A DNA stretch of 55,299 bases from a virus (taxonomy: Duplodnaviria; Caudoviricetes). A program made the position numbers and the translations under genes. The notes under the pieces were generated by a model. That model saw only the letters and a list, made by a program, of their open reading frames with translations, had not been told where the DNA came from and did no database searches. The stretch lies in IMG/VR virus record IMGVR_UViG_3300021982_000201, positions 1 through 55,299 of that record; one strand, given 5' to 3'. Shown here piece by piece: positions 1-55,299 of this stretch. Each line of letters starts with the position of its first letter. The stretch's first letter is position 1.

Positions 1-145
1 CCAATCCGGAGGACGTGGCCTATAGCCGCACAATGTATATCGTGAAGCACTGATGGGGCCTGGTATTTAGCCCGGAGCTGGCGCGATTTTAGCGCCAGCG
101 CCTCCTTCAGACGGTCTTCATGGAGGCTGTTATCCGGTTGTTTTT

Positions 146-697
146 CTACCGCAGCAATTCGGCAAATTTCGCCAACCATTGCGGATGGGCGGGCCAGGCG
201 GGGGCGGTAACCAGATTGCCGTCAATATGCGCCTGATCGATACCAATGTCGGCAAAATGTCCGCCGCTGAGCCGCACTTCCGGTGCACAGGCCGGATAGG
301 CGCTGCAGGTGCGGCCTTTTAATATGCCTGCCGCGGCCAATAGCTGAGGGCCATGGCAAACGGCGGCAATCGGTTTACGCGCCGCGTCAAACGCTTGCAC
401 CAGTTTAAGTACTTCCGCATTCAGGCGCAGATATTCTGGCGCCCGCCCGCCGGGGATCAACAGCGCGTCATAATCCGCCTCTTTCACGCTTGTGAAATCG
501 GCGTTGAGAACAAAGCGATGGCCGGGTTTCTCGCTGTAGGTCTGGGCGCCGTCAAAGTCATGGATGGCGGTCATAATGTAGTCGCCTTTGGATTTGTCAG
601 GACAGACAGCATCAACCTGATGTCCAATCATTTGTAGTGCCTGGAACGGCACCATGGTCTCGTAATCTTCGGCAAGGTGAGGATTGCGTACACGCAT
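146..697 (-). pseudogene. DJ-1/PfpI family (type 1 glutamine amidotransferase-like) gene, 3' part, interrupted by the prophage
   Basis: Motifs AEDYE, LIPGG, AVCHG (nucleophile Cys), DGNLVTA. Native N-terminus lies at 41581-41631; first 8 residues of this ORF (MRVRNPHL) are phage-derived. Confidence 0.9.
662..673 (+). repeat. att core, left copy (GTAATCTTCGGC)
   Basis: Identical to 41581-41592; encodes AEDY of the host gene on the minus strand. Confidence 0.92.
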
Positions 698-834
698 GCC
701 TTAAGGTGTACACAAATGAACGCGGTTTTTTATGTATGACATTGATTTTAAGATTTTATTTTGTTTTTGTTGTCACTTTTCGCAGATGGTTGTACACATC
801 TGAATCTTGTTGTTTATGCTAGTACATGCGATAT

Positions 835-877
835 TGAGTACAGATTGAGTACATAAATCCCAAAATCGATGAGTACA
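835..877 (+). promoter_or_regulatory. Putative integrase arm-type binding sites (TGAGTACA x3)
   Basis: TGAGTACA at 835, 846 and 870; same motif recurs just inside the right att (41502, variant at 41514). Confidence 0.65.
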
Positions 878-886
878 GAAAATAAT

Positions 887-2068
887 ATGGCGATCAGTGA
901 CACGAAGCTACGTTCTATCTATGGAAAACCATATTCCGGCCCATCTGAAATTACTGATTCTGATGGGCTTGGGATTCGTATAACCCCCAAAGGGGTTATC
1001 AGCTTTCAATTTCGGTTTCGCTGGGAGGGAAAGCAGAACCGAATGGGGCTGGGGCGCTACCCGGCGCTGACGCTACGCGAGGCTCGCAATATAGTTGCAG
1101 ATTTGAGGGAGTCAGCAGATAAGGGCATTGATCCACGGTCGCTAACTGGCAACAACAAATCCCAGGATAAACCAACGGTAAAGGACTGCCTGGACTACTG
1201 GAAAGAGAATTATGTTGATGTGACCTTGAGGGAGAAAACGGTCGCACTTTATAAATCCACGGTTATAAAGCAGATGAGAGATGCTTTTTCAGGTATACCG
1301 GTCGAAGATATTCCTGTCCGTATGTGGGTTGAGAGATTTACCGAAGAGGAGAGGATCAACCCTCGCCGCGCCCGCCACTTGTTGATACAACTACGTTCGG
1401 CTATTGGCTGGTGTATGCGCCGACAGTTCATCAGTACAACTGAACTGATGCTTCTACAGCCGAAAGACATTGGCGTAAAACCAGCGGTTGGTGAGACCAC
1501 TCTCAGCTATAACCAGCTCGCAAAAATCTGGATGGCTATAGAGCGGAGCCGCGGGTCTACTTCTAACAGGTTGCTTCATCAGTTGCTGATGCTTTACGGC
1601 GCCAGAAATAGTGAACTGCGGCTGGCTATAAAAGGTGAGTTTGACAGAGAGGAGGGGCTGTGGGTCGTGCCGGCGGAGAAAAGCAAAACCAAAAAAATTA
1701 TCAGGCGCCCAATTTTCTCTGCTGCAGATGATTTACTGAAAAAAGCCGAAATGACTTATGGAAATGTACTTTTCCCGGGTGAAAATCTGAAAACCCCCAT
1801 AACCATTTCTGGTGCAAATAAATTTCTCAGACGAATAAAGGATTCGTTGGGTTTTGGTGAGTTTTCTTCACATGACTTTCGTCGCACCCTCGCAACCCGG
1901 CTATCTGAAGAGGGCGTAGCCCCGCACGTTATTGAAAAAATGCTGGGGCATGAGCTGGGCGGCGTGCTTTCCGTCTATAACAAGCATGACTGGATTGCGG
2001 AACAGAAAGACGCCTATGATCTGTATGCTGAAAAAATATTCTGGCATATCAGGAAGATTTCTGATTGA
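887..2068 (+). CDS. int: Tyrosine recombinase / phage integrase with N-terminal arm-binding domain
   Basis: Catalytic motifs GARNSE, HDFRR, LGH, VYNKH; adjacent to att. Start taken at MAISDTKL (ORF track start 869). Confidence 0.95.
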   Translation: MAISDTKLRSIYGKPYSGPSEITDSDGLGIRITPKGVISFQFRFRWEGKQNRMGLGRYPALTLREARNIVADLRESADKGIDPRSLTGNNKSQDKPTVKDCLDYWKENYVDVTLREKTVALYKSTVIKQMRDAFSGIPVEDIPVRMWVERFTEEERINPRRARHLLIQLRSAIGWCMRRQFISTTELMLLQPKDIGVKPAVGETTLSYNQLAKIWMAIERSRGSTSNRLLHQLLMLYGARNSELRLAIKGEFDREEGLWVVPAEKSKTKKIIRRPIFSAADDLLKKAEMTYGNVLFPGENLKTPITISGANKFLRRIKDSLGFGEFSSHDFRRTLATRLSEEGVAPHVIEKMLGHELGGVLSVYNKHDWIAEQKDAYDLYAEKIFWHIRKISD

Positions 2069-2249
2069 TGCCCCCGTTTAAAATCCACTCCACGACAGCA
2101 GAGCGCAGGTACTGCTTAGGGTAGGTGCGGATTGGTTTTGGGAAATTATAGCGCTCTGTATATTTACGGATGGTCATGCGTGAAGAAACGCGGATCATCC
2201 TCATTACTTCTTCCTCGTCAATCATTTCAATGTCTACCATATTTTCCAC
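2049..2249 (-). CDS. AlpA-family excisionase / recombination directionality factor
   Basis: Small wHTH, EVMRMIRVSSRMTI...FPKPI, convergent with and overlapping int. Confidence 0.8.
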   Translation of the reverse strand: MENMVDIEMIDEEEVMRMIRVSSRMTIRKYTERYNFPKPIRTYPKQYLRSAVVEWILNGGINQKSS

Positions 2250-2250
2250 C

Positions 2251-2397
2251 TCACACCACTTTCAGGCCACGACAGTGGCACCACGTCTCATACATCCGCT
2301 TAACCACTTCCCGGCAGTAATAGCCGTGACCGTCTCGCGTCAGATCGTACCGGCCGCCGTAGCGCAGCCGTACCCATATCTCAAATTCTCTGTTCAT
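2251..2397 (-). CDS. Small hypothetical phage protein (48 aa, MNREFEIWVRLRYGGRYDLTRDGHGYYCREVVKRMYETW...)
   Basis: Read manually (below ORF-track cutoff); ATGA overlap with upstream gene, fills the gap to xis. Confidence 0.7.
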   Translation of the reverse strand: MNREFEIWVRLRYGGRYDLTRDGHGYYCREVVKRMYETWCHCRGLKVV

Positions 2398-2618
2398 CGT
2401 TTCATCTCGCGCAGCGCGGTTTTATAGGCCCGCAGCGCATCCCTGGTTTTGCCTGAAATATGCGTCTTCATGAAGAAGCTGCCGCGCCGTTCGCTGATGA
2501 CGCCCGGGGTGCAGAGCAGGGTGGCATCAACAACTCGGTTATGTTTGCGAAACTCGAAAATGGTGCTGGTAATAGTCACCGCGGCCACGGCGCCATAATC
2601 TTTAAAGTCGATTTTCAT
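2394..2618 (-). CDS. Hypothetical phage protein (MKIDFKDYGAV...)
   Basis: Tightly packed in leftward early operon. Confidence 0.7.
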   Translation of the reverse strand: MKIDFKDYGAVAAVTITSTIFEFRKHNRVVDATLLCTPGVISERRGSFFMKTHISGKTRDALRAYKTALREMKR

Positions 2619-3036
2619 CGTTTCGACCCTCCTCAGCTGCTGCAACATATCCTTCCCACCCGCCATAGCTGTTCACCATTTCGCCCAGGCGAGAGAGGCA
2701 GGCGTTCATCCAGCGGATCCCCCGAGGCGTAAGCGCCGGCACTGTTCCCCAGTCGATAAATCCCGAATTGCTGCGGTGCAAATATTTGATGAGGTCCAGA
2801 ATGTTGATGTAATGCGCACGGCGGCGCTCTATGTCCCACCCTTTATCTTTGAGGTAGGAGTCAATGAACCCCTGCAGAGCGGGCTGGTTAAGCGAAATAT
2901 CGCCGTACTGGTGGCGATACACCGGGCGACGGTGCAGGCTGACCAGATAGAACAGGTACGCATCGCATACCCAGGTTAAGGCCCGCTGGTGGGCCACCTC
3001 GATAGAACTGGCCGGCAGCCAGATAACGTTATTCAC
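2602..3036 (-). CDS. Hypothetical phage protein
   Basis: ORF 2602-3102; probable GTG start at 3036 behind GGAGG, overlapping the rha stop. Confidence 0.65.
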   Translation of the reverse strand: MNNVIWLPASSIEVAHQRALTWVCDAYLFYLVSLHRRPVYRHQYGDISLNQPALQGFIDSYLKDKGWDIERRRAHYINILDLIKYLHRSNSGFIDWGTVPALTPRGIRWMNACLSRLGEMVNSYGGWEGYVAAAEEGRNDENRL

Positions 3037-3736
3037 CGTGGCCACCCTCCCACCCGATAGCCTGAAATAGTCCCATCTTCGGGTGATACCAGCGGGTGCC
3101 ACGGGGCTCCGCCTCGGACATCATCTGGCGGAATGCTTTCATGAAAGGTTCAAGCTCCACGATAGCCCGGCGGGACAGAAGGCCGTCAGGTGTCATGAAT
3201 TCGTGCGTATCGGTTGGGATACGGTAAGCGTTAACCAGGTTTCGGCACTTCGCATCGGTCATGCCGCTTTTGGCGACCACCTGGCGGTAACCAACGTACC
3301 CGGCCCGCATGGTCCCACGCTTAATGTTCTCGACCGCTTCCGCTACGGTTTCCACCTGTTCTTCGACCTGGTAGAGGCGGCGCTCCTGCTCAACATTCAG
3401 CAGGGCCATTTCGGCGATCAGCTCTGCCTGTGATTTTGGGCGGGAGCGCTCTTCCTCCAGCTCTTTCCAGCGGTCCACCAAGCGGGCGGTAAACTCAGGG
3501 CTAAGCTGGGCGACGACGATGATGCTGTCGCGCTTACCTTCTTCACTTTCAAAAACGTAAACTGCTGTAGGACGCCCGGCGGTAGGCTTTTCCTCAATTT
3601 GAGGAGAAGTGATTACACCGCGCACAATCAGCATCTCAATGGTGCGCTTCACGTTGTCGTGACGCTTCTCTACCAGCTCGGCGATTTCCAGACTGGTCAT
3701 GGATGGTTTGCTGGTGATCAAGTTATTCATCATCAT
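3029..3736 (-). CDS. Rha-family phage regulatory protein
   Basis: N-terminal MTSLEIAELVEKRHDNVKRTIE motif; start moved to MMMNNL behind GAGGG. Confidence 0.85.
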   Translation of the reverse strand: MMMNNLITSKPSMTSLEIAELVEKRHDNVKRTIEMLIVRGVITSPQIEEKPTAGRPTAVYVFESEEGKRDSIIVVAQLSPEFTARLVDRWKELEEERSRPKSQAELIAEMALLNVEQERRLYQVEEQVETVAEAVENIKRGTMRAGYVGYRQVVAKSGMTDAKCRNLVNAYRIPTDTHEFMTPDGLLSRRAIVELEPFMKAFRQMMSEAEPRGTRWYHPKMGLFQAIGWEGGHGE

Positions 3737-3740
3737 TCCC

Positions 3741-4322
3741 TCAGTGCATAACCGGCATGTCTGGCATGCCTTCGGTGTGGATTTGCTCGATAAAGCCGTC
3801 GTGCAGCATGTTGAAGCCCTCCCGGCCCATAGCTGACAGCCTGAACCCGTATTCGTCGTCACAGACAACCATGTCCTGATACATGCGCAGCGCCAGCGGC
3901 AACCCTTCTTCTCTCCCGTATTTCTCAATGGCGCCAGCCTCAATATGGTTAGCGAGTGCAAATCGTTCCGGCCCTGGGTAGACGCTGATTGCGCCATGCT
4001 CCCCGGAGTAGATAACGGCCGTATCAACGCCGCCTTCGTCGTTCGGAATGTCGACAGTCCCGTTCTTCTCCCGCTCTTCGGTAATGAATACCGCGGCGAG
4101 CAACCAGCGCCAGACGATGATTTGCTGCTCGATAGTGAGCGAGAGCCAGTCGCTTTCCACCGCTTCCATGATGCAGGCCAGAATATTCATGCCGTCGGCG
4201 AGACGTTTGTCATAGCGTCCGTTATCCAGCTCTCGAATAGCGGCGGAGTAGCCAATAATCCTGTTTCCAGATATCCGGATGCCGGTTGACGTTGGTTCCG
4301 GGTTAAATGCTGTGTGATCCAT
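3741..4322 (-). CDS. Hypothetical phage protein
   Basis: 193-aa ORF in operon context. Confidence 0.75.
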   Translation of the reverse strand: MDHTAFNPEPTSTGIRISGNRIIGYSAAIRELDNGRYDKRLADGMNILACIMEAVESDWLSLTIEQQIIVWRWLLAAVFITEEREKNGTVDIPNDEGGVDTAVIYSGEHGAISVYPGPERFALANHIEAGAIEKYGREEGLPLALRMYQDMVVCDDEYGFRLSAMGREGFNMLHDGFIEQIHTEGMPDMPVMH

Positions 4323-4734
4323 TGCGTACCTCTGCTGGTTTGCTGGCCCTGAGTTCGTCGCGTTCTTTCACGTAGCGGTCGTGCATGGCATCCCACTTGT
4401 TGCACCACTTCTGCATCTCGCGCTTGCGGGCGAGGATTCGACGAAGCCGGCGAACTGTGCGCTGGTGGGCGCGGTGATATTCGTCGGTAGTTTCGCCACG
4501 CCGCCACATTTCGTTTCCTTCATGCTCCACAAGGTAATCAGGGTGGCGCTGCTTAAACCCGGACCGGGCGAAAGCGTGAGACGCCAGAAAGTGCGCCAGC
4601 CAGATAATGGCGGTACCGCGGCTAAAGCAACGCTTCATGCGTCCGTGGAGGATAGCGGCGTACAGATCGCCAACTGGCGTGTGGTGCTTCTGTAATGCCA
4701 GGTCAATAGCGCTGGCGGTGCGGTTATCGATCAT
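4303..4734 (-). CDS. Hypothetical phage protein (MIDNRTASAIDLALQKH...)
   Basis: 143-aa ORF overlapping neighbours. Confidence 0.75.
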   Translation of the reverse strand: MIDNRTASAIDLALQKHHTPVGDLYAAILHGRMKRCFSRGTAIIWLAHFLASHAFARSGFKQRHPDYLVEHEGNEMWRRGETTDEYHRAHQRTVRRLRRILARKREMQKWCNKWDAMHDRYVKERDELRASKPAEVRNGSHSI

Positions 4735-4949
4735 CGTTTAATTTCTCCCGAGTAACGTTCATGGCTCATTACTTCCCAGTTCCGGCCGTCGTCTTTCGAT
4801 AACAGCCGCCAGCGTGGGTTAACCTTCAGGCTGAGATACCCGGTGCGGTGCGTACGGCGTGCGTATATGCGCTTCCGGCGGTACCGCAGCAGGACCTGCA
4901 TCGCCTGCAGGTGTACGCGTTCAGGAATTCGTATTGCTGTCAGTGACAC
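4731..4949 (-). CDS. Small basic ParE/RelE-like protein
   Basis: GTG start behind GGAGGAG; YLSLKVNPRWRLLS...WEVMSHERY resembles a minimal RelE/ParE-like fold. Confidence 0.55.
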   Translation of the reverse strand: MSLTAIRIPERVHLQAMQVLLRYRRKRIYARRTHRTGYLSLKVNPRWRLLSKDDGRNWEVMSHERYSGEIKR

Positions 4950-5135
4950 GGCACTCCTCCACTCTGGGGGCCTGAATCCGATAGCCCGCTTTCTCTGCCA
5001 TCCAGAAAAAGGTGTCCATCGTCGCGATAAGTTCGTTGTCGCGGACTCGGCGGGTATCAATTACCTGGCCGTTTTCAATAGTCATAACGACCTGCACTTT
5101 TTCGTGTGAAATAGGGGGGGGGGTAATTTAGTCAT
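4921..5135 (-). pseudogene. Early gene frameshifted at a G10 tract (would read MTKLPP..ISHEKVQVVMTIENGQVIDTRRVRDNELIATMD...)
   Basis: ATG coupled to upstream stop (TGATG); 215 nt to TGA at 4921; open only if the tract is 8 or 11 nt. Confidence 0.7.
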
Positions 5136-5494
5136 CAGTTAATTCCTCCGCTGACATATTTCTCTTTTGCATGAGCGATTAATTCCGAGAAAATATCGTC
5201 AACAATCGCTTTACCGGTTTCGGTCAAATATTCGGTATGCCCGTTAATATCCAGACTGTTCATATACGCTTTGCGTAGAAAACTTTCTGCTTCTGAGCCA
5301 AATTCTGCGCGAACCTGCTTTTCGAATCGTTGCAGAAGCTTTTGCATTGACTCTTCGTTAATTTCGATAACCTGAATATTGTTATCCGGCATATTCACAG
5401 AGAGACAATAGCCGCCTGTTTTACGTTTCAGTCTGTGCAGGGTCGCATTGGCAATACGACGGCGATAAATATCAATTGCGCTTTGTCTTTCCAT
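5135..5494 (-). CDS. Hypothetical phage protein
   Basis: ORF with probable start MERQSA; operon packing. Confidence 0.75.
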   Translation of the reverse strand: MERQSAIDIYRRRIANATLHRLKRKTGGYCLSVNMPDNNIQVIEINEESMQKLLQRFEKQVRAEFGSEAESFLRKAYMNSLDINGHTEYLTETGKAIVDDIFSELIAHAKEKYVSGGIN

Positions 5495-5696
5495 CGTTTC
5501 TTTCCTCCAGGACATTCATTTGTCCGTCAATATCTGCAGACATGTCGTAAGCAATTTGCAAAAGACTCCAGCGCTGCCCGTCTTCCATTTCGTAATAGTT
5601 CTCCGCGATGGTCTGAATCAGATGCATTAATCTTTCTGTGGCAATACTTGCTTCCTGTAATGTCACGTTGCTTATTCTGTTTGATTGGGCGCTCAC
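5472..5696 (-). CDS. Small acidic helical phage protein
   Basis: 74-aa ORF, GTGA overlap with upstream gene. Confidence 0.7.
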   Translation of the reverse strand: MSAQSNRISNVTLQEASIATERLMHLIQTIAENYYEMEDGQRWSLLQIAYDMSADIDGQMNVLEERNDGKTKRN

Positions 5697-5806
5697 GCAG
5701 ACCTCCCGTAGGCTTTGCGGAGAAAAAGCAGTGCAATTAATTCGTGACCTTCAGCCCTATAGAGCAGGGCTGTTCTGTACGCGGCATGGTCAACAATGAA
5801 ACTCAC
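5693..5806 (-). CDS. Very small phage protein (37 aa, MSFIVDHAAYRTALLYRAEGHELIALLFLRKAYGRSA)
   Basis: Read manually; GTG start after AAGGGGG, stop overlaps next start. Confidence 0.55.
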   Translation of the reverse strand: MSFIVDHAAYRTALLYRAEGHELIALLFLRKAYGRSA

Positions 5807-5876
5807 AATAACCCCCTTGCTAAATTTAGAGTGAAGGATTCCCCACCGGTTAAGGTGTTAATTAAAACTGTTTTGG

Positions 5877-6290
5877 TTAATTCAATTTTGCTTCGATGTT
5901 TTTCAATTCACTGCAAACTTTTATCGCATAATCGAAGATTACTGATGCCATATACATGGCTGGTTTGCCATTATCTTCATCTGTGAAGTAAGCCTCATTA
6001 TAAATATGCGCAAGCTCTTCGAGTTTTCTTGCCGTAATGGTCGCGTGAAAAACATCATCAACAATATCAGCGCCGCTCTCGTCCCGTTGGGGGGGGGCTG
6101 ATACATCGCTGAGCGTGTTGATATATTCATTCGCAGTGTCGAGCGTCTTTTTCATTGAACGAATCAGGCAAGCTATAGCGCAATCTGTTTCGTGGTCTTC
6201 GCTGCTATTTTTGTAGATGGTTTCAAGAAGCACAGTATTCTCGATAATATCAGCAGAAATAGTTTCAAGCATCTGAACGGGAGTATTCAT
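5877..6290 (-). CDS. Hypothetical two-module helical protein with internal G9 tract
   Basis: 137-aa ORF; ATGA overlap with upstream gene. Confidence 0.75.
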   Translation of the reverse strand: MNTPVQMLETISADIIENTVLLETIYKNSSEDHETDCAIACLIRSMKKTLDTANEYINTLSDVSAPPQRDESGADIVDDVFHATITARKLEELAHIYNEAYFTDEDNGKPAMYMASVIFDYAIKVCSELKNIEAKLN

Positions 6291-6493
6291 TTGTTTGCCT
6301 CAAAATTATGTACGCGTTCGAGTTCTTCATATGCTCGCGAAGCCAGGTACCGAATGCCATTGGATGCTTCTTTAATGGTATCCGCATCAAGCTGTTCAGC
6401 GCTTAACTCAAGTGCTACGAGCAGGGCGCATACGTTATTAGTGTATTCCATCGCGCTAATGAGGTTCGGGTGGTTGGTGGTGTTGGTTTTCAT
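6287..6493 (-). CDS. Small helical phage protein
   Basis: 68-aa ORF coupled to neighbours by 4-nt overlaps. Confidence 0.7.
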   Translation of the reverse strand: MKTNTTNHPNLISAMEYTNNVCALLVALELSAEQLDADTIKEASNGIRYLASRAYEELERVHNFEANK

Positions 6494-6705
6494 TCTTCCA
6501 CCTCTTTATTTGCGCTGTTAATAGTTTTCTGCATTGAGTTAACCATGTCCCAAGCAATGCCAAGGCACCCCTCAATATCATCAGGTTCACAGTTGTTATC
6601 TTTTACAGCCTGACACAGCATCGACAAAAAATGACCAAGCTTAGTCAAACTATCGGAGCAGAAATTAACTTTTTCGGTTTCTGTTATCATCTTCATATTC
6701 ACCAT
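6490..6705 (-). CDS. Small helical phage protein, first gene of leftward early operon
   Basis: 71-aa ORF downstream of OL-like sites. Confidence 0.7.
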   Translation of the reverse strand: MVNMKMITETEKVNFCSDSLTKLGHFLSMLCQAVKDNNCEPDDIEGCLGIAWDMVNSMQKTINSANKEVEE

Positions 6706-6731
6706 GAGAGTGATTACTCGGTGAATTAAAG

Positions 6732-6779
6732 GTAACTAAAGTATCATTTTGGTGCAAGTGGTTTTGATACTTTATTTTC
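6732..6779. promoter_or_regulatory. OL-like operators (2 sites)
   Basis: GTAACTAAAGTATCA (6732-6746) and inverted GAAAATAAAGTATCA (6765-6779), matching three sites between cI and cro. Confidence 0.7.
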
Positions 6780-6790
6780 GCTACTTATCC

Positions 6791-6813
6791 AAAAAAAAGC
6801 CGGCATAGCCGGC
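6791..6813 (-). terminator. Intrinsic terminator after cI
   Basis: GCCGGC-3nt-GCCGGC hairpin followed by T8 on the minus strand. Confidence 0.75.
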
Positions 6814-6830
6814 ATCTGATTGATATATAA

Positions 6831-7532
6831 TTAAAATATGTCCCACCTGGCATCAACAACCACACCGATTATTTCGCACTCATCATCTAGGGGGATCATA
6901 GGATATTGAGGATTGAGGGGTTTCAGATACCCAGCCCCCATGTCAGTTACATACTTTTTAAAAGTAACATCCCTGCTACTTCTCTTTTGCGCGATAACAT
7001 AGCAGTTTGAGTAAGGTTCTTTTTCTGGATCAATAAGTATGGACATACCTTCAGGAAAGGTAACCCCTGCATGCGAAGTCATAGAATCGCCTTTTACCTC
7101 AAGCCAAAAACCTCTTTCGCCAGCGTACTTTACAGAATCAATCCAGTTTTCAATATCATACATATTATAGTTATCGCCACATTGCGCAAATTGACCAGCT
7201 TGAACCCAGTTTAACTTCGGGTAGCTGTATCTGCGCTGTGGTTGCACGGTCTCGGTTACGTTATTAACCCAAGCTGTATCACTGATAGGTTTCTTTTGTG
7301 GTTGGGTTTGTGGCAGTTTTTCCTGCGTTCCCTTACCAGTCTGCAGCCACTCAGGTTCGCATCCAAGTGCGGATGAGATCTTAAAAAGAGTATTGCTGTT
7401 AAAGTTTTTTGTTAGTCCAAGCTCCGCTTTACTGATAGCTACCCGCGTGACACCTGCTTTTTTGGCAAGAGCCTCTTGCGTGAATCCTAACAATTCGCGT
7501 CGGCTTATCAACCGGTCTGCTAACGAACTCAT
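6831..7532 (-). CDS. cI: CI-like repressor (XRE HTH plus S24 autopeptidase)
   Basis: HTH TQEALAKKAGVTRVAIS; VQAG cleavage site; VKGDSM Ser and TFKK Lys. Confidence 0.93.
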   Translation of the reverse strand: MSSLADRLISRRELLGFTQEALAKKAGVTRVAISKAELGLTKNFNSNTLFKISSALGCEPEWLQTGKGTQEKLPQTQPQKKPISDTAWVNNVTETVQPQRRYSYPKLNWVQAGQFAQCGDNYNMYDIENWIDSVKYAGERGFWLEVKGDSMTSHAGVTFPEGMSILIDPEKEPYSNCYVIAQKRSSRDVTFKKYVTDMGAGYLKPLNPQYPMIPLDDECEIIGVVVDARWDIF

Positions 7533-7549
7533 GAGTCATCCCCCTAAAA

Positions 7550-7619
7550 GAAACTAAAGTAACATTTCGTTTTGATACTTTGGATTCTATTTGCTACTAT
7601 CGATTGATACAATAGTTTC
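7550..7619. promoter_or_regulatory. OR-like operators (3 sites) between cI and cro
   Basis: GAAACTAAAGTAACA (7550-7564), inverted GAATCCAAAGTATCA (7573-7587), inverted GAAACTATTGTATCA (7605-7619). Confidence 0.7.
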
Positions 7620-7630
7620 GACACCGAGAG

Positions 7631-7846
7631 ATGAAAATGACTCTGTTTGAAATCCTTAAGCAGCAATTTAAGACAAATACCGCTATCGGGAAAAGATTCC
7701 CACGCAAAGGCAAACCGAGAAGTAGTCAGGCCGTAGGGAAGTGGGAGATGCGTGGAGTTCCAGAGGATGTTGCGATCTTATGTCATTTGGATTCAAAAAT
7801 CCCATACACCCACCCAGGAATTAGCAACGGTTCCAATGAGGTGTGA
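7631..7846 (+). CDS. cro: Cro-like regulator
   Basis: Small basic protein divergent from cI, SQAVGKW..GVP motif. Confidence 0.75.
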   Translation: MKMTLFEILKQQFKTNTAIGKRFPRKGKPRSSQAVGKWEMRGVPEDVAILCHLDSKIPYTHPGISNGSNEV

Positions 7847-7847
7847 C

Positions 7848-8110
7848 ATGTCACCCGAAGACTTCATTCGCAAGCACATTACTGCGGCGCTGGAAGCCGA
7901 GGGGTTCTCTGAAAGCACCGCAGGGGGGGGGCTGAGCACGGCGTGGATTATTACCGGAGAAGCTCACAGGCAAGCCGTAAAGGGGCGATCTTCGATGATT
8001 GTCTCTACCGTGCTCGTCAGTAGGCTCTCGGGCAGACAACGACGGCAGAGCGAAAATCAGCAAAGAAAAAGCCGGGAAAAGGTGGTGGCGCTTCTCCCGG
8101 CCTGTTCTGA
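7848..8110 (+). pseudogene. Post-cro gene (MSPEDFIRKHITAAL...) apparently disrupted by G9 frameshift and a TAG
   Basis: After G9 (7923-7931) the more protein-like frame GAEHGVDYYRRSSQASRKGAIFDDCLYRARQ*ALGQTT... is shifted and has TAG at 8021. Confidence 0.55.
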
Positions 8111-8231
8111 CTTTCGACACAGCATTTGTTTTGAAATGACCTCGGGGGAAATTTCATGAAAAACCATACCAGAGTATTCGATTACAAATCAAGCGCCATC
8201 CGTAGCGCCAGCGTTATAGGTTGGAGGATAC

Positions 8232-9146
8232 ATGAGCAGTAAAATTCTTGGGAACGTCTGGGATGCCTGTGCGGCTCATGATGTTAAAGGCGCGAAGCTG
8301 ATGATCATGGCTCGTCTTGCTGATTATTCAAACGATGATGGCGTGAGCTACCCAAGCGTAGAGACCATTTGTCGCCAGTTGGGCTTAGGGGAAAGCACTG
8401 TGAGAACGGCAATCTCTGAGCTGGAGTCCGCTGGCTGGCTACTTCGTGAGTCCCGGCGTAAGGGGAACCGCAATACTTCCAACCTGTATCACCTGAATGC
8501 CGACCGTCTCGAAGCTCTGGCTCGGATTGAACGCGACAAGGTGACAGCCATGAAACAACAGCGTTGGGCAGAGACTTATTCTCACCCGTCAGATTCTGAA
8601 CCTTCAAAATCTGAACCGTCAGAATCTGGACCTTCAAACGGTTTTCACCCGTCAGATTCTGGCAAAAATGGCGTTTTGACCCGTCAGAATCTGACCCCAG
8701 ATCCACAAGTAAATTCAAAACATGATCCATCAGTAAATTCAAAACATGAATCACAAGATACTGGCGCATCGGCTGACGCCTCTGCACCGGTTCGCTCTGC
8801 AAAGCAGGATTATTCACCTGAGTTCGAAACAGCCTGGGAGTCCTACCCCAAACGCGCCGGTGGCAATTCCAAGGCGGGGGCTTTCAAAGCCTGGAAAGCT
8901 CGCCTGAAAGACGGGGTTAAGCCTGATGACATGCTGGCAGGCGTCAAGCGCTATGCAGCCTATGCCCGCGCAACCGGCAGCGTCGGAACCCAGTTCGTTA
9001 AGCAAGCTGCCACGTTCTTCGGTCCCGATCGCCACTTCGAAGAATCCTGGCAATCGCCATCCGCTCCCGGCGGTGGGCGCCCTGGCGTGCTGCCGGTATC
9101 TGGCTTCAGTGAGCAGAACTATGGCGAATCAAGTTGGGACTGGTAA
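8232..9146 (+). CDS. Phage replication initiator (N-terminal HTH, O-like)
   Basis: LADYSNDDG.SYPSVETI HTH, internal iterons, C-terminal FETAWESYPKR domain; upstream of loader and helicase. Confidence 0.88.
   Translation: MSSKILGNVWDACAAHDVKGAKLMIMARLADYSNDDGVSYPSVETICRQLGLGESTVRTAISELESAGWLLRESRRKGNRNTSNLYHLNADRLEALARIERDKVTAMKQQRWAETYSHPSDSEPSKSEPSESGPSNGFHPSDSGKNGVLTRQNLTPDPQVNSKHDPSVNSKHESQDTGASADASAPVRSAKQDYSPEFETAWESYPKRAGGNSKAGAFKAWKARLKDGVKPDDMLAGVKRYAAYARATGSVGTQFVKQAATFFGPDRHFEESWQSPSAPGGGRPGVLPVSGFSEQNYGESSWDW
8583..8750 (+). repeat. Iteron cluster / probable replication origin inside initiator gene
   Basis: CCGTCAGAWTCTG x4 plus AGTAAATTCAAAACATGA x2. Confidence 0.75.
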
Positions 9147-9161
9147 TTCAGGGGAAATGAC

Positions 9162-10040
9162 ATGTTAAATTTAAACCAACAAAAAGCGCGCCACGACCTG
9201 AAAGCCGATCGGGAGCGCCTTGCAGAAGAATTAAATTTTGCGCTGGAGCACAAACTCCCGTGGGGATACAGCGGCTGGAACTCAGGAAACACCGAGATTA
9301 CCTCCTGTGAAAAGCATGGAGATTTTGAGCGATTCACGCTGGTGGGAAAGGCTTTTCGCGGCGGTGAGAATTTCAAATATTCGCAATGTCCTGCATGCCT
9401 CCGTGCTCAACTGGCAGAGATTGACGCGGAGCTGCGTGCGTTACGCGTCGCTGACCTGATGGACAACGCAGGCATCGCCCGCCGTTTTGAAGAATGCGAA
9501 TTCGAAAACTATCGCCCGGTGAATCAGGGGGCTAGCAAAAATCTGGCCGGCTGCCGCCATTATGCCGAAAACTGGCCGCAGGTATTTGCGACCGGAAAGG
9601 GGCTTGTGATGACCGGCAACTGCGGTACAGGGAAAAACCACCTGGCCATCTCGACAGCGAAAGCCATCATCCGTAACCATCTCGCCAGGGTTGAAATTAC
9701 TGATGTGATGCGCGTTATGCGGGCCGTGAAAAGCACGTGGCGCCATAATTCCGAAACCACAGAAGACGGCGTGCTGGAACACTATGCATCGCTGGACCTG
9801 CTGATTATCGACGAGGTGGGGGTGCAGTTTGGTAGCGCTTCTGAACTGGCCATCCTGCAGGAGATCGTTAACGCCCGTTATGAAAGCGTGTTACCCACCA
9901 TCCTGATCAGCAATTTGACCTTCGAGCAGCTTAAGGACTCCATTGGTGAGCGCATCGTAGACCGGGTAACCAACGGTGGTCGCAATCGCCTGGCGTTCAA
10001 CTGGGAAAGCTTCCGTGGAAACGACGGGGTGCCTGAATGA
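9162..10040 (+). CDS. DnaC/IstB-like ATPase helicase loader
   Basis: Walker A GNCGTGKN, Walker B LLIIDEVG, TILISN, GERIVDR. Confidence 0.92.
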   Translation: MLNLNQQKARHDLKADRERLAEELNFALEHKLPWGYSGWNSGNTEITSCEKHGDFERFTLVGKAFRGGENFKYSQCPACLRAQLAEIDAELRALRVADLMDNAGIARRFEECEFENYRPVNQGASKNLAGCRHYAENWPQVFATGKGLVMTGNCGTGKNHLAISTAKAIIRNHLARVEITDVMRVMRAVKSTWRHNSETTEDGVLEHYASLDLLIIDEVGVQFGSASELAILQEIVNARYESVLPTILISNLTFEQLKDSIGERIVDRVTNGGRNRLAFNWESFRGNDGVPE

Positions 10041-11416
10041 CACCTGTCTGGAAAAATGAAGATCTGGAAGGAGCGGTTATCGGCGCCTTATTTTTGCGCG
10101 GTGCTGACCCTGAGGTACTGGATATCCTTTCCCGGCTGCCGGCGAGTACGTTCTCGGTGCGTCAGTATCGTGAAATCTATACCGGCATCTGTCGGCAAGC
10201 CCGCGGTGGAGGAGTTATTGATCCGCTGCTGCTCTGTGAGTCTCTGCCAGCGCTTCAGACCACCATTCTGGAGGCCACCCGCGTTAGTTGGGCGAAATCG
10301 GCCTTGGTCTCTTACATCGACGTTCTGCGTCGCAATGCCGGTGTCCGTGATGCAGAGGCCGCACTGGAAAAGGTGCTAAACCAGATTAAGAGTGCCAGCA
10401 ATGGTGATGCTGCGCTGGCTGCCCTGGAGTCCGTAAAACAGGTGGTTTCAGCCATCGATATTTCTGCAGATACTGTGCAGCCTGTCCATATTTCCGATCT
10501 GCTCACCGCCGTGGCTGACGAGGTAGAGTCCCGCAGCCAGGGGAGGGAGGAAACCCGTAGCCTGCTTACTGGCATTGAGGAGCTTGACGAGAAGACGGGT
10601 GGCATTGAATCTACGGATCTGGTGTTTATCGCGGCGCGTCCCTCGATGGGCAAAACAGAGCTGGCGCTGGATATTATCGAGAAGGTCTCTGCACAGGGGC
10701 ATGGTGTTCTGTTTTTCAGCATGGAGATGTCCGACACGCAGATCGCCAAACGCATGGTTTCTGCCGCTGGCGGTATGCCTGTATCCAGACTGAAGGCAGT
10801 CGAAAAGTTTGAGGATGAAGACTGGGCGCGATTCTTTAACGGCATGGAGCAACTGGTTAACCGCAGCGTTTGGATCACCGACGCAACTAACCTCAATATC
10901 GACCAGATTGAACAAACCGCAACCCGCTATAAGCTGGAGCATCCAGAAATTGCCCTGGTGGTCATCGACTATCTGGCGCTGATCAAAATTCAGAGCACGG
11001 CCCGCTACGACCTGGCTGTGGGGGAGCTGTCGAAGGGGTTGAAACGTCTCGCCAAAACCAACAAAACGCCAGTTATCGCCCTGAGTCAGTTATCCCGCGG
11101 GGTAGAATCTCGCCCCAACAAGCGCCCGATGAACTCTGACCTGAAGAACTCCGGGGAGATTGAGGCGGATGCTGACCTAATCCTGATGCTGTATCGCGAT
11201 GAAGTTTACGACCCGGAATCAGCCGCAAAGGGCGTAGCTGAAATCAACGTGACAAAACAACGCAACGGCGAACTGGGGACAATTTATCGCCGGTTCTATA
11301 ACGGGCATTTCCTGCCGATCGACCAGGAGGAAGCCCGCCAGCGCTCAACCCCCAAACCTAAACCGCAGCAACGTCGCTATACCAGAGGGAGCCAGGCAAA
11401 TAATGCAGATTTTTAA
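10037..11416 (+). CDS. dnaB: Phage replicative DNA helicase, DnaB family
   Basis: AARPSMGKT, VVIDYL, LSQLSR, SDLKNSGEIEADAD, KQRNG. Confidence 0.95.
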   Translation: MTPVWKNEDLEGAVIGALFLRGADPEVLDILSRLPASTFSVRQYREIYTGICRQARGGGVIDPLLLCESLPALQTTILEATRVSWAKSALVSYIDVLRRNAGVRDAEAALEKVLNQIKSASNGDAALAALESVKQVVSAIDISADTVQPVHISDLLTAVADEVESRSQGREETRSLLTGIEELDEKTGGIESTDLVFIAARPSMGKTELALDIIEKVSAQGHGVLFFSMEMSDTQIAKRMVSAAGGMPVSRLKAVEKFEDEDWARFFNGMEQLVNRSVWITDATNLNIDQIEQTATRYKLEHPEIALVVIDYLALIKIQSTARYDLAVGELSKGLKRLAKTNKTPVIALSQLSRGVESRPNKRPMNSDLKNSGEIEADADLILMLYRDEVYDPESAAKGVAEINVTKQRNGELGTIYRRFYNGHFLPIDQEEARQRSTPKPKPQQRRYTRGSQANNADF

Positions 11417-11771
11417 CATCACCCCAATGGGCAAGCCCCGACAAACCCGCGCCGACAAATGGAAACAACGAGAAGTAGTGCTTCGTTACCGGGCGTTCTG
11501 TGATGAGGTCAGGCTGAAGAAGGTCGTTATGCCAGAGGCGGGAAGTCACATTACCTTCATCCTGCCGATGCCGGCGAGCTGGAGCCAGAAAAAACGCGTA
11601 GCAATGAATGGTCAGGCTCATCAGCAAAAGCCAGATGCCGACAACATGATTAAAGCGTTGATGGATGCACTGTTTGCTGACGACGCGCATATCTGGGACT
11701 TTCGGGTAACAAAGCTCTGGGGTGAGACCGGACAAATTTTAATTTCTGATATCGGAGAAGTGGCCGCATGA
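11403..11771 (+). CDS. rusA: RusA-family Holliday junction resolvase
   Basis: KPDADNMIKALMDAL..DD motif. Confidence 0.9.
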   Translation: MQIFNITPMGKPRQTRADKWKQREVVLRYRAFCDEVRLKKVVMPEAGSHITFILPMPASWSQKKRVAMNGQAHQQKPDADNMIKALMDALFADDAHIWDFRVTKLWGETGQILISDIGEVAA

Positions 11772-12583
11772 AACTGGAAGCCTCCTTAAAACACTTCAGC
11801 CCACAAGGCATGCATATCAGCGACGACGTGAAAAGCACTTCGCCGAATCGCCTGAATGGCACAGACGTTATGACCGGGATCGGGGTGACCAGCAGCCGGG
11901 CACGGTTCGGGCTGGCGGCGTTCTTCGGTAAGGCTGGCATCAGTAGAACCGATGAGCAACTGGCCGTTCAGGCGCTGGCGCGACATGCCCTTGATACAGC
12001 ACCTAAAAACGTGCGGAAGGCCGCGGGTAAAGCGCTGGGGCGCTGCTGCCTGATTCTGGCGCAGTTTGCCTTTGCGGAGTATTCCCGTTCAGCGGAAACC
12101 ACGGGGGGCTGCAGGGTATGCCATGGCTCTGGCAAGATTGAAACCACTACCACAGATCGCAAAGTCACGTATCCGTGGGGCAAAGCGCCATATTGGGCGA
12201 AAAGGTCACGCGCTGTTCGTCCGTCCGACTGGGAGAAGTGGACCGAAGTAACAACCATCGTCAACGGTAAATGTGAAGCCTGTGACGGCAAGGGGAAGGT
12301 AAACGCCCGCTGTCGCTGCGGAGGCTCCGGCCAGGTACTGGACCGCAAAGCGACCAAAGAGCAGGGAGCGCCGGTATATAAAACCTGTGAGCGCTGTTCG
12401 GGGAATGGTTTCACCAGCGTCAAGTCAGCGAACGCACACCGGGCGATCCAGATGTACATACCTGATTTACATCAGTCCTCATGGTCACGCAACTGGAAGC
12501 CGTTTTATGAAGGGCTGGTGGATATGCTTCACAAAGGCGAGAGGCAGGCTGCTGCAGAATTCGAGAAGGCGACCAGTTACTGA
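11768..12583 (+). CDS. Late antiterminator Q-like protein
   Basis: MKLEASLKHFSPQG, multiple CxxCxGxG motifs, WSRNWKPFYE; position before late promoter. Confidence 0.88.
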   Translation: MKLEASLKHFSPQGMHISDDVKSTSPNRLNGTDVMTGIGVTSSRARFGLAAFFGKAGISRTDEQLAVQALARHALDTAPKNVRKAAGKALGRCCLILAQFAFAEYSRSAETTGGCRVCHGSGKIETTTTDRKVTYPWGKAPYWAKRSRAVRPSDWEKWTEVTTIVNGKCEACDGKGKVNARCRCGGSGQVLDRKATKEQGAPVYKTCERCSGNGFTSVKSANAHRAIQMYIPDLHQSSWSRNWKPFYEGLVDMLHKGERQAAAEFEKATSY

Positions 12584-12624
12584 AGCGATCAAAGCATATA
12601 GCGGCAAATTTTTGCACGATAGAG

Positions 12625-12654
12625 TTGACTTTGCATAAAAGTGTCCTGTATGCT
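12625..12654 (+). promoter_or_regulatory. Late promoter, pR'-like
   Basis: TTGACT-18bp-TATGCT directly after Q. Confidence 0.6.
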
Positions 12655-12694
12655 TCTAATCATGGATACTTACATCCAAATGAAACTGATTACT

Positions 12695-12719
12695 AACCCT
12701 GCCACCCGGCGGGGTTTTT
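12695..12719 (+). terminator. tR'-like terminator
   Basis: AACCCTGCC/GGCGGGGTT hairpin plus T run shortly after pR'. Confidence 0.6.
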
Positions 12720-12735
12720 GCTTTTTGGGGGAGCC

Positions 12736-13056
12736 ATGAAAATTTACGCATGCCACTTTCACCCGAAAGGCTTTTTCCTGACGTGTGATCATCAGGCTGA
12801 CTTCTGGGTACTTTTAAGCCGAGCAGTAGGTTGGGGACGTTTCTCAATGATTCGCCCCGATCAGGAATTCACAGAGTCTGCAGGAATTTTTCAATTGACT
12901 GAATTACGGCCTGCGGATGCAGAACCGCCGGAGTCAGTAATTGAAGCGTCAAATGTTTTATGGCGTCTGCCGGAAGCTCTCGAAGTTTTGAAATCAGTCC
13001 CTTCCGCTGCTCTTCAGGAATGTTTGCAACACGGATTATGTCTTCCAGGGCAATGA
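12736..13056 (+). CDS. Hypothetical protein (MKIYACHFHPKGFF...)
   Basis: GGAG RBS; overlaps the antisense moron by 188 nt. Confidence 0.4.
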   Translation: MKIYACHFHPKGFFLTCDHQADFWVLLSRAVGWGRFSMIRPDQEFTESAGIFQLTELRPADAEPPESVIEASNVLWRLPEALEVLKSVPSAALQECLQHGLCLPGQ

Positions 13057-13366
13057 TCGTGCTGTCGTGCAGCTTAACTGTTTGCACATTCAGAATAGCG
13101 CCCAGGCCGCCATCGTCGCGGATGAAATCAATTCCGCGGTGAGTAATAGTGGGTCTGTTTACCATGACGTACTCACCAGAACTAGATTTGAGTCCACTCA
13201 CAATAAGTTGGTGCTGGTGGAGATAAAGCAGGTTTGCTGTAAGGCTGTCCGCATCGGGGTACAGGCACTCTATTTCATACATCTGTACACTGGTTAGTTC
13301 ATTTGGATATACGGCATAAAGTAGCTGCAGTGTTTCTCGCTGGATGGTTCGGTCGAATTTATCCAT
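12869..13366 (-). CDS. Moron, hypothetical protein with probable N-terminal winged helix
   Basis: 165 aa; NLLYLHQHQLI...ITHRGIDFI pattern typical of wHTH. Confidence 0.75.
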   Translation of the reverse strand: MDKFDRTIQRETLQLLYAVYPNELTSVQMYEIECLYPDADSLTANLLYLHQHQLIVSGLKSSSGEYVMVNRPTITHRGIDFIRDDGGLGAILNVQTVKLHDSTIIALEDIIRVANIPEEQRKGLISKLRELPADAIKHLTLQLLTPAVLHPQAVIQSIEKFLQTL

Positions 13367-13463
13367 TTTGATTTATCAGCCTGGGGTATTTGCAATGAAG
13401 AAAGCCAAAATGCTGGCGTCGATTACCGCAGATACCAGCAGGATTGAAAGGAAGATTTCGGCG

Positions 13464-13667
13464 TTACTTGAAGTGCTTCCCGAGCATATCCCGGACGAGA
13501 TTCTCGGCATATTTTCTCGACTGACTAACGAGGTCATTCTTGTGAATGGTTCGGTCACAGTTGCTACAGACGGCTCCTTCAATGTCGTCCATGCTATGGA
13601 TTTCGACACCACTGCGTACGACGAGGTCATGTCCGCAGCCAGGGCATTTAAATTTAATCTTGCTCAT
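13464..13667 (-). CDS. Small Zn-ribbon protein, copy 1
   Basis: KFKCPGCG...CSNC, 67 aa. Confidence 0.75.
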   Translation of the reverse strand: MSKIKFKCPGCGHDLVVRSGVEIHSMDDIEGAVCSNCDRTIHKNDLVSQSRKYAENLVRDMLGKHFK

Positions 13668-13789
13668 GAGTGAGTTTCCTTATCGGTATTGTGGTCTTCG
13701 CAAATCAACAATATCAGACAGGGAAATATGCCGCCAGTCAGCGGCAACCATTCACAAGCTTCGCGTTCGCGTAGCCTTTTTCAGCTGAA

Positions 13790-13999
13790 TCACGAATGGT
13801 TACTTTGCTCACCGAAAATAATACCAATTCGCTTTGTAACATTGCTCTGAATCTGTCGCGTGATTTCTTCTTTGCTGATAAGTGCTTTACAGCCTGGACA
13901 GTACGTATTTTTAATTTTATCAATTGTTTCTTCGTGCAGAATGTCGCTAAAAGTCAGCGTCTGTCCGCAACTGGGGCATTTGAACTTAACTCTATCCAT
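13790..13999 (-). CDS. Small Zn-ribbon protein, copy 2
   Basis: KFKCPSCG...CPGC, 69 aa from MDRVKF. Confidence 0.75.
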   Translation of the reverse strand: MDRVKFKCPSCGQTLTFSDILHEETIDKIKNTYCPGCKALISKEEITRQIQSNVTKRIGIIFGEQSNHS

Positions 14000-14166
14000 A
14001 GGTGTATATCCCTTCAAATTTTGTGACTTATATTCTTGCACAATATCACAAGGAGTAATACGTCGCTAATCAGCGGCAACTGAAGACGTGCAAATGATCG
14101 TGAATCAGAGGACCGCACCCGGGAAGTGCGTGTTGAAAATACGATAACATTGGTGCTAGATTTTAG

Positions 14167-14287
14167 GTGTGGTGAATCCCCCTATGCGGAGGGGCGGAAA
14201 CAGCTTCAATGGAATCTTCATGATTCACTCGGACCGCAAGTCATGGTGGCTGACCAAAGGCTTACCGGGAGGCACCCGGCACCACAC
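14167..14287 (+). ncRNA. Candidate structured RNA in the late leader
   Basis: Terminal helix GTGTGGTG/CACCACAC enclosing CCCCT/AGGGG and CCGGG/CCCGG hairpins. Confidence 0.5.
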
Positions 14288-14418
14288 TCCATGTTTTTCT
14301 TGTTTTACGTACTATACTTTTTGTGTGGTTGCACCGTTTCGCTAAATCCTGAAATAACGTGCATAAGACGTTGTGGCAGAGCTGGCGGTGTAACCTCCAC
14401 TGAACAAACTACCATTTT

Positions 14419-14447
14419 GCCCACTTCGACGAGTGGGCTTTTTTTTT
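14419..14447 (+). terminator. Intrinsic terminator
   Basis: GCCCACT/AGTGGGC stem plus T9. Confidence 0.8.
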
Positions 14448-14689
14448 GCTCAGACATATAAAGGCCGCGCATTTGTTCGGCCTTTTCTATTTGTGCCGCC
14501 AGAACGTCACTCACTCACTCTGTGTGTTGTCGTAAATCCATCTGGCGGCCATTCATACAGGCCCACTGTCTGACGGGCTCATAACCCAATCCGGGCAGGT
14601 TAAAGAGCGTGGGATTCCTAACCCCGCAATCGCTAACAGGGCCGCCTATTCCTTTCATCAGCGCCATCCGTAACCACGGAGGTGAGGCT

Positions 14690-14959
14690 ATGACCAAAAT
14701 GAGCACCATTTACAGCAGACTCTCATACGGCACCGGGACCGCGCTGACGGGCTGCGGTGTCTCAGCAAAGGCTTATGCCGATGTAGCAAAAACAGAGGTA
14801 TGGATTTTGGCCGACAAAGTGGCGGGAATGAGCCTGAGTGACTGGGCGATCGTTGTCGGTATAGCGTGCACTGTTATTACCTGCGGCGTGAACTGGTATT
14901 ACCGGCGTAAAGAGCGGGAGGATCGGCTGAATGGCTATGTCACCAAAGCTGAGGAATAG
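14690..14959 (+). CDS. Holin (class II-like, dual-start MTKM)
   Basis: Hydrophobic segment, VNWYYRRKE charged tail, M-T-K-M start, precedes endolysin. Confidence 0.85.
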
Positions 14960-15503
14960 CGTTATTGCTGCCGTTGGCGGTGGAGCAATTGCCATTGCGT
15001 CAGCACTCATCACCGGGCCGACCGGTAACGATGGTCTGGAGGGTGTGAGATACAACCCTTATCAGGACGTGGTGGGTGTCTGGACTGTCTGCTATGGCCA
15101 CACCGGCAAAGACATCATGCTCGGCAAGAAGTACACCGAGGCTGAATGCCGCGCACTGCTCAATAAAGACCTGAACAGCGTTGCCCGTCAGATCAACCCT
15201 TATATCAAGAAGCCGATCCCTGAAACGATGCGAGGTGCGCTGTACTCGTTCGCGTATAACGTTGGCGCTGGCAACTTCCAGACTTCTACACTGCTGCGAA
15301 AAATCAACCAGGGTGACCAGAAAGGTGCATGTGACCAATTGCGCCGTTGGACTTATGCCGGCGGTAAAGAATGGAAGGGCCTGGTAACGCGTCGCGAGAT
15401 TGAGCGCGAGGTGTGTTTGTGGGGCGAGAAACCTAAAAAGGCTGATGATGGCTTTGGGCCATTAAATCCCGGCGTACCTCCATCTGCTCCGGGAGTGTTC
15501 TGA
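14931..15503 (+). CDS. SAR endolysin, GH24 lysozyme (phage 21 R-like)
   Basis: Gly/Ala-rich N-terminal anchor, catalytic E-8x-D-5x-T (LEG..YQD..WT). Confidence 0.93.
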
Positions 15504-15853
15504 TGAGCCGCTTAACCGCCATTATCAGTGCGGTGGTTATCCTGCTGCTTTCCTGCATTTTCTCATGGCGTTCTGGCTGGAATTCTCACGCTGACCATAT
15601 CAACGCCCTGGCGGCGAAGAAAAAAGAGAAAGCCGAAAAGGTTATCCAGCCAGTAGAGCAAAAGGCCGCTGCCGCTACAGAAGAGGGCAAGGTCATCTAC
15701 CGAACCATAACCCGCGACGTGGTGAAATATGTCCAGTCTCCGAATCGTACTGTGTGCAGGTTTGACGATGATGCTGTGCAGCTGCGCCAGCGAGCTATCG
15801 ACGCTGCCAACGCCATCCCCGGATTTGATGAGCCCGCCTTGCAAGGCAAGTGA
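15503..15853 (+). CDS. Inner-membrane spanin (Rz-like)
   Basis: N-terminal TM plus periplasmic helical region after endolysin. Confidence 0.75.
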   Translation: MSRLTAIISAVVILLLSCIFSWRSGWNSHADHINALAAKKKEKAEKVIQPVEQKAAAATEEGKVIYRTITRDVVKYVQSPNRTVCRFDDDAVQLRQRAIDAANAIPGFDEPALQGK

Positions 15854-15971
15854 CGCCGGTAAGGACAGCGACGAAGACCTGCAGGCTGATATCGAAACCG
15901 TTCAGTGTCTGCGCCAACTGCGGTTAGATAAATATCGCTGGCAGGCGTATTACCGGGCTGTGAGCCAGTAG
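15729..15971 (+). CDS. Outer-membrane spanin lipoprotein (Rz1-like), overlapped
   Basis: Signal peptide with lipobox LCSC followed by Pro-rich stretch, in alternate frame of the i-spanin. Confidence 0.75.
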   Translation: MSSLRIVLCAGLTMMLCSCASELSTLPTPSPDLMSPPCKASDAGKDSDEDLQADIETVQCLRQLRLDKYRWQAYYRAVSQ

Positions 15972-16014
15972 CAGGACTACATCCGCACGCAGTGCCTGAA
16001 ATAAAGGAGTTAGC

Positions 16015-16278
16015 ATGCTGCTGATTTCACATTCTATAGCGGGAAGAAGCCAGTACCCAAAGCCCAAACAGGACAGCCCCATGAATATGCACGCTAATTT
16101 CGGTCAACTTTCCGTGGCGCTAAAAGCAAAAATGCCAACGGCCAACGAACTTTTTTCCATCGTAAAGCAGGTTGAAGATGAAATGGCTGGCAAGCCGCTC
16201 AATGCCGAAACAGCCTACACCTTCGTAGAAGAGGTAAAAAAGCGAGTGGCTGATCTAATTGTTATTGAAATTGACTGA
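16015..16278 (+). CDS. Hypothetical protein
   Basis: AAGGAG RBS, 87 aa, between lysis and packaging genes. Confidence 0.55.
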   Translation: MLLISHSIAGRSQYPKPKQDSPMNMHANFGQLSVALKAKMPTANELFSIVKQVEDEMAGKPLNAETAYTFVEEVKKRVADLIVIEID

Positions 16279-16337
16279 CGGCATTACAGGAGCTCTTCTC
16301 CGAGGGGCTTCGATAATGTCTACGTGAGGGAATAATC

Positions 16338-17114
16338 ATGGCAACACCGGACTGGGAGGCCATCGAGTCGGCATACCGGGCCGGAGTCCTTAGTCTCCGT
16401 GATATAGGCGAGCAATACGGCGTAACTGAAGGGGCCATCAGGAAGAGAGCCAAGAAGTTCGGGTGGGTACGCAAGGCCAGTACGCAGGTACGCAAAAATG
16501 GTACGCAAAGTGGTACGCAAAAGAGCAAGACGCGTACCAGCGAAAAGCCTGCCAGCGCTGGCCGTACGCATAAAAGTACGCAACCAAAAGCCGAACCTCC
16601 ACCAGATACGAAACCGATACGCGGGGTGCGTACCGATCCTCCGACTAACCCATTCCAGCGCGGGAATCAGGAAGCGGTAAAGCACGGCGGCTATGCACGT
16701 CGAATGCTTTTTAAAGATGACGTCATTGAAGATGCAAGGGTATTGCAACTGGAGGATGAGCTATTTCGACTCCGGGCAAATAACCTGACAGCTGCCGAGA
16801 ATATTGGCCGCTGGTTAACGCTGATGGAAGATGCTGAAAGTGATGAGGCACGGGATAAGTTGGCAGCGCTTATGGTTGCCGCTGACAAAGCAATGATGCG
16901 TAACACCGTACGTATTGAGTCCATCGTGGGAACTCTTGCCACGGTCGGGAAAATATTTGCTGATACTGATTACCGCAAAGCCGCCACTGACAAGGTATCA
17001 CTGGAGGCAGATCGCTTGCGCCGTGATGCTGGCATAGATGATGGTAACGGAGAGCGTGACCTCAATGACTTCTACTCTGACATCCAAACCGACGCTGAAT
17101 CCGGTTCTGCGTAG
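16338..17114 (+). CDS. terS: Terminase small subunit
   Basis: PDWEAIESAYRAG HTH, GNQEAVKHGGY motif, directly before terL. Confidence 0.88.
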   Translation: MATPDWEAIESAYRAGVLSLRDIGEQYGVTEGAIRKRAKKFGWVRKASTQVRKNGTQSGTQKSKTRTSEKPASAGRTHKSTQPKAEPPPDTKPIRGVRTDPPTNPFQRGNQEAVKHGGYARRMLFKDDVIEDARVLQLEDELFRLRANNLTAAENIGRWLTLMEDAESDEARDKLAALMVAADKAMMRNTVRIESIVGTLATVGKIFADTDYRKAATDKVSLEADRLRRDAGIDDGNGERDLNDFYSDIQTDAESGSA

Positions 17115-18465
17115 CTTCTGGACGACGCAGGCGCGTAACAAAGTGCTTTATGGTGGGCGGTCATCGTCAAAATCGTGGGATGCCGCCGGAATTGCAATAT
17201 TCCTGGCAAATAAATATACCCTCCGTTTCTGCTGCGCCCGTCAGATCCAGAACAAAATTGAGGAGTCGGTATATACCCTGCTCAAAATCCAGATTGACCG
17301 GTTTGGCCTGCGGCATCGTTTCCGTGTTCTGAACAACAAAATCATTAACCGGGTGACCGGTTCTGAGTTCGTGTTTTACGGCCTCTGGCGCAATATCGAA
17401 GAGATTAAGTCGCTGGAGGGGATTAGCGTGCTGTGGCTGGAAGAGGCCCACGCGTTGACGGAGTATCAGTGGAAGATACTGGAGCCTACCATCCGTAAGG
17501 AGGGCTCAGAGTGCTGGTTTATCTTTAACCCCGGACTGGTCACCGATTTCGTGTGGCGTAACTTTGTGGTCGATCCACCAGAAGATACGCTGATACGCAA
17601 AATCAACTACGACGAAAACCCGTTCCTTTCCGACACCATGCTGAAGGTTATCGAAGCCGCCAGGCGGCGTGATCCAGACGGGTTTAAGCACGTTTACGAA
17701 GGCGTACCGGAATCTGATGATGATGCAGCCATTATCAAACTGTCATGGATAGAGGCAGCGGTAGACGCGCACAAGGTTCTTAATTTCGAGCCAAGCGGGC
17801 GTAAGCGTATTGGCTTCGACGTCGCCGACAGTGGCGCGGATAAATGCGCTAACGTCTATCGCCATGGTTCTGTCGTGTACTGGGCTGACGAGTGGAAGGC
17901 GAAAGAGGATGAATTACTTAAGAGCTGCCAGCGCACTTACCAGGCAGCGCTGGAGCGCGATGCTGATATCGTCTACGACTCGATAGGCGTCGGGGCGTCT
18001 GCTGGCGCTAAATTCTCAGAAATTAACGAGGATCGTAAGCGCGAAAACATGAACGCATCACGCATCAACTATCAGCGATTCAATGCTGGCGCAGGCGTGA
18101 ACGAGCCGGACGATGAATATATTGGCATTCCGAACAAGGATTTTTTCGCCAACCTCAAAGCGCAAGCCTGGTGGCTGGTAGCGGATCGCTTCCGTAATAC
18201 CTTCAACGCGGTAAAGAACGGTGAGCAGTACCCGGTAGATGAGCTGATAAGCATCGATTCATCCTGTCCGCTGCTGGAAAAGTTAAAGCTAGAGCTGACC
18301 ACCCCGCACCGTGATTTTGACAAGAATGGTCGCGTAATGGTGGAGAGCAAGAAAGACCTCGCTAAGCGTGATGTTCCGTCACCGAACGTGGCTGATGCAT
18401 TCATTATGGCATTCGCCCCGACTGATACGGCAATGGATATCTGGGAAGCCCTGGGAAGAGGTTAA
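17065..18465 (+). CDS. terL: Terminase large subunit (PBSX family)
   Basis: YGGRSSSKS Walker A, WLEEA Walker B, IFNP, GFDVA nuclease, SPNVADA. Confidence 0.95.
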   Translation: MTSTLTSKPTLNPVLRSFWTTQARNKVLYGGRSSSKSWDAAGIAIFLANKYTLRFCCARQIQNKIEESVYTLLKIQIDRFGLRHRFRVLNNKIINRVTGSEFVFYGLWRNIEEIKSLEGISVLWLEEAHALTEYQWKILEPTIRKEGSECWFIFNPGLVTDFVWRNFVVDPPEDTLIRKINYDENPFLSDTMLKVIEAARRRDPDGFKHVYEGVPESDDDAAIIKLSWIEAAVDAHKVLNFEPSGRKRIGFDVADSGADKCANVYRHGSVVYWADEWKAKEDELLKSCQRTYQAALERDADIVYDSIGVGASAGAKFSEINEDRKRENMNASRINYQRFNAGAGVNEPDDEYIGIPNKDFFANLKAQAWWLVADRFRNTFNAVKNGEQYPVDELISIDSSCPLLEKLKLELTTPHRDFDKNGRVMVESKKDLAKRDVPSPNVADAFIMAFAPTDTAMDIWEALGRG

Positions 18466-18609
18466 ACATCTGGAAATAGCCACCTCACGCCGAAAAATCC
18501 CTATTCACTTTTTGACCCTGTTTATGCACGTTTTATTCACGCACTTTCTGCTACTTATCCTGATGAAATAAGCCTTTGGCGGACATTTCATCATGGGAGG
18601 GATCCGGCT

Positions 18610-18637
18610 GGTGCGGGTAACAGTCATTATGTTAAAT
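18610..18637 (+). other. dif-like XerC/XerD recombination site
   Basis: GGTGCGGGTAA-CAGTCA-TTATGTTAAAT versus E. coli dif GGTGCGCATAA-TGTATA-TTATGTTAAAT. Confidence 0.8.
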
Positions 18638-18701
18638 CGGGCCATTTTTTAACAAATTATCTGATCCGTCACGGGTATCGAAAAACCGGAGCATCATCAC
18701 C

Positions 18702-20153
18702 ATGGCGAAAAAAACGGGACGAGTCGCCACGGCGGATTCGTACGATAACTTTATGGCCCGCGTCGGCATGCAGCAGCCTAACCAGCACGCTGCATCGACA
18801 TATCGGGCGAACTATACCAGCCGTAACCGGTTGCTGATTGAGTATGCGTACCGCTCCTCTTGGATTATTGGCGCCGCTGTCGATTCGAAAGCGGACGACA
18901 TGACCAAAAAGGGCGTTCGCATTACCAGCGAGATTGACCCGAAACGTCGGGGAGTGCTGGAGTCACGCTTTGATGAGCTACAACTGTGGGACTGCATCAA
19001 CGAGACGTTGAAATGGTCCCGGCTATATGGCGGGGCTGTTGCACTGATCCTTATTGAAGGGCAGGCACCGTTAACGCCTTTGATGTTGGATAAGGTCGGC
19101 AAGGGAAGTTTCAAAGGGCTGGCCGTCCTCGACCGCTGGATGATTAATCCGCAACTGACCAGGCGCATAAAAGCGCTTGGGCCCAACCTCGGCAAGCCAG
19201 AGTTCTACGATATTGTGACGACGGCGCAGGGGCTGCCTGCCTGGACAGTTCATCACAGTCGCCTGATCCGCATGGATGGCGTGAAACTGCCGTACCAGCA
19301 GAAAATCACCGAAAACGAATGGGGTATGTCCATTGTTGAGCGTATTTTCGACCGTCTGACATCCTACGACAGCACCAGTGTTGGCGCAGCCCAGCTCGCG
19401 TATAAGGCGCATCTTCGTACAGTTAAGATTAAAAAGTTACGTGAAATTATCGCTTTGGGCGGCAAGCCATTCGAAGCGCTGATCAAAAACATGGAAATGG
19501 TCCGCCAGTTCCAGACGAATGAGGGGATGTCCCTCTTTGATTTGGAGGATGAATTTGAAACTCATTCTTATTCTTTCGCGGGTCTCTCTGACCTCCTGGG
19601 GGAATTTAAAGAGGATATCGCGGGGGCTGTTGGCATTCCTCTTGTCCGTCTGTTCCGCCAGTCACCGAAGGGTTTTTCAACCGGTGATGCTGACCTCGCA
19701 AACTACTACGATGACGTGGGGACGCTGCAGGAGCGAGATTTACGGCCTCACATCCGCCTGTTATTCGATGTCCTGCATCGCTCAGAGTTTGGCGAGCCGT
19801 TGCCGGAAGATTTCACCTTTGAGTTTAACCCCCTGTGGCAGATGAGCGACACCGATCGCTCTACGGTGGCGACTAACACGACTACCGCTCTGGCAACTGC
19901 TGTGCGTGATCTGGGAATGTCACCGGCTGCCGCGCTGACCGATTTGCGCGAACTGGCGGACGTTACCGGCATCGGTGCTTCAATTAGTGATGAGGATATC
20001 CAGAATGCGGCGAAACAGTGGGAGGAGATTGAATCTCAAACCGAACCTCCGCCGCCGGTCGGAGCGCCAGTATCAGAAAAGCCTACTGGCGATAGTCGAC
20101 CAGATAAATCAGATCGTCACCGGTTCATACGATGGTTCACAGGCAAGCGCTGA
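18702..20153 (+). CDS. Portal protein (DUF1073-type)
   Basis: Position after terL; WSRLYGGA, GIPLVRLF..SPKG, NYYD motifs. Confidence 0.88.
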   Translation: MAKKTGRVATADSYDNFMARVGMQQPNQHAASTYRANYTSRNRLLIEYAYRSSWIIGAAVDSKADDMTKKGVRITSEIDPKRRGVLESRFDELQLWDCINETLKWSRLYGGAVALILIEGQAPLTPLMLDKVGKGSFKGLAVLDRWMINPQLTRRIKALGPNLGKPEFYDIVTTAQGLPAWTVHHSRLIRMDGVKLPYQQKITENEWGMSIVERIFDRLTSYDSTSVGAAQLAYKAHLRTVKIKKLREIIALGGKPFEALIKNMEMVRQFQTNEGMSLFDLEDEFETHSYSFAGLSDLLGEFKEDIAGAVGIPLVRLFRQSPKGFSTGDADLANYYDDVGTLQERDLRPHIRLLFDVLHRSEFGEPLPEDFTFEFNPLWQMSDTDRSTVATNTTTALATAVRDLGMSPAAALTDLRELADVTGIGASISDEDIQNAAKQWEEIESQTEPPPPVGAPVSEKPTGDSRPDKSDRHRFIRWFTGKR

Positions 20154-20757
20154 TGGCATTGCCAGAACGCTCATCGACTACTCTGGCGTGATTGATGACT
20201 GGGCCGAAATGGTCGGCAAGAAGATGTTCGCCCAGGTGGAGCAGGAAGAGTGGAACCAGTGGCGGTCTGTCTCTGAAGAGATTTCTGTGGGCCTACGAGA
20301 TGTGGTCAGCAATACCCCGATCGGGATGGTGGCCCAGGATATTGTCTACCGCCAGATTCGCTATATGAAGTCCCTGCCGTTAGAGGCTGCGGGCCGAGTA
20401 AGGGAAATCCAGGAGCGTGCGATACAGGCCGTTATCAATGGTGAGCGCCCGGATCAACTATACGAGATGATTATGCAATCCGGCGACGTTGCAGCCAGTA
20501 GGGCGCGAATGATAGCGCGTACGGAGATTGGCCGAGCTACCGGAGCATTGACACAGGCGCGAGCTCTGGCTGTAGGCTCCGAGGGCTACTGGTGGCGCAT
20601 TGAAGGCGCTGGAACCCGACCATCACATCGCAAGATGAAAGATAAGTTTGTGCGCTGGGATAACCCGCCAACGCTCGACGGCATGACTGGCCACGCAGGG
20701 TGTTTGCCTAACTGCAAATGCTGGCCGGAAGTACAGGTGCCGGGGCCGAGAAAATAA
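20005..20757 (+). CDS. Minor head / head morphogenesis protein (Mu gpF-like)
   Basis: RARMIARTE, TRPSH, PNCKC; start uncertain (19975-20029). Confidence 0.88.
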   Translation: MRRNSGRRLNLKPNLRRRSERQYQKSLLAIVDQINQIVTGSYDGSQASADGIARTLIDYSGVIDDWAEMVGKKMFAQVEQEEWNQWRSVSEEISVGLRDVVSNTPIGMVAQDIVYRQIRYMKSLPLEAAGRVREIQERAIQAVINGERPDQLYEMIMQSGDVAASRARMIARTEIGRATGALTQARALAVGSEGYWWRIEGAGTRPSHRKMKDKFVRWDNPPTLDGMTGHAGCLPNCKCWPEVQVPGPRK

Positions 20758-20795
20758 TACATAATTTGTGGATATCAACTAAGTAGGGATGCCAC

Positions 20796-21215
20796 ATGAC
20801 AATAAAAATTGAGCGGTTAAACGGATTTGAGTACCACTATGAGAAGCACCCACTGGGTGGAACATGGGTTTATTATTGGTATTTCAGACCAGTGGGGCAA
20901 ACTGAGTGGTGCAATTTTTACTTGCCAACTGGCAACGCTAAAAAAGCGGATATGATTAGCTTTTTAAAGAACCCAGAGGATTCCGCCGCCCACTATAAGT
21001 CTTGGTTTGAAACCGTCAGTGATGTTGAGAATGCAGAGCTAAACCTGAGCAGAGCTCAAGCTCATCTTGAAAGGGTTTCTGATCCGGAATGGGGAGGGCG
21101 TGGTAATAACCCAGACAAGGATGCGAGGATAAAAAGACAGGCCCTCGATGATGTTGATAGCGCTCTTCGAAAGTTGGAAAAAGCTAAACGAATACGACAA
21201 CAGATAACCAAATAA
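20796..21215 (+). CDS. Moron, hypothetical protein
   Basis: AT-richer 139-aa ORF inserted in head cluster, followed by terminator. Confidence 0.75.
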   Translation: MTIKIERLNGFEYHYEKHPLGGTWVYYWYFRPVGQTEWCNFYLPTGNAKKADMISFLKNPEDSAAHYKSWFETVSDVENAELNLSRAQAHLERVSDPEWGGRGNNPDKDARIKRQALDDVDSALRKLEKAKRIRQQITK

Positions 21216-21218
21216 CTG

Positions 21219-21243
21219 AGGCCGCCATTGAGCGGCTTTTTTA
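21219..21243 (+). terminator. Intrinsic terminator after moron
   Basis: GCCGC/GCGGC stem plus T6. Confidence 0.7.
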
Positions 21244-21268
21244 TTGCCCGCAATTCAGCAGGTAAATC

Positions 21269-22462
21269 ATGAAATATTTCTTCAAAACCCGCCTTGGGAA
21301 TACGCGATTCCAGCTTGCTGACGGCTCAGTGCTGTTTAAAGACGTACCCATAGGGCGCACAGGCGAGCAGGAATACGACAAAACCGAGCGGCCAGAGCTA
21401 ACCCCTGACGTGCGCGGGAAGATTATCGTACGGCGGACGCCTGAAGAGGTGTTCAGTGAGCGATCCATTGCCTCTTTCGAAGGTATGGCCGTAACGATTG
21501 GTCACCCTCGTGATTTCAATGGCGACATTATTTTTGTTGCTCCTGAGAACTGGCGGCTACTGGCGCATGGACACATTCAGAACGTCAGGCGCGGGGAGGG
21601 CGATAAGTCCGATCTGCTGCTGGCAGACGTCATTGTTAAAAGCCCCGAAGGGCTTCAAGCCATTGATGCTGGCGATGACGAGGTTAGCTGTGGATACGAT
21701 GCTGACTACGAAGAAATCTCACCCGGCCTCGCGATTCAGTCTGCGATAACCGGTAACCATCTGGCCCTTGTCCCAAACGGGCGGGCCGGTTTCCGTTGTA
21801 AAATAGGGGATGCTATGCCTAGCACAACTAAAAACTGGTTTACCCGGCTCATGAAGGCCCGTAAAACCAACGACGCCGCTGAAATGGCGAATCTTGTTGA
21901 TAACGCGCCTGACAGCGTCACAGGTGATGACGACGTGAGTTCTTCGCTTACGCCAGGTGGAGTGGTGATTAACCTTTCACCGCAAAGCCCGTTACCTGCG
22001 CCTACTTTGCCACTCACTGGCGATGAAGATGAAGAAATCCCCGCATGGGGGAAAGCGCTGATCGAAGCGTTTTCCAAACTGACCCCGGCAGCGGCAACAG
22101 GTGATGAAGATGAAGAAGAGAAGGACGAGAAAGAGGGCGCCGTTACTGGTGATGCCGCTTATCGTGCCGATCTGATTCAGCCTGGTATCCAGTTACCATC
22201 CTCGGCAAAGCCTACTGCGTTTAAACGTTCAGTGCTGGCAACCGCTGATCAGGTAATGGTCCGCTCTATCGTGGGTGATGCTGATATCACCAAACTGAAA
22301 AAAGCCACTGTTGACATGGCCTTTACGGCAGTGTCAGAGCTGGCTAAGAACCGCAATACCGCAGCTAAAACCGTTGACGGTTTCCGCTCCATCAACTCCA
22401 ACACCACCAAAACCATCGCGGAGATTAACGCCGCCGCGAAGGAACTCTGGGCTAAACACTAA
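21269..22462 (+). CDS. Prohead protease/scaffold (DUF2213-type)
   Basis: VTIGHP, EVSCGY, NHLALV..GRAG; TGD repeats in C-terminal scaffold part. Confidence 0.85.
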
Positions 22463-22473
22463 CGGGGCATTCA

Positions 22474-22968
22474 ATGGATAACACGTTTCTTTACCGGATG
22501 CCTGCGGGCATCGCCGGGTCAATCTCACGTCCGCAGGATCTGACGGTTGAACCTCAGACGCTGGACAGCACAAAGGTTTTCGCCGCGTACGGTCTTGCCG
22601 GGAAGTTTTCGTCAGGTAAGTTTGTGCCGATTGAGGCGGGTGATACGGCTGCTGTTGTGGTGGGTATCTATGTTCGTCCTTACCCAACTACAAATCAGCC
22701 CGACAAAGTGCGCCAGATCGGAAGTGGCTACAACTTCGCGGGCGACTGCATGAAGCGTGGTTATGTCACGGTCAACATCGGTGCTGATGCCAGTGCTGTA
22801 ACGCTTGGCGGGGCTGTTTTTATGCGTGTGGCTACACCGACAGCATCAAGCCCGCTGGGTGCATTCCTGGCCGCCGCTGACAGCACGAATACCGTGCAGA
22901 TCACCAACGCTTACTTCAATGGCCCTGGCGACACGAACGGCAACATTGAACTGGCCTTTAATATTTAA
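22474..22968 (+). CDS. Capsid decoration/cement protein
   Basis: 164 aa between protease and MCP. Confidence 0.7.
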   Translation: MDNTFLYRMPAGIAGSISRPQDLTVEPQTLDSTKVFAAYGLAGKFSSGKFVPIEAGDTAAVVVGIYVRPYPTTNQPDKVRQIGSGYNFAGDCMKRGYVTVNIGADASAVTLGGAVFMRVATPTASSPLGAFLAAADSTNTVQITNAYFNGPGDTNGNIELAFNI

Positions 22969-22979
22969 GGAAATCGCAA

Positions 22980-23921
22980 ATGCCAATGACATTTGACCAG
23001 GCAACAGTCGACAGTTCTGGTACCTTTCTCATCGGAGAACTGGAGCGCCTCGACCAGACGCTGAATCTGCCGCTGACCTCGCAGACGTGGAGCCGCGATA
23101 TTCAGCTGCGAGAAGATGTATCTATCGCGGACGAAATCAGCTCCTTCACCAACACCACCTTTGCTGCTGCAGGTACGCCTAACGCCAACGGCAAAAACTG
23201 GATCAGCCCGCTGGCAACCGCTATTGCTGGCATCAGCGTTGATATCGAGAAAAAGGGCTTCCCGCTGGAGTTGTGGGGCATGGAGCTTGGCTGGACGATT
23301 ATCGAACTGAATGCTGCCGCACAGGTTGGGCGCCCTATCGATACCCAGAAGTATGACGGCATGCAGCTGAAATGGAACATGGATACCGACGAGCAGGTTT
23401 ATATCGGTGACTCAGCAAAAGGTGCTAAAGGCCTACTTAACCTGTCTCAGGTGACGCCGACCAACGCGACCAAAACCTGGGCCACTTCAACCGTTGACGA
23501 AATCCGTGCCAGCATTAACCAGGTGCTGAGCAATGCATGGGCTCGTTCCGCTTACTCTAAAGTACCGGAAGATTTGCTGATCCCGCCTGAGCAGTATTCG
23601 TTCATTGCTAGCACCATCGTTTCCAGCGCCGGTAACCAGTCTCTGCTGACCTACCTGGAAACGAACACCATCGCCTATCACCAGAACGGCAAGCCTCTGA
23701 ACATTCGTCCGGTTAAATGGATGAAGGGCCGCGGTGTGGGCGGTACAGATCGCATGGTGGCCTACACCAACGATAAGAAGTTTGTGCGCTTCCCGATGGT
23801 TCCGCTGCAGAGCGTCCCGATCCAGTATCGCGGCCTGTACCAGCTAGTGACCTACTACGGCAAGTTGGGTGCGGTTGAGCCGGTTTACCCGGAAACCCTG
23901 AACTACATGGATGGCATTTAA
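22980..23921 (+). CDS. Major capsid protein (DUF2184-type)
   Basis: FLIGELERLD, GLLN, RMVAY, YMDGI C-terminus; followed by terminator. Confidence 0.9.
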   Translation: MPMTFDQATVDSSGTFLIGELERLDQTLNLPLTSQTWSRDIQLREDVSIADEISSFTNTTFAAAGTPNANGKNWISPLATAIAGISVDIEKKGFPLELWGMELGWTIIELNAAAQVGRPIDTQKYDGMQLKWNMDTDEQVYIGDSAKGAKGLLNLSQVTPTNATKTWATSTVDEIRASINQVLSNAWARSAYSKVPEDLLIPPEQYSFIASTIVSSAGNQSLLTYLETNTIAYHQNGKPLNIRPVKWMKGRGVGGTDRMVAYTNDKKFVRFPMVPLQSVPIQYRGLYQLVTYYGKLGAVEPVYPETLNYMDGI

Positions 23922-23930
23922 TCCAGATAC

Positions 23931-23953
23931 AGCCCCTTCACAGGGGCTTTTTT
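23931..23953 (+). terminator. Intrinsic terminator after MCP
   Basis: AGCCCCT/AGGGGCT stem plus T run. Confidence 0.75.
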
Positions 23954-23966
23954 CTAAGGAATTCAG

Positions 23967-24227
23967 ATGAAGAAAATCTATGTACTGGCCGCGTTCAATT
24001 TCAACGACGGTGCGAAAATCACGCCATTCGCTGCAGGCTTCCATGATGTTGATGACGCAGTGGCAGAGCACTGGTTTGTAAAAGCACATTGCTCACCAGA
24101 TGGCGAAGCGCCGGCGGTGGCGGAAGATCCGCGTATTGCTGAGTATGAAGCGCGTATTGCTGAGCTCGAAGCGCAGCTGGCGGAGGCTACCACCAATGGC
24201 AAGAAATCAAAGTCTACCGACGCCTGA
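23967..24227 (+). CDS. Small virion-associated hypothetical protein
   Basis: AAGGA RBS, 86 aa, [10 protein letters not shown] plus coiled coil. Confidence 0.75.
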
Positions 24228-24615
24228 GCAGTTCAGGGCAGCATTTCCGCAGTTTGCTAACGAAACCACGTATCCCACCCCCACGATTCAAATGCGCATT
24301 AATCTCGCTGATGTCCTGCTGAGTGAATCGCGTTTTGGTGAGGATATTTTCCCCTATGTTGTCGGCCTGTATGTTGCTCACTACCTGTACCTGTACACCG
24401 CTGATATGCGTGGCGTTGCTGTTGGTACCGCTGGTGGCTCCAATAGCGGCGTACAGACATCAAAATCAGTGGATAAGGTTTCGGTAAGCTACGATGCCAG
24501 CGCAACGCTGGACCCGAATGCGGGCTTCTGGAATAACTCCCGGTACGGTTCTGAGTTCTGGGAATATCTGATGCTGTTTGGTGCAGGAGCAATTCAGCTG
24601 GGGATGCCGCAATGA
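24196..24615 (+). CDS. Head-tail adaptor (DUF4054-type)
   Basis: [28 protein letters not shown]. Confidence 0.82.
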
Positions 24616-25112
24616 AAAGCGGGCTAACGGTTAGCGAGGACAATTACGCCGGTGTCCTCGACGCGCTAAAGCAGCTTTCCGGCACTGACGTGCTGGTGGG
24701 CATTCCCGCTGGCCCTCCACGTGAAGATTCCCCACTGAGTAATGCCGAAATTGGTTACCTGCAGTCCACCGGGGCGACCGTAGAGATTGACGGCGAGATC
24801 GTCACGCTCCCGCCACGGCCTTTTCTCGATATGGGTATAGAGGATTCTCGGGATAAAACCACCGCACGGCTGAAGCTTGCCGCACAGGCTGCGCTTGAGG
24901 GGAATTCTGGTGTGGCAGAGCAGCATCTTGAAGCTGCTGGGCAGATTGCCCGTGATGCGGCAAAGGCGGTTATCGGTGACGGTGATCGACTAGAGCCTTT
25001 ATCCGAAAAGACGCTTAAGCGACGTCGTGCTGCTGGTTTGAGAGGTATTAAGCCGCTGTATGCTCATGGCTTCCTGTTGCGTGCGATTCAATACGTCGTA
25101 AGGAAAAAATAA
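24612..25112 (+). CDS. Neck / tail completion protein
   Basis: VLVGIP, PPRPFL, PLSEKT motifs. Confidence 0.75.
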
Positions 25113-25498
25113 TGCCTTTACTCGATGTGACAGAGGTTCTTCTGGACCCGGATTTTGTCGATCTGACGTTGGTATGTCACCGACAGGTGCAGACGGTTGA
25201 CGAAGATAACTTCCCGATCAATACGCCGCAGGATATCCCGTTCTCCGGGGTGGTGACCGTTGACCGCTCTCTGGAAGCTAAACGTATGACCGCCGGACAG
25301 AACATCAACGGCGCAATCCTCATCGTTACTCAGTTCAGGCTTACGCAGGGTCAGCCCGGACTGGATGCTGACACAGTGACCTACCAGGGGCGCGACTATC
25401 GCGTGACGTTTGTCGATCCGTATACGGCCTACGGCGTCGGGTTCGTCCAGGCACATTGCGAACTGCTGGAATTTGACGGAGGTACGCCAGTTGAGTAA
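25112..25498 (+). CDS. Head closure / adaptor protein
   Basis: 128 aa in neck cluster. Confidence 0.7.
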   Translation: MPLLDVTEVLLDPDFVDLTLVCHRQVQTVDEDNFPINTPQDIPFSGVVTVDRSLEAKRMTAGQNINGAILIVTQFRLTQGQPGLDADTVTYQGRDYRVTFVDPYTAYGVGFVQAHCELLEFDGGTPVE

Positions 25499-26033
25499 CG
25501 ACAGCACAACGGCGGGCTATCTGACGCCCGTCGGTGATTCGCCGCCCTACGATGAGGATCTGGAAAGGTTAATCAGCCGCTGGATACGGCGCGTTACCGG
25601 GCTGGATGCCACGCTGGTTTACCCGCGCTGGACCGACCCACAAAAGCAGATACCCAAAAACGGCACTACCTGGTGCGCGTTTGGTATCACCGGTATTCAG
25701 GAAGACTTCAATCCCGCTTACCTGCAGGGTGAAGAGAGCGCCGAACAGTGGTCACATGAGACCGTGAGTCTGATTCTGTGCTTCTACGGACCGCAGGGGC
25801 TGGCGATGGCCACACGCTTTCGTGATGGCCTGCTGGTATCGCAGAACAATGACGAATTGAACCGCTCAGGACTGACATTACTTCAGATGGGCCGGATCCT
25901 CAACCTTCCCGAACTCATCAATAACCAGTGGGTGCGCCGGTACGATATCAGCGTTGACCTGCGCCGCAAAATCATCCGCCAGTACGGCATTCAATCGCTG
26001 GTCGACGCGCCAGTGCAATATTTTGGAGAATAA
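25491..26033 (+). CDS. Tail terminator-like protein
   Basis: TTG start after GGAGG; directly before sheath. Confidence 0.7.
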   Translation: MSNDSTTAGYLTPVGDSPPYDEDLERLISRWIRRVTGLDATLVYPRWTDPQKQIPKNGTTWCAFGITGIQEDFNPAYLQGEESAEQWSHETVSLILCFYGPQGLAMATRFRDGLLVSQNNDELNRSGLTLLQMGRILNLPELINNQWVRRYDISVDLRRKIIRQYGIQSLVDAPVQYFGE

Positions 26034-26036
26034 AAC

Positions 26037-27182
26037 ATGGCACAGGGCTTACCTGTTTCCAATGTCGTGAACGTGGACATCATCATGTCAGCGGTTGCGT
26101 CTACGGGGCGTAACTTCGGTGCGCTCCTCATTCTGGGAACCTCAACCGTTATTCCGGTGACCGAGCGTATTCGCCAGTATTCAGCCATTGAAGATATTGG
26201 CGATCATTTTGGCGTTGATTCACCAGAATATGAAGCGGCGACCATCTTCTTTTCACAATCACCAAAACCAACGTTGGTCTATATCGGCCGCTGGGCGAAA
26301 ACGCTGGCAGGCGGTGAAGATGGTACGGTGGAAACGCTGCTGCAGGCGGTTAACGCTGCGCTGCAATATACCAACTGGTATGGACTGGCGATTGCCGACA
26401 GTGCGGATCTTGTTGAGGCTGACGTGATTTCTGTCGCTGCTGCTATTGAAGCATCCAGCCTGAGTCGCATTCTGGCCGTTACCACCGATGATGTTAACGT
26501 GCTGGTGGCCGGCAACACTGCAAATATCGGCTATAAGCTGAAAGCCGCAGGCTACGGGCGTACGTTCTGGCAGTACAGCTCCAGCAGTAAATATGCTGCC
26601 ATCTCTGCATTTGGTCGCGCGTTTACGGTGAACTTCACCGGCAGCAATACCACCATCACCCTGAAGTTTAAAACCGAGCCAGGTATCACCTACGAGACAC
26701 TGACGACCGCGCAGGCGTCCGCCATTGATGCCATTAACGGTAACGTCTACGTCTACTACGCCAACGATACGGCGATTATCCAGCAGGGCGTGATGGCGAA
26801 CGGCGATTTCTTTGATGAGCGCCATGGACTGGACTGGTTGCAGAACTACGTTCAGACCAATCTCTACAACCTGCTGTACACCTCAACTACCAAAATCCCA
26901 CAGACCGACGCCGGCGTAACCCGTTTAATGACCAACGTCGAAGCCTCGCTCGATCAGGCGGTTAATAACGGTCTGATTGCTCCGGGTGTCTGGAATGGTG
27001 GCCCGATCGGTCAGATTGAATCAGGTGACACGTTGACTAAAGGCTACTACGTCTATGCCGGTGCGGTTGCTAATCAGGCTCAGTCCGACAGGGAAGCTCG
27101 TAAGTCACCGGTGATTCAGGCAGCAATCAAACTGGCCGGGGCCATTCACTATGCCGACGTGCAGATCAACGTGGTGCGATAA
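26037..27182 (+). CDS. Tail sheath protein (DUF3383-type)
   Basis: [32 protein letters not shown]. Confidence 0.88.
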
Positions 27183-27191
27183 GGAGCGACC

Positions 27192-27635
27192 ATGAGCGGA
27201 ACCTATAGTTTTATTGACGTCTCGGCGTCGCTGACTGGCCCGACCGGAAGTATCGATCTGGGCTACGGCTCGGCGAACTCCGAAGAGGGCATTACGATCA
27301 CGATGACCGAGGCGAAGAACACAATGACCGTTGGCGCTGATGGTGAGGTGATGCATAGTCTGCACGCCGGTAAGAGCGGCATTATCACGGTTACTCTGTT
27401 AAAAACCTCCCCGGTGAATAAAAAACTGTCGTTGATGTATAACGCACAGAGCCAGTCCTCCGCTACCTGGGGAAACAACGTTATTGTCGTGCGCAATAAG
27501 GTGTCAGGCGACATCTCTACTGCGCGATCCTGCGCATTCCAGAAACAGCCAGACCATTCCAACGCGAAAGTGGGGAATACCGTTTCGTGGGTATTTGACG
27601 CCGGTAAGATTGACCAACTGCTGGGGGAGTTTTAA
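27192..27635 (+). CDS. Tail tube protein (DUF3277-type)
   Basis: TYSFIDV, VGADG, TSPVN; follows sheath. Confidence 0.85.
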   Translation: MSGTYSFIDVSASLTGPTGSIDLGYGSANSEEGITITMTEAKNTMTVGADGEVMHSLHAGKSGIITVTLLKTSPVNKKLSLMYNAQSQSSATWGNNVIVVRNKVSGDISTARSCAFQKQPDHSNAKVGNTVSWVFDAGKIDQLLGEF

Positions 27636-27638
27636 CAG

Positions 27639-28064
27639 ATGGAATTTGAAATCAAAGGCGTCAATTACCGCACCGCCAAACTCGATGTTTTCCAGCAGCT
27701 GAAGGTCAGCAGAAAACTTCTGCCGGTGCTGGTCGGGCTGGTTAGTGAGTTTTCGACGCTGAAGGCGCAGGCTGTAGCCGGGAACTCCGGCGCTGTAGTG
27801 GAAAGTGTGTTGCCAAAAATAGCCGACACGCTGGCGGCATTGCCGGATGACGACGTTAACGCGGTGATTCATCCGTGCCTGGGCGTCGTTTCCCGCCAGC
27901 ACGAAAAGGGATGGGTGAAAGTTTTCGATCAGGGCGTGCTGATGTTCGACGACATCGACCTGTTCACGATGCTGCAGCTGGTGGCGCGGGTGGTCGCCGA
28001 CAGCCTGGGAAATTTTTTGAAAGAACTCCCCGCCAGCGGGACGGCCACCCCGCCAGCGGCCTGA
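27639..28064 (+). CDS. Tail assembly chaperone
   Basis: Between tube and tape measure; slippery site near 3' end. Confidence 0.82.
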   Translation: MEFEIKGVNYRTAKLDVFQQLKVSRKLLPVLVGLVSEFSTLKAQAVAGNSGAVVESVLPKIADTLAALPDDDVNAVIHPCLGVVSRQHEKGWVKVFDQGVLMFDDIDLFTMLQLVARVVADSLGNFLKELPASGTATPPAA

Positions 28065-28252
28065 CGCTTGAGTCCTTACCTGAAGGCGAAAGCTTCCTGA
28101 TGCGCCCGGTGGAAGCCGGGTATATCCCCTATACCGCACTGAAGGACGGATCAGTCGACCTGGCCGACATTGCCCGCATGAATGACTGGCTGGATCTCAA
28201 AGCCGATAACGACTACCGCATAGCGAAATGGAGAGAGGACAATGAACGCTGA
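28007..28252 (+). CDS. Tail assembly chaperone -1 frameshift extension (G-T-like)
   Basis: G GGA AAT / TTTTTTG at 28007-28019; -1 frame open to 28252. Confidence 0.7.
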   Translation, partial: GKFFERTPRQRDGHPASGLTLESLPEGESFLMRPVEAGYIPYTALKDGSVDLADIARMNDWLDLKADNDYRIAKWREDNER

Positions 28253-30158
28253 AACGCTCAAGGACTTTCTGATCTCGCTTGGGTTTAACGTTGACGAGGC
28301 TGGCGCCAGAAAATTTGATTCGGTGGTTACCGGAACGACGCTCAAGGCGATCGAGCTTGGTACCAAAGTGGAGTTGGCCGCTGCATCAGTCGTGGCGTAC
28401 ACCGCCAAAATCGCCAGTAGTCTGGATAACCTGTACTGGGCTTCTCAGCGTACTGGCGCGACAGTGCAGGGCATTAAGCAAATCGGGTATGCCGTCAGCC
28501 AGATGGGCGGCAGTGTTGACGCAGCACGCGGTTCCCTCGAAAACCTGTCACGGTTCGTGCGTAACAACCCTGGTGCTGAAGGCTTCCTGAATCGTCTTGG
28601 TGTGCAGACTCGCGATGCTAAAGGCAACATGCGGGATATGGCCAGCGTCTTCACCGGCGTCGGCCAGCGTCTTAGCAGCATGCCGTATTACAGGGCTAAT
28701 CAGTACGCACAGATGCTGGGTATTGATGAAAACACCCTGATGGCAATGCGTCGCGGTATCGGCCAGTTTAGTGGCCAATATACCGCAATGGCGAAAGCGA
28801 TCGGCTATAACGCCGGCGTGGCCGCTGTCAGTTCAAACAAGTTCATGACCTCGCTGCGCTCCTTCGGTCTGATGGCTGGCATGGCACGGGATAAAATCGG
28901 TTCCGGCCTCGCAGATGGTCTCGCCGGGTCGCTGGACCGGCTACGGCACCAGATACTGGACAATTTCCCGAAAATCGAAGGCGCAATCACCGCGACGGTT
29001 AAGGGTATCCTCTGGGCTGGTGAAATGGTCGGCAGGATGATTTACCGGCTCATGCAGTTAGGCCAGGGTATCAGTGACTGGTGGGATTCCCTGGATAAGC
29101 AGTCACAGGAGCTGATAGAGCTCCTCGGTGCGCTTACTGCTGCATGGTGGCTACTGAACCGCGCCATGATGGCGTCACCCATTACCTGGGTGCTTGGCCT
29201 TGCGGGGGCCATAGCGTTGCTTTGGGAGGATTACCAGACCTGGAAAGAGGGCGGCAAAAGCCTCATTGACTGGGAGAAATGGAAACCTGAAGTTGATGCC
29301 GCGCTTAAGATGGTTGGCGACCTGAAACAATCGGTCATCGATCTCGGGAAGGGGCTGACGAAGCTTCTGAACATCGACCCTAAATCCTGGTCACTGAAGT
29401 GGGACTTCAGCAACTTCATTACCCAGATGGGTGAGTTCAGCAAGATGCTGAGCATGATTGGTGATCTGCTGAATGCTATCAAAGATGGCCGCTGGTCAGA
29501 TGCTGCGAGTATCGGTAAGGCCCTGCTCAGGCAGGGAAGTGATCAGCCTGATGCGCTGCCTGGTGTATCAGATAGTGCGAATAGTGCTGCTGATTGGGTG
29601 AAAGAGAAAACGGGCTTCGACCCGCGCAGCCTCGGGCGTGCTTTCAGAGGGGATGGAAACACTCGTGCTGACCGCAACAACAACCCTGGCAATATCCGCC
29701 CGGTTGGCGGTGGGGGTTTCCGTACCTTCGAGAACGCCTTTCATGGCTGGACTGCCATGAAAAACCAACTGATGCGCTACTTCACCGGCAAAACCACAGG
29801 GCGCCGGCTGAAAACAATTATGGATATCGTCAGCACCTGGGCTCCAGCAGGAGATAACAACGATCCGCAGCTTTACGCCAAACAGGTTGCCGGATGGATG
29901 GGGGTATCACCTACGGCAGCGCTGAACCTGTCAGATCCGAATACGATGGGGGCACTAATGCAGTCTATGGCCCGCAAAGAAGGCTATTCGAACTGGAACA
30001 GCCCGCTGGCTTATCAGGCATCAGGTGCGCAGATTCAGCAGCATAATACCTACCATATTCAGGGCACGAACGCCCAGGAGATCGGACAGGAAGTCGGCCA
30101 GCGCCAGCTGGATGCGAATGCAAGGGTGTTACGTACTAACCAGAGCGGGGCGGGCTGA
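28242..30158 (+). CDS. Tape measure protein with C-terminal lysozyme-like domain
   Basis: KDFLISLGF start, Trp-periodic helical core, RNNNPGNIR...WAP...MARKEG domain. Confidence 0.85.
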   Translation: MNAETLKDFLISLGFNVDEAGARKFDSVVTGTTLKAIELGTKVELAAASVVAYTAKIASSLDNLYWASQRTGATVQGIKQIGYAVSQMGGSVDAARGSLENLSRFVRNNPGAEGFLNRLGVQTRDAKGNMRDMASVFTGVGQRLSSMPYYRANQYAQMLGIDENTLMAMRRGIGQFSGQYTAMAKAIGYNAGVAAVSSNKFMTSLRSFGLMAGMARDKIGSGLADGLAGSLDRLRHQILDNFPKIEGAITATVKGILWAGEMVGRMIYRLMQLGQGISDWWDSLDKQSQELIELLGALTAAWWLLNRAMMASPITWVLGLAGAIALLWEDYQTWKEGGKSLIDWEKWKPEVDAALKMVGDLKQSVIDLGKGLTKLLNIDPKSWSLKWDFSNFITQMGEFSKMLSMIGDLLNAIKDGRWSDAASIGKALLRQGSDQPDALPGVSDSANSAADWVKEKTGFDPRSLGRAFRGDGNTRADRNNNPGNIRPVGGGGFRTFENAFHGWTAMKNQLMRYFTGKTTGRRLKTIMDIVSTWAPAGDNNDPQLYAKQVAGWMGVSPTAALNLSDPNTMGALMQSMARKEGYSNWNSPLAYQASGAQIQQHNTYHIQGTNAQEIGQEVGQRQLDANARVLRTNQSGAG

Positions 30159-30733
30159 TGGATATTTTTTCAACGCTGTTTCAGCAGCAGAGCAGGAAGA
30201 TTGGACTGATCGTTCCCAGCGTCGTTATCTCTGAAAAGCACAATGACACGCTGGAAATTACAGAACACCCGGTGGAGGTTGGTTCTGCGATTTCTGACCA
30301 TGCCTACCGTCGCCCGTCAGAAGTGATCATGCAGGTTGGTTTTGCTGGTGGCGGGTCTCTGCTCGACTTTCTCGATACCACTTCAATCGGGTTGGGCGTC
30401 GGCCTTAGCCCGAAAGAAACGTATCAGGAGTTGCTGGACCTGCAGAACAGCAGGGTGCCTTTCGATGTGGTGACCGGTAAACGGATTTACACCAACATGC
30501 TGATCCGTGCGCTGGAAGTCACCACCGACAGGACATCAGAGAATGTGTTGTCTGCGGTTCTTACGCTGCGCGAGGTCATCATTACCAGTACAACCACCAC
30601 GCAGGTTGCAGCCAAAGAAGATATGAAACTGGGGGCTAATACTTCGGCTGTGCAGAACTCAGGAGTAAAAACGCCGACGGCGAAAAATGAGTCTCTGTTA
30701 AGCCGTCTCGCTGGCTACGCAACCGGAGGATAA
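30158..30733 (+). CDS. Baseplate / tail tube initiator protein
   Basis: ITEHPVE.G..ISDHAY motif after TMP. Confidence 0.8.
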   Translation: MDIFSTLFQQQSRKIGLIVPSVVISEKHNDTLEITEHPVEVGSAISDHAYRRPSEVIMQVGFAGGGSLLDFLDTTSIGLGVGLSPKETYQELLDLQNSRVPFDVVTGKRIYTNMLIRALEVTTDRTSENVLSAVLTLREVIITSTTTTQVAAKEDMKLGANTSAVQNSGVKTPTAKNESLLSRLAGYATGG

Positions 30734-31036
30734 ATGTCCGTATCAGAAATCCCGCTGTCACCAGAAAATCAGTCGTTTTCAATATCGCTGGCGGGGCAGA
30801 GTTTTCAGATAGCGGTTACCTGGCGTGCTGCGTTCTGGTGTCTGGACATCATGGACAGCGCTGGTGCTGACCTGATTAAAGGCGTACCGCTCATCACCGG
30901 CGCTGACCTGCTGGCGCAGTACGATTATCTCGGGCTGGGTTTTTCGCTTTATGTCGGCTGTGATAGCCCGGCTAGCGAAAACCCCACAGAAACCGATCTC
31001 GGAATAAACAGCCATCTTTACGCGGTAACGGAGTAA
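30734..31036 (+). CDS. Small baseplate protein
   Basis: GVPLITGADLLAQY; operon position. Confidence 0.75.
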   Translation: MSVSEIPLSPENQSFSISLAGQSFQIAVTWRAAFWCLDIMDSAGADLIKGVPLITGADLLAQYDYLGLGFSLYVGCDSPASENPTETDLGINSHLYAVTE

Positions 31037-31038
31037 CC

Positions 31039-32103
31039 ATGTCACAGAACTGGATGCGGCATTTTGAGCTGCAGCTTGTCGACTCGAAAGGCAACGCTAC
31101 CGACTTCGGTAGCTTCAAGGTCACTTTTACCATCGACTGGTTCAATCTGAGCAGTGAAACGCGGGTAGGGACCTTCAAGGTGTATAACCTGGCCGCTGAT
31201 ACCGTTAACCGGATTGTTGGTGATGAATTTACCCGTATCCGGGTAATTGCCGGTTACGATGGGGTTGCAGCAGATGTTTCCGCCAGCCAGGTCGGTACAG
31301 CGCGAAGGGTAAACCCCGATGACGTGGGCCAGATGGACGGGCGGAACTACGGGCTTATCTTTGATGGCGAGATCCGCTACACCATCACCGGCAAAGATAA
31401 CCCCATCGACAGCTTTGTGCTGATACAGGCGGCTGACTCAGACCGGGCATTTGCAACTTCGATCACGACGCAGACACTTGCGGCGGGCTATACGGTTGCA
31501 GATGTCAATGCGGCACTGATGAATGATTTCAATGCAAAAGGCGTGACAGAGGGTAACACTCCGGCCATGCCTGCGACTGTTTACCCGCGTGGCCGGGTGC
31601 TGTTTGGCATGACGCGTCACCTGATGGATAACGTTGCCGAACAATGCCAGGCTGACTGGATGTTTGTTGATGGTAAGCGTGAGATGGTGGCGAAAAACGA
31701 AGTCGTTCACGATGCTATTAAGCTGAACAGCGCCACTGGCCTCATCGGCATGCCACAACAGACTATCGGCAGCGGCGTTAACGTACGCTGTCTGATTAAC
31801 CCCAATATCCGGGTTAATGGGCTGATAGAGTTGAATCAGGCCTCTGTCTACCGCACGGTGCTGGGCAATAACGACATAGCTATGACTCAGGGGCGCATCA
31901 CCGACCAGAATAACAACGGCAACATCACCGTTGAGGGTACTACCGCACAACCCGCGAGCATTGCGACCGACGGCGTTTATATTGTGCGCGGCATTATGTA
32001 CACTGGCGACACAAGGGGCCAGGCGTGGTACATGGATATGATGTGTGAAGCGCGTGGTGCATATGATATTGCATCCGGTTCGGCTTTGCAGAGAGGGTTG
32101 TAG
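31039..32103 (+). CDS. Baseplate hub protein
   Basis: VYNL, IAGY, TGLIGMP, GDTRGQAWY motifs. Confidence 0.82.
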   Translation: MSQNWMRHFELQLVDSKGNATDFGSFKVTFTIDWFNLSSETRVGTFKVYNLAADTVNRIVGDEFTRIRVIAGYDGVAADVSASQVGTARRVNPDDVGQMDGRNYGLIFDGEIRYTITGKDNPIDSFVLIQAADSDRAFATSITTQTLAAGYTVADVNAALMNDFNAKGVTEGNTPAMPATVYPRGRVLFGMTRHLMDNVAEQCQADWMFVDGKREMVAKNEVVHDAIKLNSATGLIGMPQQTIGSGVNVRCLINPNIRVNGLIELNQASVYRTVLGNNDIAMTQGRITDQNNNGNITVEGTTAQPASIATDGVYIVRGIMYTGDTRGQAWYMDMMCEARGAYDIASGSALQRGL

Positions 32104-32106
32104 CAA

Positions 32107-32454
32107 ATGAGGTTGTGGATAATCTCGTTGTTGGCAGTGGCTTCAGTTGGGGCGACTGCTGGCACCATTACTATGCAGTGTGGTGGTTTCCGAATGGAGG
32201 CTATCCCTGATTCTTTGTTCAAGATTAACGGCGAAACTGTGACCTCCCAGAAAATTAAGACCCTCGGGAATGGTAATGGAATGCGCGTGGATATGGGCCT
32301 AATGCCCGCTAAAGACGGCAACAACTACGGATTTCAGTACATTCATCGTCCTGGCACTGAATTTCGATTCCTGAACGTTCAACTTCTTCAAAGCGGTATG
32401 GGCGCCCCTAAGATTATCGGGTCATTTCCGTGCAGGAAGCTGAATCATGAATGA
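32107..32454 (+). CDS. Secreted/periplasmic hypothetical protein
   Basis: Sec signal peptide, two Cys near mature termini. Confidence 0.7.
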   Translation: MRLWIISLLAVASVGATAGTITMQCGGFRMEAIPDSLFKINGETVTSQKIKTLGNGNGMRVDMGLMPAKDGNNYGFQYIHRPGTEFRFLNVQLLQSGMGAPKIIGSFPCRKLNHE

Positions 32455-33004
32455 TTGTGGAGGCAATATAAAAACTATTGAGGATCAAGAAAAAGAACTT
32501 ATCGATAAGGCTGAATTATTGATCGAACACCAAAAAGAGCAATACGAATCTTCAGTTGAAAGAGTTCGCCGCTTGGAAGATAAGGCACTCAAAACATTTG
32601 GGTCGCTAAACCTTATTATTACAGTGGCACTTCTTATAGTTAGATATTGGTGGGTGGATATATTTCCTGGTAAATACACACCTTTGCATGCATTTTGTTG
32701 GCTTTCACTTTCTGTATTTATGGTTATGTATTTTATTTCATGGGGGTTTTCTTTTAGCGCAATGCAACTAAAGGACTTGGAGTGTCCTTCTTCAGATGCC
32801 CAGGATATGGAAATGTTTTATATGGGGAATAAAATATACAATTCACTTTCATCCTATGCAAAGGAATACTCCAGGCTTGCAGGTGTTGTGGATAACATCC
32901 ATAAAGATAAAATTAGGTTGATCAATAACTGTTTTGAAGCAATGCTTATCGGGGCTTGGTCGTTTACTGCTTTTTTAATTTCCGTTGTAATTATTAAAAT
33001 TTAA
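32447..33004 (+). CDS. AT-rich three-TM membrane protein (moron, PycTM-like topology)
   Basis: Three hydrophobic segments, low GC relative to flanks. Confidence 0.75.
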   Translation: MNDCGGNIKTIEDQEKELIDKAELLIEHQKEQYESSVERVRRLEDKALKTFGSLNLIITVALLIVRYWWVDIFPGKYTPLHAFCWLSLSVFMVMYFISWGFSFSAMQLKDLECPSSDAQDMEMFYMGNKIYNSLSSYAKEYSRLAGVVDNIHKDKIRLINNCFEAMLIGAWSFTAFLISVVIIKI

Positions 33005-33018
33005 CTAATGAGGCTCGC

Positions 33019-33204
33019 ATGTCAGAAAATAATAAAGGTAATAATCAGCAAAGAGGAAATACACCTTCAACTGGTAAAGATCAAAAGTCTAATAGTGTTT
33101 CTACCCCATCAGAGCCTATTAAGTATGATAGCTCCATACCTGTGCCAGGAAGTAAGGTTGTGACGGAAAGCTATCAACCGCCAGTTAGTAAAAAACAAAA
33201 ATAA
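33019..33204 (+). CDS. Small hydrophilic hypothetical protein
   Basis: GAGG RBS, 61 aa, ends at terminator. Confidence 0.55.
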   Translation: MSENNKGNNQQRGNTPSTGKDQKSNSVSTPSEPIKYDSSIPVPGSKVVTESYQPPVSKKQK

Positions 33205-33207
33205 TAC

Positions 33208-33230
33208 AGGCCCGCTTCGGCGGGCTTTTT
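33208..33230 (+). terminator. Intrinsic terminator after moron
   Basis: GCCCGC-TTCG-GCGGGC plus T5. Confidence 0.8.
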
Positions 33231-33249
33231 AATGCCTGGAGTTAAGTAA

Positions 33250-34002
33250 ATGGCAGTATCCGATAAAACCCGCAGTGGTGCGCTGGCGGAGGTTCTGGCA
33301 TCAGAGCGAAAGACTACCAGCGAACAACTACGCGTAGCGCTACCCGGCATCATCCAGTCATTTGACCCGGATGCTGTCACAGCTGTTGTTCAGCCGGCAA
33401 TCCGCTACGTCGAACGAGATAACGACGGCAACAAAAGCACGAAGGATTACCCGCTGCTGGTGGACGTTCCTGTCGTTTTTCCCCGTGGTGGTGGCTGTAC
33501 GCTGACTTTTCCCGTTAAAGAAGGTGATGAATGCCTGGTGATATTTGCCGACCGCTGCATTGATTTCTGGTGGCAGAGCGGAGGCATACAGGAGCCGGTA
33601 GACGGGCGCATGCACGATTTATCGGATGCCTTCTGTATTGTCGGCCCGCAGTCGCAGGCGAAGAAAATTAGTGGCATCAGCACTTCGGCAGCTCAGTTTC
33701 GAAGTGATGATGGGAGCACCTATCTGGAAATTGACCCTACGACTAAGAAGATAAAATTAGTCGCACCAGGCGGTCTTGACGTCATTACACCGATGGCTGA
33801 CTTTTCCGAACAGGTTACCATTCATGGCCTGCTGTCCTGGATGGGCGGGATGGTCGGGTCTGTTGCATCAGGCATCGCCTCGACCATCACCGGCGCTGTT
33901 GAGTTTATCGGCACTGTTAAAGCTAACGGAAAATCAATCGATGATACGCATACTCACGGCGGGGTGCAGCATGGCACCGACGATACGGATGAGGTGAACT
34001 GA
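33250..34002 (+). CDS. Baseplate puncturing spike (gp138/gpV-like)
   Basis: DVPVVFP, GDECLV.FADRCID, RMHDLSDA, C-terminal HTH.GV iron-binding motif. Confidence 0.88.
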   Translation: MAVSDKTRSGALAEVLASERKTTSEQLRVALPGIIQSFDPDAVTAVVQPAIRYVERDNDGNKSTKDYPLLVDVPVVFPRGGGCTLTFPVKEGDECLVIFADRCIDFWWQSGGIQEPVDGRMHDLSDAFCIVGPQSQAKKISGISTSAAQFRSDDGSTYLEIDPTTKKIKLVAPGGLDVITPMADFSEQVTIHGLLSWMGGMVGSVASGIASTITGAVEFIGTVKANGKSIDDTHTHGGVQHGTDDTDEVN

Positions 34003-34355
34003 TGCGCTACAGACGTGAAGACGATGACGGTGATTACACCTTTGGCCAGGGCGATGATACCTGGCTGGTAAACTCTCCTGAGACCGTCGCGCAGGCTATT
34101 AAAACGCGCTTTCTGCTCTGGTACGGTCAGTGGTTCCTCGATACCACCGAGGGAACGCCCTGGATTCAGTCCGTACTGGGTAAGCAAAAGCCTGACACCT
34201 ACAACCTGGCTATCCGCCGGCGCATCCTGGAAACGCAGGGCGTGAGCGCAATCACCGAATTTAACACCGAAGTTGACGGCCGTACGCGCCGTGTAACGTT
34301 CACAGCAACGGTAGAAACCATCTACGGGACAACCACAGTAACCTCGGAGGCGTAA
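34002..34355 (+). CDS. Baseplate wedge / sheath initiator
   Basis: GQWFLDTTEGTPW motif. Confidence 0.8.
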   Translation: MRYRREDDDGDYTFGQGDDTWLVNSPETVAQAIKTRFLLWYGQWFLDTTEGTPWIQSVLGKQKPDTYNLAIRRRILETQGVSAITEFNTEVDGRTRRVTFTATVETIYGTTTVTSEA

Positions 34356-35554
34356 TGTCTTTGGACCTCGACACACTCGGCTTATCGGCAACGGTAACCG
34401 CTGAGGGGATTAGTGCGCCCGACTATCAAACCGTGCTGGATACCATCACCGGCTATTTCCAGCAGATTTATGGCAGTGATGCTTATCTGGAACCTGACAG
34501 CAAAGACGGCCAACTGGTGGCGCTGGTGGCGCTGGCCATTCACGACGCCAATAACACGGCCATCTCGGTTTACCGGTCGTTCTCGCCGGCGATAGCTCTG
34601 GGTGACGCGCTGACGAGCAACGTCAAAATTAACGGCATCACCCGGCGTGCAGCGACAAATTCAACTGTCGATCTACTGCTGACCGGTACCGTCGGTACGA
34701 CCATCACCAACGGCTCAGTACGCGACACAAACAGCGTGGTCTGGAATCTGCCTGCAACGGTAGTCATTGGCTCCGATGGGACAGTGGTAGCTACGGCCAC
34801 CTGCGCGAACTCGGGAGCAGTCGCCGCAGTGGCGGGGTCGGTAAACGGCATCAACACACCTACGCGCGGATGGGCTTCGGTAACTAACCCGCTGGCGGCT
34901 ACAGTAGGCGTAGCAGCGGAAACAGATGCAGAACTACGCGTAAGGCAGTCGCAAAGCGTCGCGCTGGCGTCTCTCACGCCATTTGATGCGGTAGATGGTG
35001 CGATTGCCAACGTTGAAGGCGTGACCCGTCACAAACTGTTTGAGAACGACCAGGAGGTGACGGATTCAAACGGACTTCCTCCGCACTCGATCTCGGCGAT
35101 TGTCGAGGGTGGTGATGCAACGGAAATCGCTAACACTATCCGCAGCGTTAAAGGGCAGGGCGTATCCACTTACGGCACTACGTCCGTGATAGTCACCGAC
35201 AAATACGGCAACCCCTATACCATCCGCTTTTCCCGGCCGGTGGATGTACCGATCTATGTGTCGATCACGCTCAAAGCGCTCACTGGCTACAGCTCGCAGG
35301 TTGGCGATGAAATCAAGGCGGCCGTGGCTGCATATATTAACTCTTTGGCTATCGGCGACAGCGTGCTGCTGAGTCGCGTTTACTCCCCTGCCAACCTGGG
35401 CGTTGTCAGCGGCGGTAACGCGCGTTATTACGACATCATGGAGCTGCTGATAGGGCGCTCTTCCGATGATGTAGCCGCGGCTAATGTGGTGGTTGCGTAC
35501 GACGAATCGGCATCCTGCAGCGTGGATAACATTGTGCTGGTGGTGACGCCATGA
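34355..35554 (+). CDS. Baseplate J/gp47 family protein
   Basis: ETDAELRVR, LPPHSI..IVEGG. Confidence 0.9.
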   Translation: MSLDLDTLGLSATVTAEGISAPDYQTVLDTITGYFQQIYGSDAYLEPDSKDGQLVALVALAIHDANNTAISVYRSFSPAIALGDALTSNVKINGITRRAATNSTVDLLLTGTVGTTITNGSVRDTNSVVWNLPATVVIGSDGTVVATATCANSGAVAAVAGSVNGINTPTRGWASVTNPLAATVGVAAETDAELRVRQSQSVALASLTPFDAVDGAIANVEGVTRHKLFENDQEVTDSNGLPPHSISAIVEGGDATEIANTIRSVKGQGVSTYGTTSVIVTDKYGNPYTIRFSRPVDVPIYVSITLKALTGYSSQVGDEIKAAVAAYINSLAIGDSVLLSRVYSPANLGVVSGGNARYYDIMELLIGRSSDDVAAANVVVAYDESASCSVDNIVLVVTP

Positions 35555-36324
35555 GCAAATACACCGACCTGATAACCAATTACCATGCCGGTAAGCCAAA
35601 ATTCGTCGACCATGTTGACTTGTCTACCCGGCCGCTGATTGATGTTTCTGCTGCGACTGCCGGACTCATCACGGCCTTTGATGTTGACACCGCCGTGGGC
35701 GACCAGCTGGATATTCTCGGGGAATGGATCGGCGTATCCCGCGCGGTAGCGGCGCCTATCACTGGCGTTTTCCTCCAGTGGGATAAAGAGCGAGTGGGCT
35801 GGGATCAGGGTATCTGGCTGGGCCCTTATCAGTCCACCGACGCTTTGACGTATCTCAGCGATGACGTGTACCGCGTAGTGCTTAAGGCCCGTATAGGGAT
35901 AAACAACTGGAACGGTCAGAACGGCACGCTGCCGGATATTCTCGAAACAGCCCTTGAGGGCACCGGAATAAAAATGATTATCCTGGATAACCAGGACATG
36001 TCTATATCCGTTTTAATCGTCGTGGATGATGAATATATCATTCCCAATATTGACCGGTTGATATTTGACTCTGCAATTAACCACGGCCCGTTTATACCAC
36101 TTCCGGAAGGATATGAGCCATCCCGCTACGATATAAACCCGATAGATAAACTTCCTGCTGAATTTGTTTTTGTCATTCGCGCTGGTCTTTTGACGGTAAA
36201 AGCCGCCGGGGTGCGAATCAGGGAAACCATTACACCATCCAACGGATATAAATTTTTTGGATTTGACGTCGATAACGATTACATCGCTGGTTTTGATTCC
36301 GGCGCATGGGGAGAAACATTCTGA
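35551..36324 (+). CDS. Baseplate wedge protein (DUF2612-type)
   Basis: AVGDQLDILGEWIGVSR, LSDDVYR, FFGFD. Confidence 0.85.
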   Translation: MSKYTDLITNYHAGKPKFVDHVDLSTRPLIDVSAATAGLITAFDVDTAVGDQLDILGEWIGVSRAVAAPITGVFLQWDKERVGWDQGIWLGPYQSTDALTYLSDDVYRVVLKARIGINNWNGQNGTLPDILETALEGTGIKMIILDNQDMSISVLIVVDDEYIIPNIDRLIFDSAINHGPFIPLPEGYEPSRYDINPIDKLPAEFVFVIRAGLLTVKAAGVRIRETITPSNGYKFFGFDVDNDYIAGFDSGAWGETF

Positions 36325-37097
36325 TGGCTGAAAATAATTTTAAGCCGTTTGCCGTTGGTGCAGGTGCAAACGTGTCCTCACAGACAGACTGGGAAAATCT
36401 GCTTGCATTGTCTACCGGTTTTACCGCGGGGATAGCCCGCTCTGAACAGGTCAACAAAGCGCTGCGGCAGGGTACCGTAATGGCGAGCGTTCTGGGGCAG
36501 ATAATTCTGGAGCAAACCGCCGAGGATGTCCTGGATAACGGGGACACAGATGCGCTAAAAGTCCAGTTATTATCGGCCCTTGCCTCATTACAAATTGATT
36601 CCGTATACCCGGTGGGTGCGGTGTTGTTCTTCGCTCAGAACAAAAACCCCAACGCGCTTTTCCCTGGCACAACCTGGAATTATATCGGAGAAAACAAAAC
36701 AATCCGACTTGGGCTTCAGGACGGATCGGATGTTCTGGATACGGGGGGTGCGGATACGGTATCTCTTGCCAAAGCAAACTTACCTGCACAGGCATTGAGT
36801 ATTACCGGAACTGCATCTTCAGTTGATCTGGGCACAAAAACTACCGACAGCCAGGGTGACCACTCGCACGGCTGGGGTAGCTCAATGCAGAAACAAGGTG
36901 GTTCAGATCAGGCGGTGGGCTCTAATGGCGGTACTGATTTTGGCACTACATCAACGGGTGGGGCGCATACCCACAGCGTTGCCTTAGGTTCCCACAGTCA
37001 TGGTGTTTCCGGTAATACCGAAAACATGGGTAGTGGTACCGCATTAAATATTACCAACTCCTACGTAAAACTAATGGGTTGGTATCGTTCTGCCTGA
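36324..37097 (+). CDS. Short tail fibre / baseplate protein
   Basis: NNFKPFA..GANV..Q, QVNKALRQ, YPVGAV, HSH/HTH repeats. Confidence 0.8.
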   Translation: MAENNFKPFAVGAGANVSSQTDWENLLALSTGFTAGIARSEQVNKALRQGTVMASVLGQIILEQTAEDVLDNGDTDALKVQLLSALASLQIDSVYPVGAVLFFAQNKNPNALFPGTTWNYIGENKTIRLGLQDGSDVLDTGGADTVSLAKANLPAQALSITGTASSVDLGTKTTDSQGDHSHGWGSSMQKQGGSDQAVGSNGGTDFGTTSTGGAHTHSVALGSHSHGVSGNTENMGSGTALNITNSYVKLMGWYRSA

Positions 37098-37116
37098 ATA
37101 TACCTGAGGTAAAATA

Positions 37117-39027
37117 ATGGCTTTATATAAAACGGGTAACCCAGTCCCGTCTTCTGCTATGCCTGACATCTGGGATGATAACCAGGTTCAGGATATTATG
37201 ATTAATAGCGAAGATTTGGAAGTTGAAACCCGAACCGGGAAAATGCAGCCGACCTGGGCGGGGCTTGTAAAGAAAAATGAAGACGAAATTGAGGAAACCC
37301 GCCAGAACCTGATCCCCCTGAGCAAGCAATACATGACGCTTGCTGACGCACAGGCGGATATTGCGAATATCCCGGAGGGGAGCACCACTTATGTGCGCAG
37401 CCCTGATGGCGGCACACTGGCAGATGAGTACATTAATAACGGTGGCACGCTGGCAGCTACCGGACGGAAAATGCCGTCTCAGGAGAGTGTTGATACTTTA
37501 ATAGAGACCAACAAGCAAACATTACCTTTTACTTATCTCCTTTCTGCCTACAACGGAGATTCAACATACCCGCTCGCGCTGAGTGCCGATAACAATATTG
37601 TCCTGGGGTATGATGCTCCTTCAGAAGCAATAAGAGGGCTTGATGTACAAAGCGCACTTCAGTATCTCTCTGATATGTCCGGGCTTGGTTTTTCTCGCTT
37701 TAAAGGGAGCCCTTCCGGAATAATCCCCATCATTGGTGGAAGCGATAACAATATTGTCCTGGGGTATGACACAGCAAAGGCAGAACTTGTCGGGCTATTC
37801 CCTGAATCAGCAATGGATGCAAGCCCCAGAGCGCTGCCATTCAAAGTTGCCAAGGTTGCGACAAATTTCATACTCGCTTACGGTCAGTCATTGAGCACGG
37901 GTGTTCGCGCTCAGTCGGTTATCTCACTCACTCAGCCATACAGCAATATCACTTTCTCAAGCGGAGTAAGGGGGAATGGTGGGGATTTTTCAGCTATCAA
38001 GCCCCTGATTGAAGACGATGCAAAGCCTACCCCGGATGGCGAGAGCAGCGCAGCGGAAACAGTCTGTTCCGGAACAGCGAACTATGCCAGTCTGGCTATG
38101 TATCGGGAGAATAGTATTTCACCCTCTGACCATGTGATTTTTTGCAGTACTGCCGGGCACGGGGCATACACTATTGCTCAGTTGGCGAAAGGGTCTGCAT
38201 GGTACAACTCGCAATTCCTTAACCACCTTAACGGAGCAAAAAGCCTCAAAAACGACATAGCCCTCCATGCTATCGCCTGGCTGCAAGGTGAGACCGATTC
38301 CAATAATACCGGCTATACAAAAGCCGCCCACCTCGCGGCGTTACTAAAACTCCAGAGCGATATTACAGTCGATGCGCAGTCCATCACCGGGCAGGACAGC
38401 CCTGTCATGTTCCTGACGTACCAGCACAGTTCGCGAGTAAGAACAAACGATGCCGTGCCGCTGGCAATACTGGAGGCATGCGAGATCAGTGATTATTTCT
38501 ATTTTGTCGCGCCGACTTATGCCTTTCCTCATTACACGGACGGCCTGCATCTTCTGGCTGAGGGGTATAAATGGATTGGCGCATACTATGGAAGGGCATA
38601 TAAACAGGCCATTATTGATGGCATCAAGCCTCTGGCAATCAGGCCGAAAGGCGCTACATGGCACGGAAACAAGGTAACCGTCCGTTTTGATGTTCCTGTA
38701 TCGCCTCTGGTTCTTGATGCGACGAATCTTGCTCCCACTAAAGACTCTGGATTTGCCGTTTTTGCTGGCGGCGTTGCGCAGACCATCAGCGCTGTTGAAG
38801 TGCTGCATGGAGACAGTGTGGTTATCACCCTGGACTCTGCGCTCACTTCCACTCCGCAGGTGCGCTATGCGTTTGATAATCTCGGTACAGGTCTGACTAT
38901 TCAGAATGGTGCCAGCGGCAATCTCCGAGACTCCTGCCCTGATACCTGCATCATTGCCGGTAATGAAAAACCGATGTTTTATATTTGCCCCCACTTTAAA
39001 TTAAGCGCCATCAGCGAGGATTTCTGA
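37117..39027 (+). CDS. Tailspike with SGNH/SASA-like carbohydrate esterase domain
   Basis: Tailspike-type N-terminal anchor; YGQSL, WLQGETD, DGLH catalytic blocks. Confidence 0.8.
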   Translation: MALYKTGNPVPSSAMPDIWDDNQVQDIMINSEDLEVETRTGKMQPTWAGLVKKNEDEIEETRQNLIPLSKQYMTLADAQADIANIPEGSTTYVRSPDGGTLADEYINNGGTLAATGRKMPSQESVDTLIETNKQTLPFTYLLSAYNGDSTYPLALSADNNIVLGYDAPSEAIRGLDVQSALQYLSDMSGLGFSRFKGSPSGIIPIIGGSDNNIVLGYDTAKAELVGLFPESAMDASPRALPFKVAKVATNFILAYGQSLSTGVRAQSVISLTQPYSNITFSSGVRGNGGDFSAIKPLIEDDAKPTPDGESSAAETVCSGTANYASLAMYRENSISPSDHVIFCSTAGHGAYTIAQLAKGSAWYNSQFLNHLNGAKSLKNDIALHAIAWLQGETDSNNTGYTKAAHLAALLKLQSDITVDAQSITGQDSPVMFLTYQHSSRVRTNDAVPLAILEACEISDYFYFVAPTYAFPHYTDGLHLLAEGYKWIGAYYGRAYKQAIIDGIKPLAIRPKGATWHGNKVTVRFDVPVSPLVLDATNLAPTKDSGFAVFAGGVAQTISAVEVLHGDSVVITLDSALTSTPQVRYAFDNLGTGLTIQNGASGNLRDSCPDTCIIAGNEKPMFYICPHFKLSAISEDF

Positions 39028-39028
39028 T

Positions 39029-39742
39029 ATGTCACTTTTTATTCAACTTCCGGTCACGGCCCCTGCAACTATCGGTACGGTCGCAGAGGGTGATATTGAA
39101 ATATTCTTGCCATTTGATTCTGATGCTACAGAATTCTGGAACTTCCGGCGGGCTTCTTTAGTGGCTGCAAACGATGCTACAAAATCATTGACGCCACAGG
39201 GTAATTATTCTTTCAGCGGCAATGCACTGAATGTAACGACAGGCGGCGGGAATAATCTGGAGACCAGTCTGGTTGATGATGGTGAATTCTCGTTTTGCGG
39301 AGTGGTGAGTCATCTTGGTTCAGACACCATGTCAACGATTATTGCCGGTAACTATCAAAACTCCGTTGAAGGCACTACGATTTATAAAGCCACTGGCGGC
39401 GTGTTAACTGTCCGCGCCGCATCCAAAGTTTCAACTATAGGTGTCCCGCATGCGTCATCGCCATTATTCTTCGGTGTCTCGATCAGCAAATCATCGCCAG
39501 CGCTCAGTGTGGTAGTTAAGCAACCTGGCACGCTCGACTTTTCAGTAACCGGAATATCTTTTGCTACGCCGTATGTAGAATCAACCGAACCAGTAACGCT
39601 AGGTTCATTGGTTGGGGGGGCAGTGTCAAATATCCCTTTCTATGAATTTGCCACCTATGAACGTGCGCTGACCCTGGCCGAACTCAACACTAAATATCTG
39701 CTGGCCAAAACGAGAATGAAAGGCATTGGAATCTCAATTTAA
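39029..39742 (+). CDS. Tailspike-associated beta-sandwich (LamG/ConA-like) protein
   Basis: Beta-rich, EFATYERALT..EL C-terminal motif; coupled to tailspike gene. Confidence 0.65.
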   Translation: MSLFIQLPVTAPATIGTVAEGDIEIFLPFDSDATEFWNFRRASLVAANDATKSLTPQGNYSFSGNALNVTTGGGNNLETSLVDDGEFSFCGVVSHLGSDTMSTIIAGNYQNSVEGTTIYKATGGVLTVRAASKVSTIGVPHASSPLFFGVSISKSSPALSVVVKQPGTLDFSVTGISFATPYVESTEPVTLGSLVGGAVSNIPFYEFATYERALTLAELNTKYLLAKTRMKGIGISI

Positions 39743-39813
39743 TCGTTGCAGCAGCGGCTGCCATGAAAATTGATAGGCGTAACCTCTCTTGATCTGAACC
39801 CCAGATAAAACTA

Positions 39814-39829
39814 CTGTATATAAAAACAG
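39814..39829 (+). promoter_or_regulatory. LexA (SOS) box
   Basis: CTGTATATAAAAACAG, CTG-N10-CAG. Confidence 0.85.
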
Positions 39830-39848
39830 TGGTTATCGGAGGGAAGAC

Positions 39849-40130
39849 ATGCATCGACAGTCAGACATCAATCAGGCATTCCGCGAGTCGGTATTGCGCA
39901 GTTCTAAGGGGTTCCAGTACCTTCACACCCGCGACTTCGTTACTGCGCTGCGCCGGCGCGGCATCCATTTTTCCGAGGTGGAGGCTAACGCCTGGATCGC
40001 ACGCGAGCAGTCTTATTTCGTCGACAAAACGGCAGAGCACAGCGAAAACCGCCTGTGGATAATGGCAGAGATGGAACGAGAGCTGATTGTCGAGCGAACC
40101 AGAGCGGGTTTAGCCGCAGCGAGGGAGTAG
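39849..40130 (+). CDS. SOS-controlled small protein fused in frame to an invertase fragment
   Basis: GGAGG RBS; last 22 aa MAEMERELIVERTRAGLAAARE are serine-recombinase helix E. Confidence 0.7.
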   Translation: MHRQSDINQAFRESVLRSSKGFQYLHTRDFVTALRRRGIHFSEVEANAWIAREQSYFVDKTAEHSENRLWIMAEMERELIVERTRAGLAAARE

Positions 40131-40280
40131 GGGAGAGTCGGTGGCCGTCGCCGGGTAATGACTGAAGATGTGGTGGAGCAGTGCCGCAGAATGCTGGAGA
40201 ACGGCGCTACCCGGCAGCAGGTAGCCGATGTGATAGGTGTAGACGTGAAAACAATCTACAAGTACCTCCCGGCGACTTGA
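40062..40280 (+). pseudogene. Hin/Pin-type serine invertase remnant (C-terminal part)
   Basis: ERELIVERTRAGLAAARE*GRVGGRR...VADVIGVDVKTIYKYLPAT; TAG at 40128; catalytic domain absent. Confidence 0.85.
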
Positions 40281-40357
40281 AGACAAAGATTTCACTACTT
40301 TTCCTGATATGTTACGTTTGGCTTAATCAATTCATTCAGCTTTGAAAACAGTTTGGT

Positions 40358-40780
40358 TTGTTCGTGAACGGTAAGAAAACAATAAGTTTTGAGCAATTTT
40401 TAACTATTAACAGCAATCTTGTTTCCATCTCAGATACATGGGCTGACTTGTGGGCGTTAATTTTTCACACGGGTTTAAGCGCTGGAAGGCTGCTGAGTAT
40501 TCGATATGATGAAATTGATGGTGACTTGATACTGATACGAAAACAGGGTCACCTGAAGGAGCTACGTGTTAAATCAACCCCTCCAGTGGAGGCGATGATT
40601 GCTCGTAGAAGAGAACGCTATCCAGAAGATGTTTATTTATTTCAGAGTCATTCTAACCGTGTGAAGTACCATCGCCGGCCGGTCACTATAATTGCTTTCA
40701 ACGCCGCTTTACGTCGCGCCGCTAGATCATTACCAGACGTTAACGTAAGCAGTAGTAGCGCGAGAAACATACCGGACTAA
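40358..40780 (+). CDS. Truncated tyrosine-recombinase-like protein lacking catalytic residues
   Basis: LIFHTGLSAGRLLSIRYDEI resembles box I without Arg; YLFQS; no HxxR or Tyr box. Confidence 0.6.
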   Translation: MFVNGKKTISFEQFLTINSNLVSISDTWADLWALIFHTGLSAGRLLSIRYDEIDGDLILIRKQGHLKELRVKSTPPVEAMIARRRERYPEDVYLFQSHSNRVKYHRRPVTIIAFNAALRRAARSLPDVNVSSSSARNIPD

Positions 40781-40864
40781 GCGCCTGTCCAGTAGCGTGT
40801 GGCCGATGTGACAGGCGTGGGAGTGAAGACGATTTACAAATATTTGCCAGTACAATACGGCGAT

Positions 40865-40940
40865 AAAAAATCCCCTTGAGCAGGCACACTCAAGGGGAAA
40901 ATACTACATAACATCATTGCTGTGTGCGTCTTTGCGCTCA
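40865..40940 (-). ncRNA. Candidate sRNA with RprA-complementary segment and intrinsic terminator
   Basis: Minus-strand TCCCCTTGAG/CTCAAGGGGA stem plus T6; upstream GCAAAGACGCACACAGCAAT. Confidence 0.45.
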
Positions 40941-41174
40941 TCTATCTTCCAAGAAGATGCCTAAAGCTTCCAGATATTTCTGGTCTGAGCAGTTAAAACA
41001 TTGTGTCTGTGGCCTATGTGCTCGGAGGGGGTGAAGACGATTTATAAAGATTTCCCGGATAGCATACTGCATTAGGCTGGGTGAGGATTTGATGTAAAAA
41101 CCCACCCGGCAGCCGTATATAAGACCTGCCGAGTAGGGTAACTGCAGGTGTTCATGCCGTACAATACCCATAAC

Positions 41175-41423
41175 TCAACACACAAACCAGTCGTCAGCCG
41201 TCTCCCAGGCGTCTTTTAGAGTGGTCTCTACAAATTCTTTGGCGATTTCTTTATCAGTCGCCCACAAAACGCTCAGTCCATCATTACTGGCCGTTTTCAC
41301 GATCACTTCAACGTCGTCATATTGCTTGCTGATTCGACGGGTCATTTCGTCTTTCAAGGCCTCCATTGACCCCTTTGGCATTTTCGCGGCTTTCTCTTTG
41401 GCAATGCTGATTTCTACACGCAT
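41175..41423 (-). CDS. DinI-family protein
   Basis: [19 protein letters not shown]...WETADDWF; LexA box upstream. Confidence 0.9.
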
Positions 41424-41439
41424 GATAATCACCTTTGTG

Positions 41440-41455
41440 CTGGTTGGATATACAG
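41440..41455 (-). promoter_or_regulatory. LexA (SOS) box upstream of dinI-like gene
   Basis: CTGTATATCCAACCAG on minus strand. Confidence 0.85.
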
Positions 41456-41501
41456 TATTTAACGAGAGATGATTACTAGTCAAATGGATTGTTTAGGTTT
41501 G

Positions 41502-41567
41502 TGAGTACATAATTAAGTACATACCTTAGGCGAGTATTAATTAATTTTATTTTAAATCAGTTGGTTG
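41502..41567 (+). promoter_or_regulatory. Arm-type sites and IHF-like site inside the right att
   Basis: TGAGTACA (41502), TAAGTACA (41514), AATCAGTTGGTTG (41555-41567, one mismatch to WATCAANNNNTTR). Confidence 0.55.
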
Positions 41568-41580
41568 TGACTTTGTTCAA

Positions 41581-41592
41581 GTAATCTTCGGC
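41581..41592 (+). repeat. att core, right copy (GTAATCTTCGGC)
   Basis: Identical to 662-673. Confidence 0.92.
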
Positions 41593-41631
41593 GTAATCGC
41601 CCACCAGCATCAGAATCTTTTTGCCCATCAT
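41581..41631 (-). pseudogene. 5' fragment of the DJ-1/PfpI gene (MMGKKILMLVGDYAEDY)
   Basis: AGGAG RBS; joins in frame to ETMVPFQAL at 661 across the att core. Confidence 0.9.
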
Positions 41632-42446
41632 ATTCACTCCTGTATGAATTAAAGTGTCTAAGATATAGCCTGGCGGGAGAGGGAATGCGAACCGCAACTC
41701 GGCTCAGGACAACAAAACAATGAATCCGCAGCTGCAATCCTTTGCGACCTGGCTGGCGGGTAGCGGGCGCGCTGCTTTCGAAGGGCGCTGGCAACCTCTG
41801 CTACTTGGGCGTTTAGCCAGTAAACTCACGTTACCTGGCGCCAGTAATCAGGCGGCGGGAAGGGACTAATGGGCGATGAGCATTATTGTCTGCCGTATTT
41901 AAATATACCGGCTGAATGAAATGCCAATATTTCATTGCACTTACTGATCATTAAGGTCCCGTCAGGTTTAATAATCAAAAGAGGACATCTGAGAAAAATT
42001 ATTTGTAACTTTTATACTAATCCTGTCTGTCATTTACTATGGTTATAGTAATTTCCGGCTCAGGACTCATGAACAGTTTGTGAACGGTAAAAATAATTCT
42101 ATTTTTCTTTCTGTTATCAGCCATCTTCTCAATACTGGAAATAATCATTATTACCGTTCTATATTGATTCTTATCAACTAAACAGGTTTGTTGAGATGTA
42201 AGTTCATTATTTATTCATTAGGCAGGCGTAAATCCTGCCCTTATTGTAAGTAAATGGTTGGTATTTCATATTGGCTTTATTCGTCTGATGTTTTGATTTT
42301 TTTATATTTGGATTAAAATGCTTAAGGAAAGTCTTGCATTGAACTTTAGAACTGACAGGTTGATATTTTCTGATGCTTTGCTCTACTATGGTTTTGTCAT
42401 CAAACGTCGTTATTTTAACAAATATTCCTCAAGGGAAGGGACCGCT

Positions 42447-42938
42447 ATGGCTGATAGTTTCCAGAATGAAGTGCCAAAGGCACGCATTAATTTAAAGCTG
42501 GCTCTGCATACAGGGGGGGTACAGAAGAAAGTCGAGTTACCGCTAAAGCTTCTCACCCTCGGTGATTTCAGTAATGGTAAAGAGGACCGGCCATTATCTG
42601 AAAGAGAAAAAATCAACATCAATAAAAATAACTTCAACAGCGTCCTTGCGGAATTCAATCCAGAAATAAACCTGACCGTGCAGAATACCCTGGCCGGAGA
42701 AGGCACGGAGGAAAGCATTAAGCTGAACTTCGCCGATATGAAAGACTTCGAGCCTGAGCAGGTTGCCCGTCAAATCCCGCAGCTTCGCGCCATGCTGGCG
42801 ATGCGTAATTTATTGCGCGACCTCAAATCCAACCTTCTTGATAACGCCACTTTCCGAAAAGAGCTCGAAAAGATTTTGAAAGACCCGGCGCTGTCTCAGG
42901 AATTACGCGATGAAATGAGCGCACTGGCCCCGAAATAA
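42447..42938 (+). CDS. tssB: T6SS contractile sheath small subunit
   Basis: MADSFQNEVPKARIN, ELPLKLL..GDFS, MKDFEPEQVA. Confidence 0.95.
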   Translation: MADSFQNEVPKARINLKLALHTGGVQKKVELPLKLLTLGDFSNGKEDRPLSEREKININKNNFNSVLAEFNPEINLTVQNTLAGEGTEESIKLNFADMKDFEPEQVARQIPQLRAMLAMRNLLRDLKSNLLDNATFRKELEKILKDPALSQELRDEMSALAPK

Positions 42939-42972
42939 ACGGCGTGTGTTATTTAATGGATTAACCGGGAAT

Positions 42973-44514
42973 ATGCTGATGTCTGTAAATACTGAAACCG
43001 CCTCCGCGCAGGGGCAGACTGCTGTACTGGAAAAAGAGGGCGTGTACGCCTCCCTGTTTGAAAAAATCAACCTGACCCCGGCATCCCGCCTGGGGGATAT
43101 TAACGACTTTCTGGACGATGCCGCACTGTCTGACGCCCCGGCGGGCGAGCGTCTGACGGCGGCGATGCAGGTGTTTATGGACTGCATCCGCAAGGCCGGC
43201 CAGCCGGTGGAGAAGCTCGATAAGACCCTGATCGATCACCATATCGCGGAGCTGGATTACCAGATTAGCCGCCAGCTGGATGCGATCATGCACCACGAAG
43301 CGTTCCAGAAAGTGGAGTCCCTGTGGCGCGGCTTGAAGCAACTGGTGGACAGCACCGACTATAGTCAGAACGTGAAAACCGAAATTCTGGACGTATCGAA
43401 AGACGATCTACGCCAGGACTTCGAAGACGCGCCGGAGCTGATCCAGAGCGGCCTCTACTGGCATACCTACACCGCGGAGTACGACACCCCTGGCGGCGAG
43501 CCCATTGGATCGGTGATCTCCGCTTACGAGTTCGACGCTAGCCCGCAGGACATGGCGCTGCTGCGTAACATATCTAACGTCTCAGCCGCGGCGCATATGC
43601 CGTTTATCGGCGCCGTCGGCCCGGCTTTCTTCCTGAAAGATTCCATGGAAGAGGTCGCCGCGATCAAGGATATCGGCAACTACTTCGACCGCGCCGAGTA
43701 CATCAAGTGGAAATCCTTCCGCGATACTGACGATGCGCGCTATATCGGCCTGGTAATGCCGCGCGTGCTGGGCCGCCTGCCGTATGGTCCGGACACCGTG
43801 CCGGTGCGCAGCTTTAACTACGTCGAGCAGGTGAAAGGTCCGGACCACGAGAAATACCTGTGGACCAGCGCGTCGTTCTCCTTCGCCGCCAACATGGTGA
43901 AAAGCTTTATCAATAACGGCTGGTGCGTGCAGATCCGCGGCCCGCAGGCGGGCGGGGCGGTGAAAGATCTGCCGATCCATCTTTATGATCTGGGTACCGG
44001 CAACCAGGTGAAGATCCCATCCGAGGTGATGATCCCGGAAACCCGCGAGTTTGAGTTTGCCGGCCTCGGTTTTATCCCGCTGTCGTTCTACAAGAATCGC
44101 GACTACGCCTGCTTCTTCTCGGCGAACTCCGCCCAGAAACCGGCGCGGTACGACACCGCCGACGCCACCGCCAACAGCAGAATCAACGCGCGCCTGCCGT
44201 ACATCTTCCTGCTGTCGCGCATTGCGCACTACCTGAAGCTTATCCAGCGTGAAAACATCGGCACCACCAAGGATCGTCGTCTGCTGGAACTGGAGCTCAA
44301 CACTTGGGTGCGTGGGTTGGTCACCGAAATGACCGACCCGGGCGACGAGCTGCAGGCCTCTCACCCGCTGCGCGACGCGAAGGTGGTGGTGGAAGACATT
44401 GAGGACAACCCGGGCTTCTTCCGCGTGAAGCTGTTCGCGGTGCCGCACTTCCAGGTGGAAGGGATGGACGTCAACCTGTCGCTGGTTTCTCAGATGCCGA
44501 AAGCCAAATCGTAA
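42973..44514 (+). CDS. tssC: T6SS contractile sheath large subunit
   Basis: FQKVESLWRGL, EYDTPGGEP, AAHMPF, PHFQVEG. Confidence 0.96.
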   Translation: MLMSVNTETASAQGQTAVLEKEGVYASLFEKINLTPASRLGDINDFLDDAALSDAPAGERLTAAMQVFMDCIRKAGQPVEKLDKTLIDHHIAELDYQISRQLDAIMHHEAFQKVESLWRGLKQLVDSTDYSQNVKTEILDVSKDDLRQDFEDAPELIQSGLYWHTYTAEYDTPGGEPIGSVISAYEFDASPQDMALLRNISNVSAAAHMPFIGAVGPAFFLKDSMEEVAAIKDIGNYFDRAEYIKWKSFRDTDDARYIGLVMPRVLGRLPYGPDTVPVRSFNYVEQVKGPDHEKYLWTSASFSFAANMVKSFINNGWCVQIRGPQAGGAVKDLPIHLYDLGTGNQVKIPSEVMIPETREFEFAGLGFIPLSFYKNRDYACFFSANSAQKPARYDTADATANSRINARLPYIFLLSRIAHYLKLIQRENIGTTKDRRLLELELNTWVRGLVTEMTDPGDELQASHPLRDAKVVVEDIEDNPGFFRVKLFAVPHFQVEGMDVNLSLVSQMPKAKS

Positions 44515-44531
44515 GGCGAGGGAAATCAGGG

Positions 44532-45881
44532 ATGAAAATTTATCGTCCACTGTGGAATGAGGGGGCTTTACTGTCCCCTCAACAGTTCCAGCAGCAGGCT
44601 GAATGGGAGTCTTTTCGCACTGCCGGCGCATTAGCGCTGGCATCCCCATTCCCCTGGGGTGTGGAAAAGATTGAGTTTAATGACAGTCTTCTTTCGTCCG
44701 GGCTGATCCAGATTACGCAGTTACGCCTCTGGCTGGAAGATGGAACTCTTATTGATGCGCAAAGGAGCGATCTGCCTCCGGCGCCGCGTGAGTTAGATGC
44801 CAGCCAATTGGCAGGTCTTGATGCGGTAACCGTCGTCATCGCCCTGCCTCACATGCAGCCAGGTGTGATCAACGTTGAACAGGAAGGCGTCAATTCAGAC
44901 CGGCCGCTTCGCTATCGTGAAGAGTGGGTGACGTTACAGGATGCCTTTGGCTCTGAAGACGAATCCATGGCAGTTGCCCGGTTTAATTTCACCATCCGGT
45001 TTGCCCATGAAAGCAATGATTCATGGAAAGTGTGCCCGGTAGCAAGGCTGATCCGGGATGGGCAAAATGCGTGGCGACAGGATCCGTCTTTTATTCCTCC
45101 AGTGGCGTCATTTGGGGCAAACCCGGTCCTTCGCGAACGTCTGGTGTTGCTCAATCGCCAGTTACGCTCCCGACGCCAGCGTCTGATGACGATGCGTCGT
45201 GAAAGCAACGAAAGGCTCGCCGATTTTGCCGTCGCCGATGTTTCTCTTTTCTGGCTGCTGAATGCACTGAATTCTCACGCCAGGGTGCTGACGGAATACG
45301 AACGTTTTCCTGGCCGTCCACCTGAACAGGTGTGGGCGGAGCTCGCTCGTCTGGCAGGCAGTATGCTGACCTTTTCCCTGGACCATGATCTTGACGCCAT
45401 ACCGGCTTATGACCACGAGGAACCGGGTAATACGTTTCCTCCGCTGTTTGATCTGATAACGGGTTTGCTGGAGGCCAGTCTGCCATCCCGGGTTATTGCT
45501 CTGGAAATGTCCCGCCCGGATGGACAGACCTGGAAGGCCAACCTTCACGATATCCGTCTGCGTGAAGAGGCCGACCTCTATCTCTCTGTGCGCTCGGATA
45601 TCCCGGCCTGGCAGGTTGCCGAGAAATTCCCTGCGCTCTGTCAGGCGGGATCTCCTGATGATGTCAGCGAGATCTATGGTGCGGCGCTCAAGGGGATCCC
45701 TTTGATCCCTGTGAGCAGGGTCCCGGCTGCGTTGCCTGTACGCATGGAAAACCAGTACTTCGCACTTGATATGGAAAGCCCTGCTGCGCATGAAATGCAG
45801 GAGCAGGGAGTATGTATGTTCTATGTGCCTGAGTTACTTGGCGCTCTGGAACTTGAACTGTTTGCGGTATTGCGCTCATGA
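44532..45881 (+). CDS. tssK: T6SS baseplate subunit
   Basis: RPLWNEGALLSPQQFQQQ, LELELFAVLR. Confidence 0.95.
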   Translation: MKIYRPLWNEGALLSPQQFQQQAEWESFRTAGALALASPFPWGVEKIEFNDSLLSSGLIQITQLRLWLEDGTLIDAQRSDLPPAPRELDASQLAGLDAVTVVIALPHMQPGVINVEQEGVNSDRPLRYREEWVTLQDAFGSEDESMAVARFNFTIRFAHESNDSWKVCPVARLIRDGQNAWRQDPSFIPPVASFGANPVLRERLVLLNRQLRSRRQRLMTMRRESNERLADFAVADVSLFWLLNALNSHARVLTEYERFPGRPPEQVWAELARLAGSMLTFSLDHDLDAIPAYDHEEPGNTFPPLFDLITGLLEASLPSRVIALEMSRPDGQTWKANLHDIRLREEADLYLSVRSDIPAWQVAEKFPALCQAGSPDDVSEIYGAALKGIPLIPVSRVPAALPVRMENQYFALDMESPAAHEMQEQGVCMFYVPELLGALELELFAVLRS

Positions 45882-46567
45882 GACAGGATATCGATATCGA
45901 CCAACTGATGACGGAGACCTGGCTCACCGTCACCATGCTTAAAAAAGGCGCCGTCACGCTTAATGGCCCTGCGCTTTACAACAAATGCGTTAAACAGGTG
46001 GAAAGTGTGCGGGAAGCGCTGGAGCGTGCCGGTTATGACGACGCCAGCGTGGAGCATATTTCCTACGCGCAATGTGCCTTGCTGGACGAAACGGTGATGA
46101 GCCGTAAGCCCGGAAAAAGCGAAGAAGGAGTGGAGCCGAAAGTTGATGAAGGCCAAATGGCCTGGCGTAAAGCTCCGCTTCAGGCCCGTTTTTTTGGCTC
46201 ACTTCGGGCAGGTGAAGCGTTATGGGATTGCATTGCCGAGGTTCTGCGTCAGCCCTCACCGAACCCGGCAGTTTTAACCTGCTATCACCGTGTGATAGCG
46301 CTGGGCTTTCAAGGATTATACAGCCTGAAGGCGGTCAGCCAGTCGCAGCGGGATGAGGTAGTGAAAGCCCTTTCCGAGCGGGTTTCTCCGCCTGATGCAG
46401 GCCTGTCTCTGGTTGTTCACCGGCCGGGGAAACATCGCTGGAGCCTGATGCGCTCAGTCTGGTTCTGGATAGCGCTAGCCGTCATTCTTACCGGGGGTAT
46501 TTGGTGGGGGGGCCATCTGTGGCTTCAGGCTCTGTTGTCAGCACAAATACCGGAGCTGCATGGCTAA
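45878..46567 (+). CDS. tssL: T6SS DotU-family membrane protein
   Basis: YAQCALLDE, PLQARFFG, LGFQG, C-terminal TM. Confidence 0.93.
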   Translation: MRQDIDIDQLMTETWLTVTMLKKGAVTLNGPALYNKCVKQVESVREALERAGYDDASVEHISYAQCALLDETVMSRKPGKSEEGVEPKVDEGQMAWRKAPLQARFFGSLRAGEALWDCIAEVLRQPSPNPAVLTCYHRVIALGFQGLYSLKAVSQSQRDEVVKALSERVSPPDAGLSLVVHRPGKHRWSLMRSVWFWIALAVILTGGIWWGGHLWLQALLSAQIPELHG

Positions 46568-48246
46568 TGCGTAGATCAGTCATCATTCCGGTAGCCCTAC
46601 ACACTTTAGCAGCCGTTGCCACGTTGCTGTGGTTGCTGTGGTATTTCATCCCGACAGGTAACGTTTTTAAAGGCCTGACCACTCTGCTGATTCTCCTTCT
46701 GGCAGGCTGGTATGTTTTTAAAAGCTGTCGGCGTGAGGAGCAAGCATCCGACGCGACCCTCCCGGCTGCTGAACTGCCATTACTCGACACCCATGTCCCC
46801 GTTGTACTGGTGTGTGGTGACATGCTGGATGCGCTGTTTCAGGGAAGCCCTCTGCGTAAAACAGCGCAGGGATGGTGGCTACGGACCGATGACGTCAGCC
46901 GGTTAACTGACGTTGTCCGCAGCATACAGACGCAGTTCCCGCGCCAGGTCGGTCAGCTCTCGGTGATGTACCGCTGCCTGCCAGACCATCATCAGGATGA
47001 GGCCGTTCTTCGTTCCGCGCTGAAAACGCTCCGCCAGCAATGTAAACAGATTAAATCCCTGACGGGTTTCACACTGCCGGTTGTGTTGAGTGCCGAATTT
47101 TCCGGGCCTGAAACGCCGTGGATAATCGTTCGGGGTGACAAGTCGATTGTGTGTCCGGTTAATGATTCACCGCAGGCGTTCATTGACTGGCAGCAGGCGG
47201 AAGACAATATCCTGGCGCTGCCGGCGGTTAGTCAGGCATTCTCCTTTATCCGTAATACGTTGACAAATGAGCTGGAGAAACCTGATCGGTTTACGCCACC
47301 TGTACGCGCATTTTCCGTTGCAATGCGCCTGGGTGTAGTCAATCCTGAGACTCAGTCCGTCTGGTCCGACTGGCTCTATTCCCGCACCTGTTTACAGTTT
47401 TCCCGAGACCCCGGGCATTCAATCCCGACAGTTTTTTTCCCGGATGCGGTTCTGCCCCTTCTGGCACCGTTTGCGTCGAGGGTACAGGGGGGCCAGCGTA
47501 CCCGTCGTCTGGTTCTGCTGATGTGGCTGTGCATTCTGACGGCGTTGGGCATCTCCGCGCTCAATAATCGTTACCTTATCCGTCATGTCAGTGCCGATTT
47601 ACAGCGCTGGAACGCCATTCCCATGGATCATTACCGGCCTAAAGCGGAATCACTGGCCGCGCTGAAACAGGATGCGCTCCTGCTTGAACGCTGGCAGCGT
47701 CAGGGAGAGCCTTTACGTTACAGCCTGGGTTATTACCCGGGGCAACGCCTGTGGCTGGCCTTGCAGCAGGCTATCGATACCTGGACACCACCCCCCGCCC
47801 CTAAACCGAAACCGGTAGCGAAAATTGTACGACTCGACAGCATGTCGCTGTTTGATTCCGGCAAATCGGCACTCAAAGACAGCTCAACCAAAATACTCGT
47901 CAACGCACTGGTGGGGATCAAAGCCAAGCCAGGCTGGCTGATCGTGGTCAGCGGCCACACAGACAATACCGGCAGCATACAACTCAATCAGACTCTGTCT
48001 TTGCAACGAGCGGAGGCCGTCCGTAACTGGATGCGTGATACCGGAGACGTACCGGAAAGTTGCTTTGCCGTGCAGGGTTACGGTGACAGCCGACCGATTG
48101 CATCAAACGATACGCCTGATGGCCGCGCGCATAACCGGCGTGTCGAGATCAGCCTGGTACCGCAGGCTGACGCCTGTCGTCTGCCAGGCGCAAAGCACGC
48201 GTCACAGGATGTACGTGACGTTTCAACTCAAGAAATGGAGAAGTAA
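46567..48246 (+). CDS. T6SS OmpA-domain peptidoglycan-binding membrane protein (TagL-like)
   Basis: N-terminal TMs; GHTDNTG, LSLQRAEAV, NRRVEI. Confidence 0.9.
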   Translation: MRRSVIIPVALHTLAAVATLLWLLWYFIPTGNVFKGLTTLLILLLAGWYVFKSCRREEQASDATLPAAELPLLDTHVPVVLVCGDMLDALFQGSPLRKTAQGWWLRTDDVSRLTDVVRSIQTQFPRQVGQLSVMYRCLPDHHQDEAVLRSALKTLRQQCKQIKSLTGFTLPVVLSAEFSGPETPWIIVRGDKSIVCPVNDSPQAFIDWQQAEDNILALPAVSQAFSFIRNTLTNELEKPDRFTPPVRAFSVAMRLGVVNPETQSVWSDWLYSRTCLQFSRDPGHSIPTVFFPDAVLPLLAPFASRVQGGQRTRRLVLLMWLCILTALGISALNNRYLIRHVSADLQRWNAIPMDHYRPKAESLAALKQDALLLERWQRQGEPLRYSLGYYPGQRLWLALQQAIDTWTPPPAPKPKPVAKIVRLDSMSLFDSGKSALKDSSTKILVNALVGIKAKPGWLIVVSGHTDNTGSIQLNQTLSLQRAEAVRNWMRDTGDVPESCFAVQGYGDSRPIASNDTPDGRAHNRRVEISLVPQADACRLPGAKHASQDVRDVSTQEMEK

Positions 48247-48248
48247 AC

Positions 48249-48740
48249 ATGGCAATCCCAGTATATCTGTGGCTGAAAGACGACGGCGGCGCTGACATCA
48301 AAGGTTCCGTAGATGTGAAAGATCGCGAAGGAAGTATCGAAGTTGTTGCTCAGGAACACACCCTGTATATCCCGACGGATAACAACACTGGCAAACTGAC
48401 TGGAACCCGTATTCACACGCCGTTCCTGTTTACCAAAGAAATCGACTCTTCCAGCCCGTATCTGTACAAAGCGGTGACCACCGGTCAGACCCTGAAGTCT
48501 GCTGAATTCAAGTGGTACAAAATCAACGACGCCGGTCAGGAAGTTGAGTATTTCAACACCAAACTGGAAAACGTCAAGCTGGTGAAAGTCGCACCGAAAA
48601 TGCACGACATCAAGGATGCCTCCTTCGAGAAGCATAACCACCTTGAGCAGATCGAGCTGCGCTACGAAAAAATCACCTGGACCTACAAAGACGGCAACAT
48701 CATTCATTCCGATTCCTGGAACGAACGTACCACGGCGTAA
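48249..48740 (+). CDS. hcp: T6SS tube protein Hcp
   Basis: IKGSVDVKDREGSIEV, KEIDSSSPYL, LRYEKITW. Confidence 0.96.
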   Translation: MAIPVYLWLKDDGGADIKGSVDVKDREGSIEVVAQEHTLYIPTDNNTGKLTGTRIHTPFLFTKEIDSSSPYLYKAVTTGQTLKSAEFKWYKINDAGQEVEYFNTKLENVKLVKVAPKMHDIKDASFEKHNHLEQIELRYEKITWTYKDGNIIHSDSWNERTTA

Positions 48741-48745
48741 GACCC

Positions 48746-48778
48746 TGGCGGACAGACTCCTTTCTGTCCGCCATTTTT
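48746..48778 (+). terminator. Intrinsic terminator after hcp
   Basis: TGGCGGACAGA/TCTGTCCGCCA stem plus T5. Confidence 0.8.
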
Positions 48779-48905
48779 GTTTTGCTCCGCACAGCGCCTG
48801 TCAGACGGACGCTTTGCAGAGCAGTCTCACAATTTATCGGCATGAACCTTATGGGCATCGGTTGACGGCCAGGGGCGGTAGCGTGCTTGAACAAGAGGGA
48901 ACGAC

Positions 48906-51566
48906 ATGGAACATCATTCAGCAGTCCTGCTACGACGACTTAACCCTTATTGCGCCAGAGCACTGGAGGGGGCGGCTTCTTTATGTCAGACCCGTGCACA
49001 TGCAGAAATTACGCCAGAGCACTGGTTGTTAAAGTTGCTGGAGCAGGGAGAAGGTGATCTGACCGTTCTCGCTCGCCGCTATGAATGGGACATGGATGCC
49101 GTCTGGCAGTCACTCCTGAGCTGGCTGGATGCACAGCCTCGTTCAGTTCGCACCCGACCAGAGCTCTCTGCGTCCCTTCAGACGCTGCTGAAACAGGCAT
49201 GGCTTGCCGCCACGCTCGTCGGAGATGAGCAGATCCGCAGCATACATTTGCTTACGGCCATGATTGAAACGTCAGGGCTGACGCGCTGCGATGGCCTCTG
49301 GCCTTTGATGACGCTGACCACCAGCCAGCTGGAGAGGTTACGCCCCTTACTGGAAGCCCAGTCGGATGAGCGGCATGACGTTGCGCTCAGCGAGCAGGCT
49401 GGCAATGCCTCCATTATTGGCCGGGCGCCGCCATTACAACATGAAGCCCAAAAGCATGCTGAGGGTGGAATTGCGCAGCCTGCCGTTTCACAGGTGGAGT
49501 CCATTCTCAATCGTTTTACGGTTGATGTGACCGCCCGTGCCCGGGAAGGAAAGATTGACCCGGTCTTTGGACGCGATAACGAAATCCGCCAGGTGGTAGA
49601 CATTCTCTCAAGACGCCGGAAGAACAACCCCATTCTGGTGGGTGAGCCAGGCGTGGGCAAAACGGCCCTGGTTGAAGGCCTGGCGCTACGTATCGCCGAG
49701 GGGAATGTGCCCGAAAGTCTTAAGCCTGTCATCGTCAGGACACTGGATCTGGGTTTGCTGCAGGCGGGCGCCGGTGTAAAGGGTGAATTTGAACAGCGTC
49801 TGAAAAATATCATCGACGCCGTCCAGCAATCCCCGGTACCGGTGCTGCTGTTTATTGATGAAGCGCACACCATTATCGGGGCGGGTAATCAGGCGGGCGG
49901 GGCAGATGCGGCTAACCTGCTGAAACCGGCGCTGGCGCGTGGCGAATTGCGTACCATAGCGGCCACTACCTGGAGTGAATACAAGCAATATTTCGAACGT
50001 GACGCTGCTCTGGAGCGCCGCTTCCAGATGGTCAAGGTTGATGAGCCCGATGATGACACGGCCTGCCTGATGCTGCGCGGTCTTAAATCCCGCTATGCCG
50101 AACATCATGGCGTGCATATTACCGGTGAGGCCGTCCGGGCGGCGGTGACGCTATCCCGCCGCTACCTGACAGGGCGCCAGTTGCCTGATAAAGCGGTGGA
50201 CTTACTGGATACCGCTGCGGCCCGGGTGCGGATGAGCCTGGACACGCTGCCAGAACAGCTTACCCGGTTGCAGGCCCGGCTAACTGCGCTTGCCATGGAG
50301 CAGCAGGAGTTGCTGGAAGATATTTCCCTGGGTAACGCTGTTGATGCCAGCCGTCTGCCTCAGATCGAGCACCTTACTCTGGATCTCAACCAGCAGAAAA
50401 CTGCCCTTCAGTCACAATATGAGACCGAAAAGCAGCTCACCGACTCGCTGAAAGCCTGCCGTGAAGATATCAGCCGCCAGAAGGAGATCTCCGCCTTCCA
50501 GCAGGAACTGGCGCAGGTACAAAATAACAGCCCATTACTGGGTCTGGATGTTGATGTCCGCACCGTTGCGACCGTTATCGCCGACTGGACAGGGGTTCCT
50601 CTCTCGTCGCTGATGAAGGATGAGCAAACCGAATTACTGACGCTGGAAGAGCAGCTGGCAACCCGTGTTGTCGGCCAACATCCAGCTCTGAATGCCATAG
50701 CCCAACGACTGCGAGCGTCAAAAACCGGCCTGACGCCGGAGAACGGGCCACAGGGTGTATTTTTACTGGTGGGGCCAAGCGGGGTGGGCAAAACCGAAAC
50801 CGCGCTGGCACTTGCTGACGTTATGTATGGTGGTGAGAAATCGCTCATTACCATCAACCTGTCTGAATACCAGGAGCCGCACACGGTCTCGCAGTTGAAA
50901 GGCTCACCTCCGGGCTATGTCGGATATGGTCAGGGCGGCATTCTCACCGAGGCAGTCCGTAAGCGGCCATACAGCGTAGTGCTGCTCGATGAAGTGGAGA
51001 AGGCTCACCGGGATGTGATGAACCTGTTTTATCAGGTCTTTGACCGGGGCTTTATGCGGGACGGGGAAGGGCGTGAAATTGATTTCCGCAATACCGTGAT
51101 CCTGATGACGTCCAACCTGGGAAGTGACCCGCTGATGCAGTTCCTGGAAGAGCAGCCAGAAGCCACTGAGAGCGATCTGCATGAGTTGTTACGCCCGATC
51201 CTGCGCGATCATTTCCAGCCAGCGCTGCTGGCTCGCTTCCAGACGGTGATATACCGCTCGCTGGCAATGGATGCCATGCGCACCATCGTCGGCATGAAGC
51301 TCGCACAGGTGAGTACGCGTCTGCAACGCCACTACGGCATTTCCACTCACACTGGAGAAAGTCTCATCGACACGCTGACGAAGGCGTGTTTGCTGCCGGA
51401 TACCGGTGCCCGCAACGTGGACAGCCTGCTTAACCAGCAGATCCTGCCGGTTCTGAGCCAGCAGTTGCTGGCCCACATGGCGGCGAAACAAAAACCACAC
51501 TCCGTGATGCTCAGTTGGGATGAGGAAGAAGGAATCGTACTGGAGTTTGGAATAGAAAGATCATAA
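48906..51566 (+). CDS. tssH: T6SS ATPase ClpV
   Basis: Two AAA+ modules (GEPGVGKT, GPSGVGKT) in T6SS context. Confidence 0.96.
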   Translation: MEHHSAVLLRRLNPYCARALEGAASLCQTRAHAEITPEHWLLKLLEQGEGDLTVLARRYEWDMDAVWQSLLSWLDAQPRSVRTRPELSASLQTLLKQAWLAATLVGDEQIRSIHLLTAMIETSGLTRCDGLWPLMTLTTSQLERLRPLLEAQSDERHDVALSEQAGNASIIGRAPPLQHEAQKHAEGGIAQPAVSQVESILNRFTVDVTARAREGKIDPVFGRDNEIRQVVDILSRRRKNNPILVGEPGVGKTALVEGLALRIAEGNVPESLKPVIVRTLDLGLLQAGAGVKGEFEQRLKNIIDAVQQSPVPVLLFIDEAHTIIGAGNQAGGADAANLLKPALARGELRTIAATTWSEYKQYFERDAALERRFQMVKVDEPDDDTACLMLRGLKSRYAEHHGVHITGEAVRAAVTLSRRYLTGRQLPDKAVDLLDTAAARVRMSLDTLPEQLTRLQARLTALAMEQQELLEDISLGNAVDASRLPQIEHLTLDLNQQKTALQSQYETEKQLTDSLKACREDISRQKEISAFQQELAQVQNNSPLLGLDVDVRTVATVIADWTGVPLSSLMKDEQTELLTLEEQLATRVVGQHPALNAIAQRLRASKTGLTPENGPQGVFLLVGPSGVGKTETALALADVMYGGEKSLITINLSEYQEPHTVSQLKGSPPGYVGYGQGGILTEAVRKRPYSVVLLDEVEKAHRDVMNLFYQVFDRGFMRDGEGREIDFRNTVILMTSNLGSDPLMQFLEEQPEATESDLHELLRPILRDHFQPALLARFQTVIYRSLAMDAMRTIVGMKLAQVSTRLQRHYGISTHTGESLIDTLTKACLLPDTGARNVDSLLNQQILPVLSQQLLAHMAAKQKPHSVMLSWDEEEGIVLEFGIERS

Positions 51567-51632
51567 AGCGATCCTAACGTATTCATTTTGCAACGTATGT
51601 TGCCGCTACAACTAATAAAAGGAACCCTAACA

Positions 51633-52454
51633 ATGAAGTTTATGAAATATATTACGGCTCTTATCACATTTACCTGCGCTGCCAATTCATATGCTGGATT
51701 CTTTAGTTCATCTGATGAATTCAAATGTGGTCGAGATGATGCTGTTAAAGCGCTACAGCAGTACATAAGAGATGGGGCATCAGAAATGCTTCAGCATGAT
51801 TCCATCCAAAATGCAAAGATACTTTTAAATAAGCCGGTTAATGTCTATTCAGAAAAGATGAACAGCATTACAGTTGATGTTAAGGGGGCGTCTACGATCG
51901 GTAACACCAGCCCTACGGAAGTATCGTGTAAAGCTAAGGTAAGTATATTATTACCGCAGGAAAGTATTGATGTCATTCATGCTATCCCGGAGCAAATTGC
52001 TCGTCTCCAGTCGGGACAAGAATCTTTTTATAACAACGCTGTTATATGGAAGGATTATCGCTATAACCTGAAACTCTCAGATGATAAAAAAGATATTTCT
52101 GTAACAGATCTCATGAAAGACAGTGCTTCCTCTGAGCTGTATTTTATTACATTGTCATCTGTTAACAAAAATGAACTCATTGACAAAAATAATGACATAA
52201 AAATCAAGGTTGCACAAAATGAATATAACGAAGCAGATACCGAGTTAAATATCCTGTGGAAAAATATGCCTGATTCTATACGTGCTTCGATGAAATCCTC
52301 CCAGTTGGCATGGGTGAAAGACAAAGCAGTGAAATGCGGGAAAATTAGTGATGCAACGGGCAATACCGCAGATATTGCTACGAAGGTAAATATCTTTAAC
52401 TGCCAGACAAAAATGACTAATGAGCGAATCACTATTTTGGGTGGCGGTAATTAA
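51633..52454 (+). CDS. Periplasmic protein with C-terminal LprI-like (DUF1311) lysozyme-inhibitor domain; probable immunity protein
   Basis: Signal peptide; ADTELNILW..SQLAWVKDK..KC; AT-rich. Confidence 0.75.
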   Translation: MKFMKYITALITFTCAANSYAGFFSSSDEFKCGRDDAVKALQQYIRDGASEMLQHDSIQNAKILLNKPVNVYSEKMNSITVDVKGASTIGNTSPTEVSCKAKVSILLPQESIDVIHAIPEQIARLQSGQESFYNNAVIWKDYRYNLKLSDDKKDISVTDLMKDSASSELYFITLSSVNKNELIDKNNDIKIKVAQNEYNEADTELNILWKNMPDSIRASMKSSQLAWVKDKAVKCGKISDATGNTADIATKVNIFNCQTKMTNERITILGGGN

Positions 52455-52489
52455 TTGACGATCAGTAGTATGCTGCAGGGAGAGGAACC

Positions 52490-54847
52490 ATGATTGAAAG
52501 TTTAAGCAGTCTGGTACATAAGGCCATGGATGAAGCCCAGGGCCTATCGCGCTACCGGGTTGATGTGCATGACTGCAGCCATTTCCTGGATGTATTGCGT
52601 TACAACGCCGTTGAATCCCTCAGTCAGCCCTGGCGGTATGACGTGGCGGTCACCTGCTCCTCTGCGGATATTGCCTGCGACACGTTACTGCTGAAACCAG
52701 CGTCATTCACTTTCCAGACCCCAGTGTTTGACGGAACACCGGCGCTGCCGGTCAGGACGGTATTCGGCGTGGTGGAGTCCTTTCGCCGCGTGTCCACCTC
52801 GAATGATGAGACCCGGTACGCGCTGACGATCGTTCCCCGTATCGCCCTTCTGGACTATACGAAAGGGAGCGGGATCTACCTCAATCAGTCGGTTATTGAG
52901 GTGGTTGAACAGGTCCTGCGTAAACACGGGCTGGAAGGGCCTGATTTTGAGTTCCGGCTCTCCCGGGAGTATCCCTCCCGGGAACTCATCACCCAGTGGC
53001 GGGAAACCGATCTTGAGTTTATTCAGCGCCTGCTGGCCGAGGTTGGCATTTACTGGCGCTATGAAATGGACAGCCGTCTTGAACAGGACGTGGTGATTTT
53101 CCAGGACAGCCAGCAGCAGTATGAATTTGGCGTCACGCTCCCATTACGCAACCAGGCCGGGATGAGTGACAGCGGGCAGGAGAGCATCTGGGGTATTCAG
53201 ACTGCATATAACGTGGTGAGCGGAAGTATGGCCACCCGGGACTACAACTACCGTGAAGCGCTGACGCCTCAGGACAGTTCCGAGAGCATTTTCAGCAAGG
53301 AAGGGATCACCACCGGGGAAACATACCATTATGCGGAACCTTTCCTGACCGCAGGTCACGCTGAAAGTACAGAGTCCGGGGCATACTTCGCCCGTCTGCG
53401 TCACGAACGCATTCTGAACGGGCAGTATTGCGTCAGCGGGCATTCCTCCAGCCCTCATCTGGCTCCGGGTCAGGTACTGGAAACGGACGGCGCGTTACCC
53501 GATGCCGTCAGGGAAGGCATCGTCATCACCACGGTGCGCACCAGCGGTTCACGCAAAAGTCGCTTTACTATGACGTTTGAGGGGATCCCCTATAGCGAAA
53601 CCGTCTGCTGGCGTCCGGCATTGCTCAATCGTCCGGTGATATCCGGCTCGCTGCCTGCCCGGGTGGAAAGCACACAGAAAGGCGACACCTATTCCTGGCT
53701 CGATCCGGACGGGCGTTACCGGGTGAAGCTGGATTTTGACCGCAACAGTGCTGAACAGGGCTATGCCTGTGTGTGGCTGCGGCTGGCGAAACCCTATGCC
53801 GGAGATACGTACGGATTCCACTCACCGCTTATCGACGGAACTGAAGTGGCCGTCGTATTCGACGGCGGAGACCCGGATCGCCCCTACATCGCTTATGCCC
53901 TGCATGATTCAGAGCACCCGGACCCTGTCACCAGTGACAATCATACACGGAACGTGTGGCGCACTCCGGCGAACAATAAGCTGCGGATGGAGGATAAGCG
54001 CCAGGAAGAGCATATCAAGCTCGCGACGGAATATGGCAAAACGCAGCTCAACATGGGCCACCTGGTCAACAGCCAGCGTGAAAAGCGCGGGGCCGGTTTT
54101 GAACTGCGAACGGATGAGCATGGCGCTGTACGTGCGGCAAAAGGGCTGTTCCTGACGGCTGATGCCCAGGCCAAAGCCCAGGGCCCGGTGCTGGAAATGG
54201 CCCCTGCGATAAGCCAGATTAACCAGGCCAACAGCCAGATGCAGGCGCTGAACAGCGCTGCTGAAGCCGCCGGAGCACTGGTCTGCGACATCAATACCCA
54301 GATTAGTCTGGTGACCGACAAAATCAGGGACCTCCAGTCTTCGGTCCTGCTGGGTAGCGCGCCGCAGGGGGTGGCACTGACCTCAGGTGAACATCTTCAG
54401 CTCAGCAGCACCCGCAATACCATGATCAATGCCGGTCAGCATCTTGATATCGGTGCGATGAAAAATCTGTCCGTGAGCGTTGAAAAAGCGCTCGGTCTGT
54501 TTGTGCATAAAGACGGGGCGAAGCTTGTTGCCAACCAGGGAGACATCGAGATTCAGGCTCAGCACAACACGATGGTCCTGTTTTCTGAAAAACAGCTGAC
54601 GGTGACCAGTAGTGAAGACGAAATCATTATCAGCACGCCGGAAACGCTGACGCTTAACGGCGGCGGGTCTTACCTGAGGCTGAGTAAGAACGGTATTGAG
54701 CATGGTTCCGAAGGGATGATGGTGATGAAGGTAGCGAGTTATCTGGTGCCTGGAACTGGCAGCAGTCTGCCACTGGAGACACCAGACTTTAAAATGACAG
54801 ACGTGACGGTCACGACAAAAAATTCCGCCAAATGGACCAGTGAATAG
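52490..54847 (+). CDS. vgrG: T6SS spike VgrG with DUF2345-type C-terminus
   Basis: QWRETDLEFIQRLL, RDYNYR, GDPDRP, FELRTD; no toxin extension. Confidence 0.95.
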   Translation: MIESLSSLVHKAMDEAQGLSRYRVDVHDCSHFLDVLRYNAVESLSQPWRYDVAVTCSSADIACDTLLLKPASFTFQTPVFDGTPALPVRTVFGVVESFRRVSTSNDETRYALTIVPRIALLDYTKGSGIYLNQSVIEVVEQVLRKHGLEGPDFEFRLSREYPSRELITQWRETDLEFIQRLLAEVGIYWRYEMDSRLEQDVVIFQDSQQQYEFGVTLPLRNQAGMSDSGQESIWGIQTAYNVVSGSMATRDYNYREALTPQDSSESIFSKEGITTGETYHYAEPFLTAGHAESTESGAYFARLRHERILNGQYCVSGHSSSPHLAPGQVLETDGALPDAVREGIVITTVRTSGSRKSRFTMTFEGIPYSETVCWRPALLNRPVISGSLPARVESTQKGDTYSWLDPDGRYRVKLDFDRNSAEQGYACVWLRLAKPYAGDTYGFHSPLIDGTEVAVVFDGGDPDRPYIAYALHDSEHPDPVTSDNHTRNVWRTPANNKLRMEDKRQEEHIKLATEYGKTQLNMGHLVNSQREKRGAGFELRTDEHGAVRAAKGLFLTADAQAKAQGPVLEMAPAISQINQANSQMQALNSAAEAAGALVCDINTQISLVTDKIRDLQSSVLLGSAPQGVALTSGEHLQLSSTRNTMINAGQHLDIGAMKNLSVSVEKALGLFVHKDGAKLVANQGDIEIQAQHNTMVLFSEKQLTVTSSEDEIIISTPETLTLNGGGSYLRLSKNGIEHGSEGMMVMKVASYLVPGTGSSLPLETPDFKMTDVTVTTKNSAKWTSE

Positions 54848-54862
54848 CATGGAAGGTGATTT

Positions 54863-55244
54863 ATGACAGCAAAGTTACCCAAAATCAGTTACCCCGTACC
54901 GTCAAACAAAAATGGCCATGCCTTTTCCTCTGGGGAAGAGTTGTTATCGATGATCGGAGGGGAAAGCTCAGGACTGTATCTGGTGGGAAGTCAGGGAATG
55001 TGGCATGGCGGTATCCATATTACTGATGCCACTATTCCCTGGTGCGCCCTGAGTACTGACAGTGAAGCTGAGAATGAATATTGTCGCGAGCTCTATAAAG
55101 GGGAACAATTTATTCGTTGTATGGCGGATGGTGAGATAGTTGCCTGGCGCGTCAGTAAGGACTATGAGAGTGCTGCGATTGAATGGCGCGGTGAAAAACT
55201 GTTACTTTCGACCTCTTTTGTGCTGGTGAGACATTATATTCAGC
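54863..55244 (+). pseudogene. T6SS effector N-terminus (WHxxxH motif), interrupted by an IS
   Basis: WHGGIH, RCMADGEIVAWR, FVLVRH directly after vgrG; sequence switches to an IS end at 55245. Confidence 0.75.
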
Positions 55245-55299
55245 TGGATTGGCCCCTATATTTCCAGACACTTTTTATCGCTTAACCCATTACTGGTTC
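55245..55299. mobile_element. Terminal inverted repeat of an IS3-family, IS2-group element (partial)
   Basis: TGGATTGGCCCCTATATTTCCAGACAC...CTTAACCCATTA closely matches the IS2 right end as recalled. Confidence 0.8.

Follow-up and report, generated by a model that had tools for sequence, protein, structure and literature searches.

The window analysed here, a virus record of 55,299 bases, contains a lambdoid-type temperate prophage (as seen from gene calls and PHROG profiles), and the 236-bp gap between its large terminase gene (terL) and its portal gene probably represents a complete psi/cer-type XerCD site that would resolve circular phage multimers. Judged by its sequence, the core of this site is a member of a family that is widespread in temperate enterobacterial phages. 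The proposed role is supported by the anatomy of the sequence, its conservation, its similarity to the psi site of plasmid pSC101, and one natural deletion that has its crossover in the cores. Multimer resolution appears to be the role that fits best, and we infer from the same analysis that the element is bound by XerCD and PepA and acts in the phage life cycle.

The terL-portal gap contains a psi/cer-like Xer core

The prophage adjoins host genes in the record and bears an integrase gene, the latter in agreement with the initial annotation, which had placed a dif-like XerC/XerD site in an integrase-encoding prophage. The following features were assigned in the window:

869-2068: integrase gene
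6831-7532, minus strand: cI-like repressor
8232-11416: replication genes
11768-12583: Q-like antiterminator
14609-15853: holin, endolysin and Rz
16338-17114: terS
17038-18465, plus strand: terL (large terminase gene), upstream neighbour of the cassette; PHROG terminase large subunit, E 1.2e-84
18466-18701, plus strand: whole 236-bp intergenic cassette, a type A Xer element by its sequence; the family profile covers 18460-18702, E 1e-63
18702-20153, plus strand: portal gene, downstream neighbour of the cassette; PHROG portal protein, E 8.1e-164
19975-20757: MuF-like head morphogenesis gene
21269-22462: protease/scaffold-like gene
22980-23921: major head protein

With terL ending at 18465 and the portal gene starting at 18702, the gap has the length of 236 bp that had been noted before. 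The small open reading frames that reach into it (18368-18571, 18505-18645 and 18632-18769) have no PHROG family match. The putative core within the gap consists of three segments:

18610-18620, plus strand: XerC-arm-like half site GGTGCGGGTAA; 9/11 to dif and 9/11 to psi; varies in the family
18621-18626, plus strand: 6-bp central region CAGTCA; varies among family members
18627-18637, plus strand: XerD-arm-like half site TTATGTTAAAT; 11/11 to dif

Together these segments form the 28-mer GGTGCGGGTAACAGTCATTATGTTAAAT at 18610-18637 on the plus strand, i.e. GGTGCGGGTAA-CAGTCA-TTATGTTAAAT, which presents the XerC arm, the 6-8 bp centre and the XerD arm of a psi/cer-type core. Superposition on the dif site of E. 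coli K-12, taken from NC_000913.3 as GGTGCGCATAA-TGTATA-TTATGTTAAAT, gave matches at 9/11 positions of the XerC arm, 1/6 of the spacer and 11/11 of the XerD arm, confirming the sequence, the position, the arm scores and the differing spacer that had been reported for this site. Compared to psi, which we located in pSC101 as GGTGCGCGCAA-GATCCA-TTATGTTAAA, the respective scores are 9/11, 3/6 and 10/11. A core match was found in none of 100 dinucleotide shuffles. The site is also single, as described initially: a second copy of the 28-mer at up to three mismatches is absent from the whole 55,299-base record, and neither the pattern nor the family profile revealed a second element in it. Across the family, the spacers comprise CAGTCA, CGGTCA, CGACCA, CGTACA, GAACCA and GAACCC in addition to others, and the XerC arms comprise GGTGCGGGTAA, AGTGCGGGTAA, AGGGCGTGTAA and GGTTCCTATAA, again with others.

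Accessory DNA with three direct repeats flanks the core

On the XerC side, the core is accompanied by about 145 nt of conserved non-coding DNA, compared to about 28 nt on its other side, and in most loci the upstream gene ends 145-160 nt ahead of the core. Such an arrangement of core and accessory-type DNA bears out the likeness to cer and psi that was first suspected, and corresponds to the definition of xrs sites by an accessory sequence of about 150-200 bp beside the XerC arm (10.1101/2024.04.05.588136). The non-core parts of the cassette are as follows:

18501-18540, plus strand: accessory block with three direct repeats, CTATTCA (18501-18507), TTATGCA (18522-18528) and TTATTCA (18533-18539)
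18541-18609, plus strand: middle and core-proximal accessory DNA (GGACATTTCA ... GGGAGGGATCCGGCT), of which the proximal ~30 nt align with pSC101 psi
18638-18665, plus strand: downstream flank including TTTTTTAACAAATTAT (18645-18660), kept in divergent copies, with 16/28 columns invariant

The elements of type A, the class to which the window's element is assigned, share a common order that starts with a left-end motif and the three direct repeats, proceeds through a variable middle and a conserved core-proximal stretch to the core, and ends with the TTTTTTAACAAATTAT flank. In the alignment of 44 unique junction sequences, 29 of the 38 columns of the accessory block are invariant. The downstream flank at 18638-18665 and the XerD arm form an imperfect inverted repeat.

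The ATTCAC/ATGCAC motifs that had been pointed out at about 18500-18540 are indeed present within 18503-18540, in the form of ATTCAC at 18503-18508, ATGCAC at 18524-18529 and ATTCAC at 18535-18540, with start-to-start spacings of 21 and 11 bp. Their interpretation as half ARG boxes did not hold. The best match to TGAAT-N4-ATTCA in the type A accessory region scores 8/10, a value that 151 of 2000 shuffles reached as well, compared to 9/10 in ColE1 cer, and the motifs are parts of TTATKCA direct repeats, not of an ArgR palindrome. The best ArcA-like match in the window's type A element scores 7/10; the ARG and ArcA consensus motifs used for scoring are those of general background. At the distance from the core that defines an ArgR or ArcA site, neither was found, and the TTATKCA repeats occupy the position. 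The 11-bp phasing of these repeats presumably recalls the sites of response regulators, and TTATNCA, as we take it, resembles part of the DnaA box.

The cassette is conserved in phages and prophages

Full-length matches to the gap, at 83.9-85.6% identity, were found in 13 phage records, of which 12 belong to Klebsiella phages and the remaining one is a Wanchaivirus record. Four E. coli phages possess a more divergent copy, 69% identical, that is placed between Q and the holin gene. When these copies were aligned, CATTATGTTAAAT proved to be invariant and the flanks to diverge. Among complete E. coli genomes, 190 of 5426 match the gap, at 193 places that are all chromosomal; the one match whose annotation was inspected sits inside a prophage, between terL and portal. 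In PLSDB, 12 records match the gap, nine of which are K. pneumoniae "plasmids" of 37-42.6 kb. Two of these nine were inspected and proved to be whole phage genomes with an integrase, one recorded as circular and the other as linear. Overall, matches to the element occur in Klebsiella, Escherichia and Enterobacter, as well as in Yersinia and Elizabethkingia according to the deposited host labels.

Since matches from BLAST or pattern searches could be seeded by the core, samples were drawn by the portal or by the repeat block. The portal sample consists of 80 viral-contig loci that were fetched by the portal protein alone, their portals being 84-99% identical to that of the window. According to the family profile, at least one element lies within 2.5 kb in 75 of these 80 loci, always on the strand of the portal, and no element was found within that distance in the other 5. 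The element occupies the terL|portal junction in 61 loci, and a dif-like core whose XerD arm is exact was found in 60 of these 61 junction elements, the exception being locus L272, which has no core. In 11 loci the element sits 1.6-2.0 kb upstream of the portal gene instead, and in 3 loci the only element lies about 2.3 kb past the portal start, which is the position of the MuF|protease gap. Junctions without an element leave a terL-portal distance of -1 to 5 bp (18 loci), compared to mostly 233-238 bp at junctions with one; as the gap takes either the one size or the other, the element is a discrete cassette. The cassette is conserved beyond chance, as judged from these relatives sampled without reference to it.

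The second sample was drawn by TTTATGCA-N3-TTTATTCA alone and contains at least 117 loci. Among the matches listed, 91 of 117 loci show a dif-like core at a downstream distance of precisely 69/70 or 80 nt. An exact XerD arm is present in 89 of these 91 cores, and the XerC arm and the spacer vary; the 26 listed loci without a core look like chance matches to the 16-base pattern. The comparison of arms and spacers across relatives, which the initial annotation had put forward as a check, came out with conserved arms and varying spacers. In a pattern scan of genome contigs, the full element was present in 2 of 130 loci among the matches listed, which are dominated by Acinetobacter dif-like sites and chance matches.

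Analysis of the repeats revealed a second regularity in spacing. The pair TTATKCA-N4-TTATKCA is found in 123 of 188 unique elements, and it starts upstream of the core at a distance of 88 nt in 74 of them and of 98 nt in 47. These two distances are one helical turn apart with none between, which points to a constraint on the face of the DNA. Taken together, the 10-nt steps (69/70 versus 80 nt, and 88 versus 98 nt) indicate a putative DNA-level constraint in helical phase, and they point to a DNA-face constraint such as would be expected from a wrapped nucleoprotein complex.

The portal sample includes 17 loci with two elements, and the spacers of the two cores differ in every one of them (17/17). 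This is consistent with selection against cross-reaction, or with simple lineage effects.

Two classes of element occupy the late operon

In addition to type A, a second class was recognized. Elements of type B have the spacers GAACCC, GAACCA or GAGTCA and are mostly located between the MuF and protease genes. In place of the TTATKCA repeats, they carry the repeat TGTTAT-GAAAA-TGTTGT (TGTT-N7-TGTT), which is positioned 99 nt from the core in 36 of the 38 elements that have it and matches the general ArcA direct-repeat consensus at 9/10 positions. The psi site likewise has a 9/10 ArcA-type match, on the opposite strand and 95 nt from the core. The 123 core-pattern sites found in viral contigs divide into 66 of type A, 25 of type B, 24 partial ones, 9 of which have the host dif spacer, and 8 that consist of the core only.

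Besides a few others, the gene contexts of the elements are terL|portal, terS|terL, MuF|protease and Q|holin. Among 57 typed loci with long flanks, the downstream gene lies on the strand of the element in 56 and the upstream gene in 52. The cassette is always found in the promoter-proximal part of the late operon and is co-oriented with the operon.

A natural recombinant joins two sites

Crude typing of 195 elements singled out one locus, L014, whose left part is of type A and whose right part is of type B. Its record is the provirus G001, which has 38,762 bases and is 58% complete according to CheckV. The hybrid element lies between two genes:

18495-19916 of G001: terL, 97% identical to the window's terL, with one in-frame TGA
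20179-21372 of G001: protease/scaffold gene, 89% identical to that of the window

No portal or MuF match was found anywhere in the G001 record. A close relative, L316, whose flanks are 95.1% and 96.8% identical to those of L014, carries both sites, 2300 bp apart and in direct orientation. The three-way alignment showed that L014 equals site 1 through the spacer CAGTCA, and equals site 2 from the first base past the XerD arm. The switch from site 1 to site 2 therefore places the crossover within 13 bp, namely the XerD arm and the two spacer bases that precede it. We take this interval to contain the expected position of the XerD cut. As far as the alignment tells, a junction of this form is the product expected of Xer recombination between the two sites; alternatively, slippage on the 13-bp identity could have caused the deletion. 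Further hybrid junctions in one piece were found in none of 397 matching E. coli genomes and in none of 12 matching plasmid records.

Proposed function and alternative explanations

The present data suggest how such a site might work. We propose that the 28-bp core would be bound by host XerC and XerD, assisted by the ~145 nt of accessory DNA on the XerC side. Once two directly repeated copies are present on one supercoiled circle, the accessory DNA would wrap PepA and a second DNA-binding factor, by analogy with psi, this second factor binding the three phased TTATKCA repeats instead of an ArcA or ArgR box. Strand exchange would then be carried out by XerC, followed by XerD. The substrate would be circular phage DNA, either the replicating form or an excised episome, of which dimers and higher multimers would be converted to monomers. 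In psi-type sites, the reaction is reported to take place only between direct repeats on one negatively supercoiled molecule, with XerC acting first and XerD completing the exchange (10.64898/2026.02.23.706985); this requirement fits multimer resolution and argues against cyclisation of linear DNA as well as against integration. K. pneumoniae assemblies also hold phage genomes of the cassette-bearing type that are recorded as separate molecules, namely the nine PLSDB records.

Several observations sit less well with multimer resolution. Multimers are the packaging substrates of tailed phages, so resolving them has no obvious benefit for lytic growth. A pure resolution site does not predict the placement in the late operon or the co-orientation either. 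In Yersinia phage YP3, three directly oriented copies share the same core, and two of these flank essential head genes at a distance of 2.4 kb from each other, and two sites are kept in many E. coli chromosomes; recombination between chromosomal copies must therefore be rare. Moreover, one E. coli variant has lost the core and kept the flanks, as has L272, so the core is dispensable in some relatives.

Placement and orientation would suit a regulatory nucleoprotein complex, in which XerCD, PepA and the repeat-binding factor bind within the late operon and act as a roadblock or switch that couples the head genes downstream to the state of the host, recombination being secondary or absent. We consider this rather unlikely. 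It is favored by the location of the cassette, which is found only towards the start of the late operon (Q|holin, terS|terL, terL|portal, MuF|protease) and co-oriented with it, the next gene lying on the same strand in 56/57 loci. It is also favored by a hairpin resembling a terminator that many variants have after the core, ahead of the following gene, and by the proposal that XerC is a possible transcriptional regulator of phage-tail-like pyocin genes in P. aeruginosa (PMC9431673). However, the anatomy is that of a recombination site, with a spacer fixed at 6 bp, sequence resembling psi next to the core and accessory DNA flanking the XerC arm, and neither a plus-strand promoter nor a terminator is predicted in the window's gap. 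Co-orientation may merely reflect exchange between collinear late operons, and a recombinant with its crossover in the cores exists. It is likewise rather doubtful that phages carry orthogonal families of host-Xer sites at the boundaries of packaging and head modules, an ArcA-type class and a TTATKCA class, by which XerCD would, in addition to keeping circles monomeric, excise or swap modules; the TTATKCA class would then be a new one, read by a host or phage factor. The cassette might instead be a selfish passenger, a plasmid-derived Xer site spread among the late operons of phages by ordinary recombination that brings little or no benefit and occasional deletions, an explanation we also hold to be unlikely. 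Its position varies in close relatives, the same junction measuring 233-238 bp or -1 to 5 bp, near-identical and sharp-ended copies occupy three places in YP3, copies with a destroyed core persist, and a deletion has removed portal and MuF. Nevertheless, at least one copy is retained in 75 of 80 close relatives, and neither transposition machinery nor a target duplication was seen. Selection on function is indicated by the XerD arm, which stays exact even among copies that diverge strongly, and by a spacing that keeps to the helical repeat.

Two further readings tie the site to the fate of the incoming or integrating phage. The initial annotation had suggested that it may cyclise terminally redundant DNA, in the manner of P1 loxP. 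Being close to the packaging start, the site would be present at both ends of the first headfuls, and XerCD could circularise the genome after injection. All four contexts do lie within a few kb of the terminase genes, and no Exo/Bet/Erf-type recombination gene was recognized in the early region of the prophage. In addition, relatives of terL are annotated as PBSX-family terminase in RefSeq records, which we take to mean headful packaging as the candidate mode of this phage. Yet cyclisation is improbable, given that psi-type sites are reported to need direct repeats on one negatively supercoiled molecule (10.64898/2026.02.23.706985) and injected linear DNA would be a poor substrate. Furthermore, the cassette is shared by the relative Mulock, which also has Exo and Bet (PMC6856289), and the Q|holin position is upstream of terS. 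A second route of integration, into the host dif site as in IMEX elements, had also been considered; the core resembles dif, and filamentous and other small phages are described as integrating there. It is nonetheless highly improbable, for the spacer shares 1/6 positions with dif and the site is intact inside a prophage that adjoins host genes and has an integrase of its own. All 193 of 193 E. coli matches are chromosomal, the one inspected being a prophage with the site at terL-portal, and accessory sequences are described as favoring intramolecular reactions (10.64898/2026.02.23.706985). Among the relatives, none was seen to be flanked by hybrid dif/phage cores at the chromosome terminus.

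A chance resemblance within a late promoter or a structured RNA is just as remote. The E. coli variant between Q and the holin gene does occupy the usual seat of late promoters, and one promoter-like match was found on the minus strand of the gap. However, one promoter was found versus 0.8 expected, and a 20/22 arm match with exact spacing throughout the family would be unexpected for another function. Neither a late promoter nor a structured RNA element was recognized: no terminator was found in the gap, its single minus-strand promoter-like match is at chance level, the fold z-score is 0.34, the consensus fold of 19 sequences reaches -1.51 kcal/mol with 0 compensatory pairs, and Rfam has no match in the gap. 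Among contigs from RNA libraries (22 runs listed), four metatranscriptome sets cover the gap and one contig bridges terL and portal, although contigs of this kind cannot show transcription starts. The metatranscriptome contigs that cover the gap contain no joints across it.

Implications

Plasmids are known to use Xer sites equipped with accessory sequences, and here a site of this plasmid type recurs in the late operons of integrating tailed phages. The use of Xer by phages is known mainly from small integrase-less phages that integrate at dif. In the main texts of the openly accessible full-text literature, no description of tailed phages with a psi/cer-type site was found. The genome announcement of Mulock makes no mention of such a site (PMC6856289), and in the main text of a survey of enterobacterial Xer sites no word begins with "phage" (10.1101/2024.04.05.588136).

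An active site would expose phage DNA to XerCD and PepA of the host, along with a response-regulator-like factor, with possible effects on lysogenisation, episomal carriage, prophage decay and rearrangement between prophages of one chromosome. In that case, the repeats of type A would also point to a class of accessory factor not yet described for Xer sites. Should the exchange of modules turn out to be the true explanation, Xer would drive the inactivation of prophages and mosaic exchange, gated by host physiology, as exemplified by the loss of portal and MuF in G001.

Comparison with known Xer sites

Profile comparison revealed that the psi site of pSC101, which works with XerCD, PepA and ArcA, resembles both classes. 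Positions 130-189 of the type A profile match pSC101 6752-6811, i.e. the core and about 30 nt upstream of it (E 4.5e-10), and the type B profile is collinear with pSC101 6637-6809, covering 173 nt of psi (E 2.2e-7). After removal of the core and 15 proximal nt, the accessory-only profiles did not score psi above 100 shuffled controls; homology to psi in the distal accessory DNA is therefore not demonstrated. This fits the published view that there is little homology among the known accessory sequences, for which an appropriately spaced ArgR or ArcA site serves as the mark of recognition (10.1101/2024.04.05.588136). A related core with its flank is also present in an intergenic region of a Pantoea plasmid that encodes ParA and RepA.

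Like psi, the element in the window has a 28-bp core with a 6-bp centre ending in CA and non-coding accessory DNA on the XerC side, and some 30 nt upstream of the core are similar; the ArcA-type repeat of type B lies at 99 nt, compared to 95 nt in psi. They differ in their carriers: psi resides on a small plasmid, and the present site in the late operon of a tailed phage that integrates and has a size of about 40 kb. In addition, three TTATKCA direct repeats take the place of the ArcA-type repeat in the window's element, the repeat of type B is on the opposite strand, and the similarity of the distal accessory DNA is not significant. The cer site of ColE1, which is served by XerCD, PepA and ArgR, shares the dif-like core and, as also reported for psi, the location of accessory DNA on the XerC side (10.1101/2024.04.05.588136). 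In both, a factor-binding site, putative in the window, lies about 90-115 nt from the core, with the ARG box of cer at 113 nt. By contrast, cer has an 8-bp centre and a palindromic ARG box (9/10), compared to the 6-bp spacer and the ARG-like match of 8/10 in the window.

The chromosomal dif site, at which XerCD is activated by FtsK, has in common with the window's core the arms (9/11 and 11/11) and the length of the spacer (6 bp). However, dif sits at the replication terminus without accessory sequence, whereas the present core lies in a prophage, has conserved accessory-type flanks and differs from dif at 5/6 spacer positions, with 1/6 shared. The loxP site of phage P1, together with Cre, keeps circles monomeric and has been proposed to cyclise redundant ends; P1 encodes its recombinase and lives as a plasmid. 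It resembles the present site as a site-specific recombination site near the packaging genes of a temperate tailed phage, but the phage described here would borrow host XerCD and integrates by its own integrase. The attP sites of IMEX phages (CTXphi and similar) are likewise phage-borne mimics of dif used by host XerCD. They serve the integration at dif of small integrase-less phages, whereas the site in the window is single, intact and internal to an integrase-bearing tailed prophage, and is equipped with accessory DNA of the plasmid type.

Relocation of the Xer cassette among relatives

Comparison of the 80 relatives sampled by their portal protein (L253-L332) revealed that a cassette of ~235 bp occupies different intergenic positions in phages whose portals are almost identical. 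As the cassette ends outside the XerC/XerD core, this relocation cannot be due to Xer recombination at the core. A type B element, the type with the spacers GAACCC, GAACCA or GAGTCA, is found at the MuF-protease junction in 20 of the 80, and 17 of these 20 carriers also hold a second Xer element upstream. The MuF-protease gap of the window is occupied by one ORF:

20796-21215: 139-aa ORF, without a PHROG family

Three Xer elements, in direct orientation, are present in Yersinia phage YP3:

15475-15502: Xer element
17876-17903: Xer element
34307-34334: Xer element

All three share the identical core GGTGCGGGTAA-GAACCC-TTATGTTAAAT. Two of them are near-identical across ~265 bp and break off sharply at the adjoining genes, and the third is a composite that joins the left half of type A, the type with TTATKCA direct repeats, to the right half of type B at a junction upstream of the core. 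Tail genes are found at two places in the YP3 record, which may be misassembled.

Cassettes that have lost the core or are split in two

Further analysis revealed terL-portal cassettes without an intact core, in E. coli FDAARGOS_433 and also in L272, a member of the portal sample, as well as a Q-holin cassette divided into two parts in the 76.9-kb phage-like Enterobacter plasmid pE76_003:

3466-3687 (E. coli FDAARGOS_433): terL-portal cassette without an intact core
1559-1718 and 3997-4091 (pE76_003): split Q-holin Xer cassette

In both core-less cassettes the flanks are kept, and a segment shorter by 15 nt takes the place of the XerC arm, the spacer and half of the XerD arm. In pE76_003, an insertion of the ISKpn21 family separates the accessory part from the core. 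In addition, the Pantoea soli plasmid has an isolated second match to the XerD arm plus flank (5294-5327), 1.3 kb from its full Xer-like site.

Features outside the cassette, and the Xer core in the window

Three further features were assigned in the window:

14138-14328: STnc100 sRNA, in the stretch separating the Q-like gene from the holin gene
40358-40780: integrase fragment of 140 aa close to the prophage's right end, matching positions 268-388 of PHROG 1
42318-55285: likely host genes past the integrase fragment, including an 886-aa ClpV-like ATPase

STnc100 (73.4 bits against a gathering score of 47) is the sole Rfam match anywhere in the window. The genes at 42318-55285 might, at a guess, form a type VI secretion cluster.

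At 18621-18663, the spacer and the XerD arm pair with the conserved downstream TTTAACAAATTATCTG in an inverted repeat of 16 nt, which is imperfect (75% complementarity).

In three of the four metatranscriptome contig sets, some contigs end at 18635 and others start at 18606, giving an overlap of 30 bases (18606-18635) on the Xer core. Given the assembler's word size, this overlap may represent a branch point of the assembly graph, suggesting several phage variants that have the core in common and differ on both sides of it.
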